Positions 1 to 64,000 of a stretch of DNA of 64,000 bases are shown in pieces (position 1 is the stretch's first letter; the number at the start of each line of letters is the position of its first letter). Source of the DNA: Takakia lepidozioides. Lineage: Eukaryota; Plantae; Bryophyta. The notes below the pieces were generated by a model. It had not been told where the DNA came from, did not search any database, and was given only the letters and a program-made list of their open reading frames with translations. The DNA lies in contig CM060731.1 in NCBI GenBank assembly GCA_030704615.1, positions 89,466,001 to 89,530,000 on the forward strand, written 5' to 3'. A program made the translations under genes and the position numbers.

Positions 1-389
1 AGGCTCAATAAATTGTGTTTTGGTTTTGCTTCCATCTCCAAACTGTTTTTCAAGTTCTTTGCGCGTTCCCGTAAGTACAGTTACGGATTGCCTAGGATAG
101 GTCTTCGGATTGCGGAATTGAAAAATGTTTGTGTGTTGGAATGAATGTACTGCTTTGCCCAAAAAAAACGTTTGCTTTTAATATTCAGTTATCTAGTGGA
201 CGATCTCCACATTCCAAAATCATGACCTCAATCATAATTCATCCGCAAACCTGCCATTGTTCTCGGCCACAAAGAATATTCATGTGGGGGCCATGAAGAG
301 GGATAAAAAATTAGGACATAGACGACAGCTGATCCGCGGTAATAGGGGGGGGGTAAGCACGGAATTAGGGCTTGAACACGTGGATGCTT

Positions 390-1458
390 GCTGACGTGGC
401 GTGAGCCTAGCCAGGCTCACAGGCTCACAGGCTCACGCGGCCAGGCTCACGCGCAAGCATTCCCCCTGGCATGGGAGACATCTGTTGGTCTGGCGGAGCC
501 TTCGGGAAGTCCTTGGGCTCCGACTCCCCAGATTCTTCCCGTTCTTGAGCGGCCTCGCTTTCAGAAGCATAAATCGCCTCTTCCAATTGCCGCTTTGGTG
601 ACACGTCGCCCCCACCGGGCTCACCAGGATCATCATCTTTCGGGCCGTTCCGCTCTCGCTTTGTCTTGCCCGACCCCATGATGAGGCCGATCTCAAGGAC
701 GATCGCGTACTGAACTCTAGGCTCTGATACCAAGTGTCGCATACCTCACTTCGGTAAGCTCCCCTTCAAGTCATAGTTACTCGCTTTGATGCGCGCGCCT
801 AACTCCCAAACTGGCTGCCGGGCCAACTCGAAGCTTCGGCTGCTCACCGGGACATAACGGTCCCCATTTGCTCCTCCACAAGACCCTCTCTCAATTTGGG
901 CCTAGTGGAAATTCCCTTTGGTTGTTGGCAGTCCGGAACATCTCCCCACACCTTGGTCGCTTTCCGGCTCGCACGCTTACTCACTAGTTTTTGGTCACCA
1001 ACGGGCTTGCACCATTCTCGGGGTTACTACTCCCTATATATACTTCTGTGACTGTCCGCAGGGGTTTCACAAACAACCCAGTCATTTTATGGCGAACCAC
1101 CATGAAAACCCTCGATTCCCGGTGATGAGTCGCGGTGAGTCTTGGCCCACCCACCACGCCCCATTGGACCGTGATGAGTCCCAAGACTCCCCACGACTCC
1201 CACCACAAGGTTTCCGCCCCATGGTGAGTCCTATGCCACCCCCACTAAGACTCACTAAGCTACCACCACCCTTCGTGGAACCACCCCTACCGCAACCCGG
1301 TGTGCGGGGCTCCACCTAGTGAGCGCCTCCGCCTCCTTGAGTGCCTTGGGCACTCAAGGGTGCTTTAGCCCCCGTACCTATTGTTGCCACTGCCCCCACC
1401 ACAGGGGCAGCCCCTCTCGTGTCCCGACCCCTTGCCCTCAAGGCAAAGGGCCGCGAGA
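390..1458 (-). mobile_element. Truncated LTR retrotransposon: 5' LTR (735-1458), tRNA-iMet PBS (721-732) and the start of the internal region
   Basis: 735-1458 is near-identical to 6669-7456 and has tgtcgc...gcga(g)a termini. The minus strand reads TGGTATCAGAGC 2 nt after the LTR end, the canonical plant iMet PBS. A short gag-like start follows (ORF 425-742), then similarity is lost. Confidence 0.85.
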
Positions 1459-2859
1459 GCCGTTGCCAGACCCACACGTGGACATTTTGAATACGAAACA
1501 ACGATCTGCCTTAGTCCCTTGTCCTAGAAACCTACTTCCATGAATGTAGTCATATCCACATCGTCGCTTCACCTCCAGAATGGAGTGCATATCCGAGCCT
1601 CGTCCAATTCTCTGTTTGCAGGAGACAATATGGTTTCGGACATTCGGTGAACAGACGTGGGACACTGACTCTAGCAATGCCTCCATTTCCTTCTCATCCA
1701 GAGGAACTCTGTCGGAGCCATCTTCCGACATAATTCTGGCCAATGCCATCTTATGGGCGGCCTGTAGCTGTATTTGTTTGGGTTTGGCACCAGGTCTCAA
1801 CTTAACCTCCTCCTGAATGAGCTGCTCTGCCTCGTGGGCAGCCTCCCGCAAGTTCCCCTTCGCCAATTTGTGACAATGCACACCAACGTGTATGCAAGCT
1901 CGTGTGAGGTCAGGGAAACGGTGCAATACATAGAATTGATTGGAATTACAAACAGACATGCAATGTGGTGGTTCTTTGCAATGGGCACACTTAAATGTGG
2001 AGTTTGGAACCTTTTCCTGAGCTCAAAATGGTTGATGAGTTGTGCCTGTCCAATCCGTCTCGTTCCTGTGATCTCTGGATTTAAAGTGGAAGCAAGTTGG
2101 GGAGAAACACCGCAGCGCGCCCGCACACACAACGTAGCGCACCCGCACACCATCGAGCATCTTGATGCTGGTGGTTTTGGTGACGCACCAACGATGACCG
2201 TCATGTTTCCTATCCATATCTGTCAACAATCCGGATGCCCTCGAATAGTCCGTTCGAGGAGGGAACTCAAAGAAGATATTGCCGTCAACGTTTGCGGGAA
2301 GGCATGTCATGGATTTAATTGCGAACTTGCTGTAGTCCAGCCCAGCCAGCTCCGAGCGGTGTCCCTCCATGTGAAGCCCTCGCAGAATATCAAGAATGGA
2401 TGGAGTTGCTAAGCTCGTGCTGGGAATATGACTCCCTCGTCCGCTGATGTCCATTGAGGACTTGCCTGATCTCCAGGATGATCTTGGAACTTCCATGACC
2501 TCGTCTGAGTCGGACAGGTTGTGAACAACCCGGTTCTCGCTCATCTTCATTGATGGGGTCGGCTCTGGATTAACTTCGTTACGGAGTTCTCTCTTTGAGG
2601 TACCCACTCTTTGATTCGCGGATTGTTTCGTGGAAGGCGGCAGGATAGAAGGCGCATTTGGCGGGCAAATGAAGTCCCCAACAGCCCTATATATGACGTT
2701 GTCCGATGGTGGAACTCGCCATTCCCTGTCGTCGCTGAAATCATCGTGGAGCACAACAATACTTTCGACTACAACTCCATTTGAATCCTTCCTTTCCTCC
2801 TCCATGAATACTGACCCCGGTTTCAGGTGGTATCGAAAGCAGAGATATTTCTCCATCAC
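1459..2859 (-). pseudogene. Frameshifted transposase-like gene (Cys/His-rich GCM/WRKY-like zinc region, possibly MULE-related), cut off by the LTR at 1458
   Basis: ORFs 2023-2859 and 1438-1959 are colinear. They carry DGHRW..T, CAGALRC....C, CIHVGVHCH and FVFKMS motifs. The frame runs directly into the LTR terminus. Confidence 0.45.
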
Positions 2860-3189
2860 CCGGCAGATCTCCCCTCTGCATGGAAATGTAGCTCTATGCT
2901 CGTGAGGAGGGCATTACACTATAGCGCTCGAGTTTTCTGCCATGGGAGATGTGCACACAAGACTTCCAGGACGGCGTTCGGGCAAGCGCCCTGGGAGAAG
3001 GGGGGATGCAGCAAGGGAAAGGAATGCAGGGCCGATCTTACCGAGCGACGAAGCCTATTCACGAATCCGGGGAGCCCACTCTCCCAAAAATCCACTGTCA
3101 GAGTCTTAATGAACCTTGTCTCTGGAATGCGGCCCCTGGCCTTTGCGCAATAACTGCCAATGATATGCAGTCAGAAGGCTGAAATATAA

Positions 3190-4990
3190 CGTGGCCTCCA
3201 AAGTTACTTTAATTGGATGGTTTTTCATATCGGTTACGCCGATTCCAAACGGAAATAAAGTTGGAAACATGCACGCGATCAGTTTTGGGTTTGCATATTC
3301 GTTCACCATTTCGGTTTCGTGCGTGTATGACATGTACATGTTTTATTGTAGTTTCAATCCATTTAAAGCGTTGGAGATTAGGTCGTCGTGCTTTATGTCT
3401 ATTCCGTCGAAATCGATGAGTCCTAAGGTGTCTATGACGGGCTAGATCGTATCGTCGTCTTTGTTGATTGGTGTTTTTGTTGTTGTACAAATCAGTTATG
3501 TTGGTACGATGTTCAGCGTTGGCGAAGTCAATGTCCGTGGATTCAAACACCGATCTCAAGATTGATGATGGAATATCGATTTCTGGTAGTCCATCCAATA
3601 TGTCATTATCAATTTGAATGTCCTTGTAACCCGTGTGATTGTTTTTCAGCCATGTTAACCATGTCGTCACTGCAAGTCTACGTACGTATAGCAAATTACA
3701 TGTTTTCACGACATTAATGGGTGGATGTGAAGTACCGACGAAGTGGACGGCGACAATATCGGATAATGAATCTAAGGGTGGTGGCAATTTGTTCAGCAAT
3801 TCGACCGCACGACCTGGATTTTGAGCAAAACTCACCAAATTTCCTCTCAATGCGCGTTGCCCCTTTCCGCCCTTATTTACATATCGTAATTTGAACAACA
3901 TCACACGACAACGGTATCGTGCTATTAACGCTTCTTCAACCATGGTTAACTTTGGCAAAATGTTGTGAACTTTTCCGATCCACAAACCATTAGCGAGTGC
4001 AAACTTTGGCATCTTGTTATTTTTCAAGGTGGAACTGCAGTTTTTGCAAATGAAGATGGTACATGCAATATTTGATACTCCTCGTTTGTCCAATAACAAC
4101 CCATTTAATTCGTCCAACTGATGTTTTGTGTCATTGATCAATTCTTGGGGAACCTCTTCTAGGAGAACATGTTCTTCGAAGTGGTTTTCTACTTGTAGGC
4201 TTAGCCACTTTTTCATGTGTTTCAAGATGTCGCTTTGTAATTCATCGATTCGCCATTTCAACATGTTAGAGGTTGCTATGTCTCTGCTACAAACACAACA
4301 ATACTGATTGGTGAAAGTCGCATTGCTGATGTATTCGTTGAAGTTGGATAAACACAACAAGTTGTTCTCCAAACATATTTCTGGTGGGAAAAGATTATTC
4401 TTTGGTTTTTTTGTAGTAGCGCTATACAATTGCTCTCGTTTTCTTTTGAGTTTTTCCTTCTCGTCATTTTCGTTTTCGATATATTTTCGAAATTGTGTAG
4501 CACATGTTTGATCTTTGATCAGTGGATCTTGGATTTTCTGGAATTTGTATTTTGCCCTTCGTCTTCTTGATCGGGAGTTGATTGAGATTCGATTTCCGTG
4601 GCTTGTTGATTTCTGATCAATGGATATTGGGTTTTTTGGAATGTGTATTTTCCCTTTTGTTTGGCATTTGTCCCTTATGGATCGGGAGTTGGTTGAGATT
4701 TGATTTTTGTGGTTTGTTGTGGTTTTTCAAATCTGTATTTTTCCCTTCGTTTAGTATTTGTTTCGTCTGGATCTATTTCCGTGGTTTGTGGTGGATTTTC
4801 GAATCTGTATTTTTCACTTCGTTTACCATTTGTTTCGTCTGGATGTATTTCTGTGGTTTGTAGTGGATTTTCGAATTTGTATTTTTCCCTTCGTTTAGCA
4901 TTTGTTTCGTTTGGATCGGGAGGGATTCTATTATCGTGGTTTGTGGTGGATGTTCAAATCTGTATTTTTCCCTTTGTTTAGCATTTTGTT
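3190..4990 (-). mobile_element. Helitron RepHel N-terminal fragment (DUF6570-like domain plus start of the Helitron_like_N region), truncated
   Basis: ORF 3209-4429 contains CCVC, ICKNC, PKFALANGLWIG, LTMVEEALIAR, LRGNLVSFAQ and VRRLAVTTWLTWLKNNHTGYKDI. A frameshifted continuation has NEYANPKLIACMFPTLFPFGIG. These motifs are typical upstream of Helitron Rep. No Rep catalytic or helicase part is present. Confidence 0.8.
4510..4990. repeat. Degenerate ~60-bp tandem repeat upstream of, or within, the Helitron ORF
   Basis: Recurrent tttgtttcgtctggatctatttccgtggtttgtggtggattttcgaatctgtatttttcccttcg units. Confidence 0.75.
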
Positions 4991-5269
4991 TAAAGCATAC
5001 TTTCTCCGTCTCTTAGCATTAGCAATTTGTCTTTCCATATTAAACTAGAGTTATACACGTAAGTTTTTTTTTAAATAAATAAATAATGATATATTTATGT
5101 GTATATTGGCATTTTTTATAGAATTAGTAATGACCATCCATGTATAGATAAAATTGTGATAAATAAATGTTTAGATAGAAATCATTGTATTGATATAAAA
5201 TGAGTGTTTTAAATTGAGGACTAGCTATTCGGAAGGAAAATCTCAGTGGTTAAAAATTCAAGGGGAGAA

Positions 5270-8200
5270 GAGAGTTTGAGTCTCCAGGATGAAAGAGGAA
5301 AAAATTAAAAAATAATAGTAATAAAGGTTTCAAACCCGCCCCGCTCTCCCTCTTCGGAGAGAGTTTGAGTCCTCAGATAAAAATTGTTTCAAAACCGTCA
5401 TTCTCCCCCACCGGACCGGGCTCGAATCCCCTAGTGATGCTGCAAGATATGGTGGGTACAAGGTGGATTGTTCTATTAATCTAACAAGCTTTGGAAGGAC
5501 TTTGAGCCTGCGCTCGTATATGGGCGGGCAAAGATTGGATACTTTCTACACCTCAGAGGACCACACTTTGGCTTCTTCTCAAGAGGACTTCGGATCGGAT
5601 CTGGCCAGACAAACACCAATTCTACTTATAGAACGGGGTTTGGGTGTCTGGGAGGAAAGAGGAAAAAAAAAAAGGAAAAAAAAAAGGTTTCAAACCCGCC
5701 CTGCTCTCCCTCTTTGGAGAGAGTTCGAGTCCCCAGATAAAAATTGTTTCAAAACGGCAATTCTCCCCCACTAGACTAGGCTTGACTCCCATATTGATGC
5801 TGCAAGATATGGTCGGTGCAAGGTCGATTGTTCTATTAATCTAACAAGCCTTGGAAGGACTTTGAGCCTGCGCTCGTATATCGGCGGGCAAAGATTGGAT
5901 ACTTTCTGCACCTCGGAGGACCGCACTTTGGCTTCTTCAAAAGAGAACTTCGGATCGGACCCGGCCAGACAAACACTAATTCTATTTATAAAAGGGGGTT
6001 TGAGTCTCCAGGAGGAGAGAGGAAAAATGAAAATGAAAAGATAATAAAGCTTTCAAACCCGCCCTGCTCTCCCTCTTCGGAGTGAGTTCGAGTCCCCAGA
6101 TAAAAATTGTTTCAAAACCACCATTCTCCCCCACCGGACTGGGCTCGAATCCCCTAGTGATGTTGCAAGATATATAAGAGAGTAAAAATAAAAAATAAAA
6201 GATAATAAAGGTTTCAAACCCACCCGGCTCTCCCACTTCGGAGACAGTTCGAGTCCCCAGATAAAAATTGTTTCAAAACCGCCATTCTCCCCCACTGGAC
6301 TGGGCTCGAATCCCCTAGTGATGCTGCAAGATATGGTTGGTGTAAGGTGGATTGTTCTATTAGTCTAACAAACATTGGAAGGACTTTGGGCCTACGCTCG
6401 TATATCGGCGGGCAAAGATTGGATAAGAGGAAAAATAAAAAGGAAAAGATAGTAAAGGTTTCAAACCCGCCCTGCTCTCCCTCTTCAGAGAGAGTTCGAG
6501 GCCCCAGATAAAAATTGTTTCAAAACCGCCATTCTCCCCCACCAGACTGGGCTCGAATCCCCTAGTGATGCTACAAGCTATGGTCGTTGCAAGGTGGATT
6601 GTTTTATTAATCTAACAAGCCTTGGAAGGACTTTGAGCCTACGCTCGTATATCGGTAGACAAAGATTGTGTCGCGCACCTCACTTCGGTAAGCTCCCCTT
6701 CAAGTCATAGTTACTCGCTTTGATGCGCGCGCCTAACTCCCAAACTGGCCGCCGGGCCAACTCGGAGCTTCGGCTGCTCACCGGGACATAACGGTCCCCC
6801 TTTACGCCTCCACAAGACCCTCTCTCAATTTGGGCCAAGTGAAAATTCCCTTTGGTCGATGGCAGTCCGGAACAGCTCCCCACACCTTGGTCGCTTTCCG
6901 GCTCGCACGCTTACTCACTAGCTTTTTGGTCACCAACGGGCTTGCACCGTTCTCGGGGTTACTACTCCCTATATATACTTCTGTGACTGTCCGCGGGGGT
7001 TTCACAAACAACCATGCCATTTTATGGCGAACCACCACGAAAACCCTCGATTCCCGGTGATGAGTCGCGATGAGTCTTGGCCCTCCCACCACGGCCCCAT
7101 TGGACCGTGATGAGTCCCAAGACTCCCCACGACTCCCACCACAAGGTCTCCGCCCCCATGGTGAGTCATATGCCACCCCCATTAAGTCCCACTAAGCTAC
7201 CATCACCCCTCATGGAACCACCCCTACCGCAACCCGGTGTGCGGGGCTCCACCTAGTGAGCGCCTCCGCCTCCTTGAGTGCCTTGGGCACTCAAGGGTGC
7301 TTCAGCCCCCGTATCTATTGTTGCCACTGCCCCCACCACAGGGGCAGCCTCCACAGGGCACAGGGCACAGCCTGTCACAGCCCATCACAGCCCATCACAG
7401 CCTGTCACAGCTTGCCATATCCTGACCCACTGCCCTCAAGGCGAAGGGCCGCGATAGATTGGATATTTTTTGCACCTCAGAGGACTGCACTTTGGCTTCT
7501 TTGAAAAAGGACTTCGGATCGGATTTGGCCAGACAAACACTAATTCTACTTATAGAAGGGGATTTGAGTGTCCGGGAGGAGAGAGGAAAAATAAAAAGCA
7601 AAAAATAAAATGTTTCAAACCCGCCGTGCTCTCCCTCTTCGGAGAGCGAGTCCCCAAATAAAAATTGTTTCAAAACCGCCATTCTCCCCCACGGACTGGG
7701 CTCGAATATGGGAATTTGGTTGAAGGGCATAATCATAGCCCAACTGTACTCCCGTGCAGCAGATGCTGCAAGATATGGTCGGTGCAAGGTGGATTGTTTT
7801 ATTAATCTAACAAACCTTGGAAGGATTTTGAGCCTGCGCTCATATATCGGCGGGCAAAGATTGGATACTTTTTGCACCTCAGAGGACCGCACTTTGGCTT
7901 CTTAGAAAGAGGACTTCGGATCGGACCTGGCCGGACCAACACTAATTCTACTTATAGAAGGGGGTTTAGGTGTCCTGGAGGAGAGAGGAAAAATAAAAGC
8001 AAAACATTTCAAACCCGTCCTGCTCCCCCTCTTCGGAGAGAGTTCGTGTCCCCAGATAAAAATTGTTCCAAAACCGCCATTCTCCCCCACCGGATTGGGC
8101 TCGAATCCCCTAGTGATGCTGCAAGATATGGGTGGTGCAAGGTGGATTGTTCTATTAATCTAACAAGCCTTGGAAGGACCTTGAGCCAGCGCTCGTATAT

Positions 8201-8420
8201 CGGCGGGCAAAGATTGGATACTTTCTGTACCTTAGAGGACCGCACTTGGCTTCTTCTAAAGAGGACTTCGGATCGGATCCGGACAGACAAACACTAATTC
8301 TACTTATAGAAGGGGGTTTGGGTATCCAGGAGGAAAGAGAAAAAATAAAATAAAATAAGATAATTAAGGTTTCAAACCGGCCCTGCTCTCCCTCTTCGGG
8401 GAGAGTTCGAGTGCCCAGAT
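5270..8420. repeat. Tandem array of a ~360-bp unit (about 8 full or partial copies), interrupted by a solo LTR
   Basis: The unit start ggtttcaaacccgccctgctctccctcttcggagagagttcgagtcccc recurs at about 5327, 5686, 6049, 6210, 6457, 7611, 8006 and 8368. Confidence 0.9.
6669..7456 (-). mobile_element. Solo LTR with 5-bp target-site duplication GATTG
   Basis: Homologous to 735-1458, with termini tgtcgc...gcgata. gattg occurs at 6664-6668 and 7457-7461. Removing the LTR restores the array unit (caaagattggata). Confidence 0.92.
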
Positions 8421-9054
8421 GCTCTAACTAATGGCTTCAACCTTCAACAAGGGGAGGCCGAGTGATTACTCAAACTGGACCTTCACAGTGGCATGTTCAG
8501 TGGACGATTTGTTGGAGCCTGAATTATCAACCCACCCCACAACTATTAGTTTCCACACATGAAATGTCTAAGGAAGGCCAAATATGTAAGTTTTTTCAAG
8601 AATGATGCACATTTTGAAATAGTGGAGGAGTCAGTCAGAACGAGCTGTGAATTGTTTGTTGAAAAACTTCTATTGTAACTTTTATTAACATACAGTTATT
8701 TCTTCTCTATGGAACATTGGAACAGTACAACATATAAACAGTGAGAGAGTACACAAACAATTTCGTTGAAATGACACGTGTATAACTCGCTCAATTTAGT
8801 ATTTACAATGACAAAATTTTATTTAGTACCCGATCAAAATTCAGCTTTGTCTTCAAAATTGTACTAAGCTACGGCCGCAAAACTAATATGTATGAAACTA
8901 TGGTCTCTTCCATCCTGTAGACGTCTCGGAGCTCTACCCAACTGAATGGTTTGTTCATGAAGCGGAACACTACTTGGGCTAATGTGAGCCTCTCGGACGG
9001 GCCCGTGCTATTATACAACCTTCGTAGGGCGGAATCCCAACATAGTCCCGTGTA

Positions 9055-10154
9055 TTAATCCTTGAAAAGACTGGCATTATACGAATTGCCGCCATTTATT
9101 CTTACCGCTATCTTCCCGACTGCAAAGGCCTCCGAGGTCATGTCCCGGGTGTGCAGGTGTGATGCGCCATCCACATGGCTATTTTCCGTGTTAAAACCCA
9201 TGGCAATTTCAGGTTCCACCCACCATCTACGTTTGAGAGCCCGCGTCATTTTGTCTTTGTCCTCAAACTGGTACGACGAGGTTTTGCATATCTCCGTTGA
9301 GGTGGCCAACCCCCAATCACACACCCCAATCTTAATCTCTCGGTGCCATGTGGAAAATGCAACAAGATGTTGTCGGGGTACAAGTCGTTGTGCATGACAT
9401 GGTTCTTATGGACAACATCCATAATGCTCACCAGTGCCCATGCAAGTTTACTGCGCTCTCTCCGGAAATGAACCAAGCGATCGACTTCCTGGTACTCTTC
9501 TTCCGTTCCCAGTTGTCTCACAATCTCTCTGTTGTCCCAATCACTTCATCGTTTTTTGTCAAGGTTCAACATGTCGCGTATTGTTCCCCCATTCCACCAG
9601 TGAGTGTAACCCTCTCGCTCACGTGCATTCACAGCAAAGTATGTAATGACTCCTGCATGTTGGAATTTCACTGCCAAAGTCTCGTCGTTATGTTGTCTCA
9701 CCGCAACTTCTGGGTTTTTGGCCTTGGGTGTTTTCCCTGCTAGTCCCCAACTACACGGTATTCGTGAATCGCCAACAATCCTACACTTACAAACCCTGGC
9801 ATATCCTCCTTCTTTGTAGAGGCCACGCTGTTGGACCTGAGCACTTGTGTTTATGTAAATAAGACTTATTGTGCCTCCCCCGCTCGATGACGTCGCCTTC
9901 CAAGGGACTAACCTAGTCCGGTGATGTGCATTGGAGCTTGCCGTGTGCGCCCACCACTCGACAAGTTGATATAACTCGGTTTCCCAGCTAGGCATCTGAC
10001 CTTCGGTTGTTCTATCTTTCCATGTCCTCATCACATGCCTCAAATTCCACGTGGCGTCTTTTGCCCTACTCTCGAGCCACTGCAAGAATTTGGGCTTGTT
10101 CCTATTCTCCGTCCACTGATCTCCAGCCAAAGCCTTCCTCATTCTCCTCTCCAT
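9055..10154 (-). pseudogene. Intronless protein-kinase-like pseudogene (two frameshifts)
   Basis: Three colinear ORFs supply a Gly loop KEGGYARV, LAGK (catalytic Lys), HAGVI, WNGGTI, the catalytic loop HNDLYPDNILL, DWG (DFG equivalent), WWVEPE and SEAFAVG. Confidence 0.8.
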
Positions 10155-13100
10155 ATTTTGCTGAAAATACGAAACCCCTCGTGCCCATATCGGACATAAG
10201 CACTTTGCAGCCTTATCATGTCTTTTTCTTTGAAAAAATCAAATATCATTTTTTAAACCTTGTCTAATGCCTCTGGTCCCGGAGAGTGTTGCTTGTTGAC
10301 CTGGCTATCTTGCTCGTGGGCATGTTTCCTCCGACCCCCAGACGACGACCCCGGCCCAATATTTGAGTCCGCAGTCCCCGACATTATATAAACCTTTGCC
10401 CAGTGCAGGGGATGAGGAAAAAAATAGATAAGAGACGTGTGTTGGCGGTATCTTCGTGTTTTCTGCAAAAACGGGTCACATGAGATCCTAAAACGACAAA
10501 ATGGAATGGTGAACAGGGGCTGAAGAGGTGTGAGACTGACCCAATTAAAAAGCGACAAAACTTCTCGCTCCCCAAACAAACACATTTGCACACGTTGGCA
10601 GTGCCTCGCAACAAAGTCCGAAGACTACAGGAAGCCAAGGAACCGCACTCACGGAGGAGCAAAAGTGATCATAAAGGGGAGGGAGATGTTTATCCATGTT
10701 TGTGGATGCGATTCTCTTAACTCTATTGGGACACGTGGACCCTCAGGCCAGGTGTCACCCGCAGATTTAGCCCGCGGTTGCCCGTTTTTTTGTTGTGCAT
10801 GGGCGACCGCGAGCTAAACGTGACGGTCCCAGTTTAAGCACTATTAAGTTCTATATCGAAACTTCATTAAGAAATATTTTCTTTTGTTTTGAAATAATAT
10901 TCTGGGCGAAAGCAAAAACTAGAAGCGGATTATTTATTTTGTTCCTCGTTGAAGAAAGATCATCTCGTTACCATACAGGGTTACATGCTTGGAGGTTTAG
11001 AAGGTGCAACGACCTTGTGATTGCATTGCCTCAATTATTGAGTGATCTGAGAGGCAGTAAAAAATATATCTATATATTTTCATGTCCTTTATAAGATCTT
11101 GTAATAGTGATGCAATAATTTTGTTTCATGATCGTTAGAAGCAAAAAAAACCATCTGAATTTTTATTTCTTTTTTCTAAATCCTTCTTCTTCTTATTCTT
11201 GCTATCCCACTATATTTTTCCATATGCTAAACCTAAAGCTTTAGATTTATGTTACGGGAAGTTACCACGACTAAGATACAAAAGAATTAGATTCTAATTT
11301 GGATTAATACTGTGCAGTTAAATCAGAATTATTGAACAATTATAATCATAAGTAAATTTTGGTAATTCAAAATATTCAATCATTACAGGCTAGCCTATTA
11401 TCAATCGATTTATCCATCGATGATGTGAAACCGACAATGAACTAGAAACATAATGTATGACGAGAAACCTGTAAATACTGATTCGAGGATTTTTTGAGTT
11501 AAAAGGGGGAAAATACTTTTGACAAGAAAAAGGCTCCCTTACTTTGGATTGATCCTAGAAATTATAAACAAAATTGTTTGATTAAATTTATTACTGAATA
11601 GAGAATGATTTTATTTATTTATTTTTACTTTTTTCAGAACATGGGACAGTGGCCCTGGTTATTGAAGGGAAAAAAATAAAAACGAGACTGCGTTTGTGGT
11701 CCCTTAATTTCAGTTGGCTGGAGGGGGTTTATGAGTTTGGATCAGGGTTTAAATGTACTGAAATACAATGTTCATATCAAGGATGAGAGCTTCATGGCAA
11801 ATTGCAAGGCTATGGAGGAGCTTTCTGGTTTACCTTAGACAGCAAGTTGACAAGGTGTCTCCTCTGTTGTGAGAGAGAGGACAGAGCACATGCCTCCATC
11901 TTCAAGGACTTGCAAGTGGCTTTTGGCTAATGTGATGTTCATATGCTCGCAAATCTGGCGAGATGTGGCTGTTTGTTTTCGTGAAGAGGATGTATAAACT
12001 AGAACATAACGAGAAAAACTGGATTTTAAGTAAATCTAGACTTTCCAAAGTCCACGAATAACATTTATTTATTTATTTAAATTGAATAAAAAATCACTAT
12101 GAAAACAAATTTAAATGATTTTATTAAGTTTATTGTAGATGTTTAGTAAATATTGCTGTTCCCAGAGAATCCATACCCTGATCACATCCCTAATCTGAGT
12201 TGAAATCCTAGTTTTGGACAGTTTCACGGGTAGCACGGGAGACCTCCTGTCCATCACAGTTGCTGCAGTTTATTAGCCTATAAAAAAATGCCAAACATTG
12301 TCACTCCAAAAGTACAGGAGAATTATGACTGTTGTCTCAAGTTCGACATCTCTACTGAGGCAAGGGAGATCTCCCGATCTATGATTAGAACATAGTAAGA
12401 TAGAAAGACATCCCGTCGAGATACGTCCCAAAATGTCCAAAGTAATTTATTAGAGCATCACCAAACCAAATTTGTACAGCCATTGAGGTCCCTGGCTATG
12501 GGCACTAATCAACCATCACCATCCCATAGGACCCAAAACCATAGTCTTCGACTCAAACCAATCGTGAATGTCTCTATAGAAGCCAATTCATTCGAACAGT
12601 TCGGCTCCACTGCATCAGCCCTTCGACAGGACTGTCTATCTCTATCTATCATCGTCCTCGAGTCTCAGACCAGTTCCTCAACAGCATGGCTGTTCCGATT
12701 ATGTCTCATTCATGCAAGTCATATCTCCACGCACAAAACACATGCGGACTAGGACAGACGGGAGGTCTCCCCTCCCAAGCGATACACATCAGCAGTAGTC
12801 AAATTAAATTGAGGGGGAAACATGCACAAGTTACAACAACCCCCCAAAGCCATAAGAGAATGAGGGGTCTGACAGGAACAAGCATACATAGAAAGACACA
12901 AAGGATGGGAGGTCTCCCGTCCTTACTCACACTCTCTAGTCTACAAGAGTCTGACGGGTGTGATGACGAAACCAAAACATGCACATAGTCAGGTAGGAGA
13001 AATCTCCCGTGGTGATACCTCTCATAACGACATGAGTAATGAATTCCAAAACCGAACAAACACAGCCATGATGTCCATCGCCCTGACATGAAATGAATAA

Positions 13101-14025
13101 AAAACAATGAACCATTTGTATTCATAATTTGCGCTTAGAGAATAACGTCATTGTCAATGTACATTATCTACAATATCCCAACTGGTGGAAGACTGTCATC
13201 CGACTAGTAAGAATGGGTAGCGGATTCTACTCTCATCCCAGATCTCCCCAGATGGACATTCCGTTGCCGTGAATCTGTTTGAGGGCGCTGTCCTCGCCAG
13301 CAAATCTCCTCCTCAGAAATACTCATATACCTCCAGAGACCCTCCTGACCTGTTGGTTTGGTATGTCCATCCTTCTTCTTGTCGGATGTTGACTTCATGT
13401 GACGCTTGGCCTTGACTGGAACACACAAACCAATCCATGAGACAAATCAATAGACCTTTCAGATTCACGGTGCGTAGCAGGAACAGGAGACCTCCCGTGC
13501 TTACTGACCCTCTCTAACCTCTTAACCTACTACTCTAAGACACATCTGTTGACATAAAAAGAAGAAGTTGAAAGCAAAGAGGGGAAAACATACCTAAAAA
13601 CACACAAGGGTCAGTTATCCTAGGGGATTTGCATATCTCGCTAGCCAAATCCAATCAGGGTGAGAGCTATCGACAGGCATCTAAACATTTGGGTGGTTGC
13701 AAACTAGAGTGGACTAAAAGCGGCAGATCACGAGTCCCTCGAAGTACATAAATTATCAAAAAAAATTATAGCAAAAACACCCCAAGTTGATCTAGACCAT
13801 CTATTGTTGACTGTCTCAAGTCATAAAGAGCGGCGATTTCAAATCGCGGATTTCGTACGCAGCCGGTGATTGCCAGTTCTGGCGCGTCTATGGAGCTGGG
13901 ATACGGGCTATGACAGGTAATTGTCTCTCACTAGCGTGTCATTATCTCACGTTCACTCATTCTTGCTAAGTCCCATCAACAGCACTACGGGGTCGAGCTG
14001 CAGAAACTGAGAACACGTACAAAAG

Positions 14026-16680
14026 ATGGCTGAAGTTGCAACTACTGTGCAAAGAGCTGATATTATACGTAGAGTTAAGCAGGAGGGGGACTTCCATGGA
14101 AAAGGTCTGAGGCCTGGCTTTGCAGCGCCGTTGTATGGTGAAGTTCCCGAGTTGGGAGATGGGGGTGCTATCTCACGCCAAGGTCTTTGCAGAGAAATAT
14201 GGTTTGTGCGCAGAGGGCTTGAGCCCTAAACAAGTCAGAGACATCGGCCTAGAAGAGGTAGAGAAGTATTTTGGTCCTGTTATCAACAAGAACGGACACA
14301 GCTACGTTCATAGTGGTGACCCTCTCTTGATAGCAAGAATAAAAAAGTTGTGGATGATAGTGCATCAAAAACAGCACGCACCATCTTCACGTTTGATATC
14401 TTTGGGAATGGCTAGAGGTAACCTGTGAGGAGCAAGGGAAAAAGATGAACTGGCTCTTTATGCTGAATGGACTAATGCAGAGCAGAGACGCCGCAAGGGA
14501 GGCGTTGTCATCAGTGTAGGCGAAGGCGAAGAACTGAGAAATCGATGCTGGAGGTGCTGGAGGGGATTGCGATCGTGGTCAAATTAACAAAATCTCAGGT
14601 GCTTTTGATGCTAGTTGAGTTCAATATAGGTTGCATCGTTTTTTGCTTGGAATACTTCCAGCCTGAACATGTTAGAGGGTCGATGCAGGAAATTTTGATT
14701 TTGTTTTGAGCGATTACCCGTATGCATCATACTTTGTAGCTTACAGGCTTTCTGGCTTTCACGTTGGAGGTGGCTAAGGTATAAAGGAACTGCTAGAGTT
14801 CTCATGTTGTCAAAAGAACCAAGTTACTAATGCAGTATTTGAGCAGGTATTGTCCCAGAGTTCAGGAATATATTGCCTTTGCAAAGTGGATGCTAGAAGA
14901 GGCTGAGGAGAAGGTTACGATGGCTAAGCAAGTGAAGGAAGATACTGTCCTGGCATGCATGAAAGCTCGCAGCCAAATGGAAGATCGGAACAACCATTTG
15001 GCAACCGCCCAAGCACGAGTAGCATCATTTAGAGAGTCTGGGTCAATGTGAGGAGTCCTCTGAGTCTAGGGCTTTGTTGCAACGACAGATAGATTCGCAG
15101 AAGAGCCTTGTTGAAGCTTTCCAGATACTCGCGGATGAGGGTAATTTAGAGAATGATCGTGTCAAACAGGAGGCGGATGGTGTAGGTGGTAGACTATGTA
15201 CGATCGAAGAGACACTGACCTGTGCTAAACGACACCGTGATGCTGCCGTGCTACTTGCAAGAAAGGTGCTGAAGGGCCTTGCCAAATCAAATTTACAAGT
15301 ATCTCTTCCATCAACTTCAACTATGAGAAACCCTGCAGGTATGAATTCATCTTTGTGGGTTCAAAATTGCCCCTTTTGTGGGCTGGGATTTGAACCTGTG
15401 TGGGCAGGGATGATTACATCATATAAACATGTTTACCACAGTTGGTGTGGAAACATCCACTTCAGCTGTTCAACCAAATGCATCGAAAGGTTTTGTGAAG
15501 AGGAAATGCAGGAGGACTGGTGGGCTTGTGCTGGGATCCAGAAGCCAGGATCTAACAAAGAATGTCAGAAGCAACCTCATTTGGCAGAGTATCGTGCTGC
15601 ACCCACCCAAGGTGAGTCCCTGTCATATTTTTTGTCTTTCATCATCAAGTTTTTGCAGCAACCCTAGATCTCCTAGAATGGCTATTAATCTACATGAGAG
15701 TCCTTAGACTCGGGCACCTTAGTCTACAAGTACTCTTTGAGTCCCTGTACAGTCTGATGGAATGGACTATAGATTGTACATAAATCCAGGGAAACATATG
15801 TTCAGTGCTTATCTACATCAGGTGTTAGTGTTAGTACTTTGTGGATGAATTGTAGTGTAGGCTTAGTACTTATTTTCCATAGCTTGTCCATACAAGTTAA
15901 CCATAAGATCTAGAAGTACATCAACAATGAATATAAGTCCATGAAAGATACTCTACAATCCCTTGCCTTCACACTTTTCCTACTGAACTACACAGTATGT
16001 CCAGGTCAGTACTCTGATAGTACTTTCACACTTCTCTGTAGGGTTTTACAGGGAGCACCACCCTGAACGAGCATCTATATCTTTCTCGGGAACTCACCCT
16101 GCCACATTAATGGGAGCTGCTGTCACTTACATGCCAACAACTGGCGTACAGTGCAACGTTGATGTTACTCCTAGCATTGGGAGCAAGCAGTTTAAATCTC
16201 CATCCAACCTTGAGGGTGATTTTGCTGAATTCACAAGCAGTTGCTGGAGCATTTGGATTGCAATGAAGGACTCCGTGAAGAAGCAATTGTCATAATATGC
16301 TTGTGTGTTGAGGGCTTCTCTGATTTGGAGAAAATGCTTAGGCATACTGGGATTCAAGGGGCGTGTTTGAGTTGGAGAGATTACAACATTTTATTCTAAG
16401 GTGGGGCTTGATCTGTATGTGCAGTGGTCAATTTAAGTCTCTACTGGGCTGTCTGCTTTGGCAGAGAACCAAAACAATACTTGTGTTACATGGTATGGAT
16501 ATTACAAAGGAGGAAACACCCCCTCTTGATGAATGGTACCAAGACATTAGGTGGAAATTGGTGTCTTTGCTGTGTGTTTCAGTACTTAGACCTCACAATG
16601 CTTAGCTCCACCCTCTTTTGCTACCTAGTTAAGTTCAAGGTTTTTTCTGACAGACTGGTTGACAGCCATGTGATGTGAAC
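14026..16680 (+). pseudogene. Degenerate multi-exon gene with coiled coil and RING-like finger, probably a TE accessory gene
   Basis: Frameshifted ORFs from 14026 to about 14520, a heptad-like region at 14830-15280, and CPFC...KHVYHSWC...C...C in ORF 15074-15667. GT donor at about 15612. Confidence 0.4.
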
Positions 16681-16944
16681 TCTAGTAGTAGGGGAGTCTG
16701 ATTGACTGAATCTGTTGTAGCAAATGTTTGCAGGGACTTGCCTACATGGTAGACACCATCATTAATTGTTTTACAGTGTAGAATTAAGTGTTGGGCAGGT
16801 ACTGAATGAACTGCAGTGTTTAAATCTACTCATTCATGATGTGAGTGTTCCAGAAACCACTACAGTTGAGGAAGTCAAATCCCACTCATGCACAGTAGCT
16901 AGCTTGAGACTGCTTGTGTGTGTGTGGTGCTGTTCCTTGCAAGT

Positions 16945-17300
16945 GCCTTCTTCTGCTGGGATTGCTGTGAATTATGGCATCAGTACCCCCTTTTGAGGTG
17001 GCTGTAAACTGTGAAAACAGACCCCCCCCCCCCTGCTTTGAACAAGTGCCATGACCTCCATATTGGGTCAAATCAGCTGGAAATTGGCTCTTTGGATGCA
17101 ATATGTCATGGTGTTGTTCCTTGCATGACCCTTCATCTGCTGGGATTGCTTTGAATTATGGTATCAGTCCCCCCTTGTAAGGTGGCTGTAAACTGTGAAA
17201 ACAGACCCCCCTTGCTTTGAACAAGTGCCATGACCTCCATATTGGGTCAAATCAGGTCGAAATTGGCTCTTCAGATGAAATGTCATGGTGCTGTTCCGTG
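16945..17300. repeat. Two-copy direct duplication of ~180 bp
   Basis: ctgctgggattgct...ggtggctgtaaactgtgaaaacagacccccc...tgtcatggtg occurs twice in tandem. Confidence 0.85.
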
Positions 17301-17307
17301 CCTGCCA

Positions 17308-17740
17308 GAGAAGATCCCCCGGATGGAAAAACGGCGCCGAATTTCCATCCGAGGGCGCACGGATGAAGTCGTCTCGGGGGGAGAGGCCGACACCTGGCCG
17401 ACAGAGAACATCCCCCGGATGGAAAAACGGCGCCGAATTCCCATCCGAGGCCGCACGGATGAAGTCGTCTCGGGGGGAGAGGCCGACACCTGGCCGACAG
17501 AGAACATCCCCCGGATGGAAAAATGGCGCCGAATTCCCATCCGAGGCCGCACGGATGAAGTCGTCTCGGGGGGAGAGGCCGACACCTGGCCGACAGAGAA
17601 CATCCCCCGGATGGAAAAACGGCGCCGAATTTCCATCCGAGGGCGCACGGATGAAGTTGTCTCGGGGGGAGAGGCCGACACCTGGCCGACAGAGAACATT
17701 CCCCGGATGAAAAAACGGCGCCGAATTTCCATCCACAGAC
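17308..17740. repeat. 96-bp tandem repeat (about 4.5 near-identical copies) with an internal hairpin
   Basis: The unit catcccccggatggaaaaacggcgccgaatttccatccgagggcgcacggatgaagtcgtctcggggggagaggccgacacctggccgacagagaa repeats at a 96-bp period. Confidence 0.95.
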
Positions 17741-18689
17741 GCCCGTATCGGCCCTTCATCAACAATTTTTAGTCGTTGCATCAAGTTTTTCGCAATTTTT
17801 TGGCTGGTTACACACTAAACTTGGAGTCTTTTGCCTGCAGGCCACTTTTGGCACGTTATTCCCACCATTCTCGTCCGCTAAAGACAAATTCGGTGCCGGT
17901 TTTCCATCGATGAGGTGGACCGAATTACCTGCAAGATGGAAATTCGGCGCCGGTTTTCCATCCGCCGCGCTCCGTCTTTCTTGCAGGATGGAAATCGGTG
18001 CCAGTTTTCCACCCGGCCGCGGTTCCGCTTACCTGCTAAATGGAAATTCGGCGCCGGTTTTCCATCCGGCGGCTCCTGGATGAGAACGGCTCGGGCGGAG
18101 GGAGGGCCACGTTGCGTCATACTTCATCCGCTGAATGGAAATTCGGCACCGTTTTTTCCATCCAGCGGGCGATTGATGAAGTCTCGGGGGGAGGGTGGGC
18201 CAGGTGGCGCCTGTGGCCGACCTCCATACCTACGACATTTAATGGCGCAGTTGCGCATTAAATGTCCTCCGCCGTCGGTTTTGAACCGGATGTTCCACAG
18301 GGATTCCGCGCTTGCTTCCCGGATACGCCTTCGACACCTGATGTGACGCTTGGATGAAGTTCCATTCGAGGCATGTACGCATGCATACTGCGGGAGATTT
18401 TTTCTTTTGCTGGGACTTATGCCACGTGAGAGAAGGGCGTGGCTCTCCTGAGAGAAACCCCACATCCAGACCGCGGCGGAAACTGAAGCGTCCAACCTCT
18501 CGCATGGCCAAACTGAAGCTGCAGCAGGAGATCCCATTGTCTTGCTCACAACCCGCGCCAACTAAAGCCAAGCACTCTCAGGCAAGCCCCTTCCTCTTTG
18601 GCTTTGTGTAACATGTGCGGTCTTCTTCGCTTTTTTTTGTTTGTTTTGGCATCTTCAGCCTGGCAGCCCTGGAAGTGCATGGTTGCATC

Positions 18690-18865
18690 GCAAAAGCACG
18701 AGTTGGTGAGAAGAATGATCAAGGTCAGAGGGGTTAGAAAGGAGTCAGGTCGTTGCTGCATTGAGATTTGCAACAAGGTGCACACCTTTGCTGTAGATGA
18801 CAGGTTGCATCCCGGAATTAAGGAAATCCATGCTGAGCTGAGAAGATTGTATGGGCAGATGAAGT
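18690..18865 (+). pseudogene. Isolated PPR E/E+ domain fragment
   Basis: VRRMIKVRGVRKESGRCCIEICNKVHTFAVDDRLHPGIKEIHAELRRLYGQMK follows the PG-box/E+ consensus of PLS-class PPR editing factors. Confidence 0.8.
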
Positions 18866-19277
18866 GCCTTCAAAACATTTCACCCTGTTTTCCCGTCTTA
18901 TCGAAATCGTGTTCATTTGTTCATCGTGTTTCATGTTCATTTCTGCAATACTGGTTGAGTGAACCTTAGATAGTTTGTAATGCGTGTGCAAAGCCGGCAG
19001 CTCTGGAGAAGGCTGCTTCTGCATGTGATTCTTAGGCATTGCTTGGGTTTGTTTTCATTGTTGTTCCATGCCACTCCATACTTGGTTTTGTTTTGTTTTC
19101 ATTGTTGTTCCACGATTGTTGCGATGGTGGTTGCGATGCTCGTTGCGATGGTGGTTTTCATTGCGATGTTGGTTCTCACGATTGTTGGGGATGACAGAGT
19201 GACGACGAGCCCGACACGCTGGTGGTATCATCGACAGCTCCAACTGCTCAGTCACTCCAAAAGCCGCTACTCATCGC

Positions 19278-20270
19278 ATGTTTGGATCGCCCAACTTGGG
19301 GCGGGAGGGCAAACTAAATCTTTCTCCTTTTGTTGGTGGACGGGAGGACCTGCAGCGAGAGTACGACAGAATAGGCATTTGGGAGGTTGGTGCAGGCGGC
19401 ATGGCAGGTGAAGGGCGTCGGATGAGGACAGTAGATCCGGCAATGGAGGAAGCTGATGCACATGTAGTAGGGCCCGCCCACGCAAAGAAGAAGAAGAAAG
19501 CCAAGCACATGCAATCCCCGGCGAGAGAGCCGTCACGGGCTGCGGAGGGGGGAGTGAGCAGGGCGCGCGAGGGTGTCAGTTCGCCTCAATCAAAGGTGGT
19601 CGTCCTGGAGGCCTCCCCTGCTGCTACCCCTAGTAAGAAACAGAAGGCCTGTGAGAGGGCAAAAGAGAGGGCAAAGGAACAGGCTAGACAGAAGGCTAGC
19701 GAGGAGGCAAGAGAAAAGGCCACTGAAGAGGCCAGGGGTGTCGAAATGACAGATGCCCATGTAAGCGAGGGACGCACAGAGACGGTGGATCCCTCCAAGA
19801 CACCAGAAATAGGCAGTAACACACCGGCTGCATCCTTACCGGTTACACCATCGCGGGTGGCAGCAGCCCCCGCAATTACACATACGGTGGAGAGTGGAGG
19901 AGGGGAAAGAACACCACAAAGAGCACGGATTGTGGGAGTTCGAGGTGAAGCCGGGGAGAGGGAAGTAGAGACGGGGAGAGTGCTTGAGGTGGTTCCGGCG
20001 GTGGTTGACCATGTTGAGGACGACGAGAGGGAGCTTTCTGACCAGGATGACATCCTCCCGGACATCCCTAGGCCCCAAACCCGGAGCATACAGGCTGGAT
20101 TTGGCGGTCCTGGTGGGCTACCGGAGAACCCCCCTGCAACAGACGTCATGTCGGAGGTGGATATGAAGTTGGCCGCTGCGAAGATGTTGGAGGCAACCCA
20201 CAACAACATTGGCAGGGTCCTGGGGGGCATGGTGTACCCGGCCTTGTCCAACCCCCGCACGATATACTGG
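19278..20270 (+). CDS. Low-complexity, charged hypothetical ORF, probably a TE accessory fragment; it abuts the convergent Ulp1-like ORF
   Basis: Long open frame with a KKKKK NLS-like stretch and an E/K/A-rich helix. No recognisable domain. Confidence 0.3.
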
Positions 20271-23200
20271 GCACACTGCATTCGTTGCCCAAGTGCAAAC
20301 TTGAAAGTAAACCAGTCCTTCGTGAAAGGTGTTCCTCTCTCTGGCTGTGCAGTCTTGGAGACATTTGCTCTAACTTTTACCCACTCATAAAACACTTGAA
20401 TGAATGACATGACGTAAAAGCCACACTCCCAGCTGAATGGTTGTTGGGGCACATCAGGCGCGTGGAACTGAAATGCTTGGACAATCTCATGCCACTCTGG
20501 TGAGTCCATCGAGTACCCTAAGCACTGCGCATGAAGCTTACGAATCCACCCTAGAACAAAGGGACATTTATGCAAGTCCCTGATAGAGTTCAGGTGAGTG
20601 TAACAGCCCTTGTGGAGGTCGATGATACAAACACTCCAGTGCCCCCTGCAATGGTATCAAACAACATGGCGTCATTGCACAATCATGATGGGCATACTCA
20701 GCAGACCGACCACTCAGCAGACCAGCACTCACAGACTCAATCTTCAAACCCAGTCCACTGCACAATACAGAGTCACTTAATCGCTCAGAGTCAGACGACA
20801 CTGCGAAACCAGACTATGACTCAGGAACAGTCTCAGCAGACTCAAAGAAGTTCTTACTCGTCCCCAATTGGCACCAAAATGAAATCGCACTCTTCAAGTC
20901 CTTGCCCAGTTGTTCAGTGCTGAGCAACCTTTCAACCTCCAGAAGGCTTTCATGTTGCCCACCACCCCCCAATGACTTCAACACCATCCACTCGACGTTG
21001 GAAGAACACCAATAGTGTTGATGAACGCAGCCTCAACCGACTTCTCATAGAATCGACACCACAAGCTCCAGGAGTCTATCTGTGCACTCCGACTCACCCT
21101 TCTGACCGCCTTTAGTCATCCGGCGACAATCCACATTCAAACCGTGGGTCCCCTTCAAAAACATCAGCATGGAATTATCTGCCTTCACGTGTAGAGCATG
21201 TGTTTTGCCAAACCGAGCACCCATCCTGCACAAGCAACCATCCTTCGGGAAAGCCTCATGTACTAAACAGACTGACGTCAACATGGTACCAACACTCTAC
21301 AGGCTGAACAATTCATCAGACTGACAAGACTAACCACAACAGACAATGATGAAACCAGCAGCAGACTGACCAGCGTGCAGACTGACCACAACAGAGCGCA
21401 AAGCACTTAACGACAAAGACAGACGAGGAGACTGAGCACGCACTCACCTGTGCTGCTCCAGGAAACGACCCACATCTTTGTCCATGTCCAAGGCCAGCTT
21501 GCGGTTCTTGTTCATAAGCGCCAGACTTTTTCTTCTCGCCGTCTTGGTGGGTACTCAGACCCTCCTCGACCTCCTTAGCATGGTCCACGACAGTCCGCTT
21601 CTGGCTTTGCCTCTCCCCTGGGAAGCAGGGACAGCTGTAGGCGGGCTGGATAGAGCAGACAAACGCAGCGCTGCCCGCCCTACTTCGCAACAGAGGCTAG
21701 TCAGCAGGTTTGTTTACACTTGCTGGACCTGTCTTGCAGCTTTGTGGTCGCATGCGTAGAACTGACCCGCGCATCGGGGGGCGTGCTCACCCCCACACCT
21801 TTCTTGGCTGTCGATCCCACGTTTGCAGCATGGGCGGAAGATGTTATGTCCTCAGAAGTGACAGTCTGCCGACAGGGACGAACATCCTGTGAGGATACCG
21901 AGCAAAATGTCAATTAGTAAATAATTTCACAATGTGCTAAAACATAAACACAGTGCTGAAAGAGGAAATGGCACAACCTGCCCAAGGGGTGAGGGAGCAG
22001 ACTCCATGTAATCCAGCGCTATACCAGACGGTGTCTGCGCCGCATGTGGTTCCTTGTCAGTGTGCCTGCCAGCATGTTCAGTCTGTTGTCTCAATGTGGG
22101 CATCTGCTCGGCCGCTGGTTTCTTCTTCTGTGAACTGTGCAGTCTGCTGGCAACTCTGGCAGTTCAGTCTCTTCCTCAATGTGGGCAATGTGCTCGGTGG
22201 CAGATGGTCGTCAGTCCTTCCCTCTATAAGTGTGCAGTGTGCTGGTCAGGCCGTGCAATCTGAACTGTGCAGTCAGAGCTGAGTTGCAGTCTGCCGCTCC
22301 GAGCTATCCTGGTCAGTCCTTCCCATCTATGACCTGTGCAGTCTGCTGGTTAGTCTGCGGTTTAGTCTCTTATATCAATGAAGACAGTATGCTGCCCCGC
22401 CCACGTTGCTCCGGCAGTCCTTCCATGTGTCCAATGTTCAGTGTGCTGGTCCAGTCTGGTGGACAGCCGGCTGGTGTTCGGATCTCCATGGACTTGGGAA
22501 ACATCAAGAACATGTATGGAAGACCCACCGGCAATTGCTTCCTTTGACTCTTCAGTAAGATCTATGATACGGTTTTGCGTTCCCAGATTGAGTTCGGTCA
22601 TCACGTAGGACTCATCTATGGCTTTCGCCACTGAGCGCACGAAAACCGGACTAACCTGGAAGGTCATAGAAGGCAGGCCACGGGGAGCTGGATAAGAATG
22701 CTTACCGGTGACCTGATGACGTCGTCAGTGAATGTGCCTGAGGGAAAAGTGGACTCGGTCAAAACACTCATACTGGCAGATCCAAAAACATGTTGTTGGG
22801 AACTCAGCAGAAATTCGTCCACAAGGTCCCGGTGAGGCCAGTGCATCCGAGTCTGTTGCACAATCCAGGGAACAGACTGGCTGTTAGTCTCCTGGATAGT
22901 CTGCTCGGCCATCTACTGAGTAGGTTCGTCAGTGTGCTGCACAGTCTGCTGGCTGGATTCGTCGATCTGCTGAGGGGCAATCTGCTGGCTCGATTTGTCG
23001 GTCTGTTGCACGGTCTGCTGTACAGTTTGCTGAGGGGCAGTCTGGTGGCCATGTTCCGCTGGTCTGCTGCACAGTCGGCTGAGGGGCAGTCTGTTGGCCG
23101 GTCTGTTCTCCGGTCTGCTGCAAAGTCTGCAAAGTTCGCTGCCCGTTCAGTACTGTTTTGCACATATTGAGTATGTGTGTGCGGGCAGTCTGCTGGGAGT

Positions 23201-25930
23201 GATCCGGCCTATTACCCGGGACGGTCTGGTGCACATGCTCGGTTCCTCCAGCACTTGGGCAGTCTGCCCACATGTGTCGTGGGGAATATGTTGTTCGACA
23301 TTCCTGAGGCCAGTCTGCTGGACAGTCTCCCGAACTCCTTTTAAAGCCAGGACAAGGTCCCTTGCACCTCTGGCAAAAGAGTCAAAAGCAGCATGCACTT
23401 GCTTGTCTCCCAGATCAACTCGCCCTGCAACACATGTTGATGCAAATTGAACTTGTAAAAAGTTGGCAAAAGAAATTGAGCTGAAACACGAAAGTTGCCC
23501 ATAACATTTTACCTTCCAAAAGATTTCCGACGAGGCCAATGTCCTTGATTTGCCGGCACAGGCATGCTCCATCGAGATGAGCAATGGCGCCGATGCGGGT
23601 CTTCAGTTGGGATCCCACACCACAGGACTTTGAAGACATTCGGATTCTGCAAAACAATGTCGAATACTGCTCACTCCATCACCAATACAAACCAGTGCAA
23701 TGCCTCATCCACCACAAACTTCTGTGAATGGTCTGTTCCATGGAGTAAGTCCATCCTCAAACTATGCAGATCCTTCATCAACTTGTTGTATGAGCGGAAA
23801 TTGCCAAATTGCATCCATCTGTGTTGTAGGAAGGAAGCTGCCATGCGCTCAAAGTCCTCCTCAGTCAATCCGAACAAGTGCTTTCTTCGCACCCCAAAAA
23901 TTGGATGTGCCATAGGCATATGTCTGAGGTCTTGAGGCCGTGGGTCATCCATGAGAATCAGCTGCACAAGTAGAGGCGGCGCATTTTGGTCGCTTGTGGC
24001 TTCAATGGCAACAGCAGAGGCGGCTTCTAGAACATGGTTGGCTTCCTCAATAGAAACTCCAAGGAATAATGAAAGGGTACAAATGACCACCGCGGTCCGC
24101 AACGATCCGGTGGAGCTCATTATGCCAATCCAAATGGGGATTAATTTCTCCCACCCTAAGCCGGGGAAGTGTGAGGTCTTCAGCTCCGGGGCGAATTACC
24201 GGTGATGGCGATCGCCAAACTGCAAAAAGCGCCGTGCTATGTGAGAGAAAAGCAGTCTACTGGTCCGCAGTCTGTTGGATGACAGGACTTCCCATTGGCA
24301 TGGGCTGCATGATGGGCTCCTGGAGAAGAGTCTGCAGGATGACAGACTGCTCGTTGGGAGTCTGCTCTCTTGGAGTCTGCTGGATGACAGGCTGCTGAAC
24401 GGGAGTCTGCTGGATGACGGCCTGCTGAATGGGAGTCTGCTGGATGGCAGACTCGGCTGTCCCAGACGCATCCCCCCCCCCCCCCCCGATGCGTCTTCAA
24501 TATGTAATGCCGCTATAGCAGCAGATGACCCATGATACTTCAATAATATGTACTCTCGCACGCGGTCCACTTCCGCACGCACTGCAGTCGCTTGTAAAGG
24601 AGCATCATTGCTAGGTAAAGCCTGAATGGCCCTACGAATAGAAACACGTTCATCCTGGTACACGGCAGAGAACTTCGACGTCAGGAACATGGACGTGGAC
24701 TCTATATTCACCTCATGCAGCGGACTGGACTCACGGACCAGCAGACTGTAATGTGCGTACGTAGGGTGAGGCAACTAGTAGACTATACCAGTGGACTGGA
24801 CCAGCGGACTGACAAACGGACTCAGTAAGTAATGCAGCTATATAAAACAGACTAACTGACGAGCGGACTGAGCCAGCGGACTGAGGAGATAACGTAGGGG
24901 ACTGACCAGACTGAATAGGCAACGTGACCCTGATGATGGACTCAAACAGCACAGAGAACAGACTGGGCGGTCAGACTGACCATTATCTCTTCTACTTCAT
25001 CATCATCATCTTCATCTTCAAAGCTGTTCAACCAGTTCTATTCCGCCTGTCGGATTAATGTGTGTAGCAGACCTGACTGGGCAACTCTGTAGAAATAACG
25101 GAAGAAGTCTGGATCCCTAATTGGTGGCACTCTGGTGGGAAAAGCCCAAAGTCAACGAGGCCAATGTGCCAGGGCAGACTAGCCCTTCAGTGCTCTGTTG
25201 AGTATTTGGTTTTGACCCTAAACCGATGGCATGGGTCGCGATATTTGTGTGAGTCTGCTGCCGAGTCTGGTCAAGCAAGTCAATGTCCACTGGACTTGTT
25301 ACCCCTTCCAGGTCCTGAGCAGATTCACTTTCAGTATCAATATTGATGGTGTGGGTCTGCCGCCCAGGACGGGGTTCAGTCTGTTGCGTGGATTTTGCCT
25401 TTGCCTCGCGAGCAGACCTTGCAGCCTTCTCCTTTTTTTGGGCCCCATCACTCAGTTTACGTTTTCTGGGAGCGTCCAGCGTTTCCTGCACTTGCAAATC
25501 CTCCATTGACGGGCCACCACAATGGACGCCATACCGTGCGCGCACACTTCGTCTAATTCCAAAGTGCGGGGGTCAGCACTGATCCGCGCAAGCGCATTGT
25601 GGCCTCTTTGACAATCGACATTTCTTTCAGTATCGGCCAAGGCTTGAAATCCCGTGGAATCATTGCAACAGTCTCCTTACAACCCGTGTCAACACAATGC
25701 CGATTTAGTTGGATTTTGTCCTTGATTACCTCTTCACAGAAGGGATAGAAGAGCTTGTCCTTCTGCCAATTCGAGTTTTGGGCTTCCGGCGCGGAGGTCT
25801 ACAAATGCTTCCACTATTTTATGATCAAACTCGTCTGGTGAGTACCAGTATATTCGCTCCTTCTTCAGTCTAGTTTGGTGCACAAAATCCAACCAGTCCG
25901 CTCCACCTTTTCAAGCATCCTCCATCGCTG
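20270..25930 (-). pseudogene. Degenerate multi-exon gene ending in a Ulp1/C48 SUMO-protease-like domain (typical cargo of plant DNA transposons)
   Basis: VPQQPFSWECGFYVMSFI (catalytic Gln/Cys motif) at about 20410-20460. DFILVPI lies at about 20865-20885. Several further minus-strand coding-like blocks with stops extend to about 25.9 kb. Confidence 0.55.
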
Positions 25931-26479
25931 CAGAATGAAACGAAGGTGCAAGGACAATGAGCGACAGAGCGACAGATAAGTCCTATGAAAAGACTCACCC
26001 TAAGCAAGAAGAGGACACAGAATGGAATGGAAACACCGCAGCAAGTGAGAACCTCACCGTTTGCGACGCTTCGCGGCTCACCGCGACTCTCCACCCTGGG
26101 GAAGAACGGTCGTCTTTCGTTACGGTGATGGAAACGCAAAGAGGAAAACAAAGCAGTGCAAAACTGTGCGAAGAAACAGGCGAAGAGAATGGAGAAATTA
26201 GAATTAGAAGGGGGAAACGGGCATGGCACTGCCAACTGGCGCGATTTCACAGGCGCAACTATCCGCCGTCATCGCATTGAATACGTCCACCGAACAAACA
26301 ATCGTACTAAATTCATCCACGCTCCTCGCAATGCAGCAGACTCATTTCCCATCGGGCCGAGAGTCCAGCGGACTATTCGCTTTGCTGAGGCGAAGCGGCT
26401 TCATATTGGAGGCACTTCCCTGCCAGCGGAATGAAGACAAAAGAGAGTAAGGGAGAACAGAAAGTCGAACACACCCATT

Positions 26480-27117
26480 GCGAACAGACTCGCGGCACAA
26501 CAGACTGATGCATGCACAGTCCACAGACTGATATCCATAGAGGAGAACTGTCCAGCAGACGGACGTCTCGCCAGACTGGCGGGAGAACAAGCCAAAAGAC
26601 TGACCGGGGAAAATAAGAAGTCAAACAGACTTAGTGCAACAGACTTCCGACACAACAGACTGACAAATTCACAAGTGCAACAGACTGATATCCCAACAGA
26701 CGGACTTCCAGCAGACTGCCTCCAAACTGACTGTTATGCACGCGATAAGGGGAATATCCGGAGCACTGACGGGCCAGCGGACCCACTATGAACAGACTCG
26801 CGACACAACAGACTGATGCATGCACAGTCAACAGACTGATATCCTAGAGGAGAACTGTCCAGCAACGGACTTTTCGCCAGACTGGCGGGAGAACAAGCCA
26901 AAGACTGACCGGAGGGAAAATAAGAAGTCAAACAACTTAGTGCAACAGACTTCCGACACAACAGACTGACAAATTCACAAGTGCAACAGACTGCTGTCCC
27001 AACAGACGGACTTCCAGCAGACCGCCTCCAAACTGACTGTTATGCACGCGATAAGGGGAGTATCCAGAGCACTGACGGGCCAGCGGACCCACTGTGAACA
27101 GACTCGCGACACAACGG
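26480..27117. repeat. ~305-bp tandem duplication (2 copies plus the start of a third), rich in CAGACT
   Basis: gaacagactcgc(g/a)cacaac recurs at about 26482, 26790 and 27096 with conserved intervening sequence. Confidence 0.9.
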
Positions 27118-29282
27118 ACCTCAAACATACACGCGCATTTGCAGATGCAATTGTCTCAGACATCTCTCGTCGTGGCTCAGACATTTGCATTCAGCAGGTG
27201 CGTGTGGATATTTGAGGTCTTTACGACTGGATGGTGTTCCGTGACGACTCGAATTGTTTTTTGTGCTGCCATCCCTTATATAATACCATGTGGATCCATC
27301 ACAAAGCTGGGTTTCTCAGATTCTCCACCCTTTTCCACAACTTATGCACGACGGATGCAAGCCGCTATACTTGGTCACATAAACAGTCCCATCGTCCGAT
27401 ACGAAATCTGCAATACACGCCCCCCATGTGCATACGCTTCCACCATTTTCGCGCCCATGTTACCCATGGGTTCCTTTAAACGAACTAAACTTGTGAAGGC
27501 TCTCATGAGGGATGCAGTACGAAGGGGCTAAACGTATCATGACGGATCACAAGCAGATGACGTTATCGACAACAGATGTCCGCATTTTCCATATTTATAA
27601 CATAGAACCAAACCATAAAACGAAGGTTCCCGAAAGCACAACAAGAAGGCAAAAATAGTGGAAGCATATGCACGATGTGGCTCTAGTGCCCAGACAGTCC
27701 TCTCATGTTCAAAGCACACGCTTCATCATCATCATGAACATCGCGCGCAAAGAGGAACAGTTCGCATGCATGGAAACGCCTACCGGCAACATCGGACAAC
27801 AAACAGCCGTCAATAGAGAGCGGCCGGGATTTGGTGGGAAGATCATTGCCATTTTCGCAGCCCTAAAAATGGAGGCTCGGATGGGTTATGGGAATGGACG
27901 GTGGCGATCCTGCCCGTCAGCGGACTGGATGGCAGGGACTGGGCAGCGGACTAGCGAGCAGACTGGCGACTGGCAGACTGCTAGGCAGGCGGATTGGCCA
28001 ACAGCGGACCGGCGGACTGGCAGACTGCTGGGCAGCCGACTGGCCAGCAGCGGAGGACTGGCAGACTGGAGGGCAGCGAACTCATGGGCGGGGGACTGGC
28101 CGCGCGGCGGACGAGAGCGCGGGCGCGGTTGCTGCAGCCGCGCCCACGGCTGGGCGACCGCGCGCAGCGGCGGGCGGGGTGCTGGGGAGCCGGGCGTCCG
28201 TGCGCGGGGCCCACCGGCCATATCGCCCCATTGAAGACCCTATTATCTTAAAATGAGAGGCAGATACAATAGCCCAAAGTCCCTGTGAAAGTATAGAAAG
28301 GTCCAAAAGGCTACCAAGCCAAATGAGGCATGAATGAGAAGTTAGGAGTGAAACCAGCACAGCTACAACAAGGAACAATCCAATGAAGGGCTGTCAAAAT
28401 CACATGAAATAGAGAAGAATCAGATTGCAGAAATGATGCACAAGGCACAAGAGGACGAGGCACAGTAATCAAAGCCTTTGAACTTGAGATGATCCGCACT
28501 TATCTAGTGTGGCGGCTGGCCAAGTAAAATATTGTCTCTAATTAAAAATCTCTATAGTACCTCTGCGAGGAAGCCAGTGGGAAGAAGCCTCGTGGCAGTG
28601 GTTATCCGTTCCAAGTCCAATTGGAGAAAATAGAAAAACTTCGACAGTGAAATCTGGTGCCTGGAACTCTGTAGGTAAGCGTTGGAATTCTTGTTGGATC
28701 TGTGGAGAATCCAAGTGGAGTTGAGAATGTGGCAGGTATCAGCAGAGGTTTGTGGTAAATGTGCAGCTGCTGCCTGCACCATTTAGAGGTGCCTTCGCGC
28801 GAGCAAGTTTAGCTTCGCAGATTCGGAACTCAAGTTTGATCCTGCACCAAGTGGGACTGGAGTGTCAACATGGGCTTCCATTCGGTGCGTGTGCTGAGTT
28901 TAGATCTTGCTGGAGCTTTTAATTCATATTCTTCTTGGTTAGTGAGGTGGGGGAAGTGCGAGAGGAGGGGAACGATAGGAAAAGTGACACTCTTGTCAGC
29001 GCACTACTTGAGTGTATCAACATAGAAATCACGTGTGATTACCTTTTGATGCAGGAGAAGAGTTGGCACCCCATCACCCATAGTCTGGTGAGAAGGAGAC
29101 GGTAAATGCGATCTTACCTCCTTTCTTCCCACTTTTTTGTGAAGGAAGAGGGAGAGTGGGTGGGCTTTTCTGGTGAGAGAAGAATACATTTTTGTTTGGT
29201 TGTTGTTGCAGCTTACATATCCCGTGGCTAGAGGGAGAGACCAGCTTTATGTTGATGCTAAAGAGGGGCTGTGGATGAGTGA

Positions 29283-32200
29283 ATGCAGGCCTCTCTTGGA
29301 GCGGGTCAGAATGGCTCTCTGACAATAATGTCCATGTCGGCACCGCCCTTCGAGAATTCCCGGGGTGCATCTTCGTCTATGGTTTCAATACCTGTTTTCA
29401 AAGGCCTCGGGCATAATTCCTTACTCGCACATTGTGGTCACGATAGTGGTGGCACATTTTTGGCAGGGGCCATGTCTTTCCGACAAGACTCCACGCGTCC
29501 GTGGAGGGTATCTAAGGTTTCGTCAGGAAGGTCGGGGGTTTCTGTTGTAGCTATGTCGGAAGATCCGGCTTCCATCCCCCCTCTCATCGAAATGCCACTG
29601 ATAAATTACATCAATCAACAAGGTCGTATTCAACCTCCGGTTGAGAAGAATACTGCAGCGAGCATCTTTGCAGTATTTGACCAAAACAAGAAGATTCAGG
29701 TGAATGTTGCCATTTTGTAGTTCTGTATTTGTTCTTCGTGCCAATTGTGGACTTTCTCCCTTCTCAGCGGCAGTCCTGGCGGAAACACTGGCGAGTCTGA
29801 CCATGAAAGAAGAATGCAGGCATGTTTCATCAATTTTTTGCTTGTATCTCTGCCTCTAGCAGTATTTAAGCTGTTGCCTGAATGCAGTACTTGGGAATGA
29901 ACCAGAAAATGGAGGTGTGTGGTCTGTGGATGTCCGCTGTTGAATTTGTGCTGCATACATCCAGCATCTAGCGCTCTATCTAACAAGGGCATGGTAACAG
30001 TATGTTGGGTTTTCAAAGGATGTGCGAAACTCTCTTCGGACACTGATGGGTAGGCGCCCAGAACTTTGCCATTATTACAAGCTCTTCAATCTACCAACCC
30101 TGGATCAGCCAATGATGCTTAGGGTTCGTGCACAGGTGACTTTCCCACCCCTTTCATCCCCCTTTCCCCATGGTTTATCTTATTAGTTTCCTCAAAATGC
30201 TCCCTACTGTAGGGCCACCTTGTGTCACATTTGTACTGGCTAGAGGGCAAGAACCTACCCTCTTCTCATTTAATAAGACAGCTGGGAAAGCCCAGTCACC
30301 GGTGTCTCAATTGTGTTACCGTAGGGGCTTACATCAGCTGCATTGGAAACAATATCTGTAGGATGATTTCAATGGCAGCCTGTTAGTAACCCTTGTCCAA
30401 GCCTGTAATTGGAGCCTTTTTTTTGCTGTGCTCTTAAACAAACAATCTCAGGTTGACTTTCATCCCTCAAGCCCAAACCTTGCTTTGGAAGGTTGGTACC
30501 CCCCGGAACTAGAGTATCGCAGGTCCTAGCCTTACCACTTACGCTCATGCTCTGAAAACTTGATACTGTTTATGTAGGATAATATAATACCCTTATAGCA
30601 AAGTTATTGGACTGAATGCAACGTCAGGATAGCTTCTACAAAACACTGTTACTAAGTTTTTCGGTGGCTTTACAGCAAATGTATAACTAGCTTTACTTGC
30701 TGTAGCTTTATGTGAATTTGGGAGACAGATTGGAGTAGGGATTTGTAGTTTCTTGGGTGAGGAATTTTCCCAGTGAGACAGCACAATGACATGGCAGTGG
30801 ATATCGGAGCTTGGTCTGTCACCACCTGGCAATGCAGACCCATATCAGAGAGCTAAATGGGAACAGCCTGTTGATGCTGGCTCTATTTCTGAAAGAGGAA
30901 GAGCTGCTGCTGCATCTGCCAAGGCCAAAGCTTCACTCCAAATGATATCTGATCGAGGTCTCAAGGAAGAGGTCGGCTTCTTTCCCCTCTCACATATGAG
31001 CACACTCTCTTACATACAATAGAAAGACATCATTCTAACCCCTGGTCAACAAATGGTATACGTGGGAGCTGATCAATGGTTATACAGCTGGACTTTGTGG
31101 ATCATAAGAGTGAGGTCTTCTGATTCTGGATAGGGTAATGTGGTCCATGGATGCAGATGGTGTATGACCCCGCACTCTTGGAAACTGGTAAATGTGACAT
31201 TTTGCCGGTAAGTTTCTCTTTCCTCTTGTTGCCCGCTTGGGGTCCCTAACTATTCTTCCACGTAACTCTTGTGAACAACTGTTGAAACCAAAAGAAAGAT
31301 CATTATTCAATGCAGGTTTGCTGTCCTACCTAGTGTATCTTGCTGATCATTAAGGTGTTTTACCTTCATGTTGTTGCAGACTAAGGAGCAGTCAAGCCAG
31401 GAATTATCAGATGCAGCCCAGGTACTTGCCGAGGCAGCAGCCCGTAGAAAGACGGCCACAGTGCAAACGCCTGCTGGTGCTGAAGTGACGTTTGAAATCT
31501 TTTTTGAGAATAAAATCAGAACCAATGGAGGGTGGATGTATGATATTCTGGTGAGCAAAGACGACAAGGAAACAAGGTATAGGGCTGTCCCACACGCCTT
31601 CCCTCTGTCCTTGTCCTTGTGTGAAGAAGAGAGGTTGACAAAATTGAGGACCAGAACATAGAGAGAAAAATGGAGTGTGTGTGTCGGTGCTTTTTTTTTT
31701 TCCTTCTCTTGCTATACTCAGAGACAAGTACAACTTGTATACTAGGAAAATCTTGCATTTACCTTGCCGGAGCTTGTTTGTATTTGTAGGCATCGAATTG
31801 TATGTGGGCGGATCTATCCTGAGGCAGTCAACATGCCTGAGGACACCTTTTTGGAAAAGGTGGTTGCGTTTTTGTTGGTGAGTGTGCTTGTGTGCTCCAC
31901 TTTCTAGTTTCTGATGATTTCTCTTCTCTTCCAAATCGGATTGCATCCATGGCCAAAACGCTCTTGATTTTGTGTCTCTCGCTCCCTTCCCCTCTGAGCC
32001 TTGCATTTCCACTATAAGGATTATGCTACATACATTTTCCTTTTTCCTGCTTCGTTTTTGTGTGTGTGCTTGTATTAGTGTCAAATACTGCCTTAGGAGT
32101 CCGACAAGATCAATGCTCCTTGATTGCGCAATTGCTGGGGCACAGTTCAGGCGTAAAGCATCTAGTGACTTATGAATGCTTCATTCATGATCTATATACA

Positions 32201-33264
32201 TCGTTCTTTTTAGCCTCTCATATAGGTGCAATTGATTTGTTGAATTCTACAGCACAAGAAAGTTCCAAGGCACACAGAGGGTTTACTTGCAGGGGGCACG
32301 TTCCCAATAAACTACTTTTCTGTGTCAGAGGTGTCGCAGCAGTTTGATGATTTCAAGACTTGGTTCACAGAAGAGTTACCTGACAGTTACTGGCGATTCA
32401 ACAAAATTCACAAATATGGCTCTTCAGTGGATCCACCCCCTAGGCTTGGGCCTGATGTAAACGTGAGTATTTTGGAGGTCCAGGCATGAAGGATGCAAGA
32501 TGGGGAGAGCAAGAGACATCTGCACCACACTTTTTGTCAAAAACATAGGAAACAGAAATGAGGCGTAATGAGCTGATGATAGATAGTGATCCTGCCTGGG
32601 GTTAGGAACAAGTTTTGGTTTAAACACCCAATTGGAAGGAGAGGCAATCTATCCCTTTAGATCTTAGGCAGACTTTGTCACTCAGTATTTCATTGTCAAG
32701 CCTTGGGTGGAGCTTTCGAAGTATAGATTTGAGTTATCTGCGTGCCATGGCCACAGGGTATGCACGATCGAAACTGAAAAGTCTGAAGAATCACATGCAG
32801 GAAATAGCCTTTAGTACAGCTGACAACTTAATGCTTACAATGACCAACAATGCTAGGAGGCAGGGCCATGTGTTGCAATGCTTGTTTAGATTCACTTGAT
32901 GGCTGTTCTCGCCAATCCTCACCATTATGCACCTTTCATACAATACCAGGAACATGGGTTTTGACTGGACTATCCCTGTTGAGGACACCGAAAGGATGTG
33001 TACCACACGAGCAAATGAACTAACCTTGTTTACTACATGCTTTTGTGCAGTTTGTGTAATAGCAAGGCTTCTAGTTTTTGGAGTGCTGCGAGAAAGTTCT
33101 CCCAGTGTGATGCTATGTTGATGTCATTACATGTAGTGATCTTCAGAGGACGGAAAGGAAGGAATTTTTGTCACCCACACATATACTTACAGGTTGGGAC
33201 CCTTGATTTTCTTGAGAGTGACCAGGTACGTCGGAGTGGTGCAAAGGGAGGTGGGCCCCAGTGA
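29283..33264 (+). CDS. Host gene: plastid-targeted GIY-YIG-like domain protein with C-terminal extension. Exons 29283-29699, 30001-30135, 30798-30971, 31157-31207, 31380-31576, 31790-31877, 32253-32462, plus a tentative last exon from 33193
   Basis: All listed junctions are GT-AG and splice in frame. The product has a Ser/Ala-rich transit peptide, then PLINYINQQGRI...ASIFAVFDQNKKIQ/YVGFSKDVRNSLRTLMGRRPELCHYYK...W...PPGNAD...KWEQPVD. This resembles the cyanobacterial/plastid GIY-YIG-domain family. The 3' end is uncertain. Confidence 0.8.
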
Positions 33265-34753
33265 ATCTCTCTCTCTTGCAAGCAATTGTGTCTTTTCATC
33301 CCCCATGTTCGGACATGCAAAGATCCAGAAGATGATTGGGAGTGTGGGGAGGGGAGTAGGTAAAGAGAGGGCAGCCTTTCCAACGTATGCCGAGATTCCA
33401 GACAATCTGAGTGAGACAGTGAAATAAGAAGGTCTCAGGAAGGGGGCATGACGGTCGATCTCCTCGAGGAGATTTCGAGAAAGATGAAGCCCAAAACCAC
33501 AAGGATGAAGATGGGAGAGCCCAGCAGCAAAATCATCGAGCCTGTACAAGCCCACCCATCACTTATGAGAACATTGTCTTACCCAGTCCCCCACACTGAC
33601 AGCCCCCATCTCTTCTGCAGAGGAGAGACTATGCATCATGTTGAAGTCAATGGAGAAAATGGTCAAAGGACCTTACACCGTGTCAAGGCTCCGATTGGTG
33701 TGTTGTGCTGAGTCATGCCCTCTCACCTCCCCTCTATGTTTTGCCAAAAGAAGAGAGCTCAATGCTGTTTGAGGCTTGTTTATTTTGTTGGCTCTCATGT
33801 AGAGAGAGAGACTTTGCATCATGTTGAAGTCAACGGAGAAAATGTGGTCAAAGGACCTTCCACCGTGTCAAGGCACCGATTGGTGTGTTGTGCTGAGTCA
33901 TGCTCCCTAATCTTACCTTCCTCTTATGTTTTGCCAAAGCCAGAGAGCCCATTGCCTTTTGAGGCTTGTTTTGTTTGTTGGCCCTGCTCAACGGGTAGGG
34001 ACTACGCATCAAGTTGGCCAAAGTGCCCTTAACCTTATATCATGGGTTGTTCCCATGAGATTTAATGGGAACATGAAAGTTTTTAGTTCATACATTTTTA
34101 CGAAGGAGTACAGAAGTATTGTGTTTTCAGCGCTTTAGGTGGACGACTTGCTCATTCTTAGCACAATTGGGCACATGTTACATTCATTTTTTCATTCTTT
34201 TGTTGGCCTTGAGCAGTGACTACATTAGTATGCATGCATATGCAGCATGAAGTACTTTATAACTCGAGTGGGTCCAGCTGGGGACATGTTCATTATGTTT
34301 TTAATGTGTTTTATTCATGGCTGATTGTCTATGTATATTCATCTATTCATAGATCAAATGATAATATGTGTTTATATCCCAAGTGATCACAGGTTCCTCA
34401 TTTCTGTATGTGTCCTCCTCAAGCCCACAATGCCATTTTTTTTCCTCTCATTGCCAAAAAGACAGGTGATAAATTACGAATGAGGACATAACATAATATG
34501 AAGATATATATATACGTAATATGCTATAATAAATAGTACATATATTTTATTATTTTATTTTATTTTTAATGATTTTTAATGATTTTTATTTTTTATTTTT
34601 AAAAATAGCCTAGACCACTGTTGTATTGGTATATAGGCGAAAGACTGATATGTGCGCGGTGTATGCACTGTTATTAAATACGAAATTAGTCAACAACAGG
34701 GCTTAAGTGTATGTCACGCCTTGTTAGCCATACATCATTCCATAAAACTTCAG

Positions 34754-34934
34754 ATATATATATATATATATATGACGCCTCCCGAAGGGAGCGTAATTTT
34801 TGGTGTCTCTTCACCACAAGGGCTACTACCTTCCAGCTGAAAGGTAGACACCTTCATGACACACCAGACCGTGGTTTGAACCCACAACCACATCCAACGT
34901 GGTATGTGCCCATTACCACTGGGCTATATGCTGG
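34754..34934 (-). mobile_element. tRNA-derived SINE-like element
   Basis: The minus strand has an A-box TAGCCCAGTGG (34926-34916) and a B-box GGTTCAAACC (34882-34873) at tRNA-like spacing. A (TA)n tract lies at the 3' end. Confidence 0.6.
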
Positions 34935-36579
34935 TTGTCTTCATATCAGTAAAACAATGGCAAGGCCTCCGTGTATCTCACGCCTTGTTTGTTGTGTTTT
35001 GTAACGTCGTTGAGATCTCCCAAACCGCAAGGCCTCCGCCCGGGGTCTCCCAAACCGTAAGGCCCAAGTGGAGGGCGCTCCTTGAATTGAGGTCGGGTAG
35101 TGTATGAGCATATTCATGCGAGCACAAAGGCATATTCCATATATTCCACAAGAATCCGAAGAATATGCGGCAGCGAAACCAAAATGTGCTCACGCGAAAA
35201 ATAATACGAAACTATCTGAAAACCATGCTCACACGAAAAAACTTATGAAATTAATCGTCCAAAGCTTAGCTTAACTCATGTGAGCACAAAAACCCACAAA
35301 TATATCTGCCAGAACTCAAAGGTCAGCGAACGTAAACAATATGGCATTTGGTAAAACATTGTGTGTAAAACATCCCCAAGAACCACCCAAAAAATGGATT
35401 TCGCTAGCAAAACGCAAACGCATCTTGGGTTTTTGCCAGCAAAACTTGGGTTTCGTCGGCAAAATTGGGGTTTTTTGTTTTTAAAAATTAGGTTTCTCCC
35501 TTTCAAGCTCCTTCTATATGTTTAAAATAATATTTAGACATTATGTAGACCCTATCAATGTAGAAAGACCCTATGTCGTCTATATGTATTTCCGCTGGCA
35601 TACATATCACCCCTATAACTGTGGATCTTGCTCACGCGGCATTTTTTATGTGCTCACGCTGTGTTTATCCCATACCAATCCCCCCTTGAATTCTATGCCC
35701 AGGTCCACCTGTTAACTGACGTGTCACAGTGGTAAACTGACGTATCATAGTGGTAAAGTAACCACTTCCGTTTTGTAGTGGAGACGTGTAAGCCGGTGGT
35801 CCGTGGATGATATTGGAGATTATGTCGACACGTGGCGACACTCTCAGCATGGACACGTGTCGTGTGTCAGAGCTACGAAATGGATGGAGTGAAAAATTCA
35901 ATGACTTCTGAAACCACTTGTTGAATGACCACAAAATGACTCATAGAGTCATTATATGAAAACTGAGAATATACAATATCACTCACAGAGTGGTTATGTG
36001 AGTGGATGACGTCTCTCAGCAGGTCATTGGAATGATTACCCACATAGTGGTGTGTAAGCTATTTGAGTCATTCATGGTGTCTCTCTGAGTGGGAACTATG
36101 GATTGGAGTCATTACTAACAAAGTGGTGTGTAAGTGATTAGGAATACCACTGGAGGAATTCATACCACTAGTACAGTAATATATATGTGACTACTTATAC
36201 CAATATACAAGTGGTAATGTAGGCAATTGTGTGCATTTGGCTACTCCCACAGTTTTAAATTATACCATTATTACAGTGATGTGCAAGTGATTATGAACAT
36301 GACTAGAGGAACACATATCACTATTGTAGTGAAAGAAGTACCATTGGGGATTCAAGCTCCACAAAATAAAATAAAATCCCAGAGAGTAAGTATTAGAACA
36401 TTGTCAACAAAATCCAGCCATGATAAAAGTCTAAGCCTAACTTCTACACGGCGTCTCCGCATGCATGCTAGGAACACTGAACTGCTTTCCTGCCTTCTTC
36501 TCATTGCCAGCAATGTCTATGCCCGGACGAACGAAATTGTAAGCCCTCTTCATGTTCTTCTCTGGCCAGGGCTGCCAGG

Positions 36580-39500
36580 CTCACATTTGATGTAGATGTA
36601 CACCAGGGGAATGTTCAGAATGACATCTAGTACAATTCCAGCTTTGATAATGTCACCATGAACCTCTTTGCCCCTTCCCAAGGTTGCTAGGCTCCCATAT
36701 GCATATTACAAACACAAATGAACATGACCTGGTCTTGCTTCATCCCATCCCACATTATTTGCTCCTAGGTTTCCAAAGCCTTAATCCCATACCCATACTG
36801 CACATACCTTGCAATCATGGCACTCCAAAAGACCACATCTCGTTCAGCCACCTCTCTTGATCCACTTTCAGAAGCTGAGTTGAATTCTGCATGGGTGATA
36901 AGTAGGGTTGGGTGTTTGCTGGAACAATTGTAGGCTGTCATTGTCAGCCGCTAGCAGCAACGGAAGGATGTATGCATGATTTGTGCAGAGCTTGGATAGC
37001 TGAGGGAGCAGGGGTAGAGTCTGGCCGGTCCAGATTCATCCAAGAGGGCGGGACTTCAAGCTCACGATTACTTATAATTCCCTGTGGATCAATAGCTGCA
37101 AGAAACCTGTATGGGTAGATGGTCAACTGGAAGCCGCAACAGCAGCGGCACAATTGATAAAATCAGGCACTGCTAATGAAGGCACCTTCTTCAACACATT
37201 TTCATCCTGTTTTTCCCTCTTATCAGAATTGGCCCTAAATTTTCATGTTGAATTTTGCAAGTTAGTTGGTTGAGTGAACCTTTGATAGTTTGGAGTGACT
37301 TTGACATGGTACAGCCAATGTGACAACAAGGAAGTATCCAGTTCTAAACAGGTAACAGCTGAGACGAGGAGAAGCTGTGGAATGAATACTTTTCTGACCC
37401 CAGTCAATGGTGGGACAATCGAGGCAAAAAGGTGAATGCCTGTTGGATTACAGAGAGTAGCAGATGCAATTGACCATAGTGATAAGTTAAGTTGGGTGTT
37501 CCCTAGAACAATCTAGGTTGTCCTCAGGTGCTAGCAGCAAGGCAAGGCTGTATGCATGATTTGTGCAGCGGCATGTATAGCTGAAGGAGCAGGGATAGAG
37601 TCTGGGTCCAGATTCATCCAAGAGGGCCGGACTTCAAGCTCCAGATTACCTATGATTCCATGTGGATCAATAGCTACAAGAAACCTGCTGCATAGATAGA
37701 TGGTCAACTAAAGGTAGCAGCTGCAGCGGCACAGTTGATAAAATCAGGCACCTCAACCATGACCACATGCATCTCAGGGCCAAGTCTGATGAGAGGGCAA
37801 AACAGGCTGAAACGTGCCCTCACCACATTGTCCTTGACCCATGGAGGATTTGACCGACCATCAACCCAAAATGACCTCTTGTGCGTGTTGTTTGTCTGTA
37901 GTCAGGTAATGTCGGATTGGTCTGTGAGAACCACCACGGCCAGCTGAGCAGGGAGAGATTGAAACACGGCTTGCTAAGACCTGCAAGCTGACTCTCCCAA
38001 TAACCTTGTAAACATTAGAAAGAATACCAAATCATGGTACTCACAGATACAAAGAGCCCACCTTTGCAGGATAGATGAACTTCTTCACATCGTACATTAA
38101 GAAAAGCCACACTTGGTGATTGCGGTTGTCCCACCATCGTGAAGGATCGGTATAAAACTCATGCAACCTCACATCACAAATGAGCTAACTTGCGGATTCT
38201 ACATGAAAATTTAGGGACTACTCTGGTAACAGGGAAAAACAGGGTGAAATGTGTTGAAGAATACACCTTCATGCCGCGCGTTCAGCCATCTCCACATTGC
38301 CATGGATTCTGCAAGCACCAAGCAAGGCCTTCATTTTGCAAACATGTCAACCTCTTTCCCTTTTTCCAGAGCTGCCAGGCAGTGTTCAGAATGACATTAG
38401 GTACAATTTCCAGCTTTGAACAAGGCACGGCCTGCTAAGACCAAGCTAACTCTCTCTCTTGCACCAACGAGCTAACTTACAGATTTCAATATGCATATCA
38501 GGCCCGAGTCTGAAAAGAGGGCAAACAGGCTGAAATAGGTTGAAGAAGAAGGGCCCTCACGGCCTGCTAAGACCAACCTGACTCTCTCTCTAGCACCAAC
38601 AAGCTAACTTACAGAATTCAATATGCATATCAGGCCCGAGTCTGATAAGAGGGCAAAAGTGGCTGAAATAGGTTGAAGAAGAAGGTGCCCTCACGGACTG
38701 CTAAGGCCAACCTGACTCTCTCTCTTGCACCAATGAGCTAACTTAACAGAATTCAATATGCATATTAGGCCTGAGTTTGATAAAAGGGCAAAACAGGCTG
38801 AAATAGGTTGAAAAAGAAGGTGCCCTCACGCCCTGCTAAGACCAAGCTGACTCTCTCTCTTGCACCAACGAGCTAACTTACAGAATTCAATATGCATATC
38901 AGGTCCGAGTCTGATAAGAGGGCAAAACAGGCTGAAAAAGGTTGAATCAGGAAATGAATCAGCGGGCTGCTAAGACCAAGCTGATTCTCCCAAGAACCTT
39001 GTAAACATCAGGAAGAATATCGTACTAACATGAGCCAAAAGCCCACATTTGCAGGATGGACAAACTTCTTCACATCCTACATTAAGGAAAAGCCACACTG
39101 TAGTGTGAAAAAGAAGGGGCATGAAACCCTTCTGGTAAACTATAGTTAACTGTTTCTTGAGCAGTGATCCATGGCCCTGCCCTATGACATCAACCTACTT
39201 GCTCTTTCTAAAATGACTCAAACCCTACTTAATTCATTCTAAATCTATTTATGACCAGAGACTTTAACCCTTATCCACGCCGCAGCGGAAGAGAAACATG
39301 GACAAGGCTGAGGTTATCTAAATTGTTATTGGGTCTCTTTAGTGAACAGATCATCATATATGCCAGGGTTCTTCTTCCCTACAGATGTCATCATTGGAAA
39401 ATCACAGGGTGTACATTCTGATCCTTATATAGATTCAGATCCTATCCACATTGTAAACATATCAGAGATACCCCACTGACCCATACTTGGACTAGGTAAG

Positions 39501-40470
39501 TGATGCAGAAATATGTGTGCCACTTACTCTACTGTAAACCAGAATGCAGAGGCCCTAGTTTCTACACATGAGCTCTCATTTTCCTTCTTTATTAATACTA
39601 CAGCTATCTAAGAAACAGATCCCTTTGGCATGACATTGCTACCCCCCTTCATATCCTGCCCATGGATTGTACACTGATGCATGGTGTTTTGACATCATTC
39701 ACATCTACTTAAATGAAAATGCAAAACCCTAGCTTCTCTATTTCAGATTTCTCTTCTCTTCCCTTTGCATGAAAGGGGCATGATATCACAGAGCCCCCAC
39801 TTTTAACTCCCCTTAAAACTGCATTTTAACTATTTGAAAACCCTGATGCCCCACTGATTGTAGATCTCAGTCTATGAATGTTCCTAAGCTGATTGATACA
39901 AGCAGTAGGGAACAAATGCATGCCACCTGATATCTTCTTTTAGAAAAGCTACAGCCTACCCCCATAGTAGGTACATTGTCCTCTTCATATGTCATTGGCA
40001 TTCTTCCCCACTATCCTTCATTTGTGTCATCCTTCCAACTAAGTTCAGCAGATGTTCAACAATCCTTTCACACCATCTCTTCACACAAGACATCCCCTAC
40101 TTTAATGATTGTACCGCTGGCATGAGCAACATCTAAAGGCAGTGCACCAGCAATACTTCACCAGCAGAGACACCCATTCCATAGCACTCAAGCACTTTCA
40201 TGACCTCTGTAACAGAATGTTGTTCCTTCTCCCATGAGTATCAAACCCCGCGATCGCGGTTGTCCCACCATTGTGCATGCCTTCATGCCCCGATTCTAGG
40301 GCTTGAGTCCTTGTCTGCCCCCTATCCCACCAACTCCGCTCGTCATTGTACATTGAGAAAAAGCCACACCTTGCGATCGCGGTTGTCCCACCATCGTGCA
40401 CACCTTCATGCCCCGATTCTAGGTCTTGAGTCCATGTCTGTTCCTATCCCACCAGCTCCGCTCGTCGTCT
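36580..40470 (-). pseudogene. Scrambled, duplicated PLS-class PPR / E / DYW gene fragments
   Basis: 36600-36850 on the minus strand reads ERDVVFWSAMIARYVQYGYGIKAL...GSLATLGRGKEVHGDIIKAGIVLDVILNIPLVYIYIKC. An E-domain-like block is duplicated at 36950-37170 and 37530-37750. Degenerate DYW-like ends lie at about 38030-38140, 39030-39100 and 40240-40450. Confidence 0.7.
38428..38995. repeat. ~120-bp tandem repeat (about 4.5 copies)
   Basis: ctgctaagaccaagctgactctctctcttgcaccaacgagctaacttacagaattcaatatgcatatcaggcccgagtctgataagagggc recurs at a period of about 120 bp. It is related in inverted orientation to 37180-37270. Confidence 0.9.
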
Positions 40471-40789
40471 CTCATGATCAGACTCGACACTATAAGAAAA
40501 CAAACATAGCTCTGTCATGTTTGTCTTTCATGATCAAACTCGACACAAAGAAAACAAACAGATGCCACAATGGCAGGGAAGACAAAAAAAATGCTAAGTC
40601 CCCTCACTCATGACTGGATGGATGAATGAAGCAATAGATGGATGGATTTTGGGTTTTCCATCAACATACAAACCACTAAAGTTTTTCACCACAGAAGTAA
40701 TACCAATCCAACTTTCTGGACGGCTAGAGGCTCTCATATTAATTTGTGGAATTCTTCTACACACCCCGGCGACTAGAGGTGTGTATGTA

Positions 40790-41641
40790 ATCACTAACGC
40801 GTAACCACTAGTCGAGTGGTTCCAACCACTCGCCGAGTGGTTCCAGTTACTAAATGGTCTGTAACCACTCACTCTACTCCACTCTCAAAGTGGTACCAAT
40901 CAATGGGGGTCTTTAACCACTCCAGATCTATGTATACTGTCCCCGTCCATGTGGAATAATATAGTTCATAATTAAATATATTTTGAAATGATAAATCTTA
41001 AATAAAAATTGAATTATTACACGTGGAGTAGCAAGTGGTTTCAATCACCTCCCATCACTCAGGTGTCTTTAACCACTCACAACCCACCACAGAAGTAGTA
41101 CCAATCACTCACGTGTATGTAACCACTCACAAGTGCCCACTTGAAGAGTGGTTCGAGTTACAAAAGGGTCTTAACCACTCACATTCCACCACTGTGCAAG
41201 TGGTACCAATCACTGGGGGGTCTTTAACTACTCCAGATCTACGTATACTATCCTCGTCCACGTGGAATAATATATTTTGAAATGATAAAAATCTTTAAAA
41301 AAAATTATTACACGTGGAGTAGAAAGTGGTTTCAACCACTTCCCATCACTGAGGTGTCTTTAACCACTCATAATTTATCACTGTACCCGTCCATGTCGGA
41401 TATTATCATTATTAATATAAATATTTGACCAAATGTCGAATAATAAATATAAAATTAAATATTACACGTGGATTACTCAGTGGTTGAAACCACTTCCAAC
41501 CACTCCATATGATGCCACCGTGGCATTTCATCGGAATTAACCACTGACTAGTGGTTACCATTACTTGGAGTGATTTATAGAGTGATAAAAGACAATAGTG
41601 GTTAAGGGGGCCAGTGGTTATTCCGGGTTTTTTTTCTAGTG
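40790..41641. mobile_element. Right terminus of a CACTA-type element with ACCACT/AGTGGT subterminal repeats
   Basis: Ends ...ccgggttttttttctagtg (reverse complement CACTAGAAAAAAAA). Dense taaccact/agtggt motifs occur in both orientations just inside. The matching left TIR was not found. Confidence 0.65.
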
Positions 41642-42149
41642 GAATTTTCAGTACTTTGGGTCGCTGGAAATTCGTGAAAAATAGCAAAGTGGGCTTTCCT
41701 GGAGCAATGATTGGCCCTTCAGGTGCGAGATTTGGAATTTCAAGTACTTTTGGTCTTTGAAAATTCGTGAAAAATAGCAAAGTGGATATATCAATATATG
41801 AAGCCTCGACACGGGAGATTGCTATAGGAAAGTAGTCAGCTTTGTTGGAACAATGACGTGGAGATTTTCCAAACTGCAGGGTTTCTGGATGCATAGGGGA
41901 TTGCACTGGACTTGGATGACATTGGACACTAGAGGTCGCACTTGGGGCTCTACATGCCAAGAAGCACTTGGATACATATATACAACTTCAATTTAGTATA
42001 TCGATTTCAATTCTTCACACATGGGCATCGACATAGGGGACACACTTCAATACATAGAGGATTGCACTTGGACTTAGATAACACTGGACACTTGACCAAT
42101 GGTACAGGCTACCCTGGAGGTTGCACTGAGCCTTGACATATGAAACACA

Positions 42150-43380
42150 TGTCAAGTTATTTCACCACTAGTGTGGAACTAGCTAGGAAATAGCTAGCTT
42201 TTACATATTGACATTTGGGATTGGCCCAAGTGTCAATCCAGGAATCAAGGCACATTTAGGCCCTGGAGTGGTTATCTTCACGGCAAGTGCGGGAGGCTCA
42301 TCTTTCTCGAGTTGAGCCTTACCGTGCCTAGCTATGGCGCCGTAGTGTGGATTCCCCATGGCGTGGGGTGCACTTGGCTTGACTTGTATTTGAGTGATGA
42401 GTTTATATATGCACGAGTTTATGCTTCAGTTTTGTGAGCTCGCATGAGCTTGTGCTTTTCTTCTTCTTTATCACTCAAGAAAGATCGGCTCATATCTGTT
42501 AGTGCCAGATACGAGTTAGTTGTAGCACTTGTGGTTTTTGCTTGAGAATGAGAGAAATCAGGTTTGGATGCGAGGAGCATCATCAAATTCGTGGTTGTTA
42601 AGAGCGGAGGCGATGTGGGTTACTAGATGGTAGACCTTGGCATTCGATCTTCAGCTTCAGAGATGAAAGCACCATGCTGCAAGTAATTCCAGAGCACCTT
42701 GATGGTTTCAGATTGTGTGAATGCATGAGCAAGCACGATTGGGAAGAGGATCAGTCAAAAGCAGGTTATAGTGGCTTTGGTGGCAAAGCTGAGAACTGGC
42801 CTTGGGAATGCGAGCTTTCATTGTGTGAAGGATTGCAAGACCAAGCTAAATGGCTGATTTGGCTTGGGGCAAATCAGTGCACTTTGTGGAGCATGTTGAG
42901 ATTGGGTTTCAATCTCGAGCTTCAGCATTGAAGGGCTCTTGCCATGGCAAGAGCAGGGCTCGAACATGAGCTAAGAGGTGCGGCAAGGCCATGGAATGTG
43001 CACTTAGGGTTTCAGAGCTTGGAAGAAGAGCTCTTGTACCACAAGAGAAGTGTCTTGTGGCTGGAAATGTAAACCTTAGGGTTTCAGGAACTTGACAAAG
43101 GTTGTGGAGCGCTTGGTCTTGTCTTAGAGAGCATCAAGGAGCCAAAGAGCCAAGATAGGAGGCTAATATTACCTCTTGTGTGAAGGGGATGCATGTGTGG
43201 AGCATGCGTTCAGCCAAGATAGGGGGCTGATATTACCTCTTGTGTGAAGAGGATGCATGTGTGGAGCATGCATTCAGCCCATTGAAGCTTCCATCTTCAA
43301 GCTTGGAGGGCAAGCAAGGAAGAGGGAAGGGTTGACTTCTCTTATGTGAGGGCAACGCATGTGTGGAGCATGTTTTCAGC
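42150..43380 (+). mobile_element. Second copy (5' end) of the methyltransferase-retroelement family, interrupted by the CACTA insertion at 43381
   Basis: Inverted homolog of 60024 to about 58857. It starts at the same TGTCAAGTTATT terminus and includes repeat B, the primer site and the leader. Confidence 0.92.
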
Positions 43381-44555
43381 CACTACAACAGATGAGCGTT
43401 TTTATGACTTCACATATGACTATTTTTTCAGTCTTATATGCGTTCATGACTACATCACTCTGTAGTGAAAAAACCCTGTCATAGCGACTAGTCTTTAGGA
43501 CTGCGTTTTGCAAGTCATATCCGTGACTGCTTGCGTGGCACCTGGAGTCCTATTGCCGAGAGGGTTGCAGTCACAACTATATGACTAATATATGACTACA
43601 TTGTCTGTTGAGCGCTGCCTACATGGAGAGGCTTCAGCGGGACACGTGTGCCACTGCGCAAGCGACACGTCATGCATTCGTCAGGGGATCATATGACTAT
43701 ATGTCTGCAAAGTGATGCCTACATGGAGAGGCGACGGATGGACACGTGCGCCACTGCGAATTTGACATGTCACGACTTCTTGCCATGATCATATGACTAC
43801 ATGTCTGCACAGTGATGCCTACATGGAGAGGCGCTAGCGGGACACGTGTGCTATGGCAGATTTCACACGTGGTGACTACATGACTCGCTCATATGACTAC
43901 AGGGATGTCTACATGGAGAGTTGTTAGCGGGACACCTGTTGCACTTGAGATGTGACATGTGGCACACAGACAAAATATATGACTAGCATATATGACTACG
44001 GATCTTTACACGTGGTGAAAATATGGATAAAGAATGTCGTGTCATATACTGCCACGTGTTCTGGTTGAGCAAGAGTGATGTCACGTGTCATCAAGATTGT
44101 TTTCCGAAATAGTTTATATTTTTAATGTTCATATTTTATTTTTAGTTTTCATTTAATATTTAAAAGAACAGTGAGATTGCATCCTTGGATTTTTTTTTTA
44201 ATGGTATTATTTTTAATATTATTATTTAAAATAAAAGTGAATTAAATGATTTAAAATCTTCATTACATGGTGAAATTCCAACATGAAAACAGAATGGATC
44301 CCTCCTACATACTATCAACCACAAGGAGAATGAAAATAGACAACTACAGGGCAATACAAGCCCTATAAATCACATTACAAAAATCCAAATGAGACCAATG
44401 TCCCAATGGACACCTCAAAAGCCACAAGGTCAAAAAATCCATGCCTCAAAAGGCCCAGCCAAAAACAAGCAAGCCCACACATGGGCTGAATTGTTGTAGC
44501 TAGTATATTCTAGTGCTATTAGAATCAAGAACTCTGTTAAACAGTGCAATACTGA

Positions 44556-47500
44556 CTATCCCTTCCGCAGCTCCATAAGTTTCAGTAACTTTAGACTCCA
44601 AAGTGTTGTCTGGCCAACCACATGCCCCAACTCGGTCTGTTTCCTAACACCATTCACATATGGTAGAGGGGTGTTACTGACACATGCTTCTTTGATGTAC
44701 ACACAGGCATAATCAAGGGGCACAGCAGGGTACCCGTAACCCACCACAGCACCTTGAAGAGCAACAATCAGCCCTACTCCACATTTCTTGCGTTTGGAGT
44801 TCACATCCAACAGCCGAACCTCGTCACCCACCCTGAACTGTGATCCCAACTCCACACAAAAAAGAACACGATGTGAAAACCCATGACATACACACGACTA
44901 GGACACTCAACATTTGCGAATTAAAGAGAGCCCCAAGGTTGGAAAAAATAAAACAAACAAGACAACGGCCTGGACTTACTCCATTTGCAGTCTCCAGTGG
45001 TTGTGAGACCTCTTTTGGGGGGCTACTCGCCGGGTTGACACTCTTGCCCCTCATCTGTACCGGCTAGTCGACAATATCTTGCCACACATCTTCCCCACAA
45101 AACCTTTGGGAAGGGATGCAGGCCCATTAGCAGAATGAAAAGATTCACATAAAGACCATTTAAGTCCAGAATTAGTAAATGCTTCCTCGTTGGTCCAGGA
45201 AGTAAACTGACATTTGGCTTCAACATGTGAGCAGGAGAAATTAAAGCAACCTGCTTGTTTGTTTTGTCCTCGTCTGTATCTTCCTCCCCATTTAAACTCC
45301 CACATACCTGCATACCAGAATCCGGTGTGCCCGGCGGCTCTGTCACCATTGCCCCCTGGACTGCTACTACCTTTGTACGTGGCAAGGGCTGAATTTCCAC
45401 GTGTACCTCACAGCTGGCCTTCCCTGTATCCTGCTACTGCTCGGTCAAATTCAAAAGATCATCAGTGACAGGAAGACATAAGGGCTTAGAGTGAGCACCA
45501 GTTACCGTCTGAAATTGGGATTCCAAACATTTTGATACTGTCACAGCAGACGTATCCATCGTAGATGTCACTGGTCCTGCGCCTGGTAGATTAATCCCCA
45601 ATCTGGTCACAATGGCTTTCTGGTACTCAATCATACTCTGCATCTGTAATTTTAATTCTGCCATGTCACGTCCTTGTGATTCCACCAGTTTGTCCAAGCC
45701 ATCCATCCTGCCAACTACTGTAGAATATGCGAGACTTCCCTCCTGCCAATCCATGAAAACTTGCCCAAGTATGAATCAAACCAAAAAAACCTAGCATGAA
45801 CAACCATTGGAAAGAAAACCCAGGCCAAAAGCCTTGAAAAAAACCCTAGCAACCTATGATGCAGCAACCACTCTAGCAAACGTGGAAAACACACTTACCC
45901 GCCTGTCACTCCCAGCTGACAACCGTGACACTGAACCCTCTTGAATTTCATATAATGTAGGAGGGCACCCTGATAGTGTTTCCTACAAATTAATCCATGC
46001 CACAAGTCAGTAAGCAATGTGAGGGCTGACTATATACACATAGCAATTCAATGAGGAACAAAATACAGAGTCGTGATGATGCCACTTACCAAGCGTGCTT
46101 CCACCATTGCCTTCCCACCACGGCCAGTCTTGGTAGGATTCTAAATTGCACCATTTGCCTTCTTCATGTTGCCCGACACTTTGTGGAACACCTCTGTCTG
46201 CCAGTAACTTACAAGCTTGTTCCATACCTCGTCAGATACAGTAATGGGTTTCCCCTTACCACCCAACCACGCAGTGTGTGCTTCATAACGCTGGCTCTTC
46301 ATTATTCTTTTAGGTGGAAGTCTTTTAACTTGTGTGGCGTATATGAAAATAGCTTAGCCAGGTGATCTCTGATTTTGTATACAACTTCATCAGGTTGGTT
46401 GTTGATGGCAAGGGAACAATCTAGCTTGCGATAAGCCTGTCCTTTAAGGGCAGCGTGCCATACATTCCGGGTCTGACCATACGGGGCTCCTTTGAGGTTC
46501 GTCAAAATCACCGTGGGAGAAAGACCTGCAGCTATTCTCTCTTCCTTCACCTTGGCAGCTTCAATTTTGGCTGAGCTATTAGCCTCCTTAAAGCATTGGT
46601 TCTATCATTCTTTGAAACGGCACCCTCCCCTCCTTCAGAGACCTCCGTGCGCTCAGGAGAATTCAAAGCAGGATCCTGCCAAGTAGGGACTGGTGGCCAT
46701 GGCTGTTGGCCAGAAGGCCGAGGACCATACTGGCCATACTGTCCATAAGCAGGAGGATATTCCGGTGGCCTGCCACCCCATAGCTATTAGGGGGTGGCAA
46801 ATATGGTGGAGGAGGATACTGGCCATACTGCCATATGGAGGAGCACCATATTGACCCTGACCATACTGAGTGCCAGACTGTGGGTACTGAGGCATACCAT
46901 AATAAGGTGGGGGTACTGGTGGCACAGAACCCACAACGATGGGAGAGTTAGGGCCACCTCCTGCGTTCTTGTGGGCGCCATCTCCATTGCTAGCAGCAGG
47001 GATCGTGGATCCAGTGCGCTTGTGCTTGCCCTGAAAAGAAATTCCCCCAGTACAATGTGGGTGATTACACATACATATAGGCAGCAAGCAGCAAATCCTT
47101 GAATTCAATATAACAAACTGGAAGCACATATCATTTGTAAAGACAAGATTACCCAAAACTCAGTATGATCTTGGGCAGTAAATCTCCCAAATTTGATTGG
47201 CCCCAATGATGTCCTCCCAGTACATTTTTGAGCCCTCTTAGGTATGGGGTGTTCCTGAAATCCATAGCAAGAATTCAAATGGACAAACCTGATGGGTCCA
47301 TGAGAAGTATCCCTCCAAGTTTTACTGATATTCTGGGTGCATAAGTAACCCAAGTATCTCTATAAGTAGCCATTGTAGCTTAGTACCAGGACGTTGGTTT
47401 CATGGGGCAATTTGAACACACCTGAAGTCTACATTGGCCTGACATCATGCCTTTGGCACTTCAACTTGTCTAGTGGAAATCATTTGTGATTGTGCCTTGG

Positions 47501-47953
47501 CTGACCCCTGCATTGTCCAACTTCCCTGTCTTGACAGACATACCCTATCTCTTCATGATCTTACCATACCCTATCTCTTCGTGATTTTACCAAAAACATA
47601 CATAATTTGAATCATGGTCATTGTGAAGAACTATAACTCACAGACGGAGAAGGTGTTCGTAGTGTAGATGATGGGCGTTTTTGTCCTGCGACATGAGCAT
47701 GGGCATGTTCTCCTCGGCTTGCCGTGGCATCCGCCGACGACGCACTCGCCTCGCACTGGCGTGGGAGGAGTGGATCGTCCTCATCGTCCTCAGAAGAGCC
47801 CTCATGCAGAATCGTAGTCTTCATCGTCTTCAGTCTGGCACTTTGCCTTGCAGGACCTTGATCCCTAGTTTTTCCTTCGGAGCGCGTGGCTTGCGAGGGC
47901 GATTCGCTCCCGCAAGCCTGCACAAACACCTCCATGACCTCCCTCTCAAACAA
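44556..47953 (-). pseudogene. CACTA ORF2 (TnpA-like accessory gene), multi-exon and degenerate
   Basis: The terminal exon FRVGDEVRLL...GLIV...VPLDYACVYI...TPLPY...LGHVVGQTTLW resembles the Tnp1/En/Spm-like C-terminal domain. Upstream exons lie at about 45030-45750, 46100-46600, 46650-47030 and 47640-47950. Confidence 0.55.
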
Positions 47954-48495
47954 TCACAAACAAATGCAAGCATACATACCCTAATACTCTTAAGCCTACG
48001 CTGAACCACAGCCGCACCCTACCAGGACGTAATGGCTGCCCCGAATGACGGCGGACATCTCCCGCCTAATGACACACCCTCCTCAAACCTAATCGTCACT
48101 CACTGCATGTTGTTTGCCTCTCTGTTTGTACAAGTCGCAGCTACTCGCCCCCATTTGTGCTATGAAGCTTATGATCGTTGTAGGAAGGTTAGAGGATAAG
48201 GCGAATCGCAAGTTTAGTGGGTGGGTATCCAAAGTCAGGAACTAAACTCACCCATCTATCGACTGCTTGAACGTTGCTTCCACCTCCTTTATGGCAGCAA
48301 TCCGGCGCTCTCAAAACTTCTCGTACTCAGTGAGAGGGACTGTCACTTCGAAGACCTTCCGCTTCACCATGGACACTCAGAAACGATACTTATAGTATAC
48401 TATAGATATAGAAATAGCACATTGGCAGCTGGTGCAAAACTAGAGACAATGCACTGTGCGTAGCATGCAAAGAGGGAAGGGGTGACGTTCAAAGC

Positions 48496-48708
48496 ATGTA
48501 CAGTGCAGGTGGCGACCGGATGCGTAGGCGTAGAATAGATGACCGTCTATGGCGAATGGAAGAAGCTTATGCCACAAGGAATGGGCATACAAAAATGCTA
48601 TGCAACTGCGATGAGTGTCATGGAGGAAAAGTACTATTGTTGGAAACAGTGAGGAATCATTACATGATACACGGGAGGGATCCTCTTCTCCAACGCTGTT
48701 CTCTTCCG
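48496..48708 (+). CDS. CACTA transposase 5' exon (transposase-associated Cys/His domain)
   Basis: KMLCNCDECHGG...VRNHYMIHG motif. The donor CCG|gtaag at 48708 splices in phase to the acceptor gcag|GGA at 60125 across the retroelement-containing intron. Confidence 0.75.
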
Positions 48709-49007
48709 GTAAGATCGTCACTTTCCCTTCAGCACTTTAGTTTGAATTTTGAATGCAACGATCCTCTTCTCCACATGTCGACATTTTCGTTGGGTGATTG
48801 TAGTCAAGAAGTCATAAGATACAGACGTGACTATGACTACGCCACTTCCGTTATCATTTTAATTAATGCACATGTCGTGTTTTCATTGGTCATGTGTAGT
48901 CATGTAGTCATATATGACTAAGTAAGTGACTGCAACTATGACTTCAATGGTTACAAATGTCGTGTTTTGATTGGGTGTATATTCATAAGATACATACGTA
49001 AATATGA

Positions 49008-49712
49008 TGTCGTGCGCATACATATCGCTACACAACTACATCGTTGTCCAAAACCACACAACACATGTGCACACCACACACTAGTATACCACTAGTCTAC
49101 CACTAGTCCAACCACTAGTCCAACCACTAGGCTACAACTAGTCAGTCACTAGGCTGCCACTACACTGCCCACTATGGCAGTCGCTAGTCCACACAATGAT
49201 AAAGAAGAAGAATACAAGCACAAGCTCATGCGAGCTCACAAAGCTGAAGCATAAACTCATGCATATATAACCTCATCACTCAAATACAAGTCAAGCCAAG
49301 TGCACCCCACGCCATGGGGAATCCACACTACGGCGCCATAGCTAGGCGCGGTGAGGCTCAACTCGAGAAAGATGAGCCTCCCGCGCTTGCCGTGAAGATA
49401 ACCACTCCAGGGCCTAAATCTGCCTTGACCCCTGGATTGACACTTGGGCCAATCCCAAATGTCAATATGTAAAAGCTAGCTATTTCCTAGCTAGTTTCAC
49501 ACTAGTGGTAAAATAACTTGATAGCTGTCGTGCGCATACATATCGCTACACAACTACATCGCTGTCCAAAACCACACAACACATGTGCACACCACACACT
49601 AGTATACCACTAGTCTACCACTAGTCCAGCCACTAGTCCAACCACTAGGCTACAACTAGTCAGTCACTAGGCTGCCACTACGCTGCCACTATGGCAGTCA
49701 CTAGTCCACACA
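49008..49712 (-). repeat. 3' terminal repeat block: A2 (49008-49195), B2 (49197-49523), A1 (49526-49712)
   Basis: A1 and A2 are ~188-bp near-identical direct repeats. B2 (327 bp) matches 59698-60024 with 3 C/T differences. Confidence 0.95.
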
Positions 49713-49724
49713 ATCGCCCCCCTA
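49713..49724 (-). promoter_or_regulatory. Polypurine-tract-like element preceding repeat A1
   Basis: The minus strand reads TAGGGGGGCGAT immediately before TGTGTGGACTAG. Confidence 0.65.
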
Positions 49725-49974
49725 GCTGGTGCTTAGGTCCCTCTAAGTCCAGGTAGCCACAAGATGTGATAGTGACCATAGCCTCACTAAGTCCTCCACC
49801 ACTATCCCTACTACACTCAAACTCGATAGATCAAGAGGCCGGGTGCAAGAGTTGCCCCATCGTTAGTCGCCGTCTTGCAACCTGTGAACTTGAGCTTGGG
49901 ATCTCATGTATTGACTCCTATGAGCTTGGCCTCCCATGTCTTGTTAGCTGCCTCCAGTCATGTCCACTGCCACT

Positions 49975-50125
49975 ATCCAAGCAGTGTGGACACAACCAAT
50001 CTCCGTCAGGCACCTTCTCAAGAGGTGGTGTCAAGCATCCCATATGCCAACCCCTTGAGCACCGATCACACACCAGCATGGTGGCTGCCCCTTTGGCAGA
50101 CCCACAGAGCATGCACCTCAAACCT
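49975..50125 (-). CDS. PHD finger at the integrase C-terminus
   Basis: CMLC...MLVCDRCSRGWHMGCLTPPLEKVPDGDWLCPHC is a C4HC3 pattern with the conserved Trp. Confidence 0.9.
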
Positions 50126-50199
50126 GCAGGTACCACTGCCAAGTTTGGGTCAACTCTGCCATCGACATTGGGAAGGTGACATGGCGCACAATTACGCAC

Positions 50200-51300
50200 A
50201 TGGTCTTTTCAAGTCATGCCATCCCGACCCTCTAAGATCAGGACCCCTGAGGGCAACACCTCTCGAACCCTCAGAATAACACGCCCTGCAGTAACATCCA
50301 GAGTCGTAGGAGCAGTCTGCTGCAAATAAACATAGTCACCAGGGCTAAACCTCCGAACCCCAGGACGATATCCTCCACCACGTATAGTGGCATACCTCAA
50401 CGTATCACGGTGCTTGTGCAATGGCAAGGTTCTCAAAAAGCCATGGGCATGACTTTCTTGAACAACTCTGCACGCTGATCACATGCACGTACCCACACAT
50501 CCGGATCATCAAGGTTAAGGACTTGAGCAGTGTCCTACGAATGGCTGCAGGCAAATCCGGCTCTCGGCCAAAGAGAGGAAATATGGTGAGAAGGAAGCAA
50601 GTGATGCTTGTTTGCTGAACGCCTGTAGCCCATGGCTAACCAAGGAACCTGAAGATCCCAATCTCCTAGGTGTCCCTTCTGCAAGCCATACTTGCGCAAA
50701 CCCCTCTTCACCGTCTGAACAACTCTCTCTGCTAAGCCATCGGCCTCAGGATGATCCCGAGAAGTGGTGCGGTGGTCTATCAAGGCTTTATCACACAAAG
50801 CCTGAAACTCCCCCAAGAACTCTCTCCCTTGGTCCGTGAGTACCTCAGCTGGAGCACCAAATCGGCTAAGCACACGATCCAAGAATGCATACGCAGCCCC
50901 CTCACTAGCCTTGTCAGGCAATGGAACCAACTCAATCCACTTGGAGAAGTGCTCCACCATCACCAACACATATCTGTGGTGGCGCATAGTCAGTGGCAAC
51001 GGTCCTGCGAAGTCAAGACTCCACCTGTAGCCCAATCCCATGATTGGTAAAGGATGCAACTGTGGTGTAGGGGGTTGAATGAAGCACGCACCCTGTCACA
51101 CACCATGCACCTAGCCACGAACTGTTGCACCTCTGTATGCATACCACGCCACCAATACTGCCCCTGCAGTAAACTGTGAGTGCGTCGCACTCCAAAATGC
51201 CCCAACTCCTCATGGGCATGCCGCACTAACCGTGCACGCTGTGTGGGTGAGGCACAATCCTCACCCGACCATCCTCCCACACTCGAAGTAGGTGTATCCC
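50200..51300 (-). pseudogene. DDE integrase (HHCC, rve core and C-terminal domain), frameshifted
   Basis: HAHEELGHFG...CMVC; WSLDFAGPLP; VLTDQGREF; ADGLAERVVQTVK. Confidence 0.93.
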
Positions 51301-51599
51301 CTCCCACTTGAACCTCTTGGCTCGTTGCAGGATCCGATCCCTCTCCTGGCAGTCACAATGGCTGCCGTGTCTCCCGTGCGGAGGTAGTCCAACACAGCCG
51401 AATCCTCATGTATATCTCTGGCACCACCTGCTCATCACTAGCCTCAGGGTCCTCAGACACTCCGTCTACAGTCATCCCTTTGTAGGTCCAATCTGACCTC
51501 CCGATGCCAAGATACACAAAAATGCAGATGCGTGCCATCCCGCACCATCTCCTCGTCCGTCTCACCATGCCACCGAGCTCCAGTGTCATCCTGCTGGCT

Positions 51600-52440
51600 C
51601 ATGCATGGATTGCGACTCAATCCATCCGCATCCCGATTGACCAAACCCGGTCGATGCACAACCTGAAAGTCATTGTCTCTAAAGCTCGAACTCGGCTTCA
51701 ACAATGGCCTCTGTCATCCTCCAGGATATATCATGTGACCCAGATACTCAATCTGGTTGTGGAAAAACTTGCACTTCCCCGGATGCGTGCGCTCTCAAGC
51801 GCTCCAATACCACCTGAAGGTGTCTCTCATGCTCCTCCATCGTAACACTAAAGATGATGATGTCATCTATGTAGCACCGAGCAAAGTCCACCCCTGCTAG
51901 AATCCTATCCATGACTCTCTGAAACTCTGCAGGAGCATTCTTAAGCCCAAATGGTAAGAACCGCCACTGATATAGGCAATCCTTGCCGTGCTCATTGATC
52001 CCCCAGAATGTCGTCTTCTGCTTGTCCGCCTCCTTGATTGGCAACTGGTGATATCCGGATCGTAAATCCAAAGTGCTAAAGCCTTAGCATGCCCGATGGC
52101 ATCAAAGATCTCCTCATGGCATACTTATCGGACTTGGTCTGACGATTTACAGGCCGGTAATCACCGCACATACGTCTCTCCGTCCAATTGCCATAGACAT
52201 CCTTCTTGGCTGGCATCACTGTGGCTGAAGCATACTCTCCACCAGAGAGCTCCACCAAACCTGCCTCCCAGAGATCTTGAGTCCTCATCTGAATCAAAGA
52301 CCTCTCCATGTCACTGTATCTATAGGGTCTCCGAAAGATTGGCGTGTCAGTGGCCAACTCAATACGGATCTCTTGACCCTTCAGTGCTCCCAAGTCCTTC
52401 AAACTGAAGGCAAAGCAATTCCTGTAAGCCCTCAGGAACC
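51600..52440 (-). pseudogene. Ty3/Gypsy reverse transcriptase followed by only the C-terminal remnant of RNase H
   Basis: RMCGDYRPVN, DLRSGYHQL, LPFGLKNAPAEFQRVMD and CYIDDIIIFS are present. Shortly after KFFHNQIEYLGH the sequence jumps to DFQVVHRPGLVNRDADGLSR. Confidence 0.93.
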
Positions 52441-52849
52441 GCCGTATACGTCGTCTCTCTCCTCCGTGACAATGGGTCCAATGTCAGGCTCCCAATTGTC
52501 CTCCGTAACTGCAACCTTAAGTCCAGTGGGCTTAGAGGTAGAGGACGCGTCCCGTGGTTGCTATGTTGCAACCTCTTGAGCAGTACTCCCTACCTGCTCA
52601 GTCAATGACAAGGCCTCATCCTGCCCCATCATCTCATCCTTGAGGACCTCCTCAACCGAGAAGAATCCCCCTCATCCATCACAGCCGCCTTGGCTGCCAA
52701 CTCCCTCTGAACCTCGAGCACCTCCCACGTGTGCCATGGATGCATGCACCCCGTGGTCCTCACATGCTCGCCCCACTCACTGCCTGTACCGTCTCGGTAG
52801 GCAGAGACCATTGAGGGAAGTGTACCGCACTCTGCGTTGCTCAGAGCCA

Positions 52850-53800
52850 AGCTGATAATCCAGGTCAAGCAATTGAGATCCATTGCTTGCCCCAACACTT
52901 GACGACGTGATGCCTCAGAAAGAGACGTGGTACCAGTGGTAAAACCCATTGCCCGCTCACGCTCGTCAGCATTAGGCTCCACTAACTGCTGCAACTGAGC
53001 ATCCCACAGGAGGCCAGGTCCACTATCCCGGAAAGCATGCGATCCTGGGAAGCTGAGCAGTGTAGGTAATGCTGCTCGTGGTTGACCCACCTTGTTGACC
53101 ACTGCCAAAGGCGAACGGTCATCGTGTCTCACACGCTGAGACTGCCTCCCTGTGTCCAGAATGTTATCCACTGTGAGATGTGCTGGCCGCTGCACCCCAT
53201 CAAATGCACGCTTGAGCAGTGCGGGTGGCATCAAGTTAGTCCACCATAGCCGTGGACGATGAGCCCGTGACCCCACTGTAGCTGCATCTAGCAACACTGC
53301 TGACCCAAGCCACGACCGGACTTGATGCACACTGGCCATCACCCTGGCCCGAGAATCGCCCATCAGTGGCACATTCTCCAAGATGTATGCTGGAGATACA
53401 GCTTGATGAAGCTGCAAGTGGCGCAAAACCCGCACCATCTCCCAAAACAGACCCGACCTCGAGTCTCGCAATCCATTGCCATGCCCGGCTGATGAATGCC
53501 CTTGGCAGGGCCAACCTGCCACTACCAGATCAATGGAGCCAACCCGCTCCAAATCCTGCGCCCCCAGCAACGAAATGTCTGCTGGCAAGGCCTGCTGATA
53601 TCCACGAATTGCAGACACCGACAACAACTCAGGGTACCGCTGCACCAACTGAGCAACATGGCGAAGTGAAACGCGTCGTGCAGTCTCATCCCTCTCCACA
53701 TACAGGTAACGCCGAACTCGTACACCTGCCTGTAACACAGCAGCCAATCCGGTGCTGATCCCCGCCAAACAAGTCCAGAAGACAAATGCCTTCATCCGGA
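52850..53800 (-). pseudogene. DNMT3-like DNA (cytosine-5) methyltransferase domain within pol (one frameshift at about 53760)
   Basis: Motif I LLDLFGG/ISTG, II YVERD, IV IDLVVAGWPCQGHS (PCQ at 53510-53502), VI YILENV, VIII AHRPRLWWTN, IX ERERAMGF and X RRQVLGQAM, in canonical order. Confidence 0.92.
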
Positions 53801-54196
53801 TACTGCCACACAATAGGTGTGGTGTCCAATGGAGACAATTGAGGTGGTCCTGGTGCAATCCCCACACTCTCCTCCTCTCCTGACGGTACAAAAGCCTCCA
53901 CCCAGGCTTGTTGCACCCGTCGATCAGCATCCCGCTGCAAATCCTTGCTCGTGCCCCACAATGGAGTCTGAGCAACCATGGTAGGCAACTCCGCCATACC
54001 ATACATGTCATCCTGCTCTCCCGGAGGTGGTACATCCTCTGAATGAGCGTTGCCCTCAAGCAACTCTCTAGGCCAACTCACTGCCGCTGTGAATGCTGCT
54101 AGTGTCGGCATCTTGCCTCGCTGGGCAACCGCAACTCCTCCTATGAACGTCACAGGGAGCTGCACACGCCGGCCCTCCCCTGACTGCCATGCAGGC

Positions 54197-54620
54197 CTAT
54201 AGGAAGCTGACTCCTCCCAAAAATCCAGGGTGAAGCCCATGGGGTACAACACTGCCCCACCAACCAGGACATCGTATGAGACCGCGTCTGTCACAATGGC
54301 CCTTGGCTCGCATCACTGAGCCATCTGTAGGGTGATCCGGCCGTAGTCTGATAGCCAACTCACGCCGTGTCATGCCCCGAGCCTGCTCCGATCCTCCCAG
54401 AGACGTCTGTATCTGGAAAGGACAAGGCTCCATATCCGCCTCCGTGAGGCCCAAGCCTGCAATAGCAGCTCTGCCCAGCATCAATGGCTGAGCTCCCGAG
54501 TCCAACAAGACCCAGTGGCCGGTACCTCTTGCTGCCGGTCCACTCAAACAGAAAATGCCATCCTGGTTGTCTAACATGACAACTCCAGGTGTCACCATGG
54601 CGCGCTCAATGGCTGGCCTA
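54197..54620 (-). pseudogene. Retropepsin-type aspartic protease
   Basis: VLLDSGAQPLMLG active site. YDVLVGGAVL occurs downstream in the adjacent frame. Confidence 0.85.
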
Positions 54621-55267
54621 GCTGGCAGCTCCATCAACCTGGCAGCTGCAGCTTGCCATGGCGCCGCCGTGGCAGTCTTGACCCTCAAATCCGAGGATCC
54701 CTCCGGCTACACACCTCCCACTATCTCCGCAGAATGAAGTAACCTCCCCACTCTCACAGAGTGTAGCTGCCAGCCTGAACACCTCAGCTGGTCTTACCCC
54801 CGGCGTCGCAATCATGGTAGCCGAGAACAATGGAGCCTGGCACACAGATGTGGCCGCTCCTAGCAGCACACTAGCTGCCGTAGCCTTGGCAACACTAGGT
54901 AGTGGTGCTACCCGTGTAGCTCTCCCCAATGGCATAGTAACCTCCGCCTCGGTAACAGTCGGGCGAGAACTAGGTGCCATGGATGGCGTCGACACTGTCT
55001 CCGCCAATGTGAATGACTGAGGAAGCCTAGCCTGACGGCTTGCCTCCCCACGCTGTGGATCCAACTCCACCTCTGCACCTCGTGGCTCAGGAACTCGTGC
55101 TGCTCCTCGAGTCACGGCTGCAGCAGACTCCACCTGCACTAGTGGTAGTGCTGCTCCACACATGAATCCCATGCCTCCCATATCTCCTCCCTCAGGAGCA
55201 GGAGGTGGACCATCCGGCCTTAGAGCCGGTACCACCTGAGCTGTAGCCATGGCAGCGAGCCTCTGCT

Positions 55268-56227
55268 CTAGCTGCTGAAGCCGGTTGGCCATGCCTTGGT
55301 CAACACCCTGACCTCCGCGTCCTTGGCCATGTTGAGCTTGCCCTTGGCCTGCACCTCGTGGCTGGCCACCTCGTCCTCTCTGGGCTGCTCCACCTCGCCC
55401 CCGGCCACCATTGTTCCCTTGGAACTGGCTGGGCGCAACTCATGCAAACCATAACACTGGGCCTCTCCATGCCCGTGCTTGCCACAATGCCCACACTGCA
55501 ACTGTGCAGGCTGTGCATGTGCCGGCCCTTTGCCTCCCTCTGGGCAATCCTTCTTGACATGGGGTCCTCCACATGTCCAGCACACCACATCCGCCCGTTG
55601 TTGGCCAGCAAATGAAGGGAGAGACCCCTGCATCTGAGGTCCTCTCTGCCCTTCCCTCTTCACCTGAGCCCCCTTGTTGCCTTGAGCACGTTGAGGTAGT
55701 GGTTGGCTAGGAGCACCACTACCCCGTGGTGTCTCCTTAGCAAATCCCACCATGACCACTCGTTCCTCCACCATGTTGAGCTCTATCCGCTCTGCCAGCA
55801 AAAACACATTTGCTAAGGTGGGTTGGGCCGCTTGTAGGAGAGTTGCATCCCGCACCCTTCTCCTCAGCTCCTTGTCCAATATCCCATACCAGAATTGGAC
55901 TGCCTGAGCTTCCGTAACCCCTTGGGTTACATTTATCAAGCGCCTCATGCGAGTGAAAGCCTCCCTCAAGCTCTCGGTCGGCTTCCGTTGGAACTCTTGC
56001 AAGCTCCGCAACTTCTCTGTCCTCACCCCTTGGTAGTTCCCTCTCAACTCTTCGAAGAACTCCACAACAGGGTTGAAGGCAGGCACGGCTAGTGCTGGTG
56101 CGGTAGTGGCTTGGGTGGACGTCGTAGCTACTGTACCACCAGTCCCACTGCTGCTTGCTGAAGCTGCCGGTGCAGCGGCAGGTGTAGCCACTGCCCTCGT
56201 GGCTCTAGTGCCCCTAGTGATGGACAT
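55268..56227 (-). CDS. Gag with two zinc knuckles
   Basis: Capsid-like LQEFQRKPTESLREAFTRMRRL...AVQFWYGILDKELRRRV, then CWTCGGPHVKKDC and CGHCGKHGHGEAQC. Confidence 0.88.
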   Translation of the reverse strand: MSITRGTRATRAVATPAAAPAASASSSGTGGTVATTSTQATTAPALAVPAFNPVVEFFEELRGNYQGVRTEKLRSLQEFQRKPTESLREAFTRMRRLINVTQGVTEAQAVQFWYGILDKELRRRVRDATLLQAAQPTLANVFLLAERIELNMVEERVVMVGFAKETPRGSGAPSQPLPQRAQGNKGAQVKREGQRGPQMQGSLPSFAGQQRADVVCWTCGGPHVKKDCPEGGKGPAHAQPAQLQCGHCGKHGHGEAQCYGLHELRPASSKGTMVAGGEVEQPREDEVASHEVQAKGKLNMAKDAEVRVLTKAWPTGFSS

Positions 56228-57354
56228 AGTCGGGTGACCAGTACATCCTCCACTCCTCGATCTCAACCTCATGCCCCCGCCTGAACTCATGGTAATCATC
56301 CATAGGCGGCCCCTCAAGGTGCTGAAACACCCCTTCCATGCCATGAAAGGCGTAAATAGTTGTGGATTGCGCATTTGCTGCAAATCACACCCAACTATCA
56401 AACTCTTGGATAAAATCATCCAACTCGATGGTGCCCACCGCCCCAGAGTACCTTCGTGGCCCCTTGGTAGCTCCATACATCTCCTCCATTGTGTCCCACA
56501 ACAATGGCAAAGAACAACTTGCACCGCCGGTATGAGTCCTCCTGATTCACAATCCGAATCAGAACCTTCCGTAGAAGACAGGAGGTGAAGGTGGCCTAAA
56601 CCGCACACCTCGTCTCGTGTACCCACTAGTATCGCTAGTGCTCGAACCGGCACTGTCCCCAGCAACTAGTGGCACCTCCGTGTTGACACTCAACCGGTCA
56701 TGAACATGTCCCTAACCCCTCTCCACAAGGTAACCGGGTAGAGAACCTGTTGCGGCTTATGGTTTGGAATACTAAGTTCCTAACATAGCCTACACCTGTA
56801 CCTGCATCCACCGCAAGCACTCCTATGGTTGGCTGGTCATCACCTCCAACCTCACCACAGGAGAAACAATGATGGTCTGGCTGGTCATCACCCAGCCTCA
56901 CCATCGACAGCATGCTCTAGGACTGGCCGGTGATCAAATCCGGACCAATCACCTATAAAAACAAGCGCCCACACAAAACTAATGGCGCACAGTCAAGCAT
57001 GCAGGTATGGAGGGGATCCAACACAAGAAATCAGAACGACAACTCCCCCACACCAAAAACAACTCCACGGTGTTGCTCCTGCAAGGACACCCCAGCCCAA
57101 ACCGGACTGACTCTTGCCTCCACCTACGGAAAGGTCTTGGCCTAATGAGAGGTGGAAAACTACGAGGAAGAGAAGCTAAAGCAATGCCTAACCCCAGCAT
57201 GCCCTCATCCCAACACCTTCCTCTCCTCTCTTCCCTCACTTGCATGACCATGGGAATATCATGAAGATACTCCTCAAACCGCCCTCCACGAGCTTCAAAA
57301 TTCGGCCTTCAGACCACATGCCAGTCCTTAGGCAGTCCACCAGTGCCTCCACGA

Positions 57355-58165
57355 GTCAGCACAGCACGTCACAGCCTCAAAGGCCTCGGGCACGGCCTGT
57401 CACAGCCCCTCACAGCCCCTCACAGCCGCAAAGGCCTCAGGCACGGCCTATCACAGCCCCTCACAGCCCATCACAGCCCCAAAGGCCATGGGCACAGCCT
57501 GTCACAGCCCGTCACAGCCCCACAGGCCTCAGGGCACAGCCTGTCACAGCCCCGCACAGCCCCACAGGGCACAGGGCATAGCCTGTCACAGCCCATCACA
57601 GCCCATCACAGCCTCAAAGGCCTCAGGCACGGCCTGTCACAGCCCCTCACAGCCCATCACAGCCCCAAAGGCCATGGGCACAGCCTGTCACAGCCCGTCA
57701 CAGCCCCACAGGCCTCAGGACACAGCCTGTCACAGCCCCCAAAAGGCCACTGGGCACAGCCTGTCACAGCCTGACACAGCCCGTCACAGCCCCACAGGGC
57801 ACAGGGCACAGCCTATCACAGCCCATCACAGCCTGTCACAGCTTGCCACAGCCTGTCACAGCCCGTCACAGCCGCAAAGGCCTCAGGCACGGCCTGTCAC
57901 AGCCCCTCACAGCCCATCACAGCCCCAAAGGCCATGGGCACAGCCTGTCACAGCCCGTCACAGCCCCACAGGCCTCAGGGCACAGCCTGTCACAGCCCCG
58001 CACAGCCCGTCACAGCCCCAAAGGCCACTGGGCACAGCCTGTCACAGCCTGACACAGCCCGTCACAGCCCCACAGGGCACAGGGCACAGCCTATCACAGC
58101 CCATCACAGCCTGTCACAGCTTGCCACAGCCCGTCACAGCTTGCCACAGCCTGTCACAGCCCCAC
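57355..58165. repeat. 10-bp-based minisatellite (cacagcc-tgt/cat/cgt) with higher-order repeats in the retroelement 5' leader
   Basis: About 800 bp of tcacagccNN units with recurring aaggcctcaggcacggcc and aaggccatgggcacagcc blocks. Confidence 0.95.
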
Positions 58166-59697
58166 ACATGGCCGCTCTGGCAGTTTAGCCATTTCTCCAA
58201 GGGGTTTAGCCACGCCAAGCTAGGGTTTGTGTCTCTTGGACTCTAGGCTTCTTTCCACCGAGCTATGGTGGCTGTGAGGAAATCAGCAAGGTATCCTTGC
58301 TCTTTCGGCTCCCACACACCACCATAGTAGCCCTAAGCCATGAGGTGGTTGCCACAAACCAAGCCTTCTTTCTCACTTAGCCTCCCCAAACACGCCACTA
58401 AACTCAATGGCAAACAACCAAGCCCTGCTGGTTCCCAGCCCTTGTGAGCACTCATTCAAGCACTCTCATTGGCCATAACATCTGTCTTAGAGCCTATTCC
58501 AGCCCTCTACACCTGTTGCTTCAAGAGTTGCGCTCCCTTCAAGCTTGAAGTTGAAACCCCAACTCACATAGGCCCTACAAGTGCTTTTCTTTCACTCCAA
58601 GTGGAAACCAGCCCTAGACCTTCCGTTCTAGCTCTCTAAGGCTTGAAAACAAGAGCCTCAATGGGCTGAAGGCATGCTCCACACATGCCCCACTCTCACC
58701 ATAAGAGAATCAGCTCATTTGCTTCATTTCTTGCATCCACAAACCTGAAAATACAAGCTTCAGCAGGCTGAAAGCATGCTCTACATGCCCTACAGGGAAA
58801 CCAGCCCCTTCCTTCCTTCCTTGCACTCCACACCTAAAAGTGCAAGCCTTCACCAGGCTGACAGCATGCTCCACACATACATTGCCCTCACATAAGGGAA
58901 GTCAGCCCTTCCCTCTTCCTTGCTTGCCCTCCAAGCTTGAAGATGGAAGCTTCAATGAGCTGAATACATGCTCCACACATGCAACCTCTTCACACAAGAG
59001 ATATCAGCCCCCTATCTTGGCTCCTTGGCTCCTTGATGCTCTCTATGACAAAACTAAGCACTCCATAGCCTTTGTCAAGCTCCTGAAACCCTAAGGCTTA
59101 TATTTCCAGCCACAAGACACTTCTCTTGTGGTGCAAGAACTCTTCTTCCAAGCTCTGAAACCCTAGGTGCACATTCCATGGCCTTGCCGCACCTCTTAGC
59201 TCCTGTTCCAGCCCTGCTCTTGCCATGACAAGAGCCCTCTCAATGCTGAAGCTCGAGATTGAAACCCAATCTCACCATACTCCACAAAGTGCACTGATTT
59301 GCCCCAAGCAAAATCAGCCCTTTCGCTTGGTCTTGCAATCCTTCACACAATGAAAGCTCGCATTCCCAAGTCCAGTTCTCAGCTTTGCCACCAAAGCCAC
59401 TATAACCTGCTCTTGACTAGTCCTCTTCCCAATCGTGCTTGCTCATGCATGTACACAATCTGAAACCATCAAGGTGCTCTGAAATTACCTGCAGCATGGT
59501 GCTTTCATCTCTGAAGCTGAAGATCGAATGCCAAGGTCTACCACCTCGTAACCCACATCGCCTCCGCTTCTAACAACCAAGAGCTCCATGGTGCTCCTTG
59601 CATAACAACTTGGTTTCTCTCAATCTCAAGCAAAAACCACAAGTGCTACAACTAACTCGTATCTAGCACTCATAGATACGAGCTGATCTTTCTCGAG

Positions 59698-60024
59698 TGA
59701 TAAAGAAGAAGAATACAAGCACAAGCTCATGCGAGCTCACAAAGCTGAAGCATAAACTCATGCATATATAACCTCATCACTCAAATACAAGTCAAGCCAA
59801 GTGCACCCCACGCCATGGGGAATCCACACTACGGCGCCATAGCTAGGCGTGGTGAGGCTCAACTTGAGAAAGATGAGCCTCCCGCGCTTGCCGTGAAGAT
59901 AACCACTCCAGGGCCTAAATCTGCCTTGACCCCTGGATTGACACTTGGGCCAATCCCAAATGTCAATATGTAAAAGCTAGCTATTTCCTAGCTAGTTTCA
60001 CACTAGTGGTAAAATAACTTGACA
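59698..60024 (-). repeat. 5' terminal repeat B1
   Basis: 327-bp direct repeat of 49197-49523. On the minus strand it reads TGTCAAG...TTTATCA. Confidence 0.95.
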
Positions 60025-60124
60025 ATGACTGCATCACTGCAACGTCACCGTGCCTCCTATGTCATAATATGAACAAGTGTCACATCGTTGTTGGTCCACT
60101 CACAAGATGACTATTGGGATGCAG

Positions 60125-63100
60125 GGATGTGAATATTCAAATGATGAAGACGAAGGCCCTGCGGCACAGCGGGAGCCCAATGTCACAGAGAACGCAGATG
60201 AGAGTGGTGGATTGGAGGTAGAAATGCAGCGTGCATTGCAGGAAGCGTTTCTCTTTGCAGATGCAAACAGAGAGGACCCCATTCATGGTGGAACCGATCA
60301 CACATTTGCCGATCATGACAATGATCTCGACGATTCCGGAGACAATGAATTTGATGAGAATGCTCACCTGCACGTTAATCCCGAGTATGATAAACTCTTC
60401 CGACAGTCGCAATGTCCACTTTTTGAAGGGTACTCCAACAGCCGGCTGCAAGCAACTTTGACGTTGCTGAACGCATGCACTACCCACAAGTGCACCAATG
60501 CATTTGTGGATGAGCTTATGGGATTGTTGCGTAAGAGTTTTTTGCCTAAAGAGAATTCATTGCTAAAAACTCACTATGAAGCAAAAACCATGATTGCCAA
60601 GATGGGATTGCAGTACACCATGATTCATGCCTGTGAGTGTGGTTGTGTACTCTTCCGTGGGGAGTATGAGAATGTAGACATTTGCCCAGTGTGCCGCAGT
60701 TCCCGTTACATTCCAGGTCGTGGAAGTGTGCCCAAGAAAGTATTGCGACACTTCCCTGTCATTCCAAGGTTGAAACGTATGTACCGATGTAAATCGATCG
60801 CGAACCTCATGACATGGCATAACAGACATAAGAGCCAGGATGGGTTGGTTCGACATCCAACTGATAGCAAAACATGGAGACACATTGACACCACATTTGA
60901 GGATTTTGCTGCAGAGCCACGATCTCTGCGATTTGGATTGGCCTTAGACGGAGTAAATCCCTACGGAGCTCAATCCACAAGTTGGAGCACATGGCCCGTT
61001 CTCTTGGTCAATTACAATCTGCCTCCGTGGTTAATGACCAAAAAGTTTGTTGTCATGTTAGCGCTACTGATTCCTGGTAAGGAGTCTGTTACCTCGGACA
61101 ACGTAGATGTTTACCTGATGCCCCTAGTGGAAGAACTACTGGAACTATGGAGAGGGATTGCAGCTCATGATGTTTCCTGTCCTCGTGGTCAACGCGAATT
61201 CACACTGAGGGCAGTGTTGATGTGGTCAATCCATGACTACCCTGCATATGGCTTGCTCTCAGGTCAAGTGACGAAAGGTTATGCTGGTTGTCCAGCTTGT
61301 GGACCCGGGGTGACTTCACAGCAGTTACACACATGTGGAAAAATTGTTTTCCTAGGCCACCGAAGATTTTTGGCCCGCAATCATCCATATCGAAGGTCAA
61401 GAATGTTCAATGGCGCTACTGAGCATGGAACTCCTCCAAAAACGCAGACTGGAACACAAATCAAGGAGCTTGCAACAGCTCGCACTGCATGGGTGGAAAA
61501 CGGAGGGACGCCAGATAGCAGGACAGACCCAGCGAAAATGGAGTTAAGTGATTGTCAATTTTATATGTCTTACCTTATTGGGAGGTAATTCCTTCATGGC
61601 CTTTAAATTGGCAGTGTACATTTTTGCGTTTTCTGTTTAAATTGTGATGAGTAAATGCTCAATTGCTTATGTGTTCATTTTGTAGGGTCTCCTCATCCGC
61701 CACACGTTTGACGCAATGCATTGCGAGAAGAGCTTGGCTGAAAATATTATTAAAACTATCTTTGGTGAGAAAGACACATTGAAAGTTCGCCGTGATTTGG
61801 AGCTACTTGGGATGCGCCCGGAATTGTGGCTACAACGTGATCCTGACAGAGCAGATACGTCAATTATGCCTCCTGCCCCTTATGTCCTCACTGAGGCTGA
61901 GTTACAAGTCTTTCTAGAGATTGTGCAGAACTTGAAAGTGCCAACAGGCTACGCATCAGCTTTCAAAAAGCATGTGGTGAAGAAGAAGTTGTCTGGCATG
62001 AAATCACATGACTATCATGTGCTCATGCAGCAAATTATACCGCTTGCTATCCGTGGGCTCATGCCAAGTGGTCCTCGAAGGGCCATTTTGCGAGAATGTC
62101 GTGTATTTAAGAAGTTGTGTGCAAAAGTGGTGAATCCTGTAAAGTATGAGGAATTCAGAACTGAAGCAGTTCTCACTCTGTGTCTTATAGAGAAGGAGTT
62201 CCCACTATCATTTTTTGATGTGATGACACATCTGGTTGTTCACCTAGTGGATGAGTTGTACTTATGCGGGCCCGTAGCATCTCGTTGGATGTACCCCATG
62301 GAGCGGGCAATGAAAGATATGAAGGGCTACGTAAGAAACATGGCAAGGCCCAAGGGGAGCATGGCAGAAGGATACCAATTTGAAGAAGCATTGGGTTTTT
62401 GCACAGAGTATATGGCAGGATTTGATGGAAGTGTACGAAGGGTGTGGGATGCAGATGAGGCAGAATCTGTGGAACGTGAAGTTGTGGAAGGAAGTTCTAA
62501 AGCCCGAAAATTGAATGACCTGTGTGATATTGTACATGAGTACATCATTCAGAACCATCCTCGTATGTCAGTCATGTTGGGGTAAGAAATCTACTTCATT
62601 GACATTCAGATTTCCAAGTTTTAGTCATTTATCATTAGTTGGCATATGGCGTCTTTTCAAATCTCCCACGCCACCTCTGTCAATCTTTGGCTGACCCTCG
62701 GATTGTGACAGGATATATGAAGCAGAGTCCACACGGATAGAAGCCAGACGACGCTTGTTTCGTGAGGAGCAAGGGCTGGAAAACATGAGCAATCCCACGA
62801 CAATTCAGTACCCTCCTGATTTGCATCCTTGTCCTCCATTTGCTGTTTGGCTCCCTCAAGGTGTACGGGATCATCTCTCAATTCAATCAGATGGGCTTGA
62901 TCCTACAACACGTGAGGAATTACTGGATCTTTCAAGGCCTCCATCATTTACTGCCCTGTCATTCAAGAGTATGACAGCGTATGGTAACCATTACAGGGTT
63001 ACATCCCCCGGCATGAACACAACAAGTATGGTGTCTTTTGATTGTGGAGTCTCATCTGTTTTCCAGCACCAGCCCATTACCAACAATTCAGGCAATGACA

Positions 63101-63667
63101 TGGAGGAACCTACAAGATATGTGGGTCTTATAAGGGAGATTTTGCAAATTGACTATGGTCAAACACAGCCTATAGTGTTTTTGTGTTCGTGGGTACGGGC
63201 GAGTCGCGTGGGTCGTCAACCTATGTCAATGAAGCAGGATGATGCTGGCTTCATACTTTGTCAATTTTAACCGTATGCTTCCACCTTCTGAGCAACCTTT
63301 TGTGTTTCCTGGCCAGGTTGATCAAGTGTTTTTTTCTGATTGTGTGAAGGAGCCGGGGTGGAAAGTCGTCCTGGAGAAGAGCCCCTGAGCACGTAGAGTG
63401 GTCTGCGATATATCAATTGATAATGATGATGTGGCGGAAGTGGAAGGATTGTTAGCCCCACAAAGACTAGAGGAGACTCTGGTTACTGATGGCCCAACAT
63501 GCAGCCGAGCGGTACCGGTTACTCCAGAGCAGGTGGCCTCCTTGTACCTCCGAGCACCCCGTATACGTGGTGATGATGTTCAGCCAACCCTTGGACAAGA
63601 TCAAGTCTGTGATGAAGATAATGATACATGTAGTGACCCAGACATAGATGAGGATGATGAAGATTAG
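60125..63667 (+). pseudogene. CACTA Tnp2/TnpD transposase (Transposase_21, DUF4218 and DUF4216-like regions). Exons about 60125-61584, 61686-62580, 62712-63667
   Basis: IHACECGCVLFR, LRFGLALDGVNP, WPVLLVNYNLPP, SIHDYPAY, DAMHCEK, MKSHDYHVLMQ and RWMYPMER are present. There is a frameshift/stop near 61535-61550 and further lesions near 63270-63390. Confidence 0.95.
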
Positions 63668-64000
63668 ATATGCGCGATTTGTGCACTCCAGTTATAGACC
63701 ATGCATGATAGTTTAAGGTGGTAACACTCCCTTCGCATTCCCATTAAGATATCATGCTTGGACACTGGATTTTATGATCAATTACGGAGTGTTTTCCTTT
63801 CAGCACCCTTTATTCATTTGTTGTTGCAATTGGCTTTGGACCAACCCGTGCTGGTACCATTGCCATGGGTTGTGCCTGCAATGTTTTCTTGCCATGGATT
63901 CGGCACACGCCACGAAAGGCCATCCAGACCATCCTCTGGAAATGCTCCAATGTTGTTTCAAACATCTCCACATTGCAATGGATACAACACTGACATTAGA

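Follow-up and report, generated by a model that had tools for sequence, protein, structure and literature searches.

Organization of the Element and Its Surroundings

The window, by which we mean the whole 64-kb stretch of DNA that was analyzed, carries on its minus strand a Gypsy-DNMT3 element of 11,017 bp from end to end (49008..60024), which has TG..CA termini and is flanked by a 4-bp target duplication, ATGA, whose two copies (49004-49007 and 60025-60028) were assigned from the junction sequences. All of its domains are encoded on that strand, in the order gag, protease (PR), a DNMT3-like C5 cytosine methyltransferase (DNMT), reverse transcriptase (RT), RNase H (RH), integrase (IN), and PHD finger. 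The gag region (55440..56489) is frameshifted, contains two CCHC knuckles (55582-55544 and 55495-55454), matches Retrotrans_gag at E=0.004, which is below the Pfam cut-off, and is 45-65% identical to P0003 of Marchantia. The aspartic protease (54200..54640), which gives no Pfam match by itself, has the DSG motif LLDSGA (54508-54491) and a frameshift near 54300. The methyltransferase (52845..53800) is separated by the stop TAG-CAA-CCA (52555..52563), which has a type I (CAR-YYA) context, from the RT (51673..52483; YIDD at 51873-51862; RVT_1 E=1.4e-21); there follow an integrase with an H2C2 zinc finger and a DDE core (50436..51250; Integrase_H2C2 E=1.7e-17, rve E=1.3e-14) and a C-terminal PHD finger (49960..50115; PF00628 E=1e-11). 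The RNase H, present in relatives, is mostly deleted at 51673-51716, where a contig of sequencing run X12, which may be an RNA run and served as a source of other copies, has 561 letters. With its PR-RT-RNase H-integrase order, DDE integrase, TG..CA ends, and short duplication, this is a Ty3/Gypsy element; with frameshifts in gag, protease, DNMT motif I, linker, RT, and integrase, and with most of the RNase H gone, the copy in the window is a dead one.

Two identical full-length LTRs are absent from the element, and its repeats are instead split in an A-coding-B-A-B layout. The 5′ repeat A1 (59698..60024, minus strand) is 99.4% identical to A2 over 325 nt, with two internal differences in these 325 positions and one more at the end, whereas the 3′ repeats (49008..49714, minus strand) run from B1 (49714-49526) through the letters GC to A2 (49523-49197) and B2 (49197-49008), B1 and B2 differing at four positions and one gap over about 190. 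Such repeats, 97-99% identical within a copy whose coding region has many breaks, indicate that the element probably moved recently while already defective, which suggests mobilization in trans. Self-alignment recovers split repeats in the window element and in the metagenome loci L056 and L068, and partially in L034 and L012; the 4-bp duplication is found in the window and in two of the three relatives with both ends (L034 and L068), the left end of L056 being damaged. An empty site joining 49002/49003 to 60025 occurs in sequencing runs X1, X5, and X6, with four letters assignable to either side in X5 and X6, but it is no proof of an insertion polymorphism, since other copies of the multicopy CACTA element into which the insertion fell may be its source.

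Inspection by eye found no tRNA-type primer site 3′ of A1; a strong hairpin (59630-59675), not obviously common to L034, L056, and L068, lies just 3′ of A1 at the place expected for one. The near-palindromic B|A junction (49516-49533) is centered on GACA-GC-TGTC, and a palindrome or near-palindrome is likewise seen in L012, L034, L035, L038, L056, and L068; it contains both integrase end sequences with a 2-nt spacer in common, and may serve as a template or cleavage site for both termini. At four loci (L018, L019, L023, and L063) the 3′ end stops directly after B1, without the trailing A-B, and these A-coding-B ends could come from recombination between B1 and B2 or from a second form of integration. 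A polypurine-tract-like run (49715..49724, minus strand), kept in relatives, adjoins B1, and a block of ~35 nt in the 3′ UTR (about 49825-49870), where a stem-loop is possible, is kept in L012, L018, and L035, across divergent subfamilies. The long 5′ leader holds tandem repeats of a 10-nt unit (57340..58170).

A second copy of the same family (92-96% identity) is represented by its 5′ end (42150..43380, plus strand), cut off by a CACTA transposon that starts at 43381 and is in turn broken by the first copy, giving three levels of nesting over 42150-64000. The CACTA transposase has only "Streptophyta" matches in the ESM Atlas, and a PPR E+ motif fragment (18517-18966) supports a land-plant host. 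Elsewhere in the window there are a Helitron-type DUF6570 ORF (3212-4726), a Ulp1 peptidase fragment (19589-20656), and repeat arrays with units of 360 nt (5266-8420), 96 nt (17299-17778), and 100 nt (43602-43901, CACTA subterminal).

The Methyltransferase Domain

The conserved motifs of the domain, all on the minus strand, are LDLFGG of motif I (53778-53761) with its continuation GISTG (53762-53748), GWPCQG (53516-53499), ILENVP (53384-53367), RAHRPRLWWTNL (53267-53232), ERERAMGF (52964-52941), and VLGQAMD (52898-52878). The two parts of motif I lie in different frames, owing to a 1-bp frameshift near 53760 that is absent from other copies. The domain is intronless and its motifs follow the canonical order I-IV-VI-VIII-IX-X; a DRM methyltransferase, which would require a permuted order, was rejected as its identity. 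The first-pass annotation had called the enzyme DNMT3-like, with an order not permuted as in DRM, and had proposed a Pfam DNA_methylase search, which returns E=6.5e-13 (49 bits vs a cut-off of 22). Its call agrees with the comparisons to solved structures, in which the single window sequence matches DNMT3A at 9e-8, M.HhaI at 5e-4, and DRM-type enzymes at 0.01 or worse, and a 44-sequence profile matches DNMT3A at 2e-23, DNMT3B at 7e-21, DRM-type enzymes at 2e-12, and M.HhaI at 9e-7. An AlphaFold model (pLDDT 90) likewise has DNMT3A/3B as its top Foldseek matches, with a TM score of about 0.7, and by sequence and predicted fold together we classify the domain as DNMT3-like. The ESM Atlas gave generic, mostly phage methylase clusters at 0.96 and was uninformative on origin. 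Among viral contigs no more than 13 partial matches turned up, at 28-53% identity, so that no close viral donor is seen.

The Family, Its Relatives, and Selection

Protein searches retrieved 252 relatives of similar length and 71 longer ones. The named kin come from Calypogeia, Marchantia, Riccia, and Sphagnum, the best of them at 69-75% identity, and from Closterium, Chromochloris, and Monoraphidium at 35-41%, although the Monoraphidium match, which is short, reaches 52%. Seed plants do not occur among the named matches, most rows being without a name. A profile search with the DNMT yielded 588 clusters (50% identity) at E<=1e-30, and among the best 150 of these, 104 join the DNMT to protease, RT, RNase H, or integrase sequence, the other 46 being DNMT alone. 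In a chlorophyte type, to which 73 of these 150 belong, the DNMT follows RNase H and precedes integrase, and the stop is absent (members of this type include P0047, P0063 from Chromochloris, P0070 from Monoraphidium, P0313 from Scenedesmus, L066, and L070-L072); the DNMT precedes the RT in one ORF in four, and nine end after PR-DNMT. At the nucleotide level, 80 metagenome loci have the same domain order as the window, and among the sequencing runs of the host, X5 has 212 contigs over a 1.36-kb DNMT-linker stretch, in identity classes from <90 to >99%.

The DNMT and RT trees, quickly built and unrooted since no host DNMT3 outgroup was included, are broadly congruent, and in the quick DNMT tree, supported by SH-aLRT only, the window sequence is placed beside the liverworts and Sphagnum that carry names rather than among them. 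Between lineages, dN/dS is 0.05-0.17 for the DNMT and 0.04-0.08 for the RT where dS is computable, and the DNMT is a fixed part of the family under purifying selection; young peat-moss-like pairs have higher values (DNMT 0.41-0.53, RT 0.28-0.37), as expected of dead copies. The annotation had named three outcomes that would count against its proposal, namely a domain inserted only once, a lack of purifying selection, and non-plant contamination, and the data speak otherwise on each. A single capture of a host gene by the window copy, or contamination of the contig, is ruled out in our judgment: we found nothing in its support, and against it stand the 252 + 71 protein relatives, the 80 loci of the same order, the congruence of the two trees, and, within the window, the second family copy and the PPR E+ fragment, the nearest named kin being liverworts and Sphagnum.

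Another reading is that of a catalytically silent domain, retained for DNA or RNA binding or for structure. To this reading belong the report that KnitGypsy-Dnmt3, the related element of Klebsormidium nitens, had no activity in yeast, a result that its authors call inconclusive (PMC5890265), and the weak retention of the motif VIII arginines among decayed metagenome copies, where the counts of 49 of 74 and 53 of 73 loci come close to the 63% background. Against it, the PC and ENV motifs are each present in 133 of the 150 divergent representatives (the best 150 of the 588 clusters) and the ENV glutamate in 71 of 77 loci; the count of 80 of 80 for PC among the loci is biased, as these were fetched using that motif. 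We accordingly hold a silent domain to be very improbable, and intact copies are quite likely to be catalytically active. The CpG observed/expected ratio of the element (0.52) is only slightly lower than that of its surroundings (0.59-0.63), and we therefore do not take it as a sign of self-methylation.

A Conserved Stop between Methyltransferase and Reverse Transcriptase

The first-pass annotation had placed the methyltransferase inside pol, between the DSG protease and the YIDD RT. The motifs, the position, and the intronless state all stand, but "inside pol" fails for the lineage of the window because an in-frame stop separates the DNMT from the RT: the domain is the last in a Gag-PR-DNMT ORF and lies outside the ORF of the RT. 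Since linker indels end the DNMT frame of the window copy early, at 52631, its frame relationship rests on uninterrupted relatives. At L035 there is one frame of ~2,400 codons (1369 + 1047) whose only internal stop is TAG-CAG-TTA, with no second stop between 973 and 8227, and at 18 of 44 loci a single stop, TAA in six of them, interrupts an otherwise open frame from the DNMT end into the RT.

The linker set (n=46) comprises the window and those 45 of 80 metagenome loci in which the RT lies no more than 1.5 kb from where the DNMT ends. TAR-CAR-YY stands at the matching place in 44 of these 46, and the remaining two (TAG-TAG-CCA and TAA-TAA-CCC) retain the stop and are one C-to-T change off the motif; by comparison, just 4-7% of shuffled versions of a 330-nt linker contained the motif at any position. 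In five anchor loci, five consecutive columns within the stop and the codon after it are invariant between variable flanks. Since 39 of the 46 linkers form one peat-moss-like group, and an insertion is all that sets L010 apart from it, there are about five independent cases: beside this group there are four further types (the window; L001; L032, L035, and L038; and L040), and the five types, which do not join at 65% identity, all retain the stop. The strict form UAG-CAR-YYA occurs in the window, L001, L032, L035, and L038, and most peat-moss-like loci have CAA-CCC, which is not strictly YYA, followed by ATG. The clade with the stop comprises 33 rows in the DNMT tree (SH-aLRT 98) and 14 in the RT tree (88), both unrooted, and outside it there are relatives with PR-DNMT-RT in a single ORF (P0234, P0235, and P0318) as well as the elements of the chlorophyte type.

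Type I readthrough is signaled by UAG-CAR-YYA (PMC11166343), and in the type I context of TMV, extension is about 10% and UAA is decoded as well (PMC2754532). Predicted RNA structure 3′ of the stop is inconsistent: across five loci z ranges between 0 and -3.2, with no conserved stimulator among them. Protein records bear on the same point: among the best 36 long matches, 32 span the DNMT end, and 27 of the 32 terminate 61-147 residues farther on without an RT, one ends at 20 residues, and four Marchantia gene models continue. Proteins that begin with the RT start 0-24 residues ahead of it. Against the proposed arrangement, the cluster P0202 continues through the stop site with Tyr.

With the same anatomy, RT and integrase could be produced without readthrough, either by translation that restarts at an AUG beyond the stop or from an RNA that is spliced or shortened. 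The ATG directly after the hexamer in the peat-moss-like group would suit reinitiation, but it is missing there in the window, L001, L032, L035, L038, and L040, and reinitiation would need neither the frame nor the CAR context, both of which are retained; the four Marchantia models that bridge the stop site count in favor of these routes, but they are automatic predictions on decayed copies. We consider these routes distinctly unlikely, and the stop is, judging from its context and conservation, likely read through.

Proposed Mechanism and Its Implications

The overall reading that we favor, with somewhat more confidence than doubt, is that of a Gag-PR-DNMT first frame closed by a leaky UAG-CAR-YY(A) stop, which would set the methyltransferase at capsid level, with the enzyme likely packaged and likely methylating the cDNA of its own element. 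Because the stop context matches the TMV-type signal, Gag-PR-DNMT, terminating at the stop, would likely be the abundant product, and occasional readthrough would likely add RT, RNase H, integrase, and PHD finger to give a rare product, Gag-PR-DNMT-RT-RH-IN-PHD. In retroelements generally, a protein fused to Gag enters the particle and is set free by the protease, and it is likely that the DNMT is freed by the protease of the element and packaged in this manner. The PHD finger would steer insertion. As for the substrate, the cDNA is the most likely one, though at about even odds, and in that case new copies would arrive already marked. Packaging and cDNA methylation have also been hypothesized for KnitGypsy-Dnmt3 (PMC5890265).

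The enzyme might be active and yet act on host chromatin, on the insertion site, or to damp its own element, rather than on cDNA in the particle. Enzyme made at capsid level would far exceed what a single cDNA calls for, the PHD finger indicates contact with chromatin, and self-limitation and insertion-site effects are among the options named for the Klebsormidium element (PMC5890265). On the other side, in every architecture seen, the DNMT lies within the particle polyprotein, whether before the RT or between RNase H and integrase, which fits action on the cDNA, and we judge these other targets unlikely, if not strongly so. Returning to cDNA methylation, a broader picture can be drawn tentatively, and we would sooner doubt than assert it as a whole: a very large green-lineage radiation with DNMT3 at two polyprotein positions, whose land-plant branch evolved a leaky stop and with it a methyltransferase at capsid level, many copies per particle, and pre-methylated cDNA, the split repeats and palindromic B|A junction implying replication unlike that of canonical LTR elements.

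Since 2018 there has been the question of why a retrotransposon should retain an enzyme of silencing. The conserved stop bears on dose, in that selection placed the DNMT on the abundant side of the probable recoding site, which speaks for particles with many enzyme copies each. Close relatives are present in Marchantia polymorpha, a genetic model in which readthrough and cDNA methylation can be tested. The stop also accounts for the annotation of these loci as free-standing "DNA methyltransferase" proteins, which can inflate counts of host DNMTs; if the proposed mechanism is true, bryophytes such as Marchantia would have in reactivated copies an unrecognized source of de novo cytosine methylation.

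Comparison with Known Systems

Our literature search found neither land-plant Gypsy-DNMT3 elements nor a stop between DNMT and RT; subscription journals, Repbase, the figures of PMC5890265, and preprint supplements, which could include land-plant members, lay beyond its scope. In the portions consulted, later papers cite KnitGypsy-Dnmt3 as a streptophyte case with land plants unnamed, a 2026 preprint labels a branch of its DNMT tree "streptophytes (Gypsy-DNMT3)" (bioRxiv 10.64898/2026.05.21.726589), and the Marchantia methylome paper describes five host methyltransferases with those of retroelements unmentioned.

Other retroelements also bear cytosine methyltransferases, namely SymbioDIRS-Dnmt3, which methylates CG in yeast (PMC5890265), and the EpiLTRs of Euglena and Cymbomonas (bioRxiv 10.64898/2026.05.21.726589). 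These are, however, tyrosine-recombinase elements or carry DNMT4-sister domains with DAM and chromodomain, and they are described as separate captures (PMC5890265; bioRxiv 10.64898/2026.05.21.726589). The Chlamydomonas elements Gypsy-7a_cRei and REM1 are green-lineage Gypsy elements with a PHD finger, as here, a likeness that rests on domain descriptions, and the domains listed for them include no methyltransferase (PMC9940879). Type I readthrough in TMV offers the same arrangement of an in-frame CAR-YYA stop, an abundant N-terminal product, and a rare polymerase extension (PMC11166343, PMC2754532); in the retroelement cases consulted, the leaky stop lies between gag and pol (PMC3441728), whereas here the protease and the DNMT are on the Gag side.

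The closest counterpart is KnitGypsy-Dnmt3 (de Mendoza et al. 2018, PMC5890265), from which a methyltransferase within a Gypsy element with the same repeat layout is already known. Like the family in the window, it combines Gypsy domains with a Dnmt3-like domain that is free of introns and not permuted, and the two have in common the A-coding-B-A-B, DIRS-like repeats and purifying selection on the DNMT. It differs in that a single ORF is described for DNMT, RT, and RNase H together, where the window clade has a conserved stop between DNMT and RT, and, in the text consulted, it is reported only from K. nitens (PMC5890265), whereas the window element comes from a land plant; no match named Klebsormidium occurs among our protein matches. 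To that precedent the present analysis adds the land-plant range, the two positions of the domain, and, above all, the conserved and probably leaky stop.
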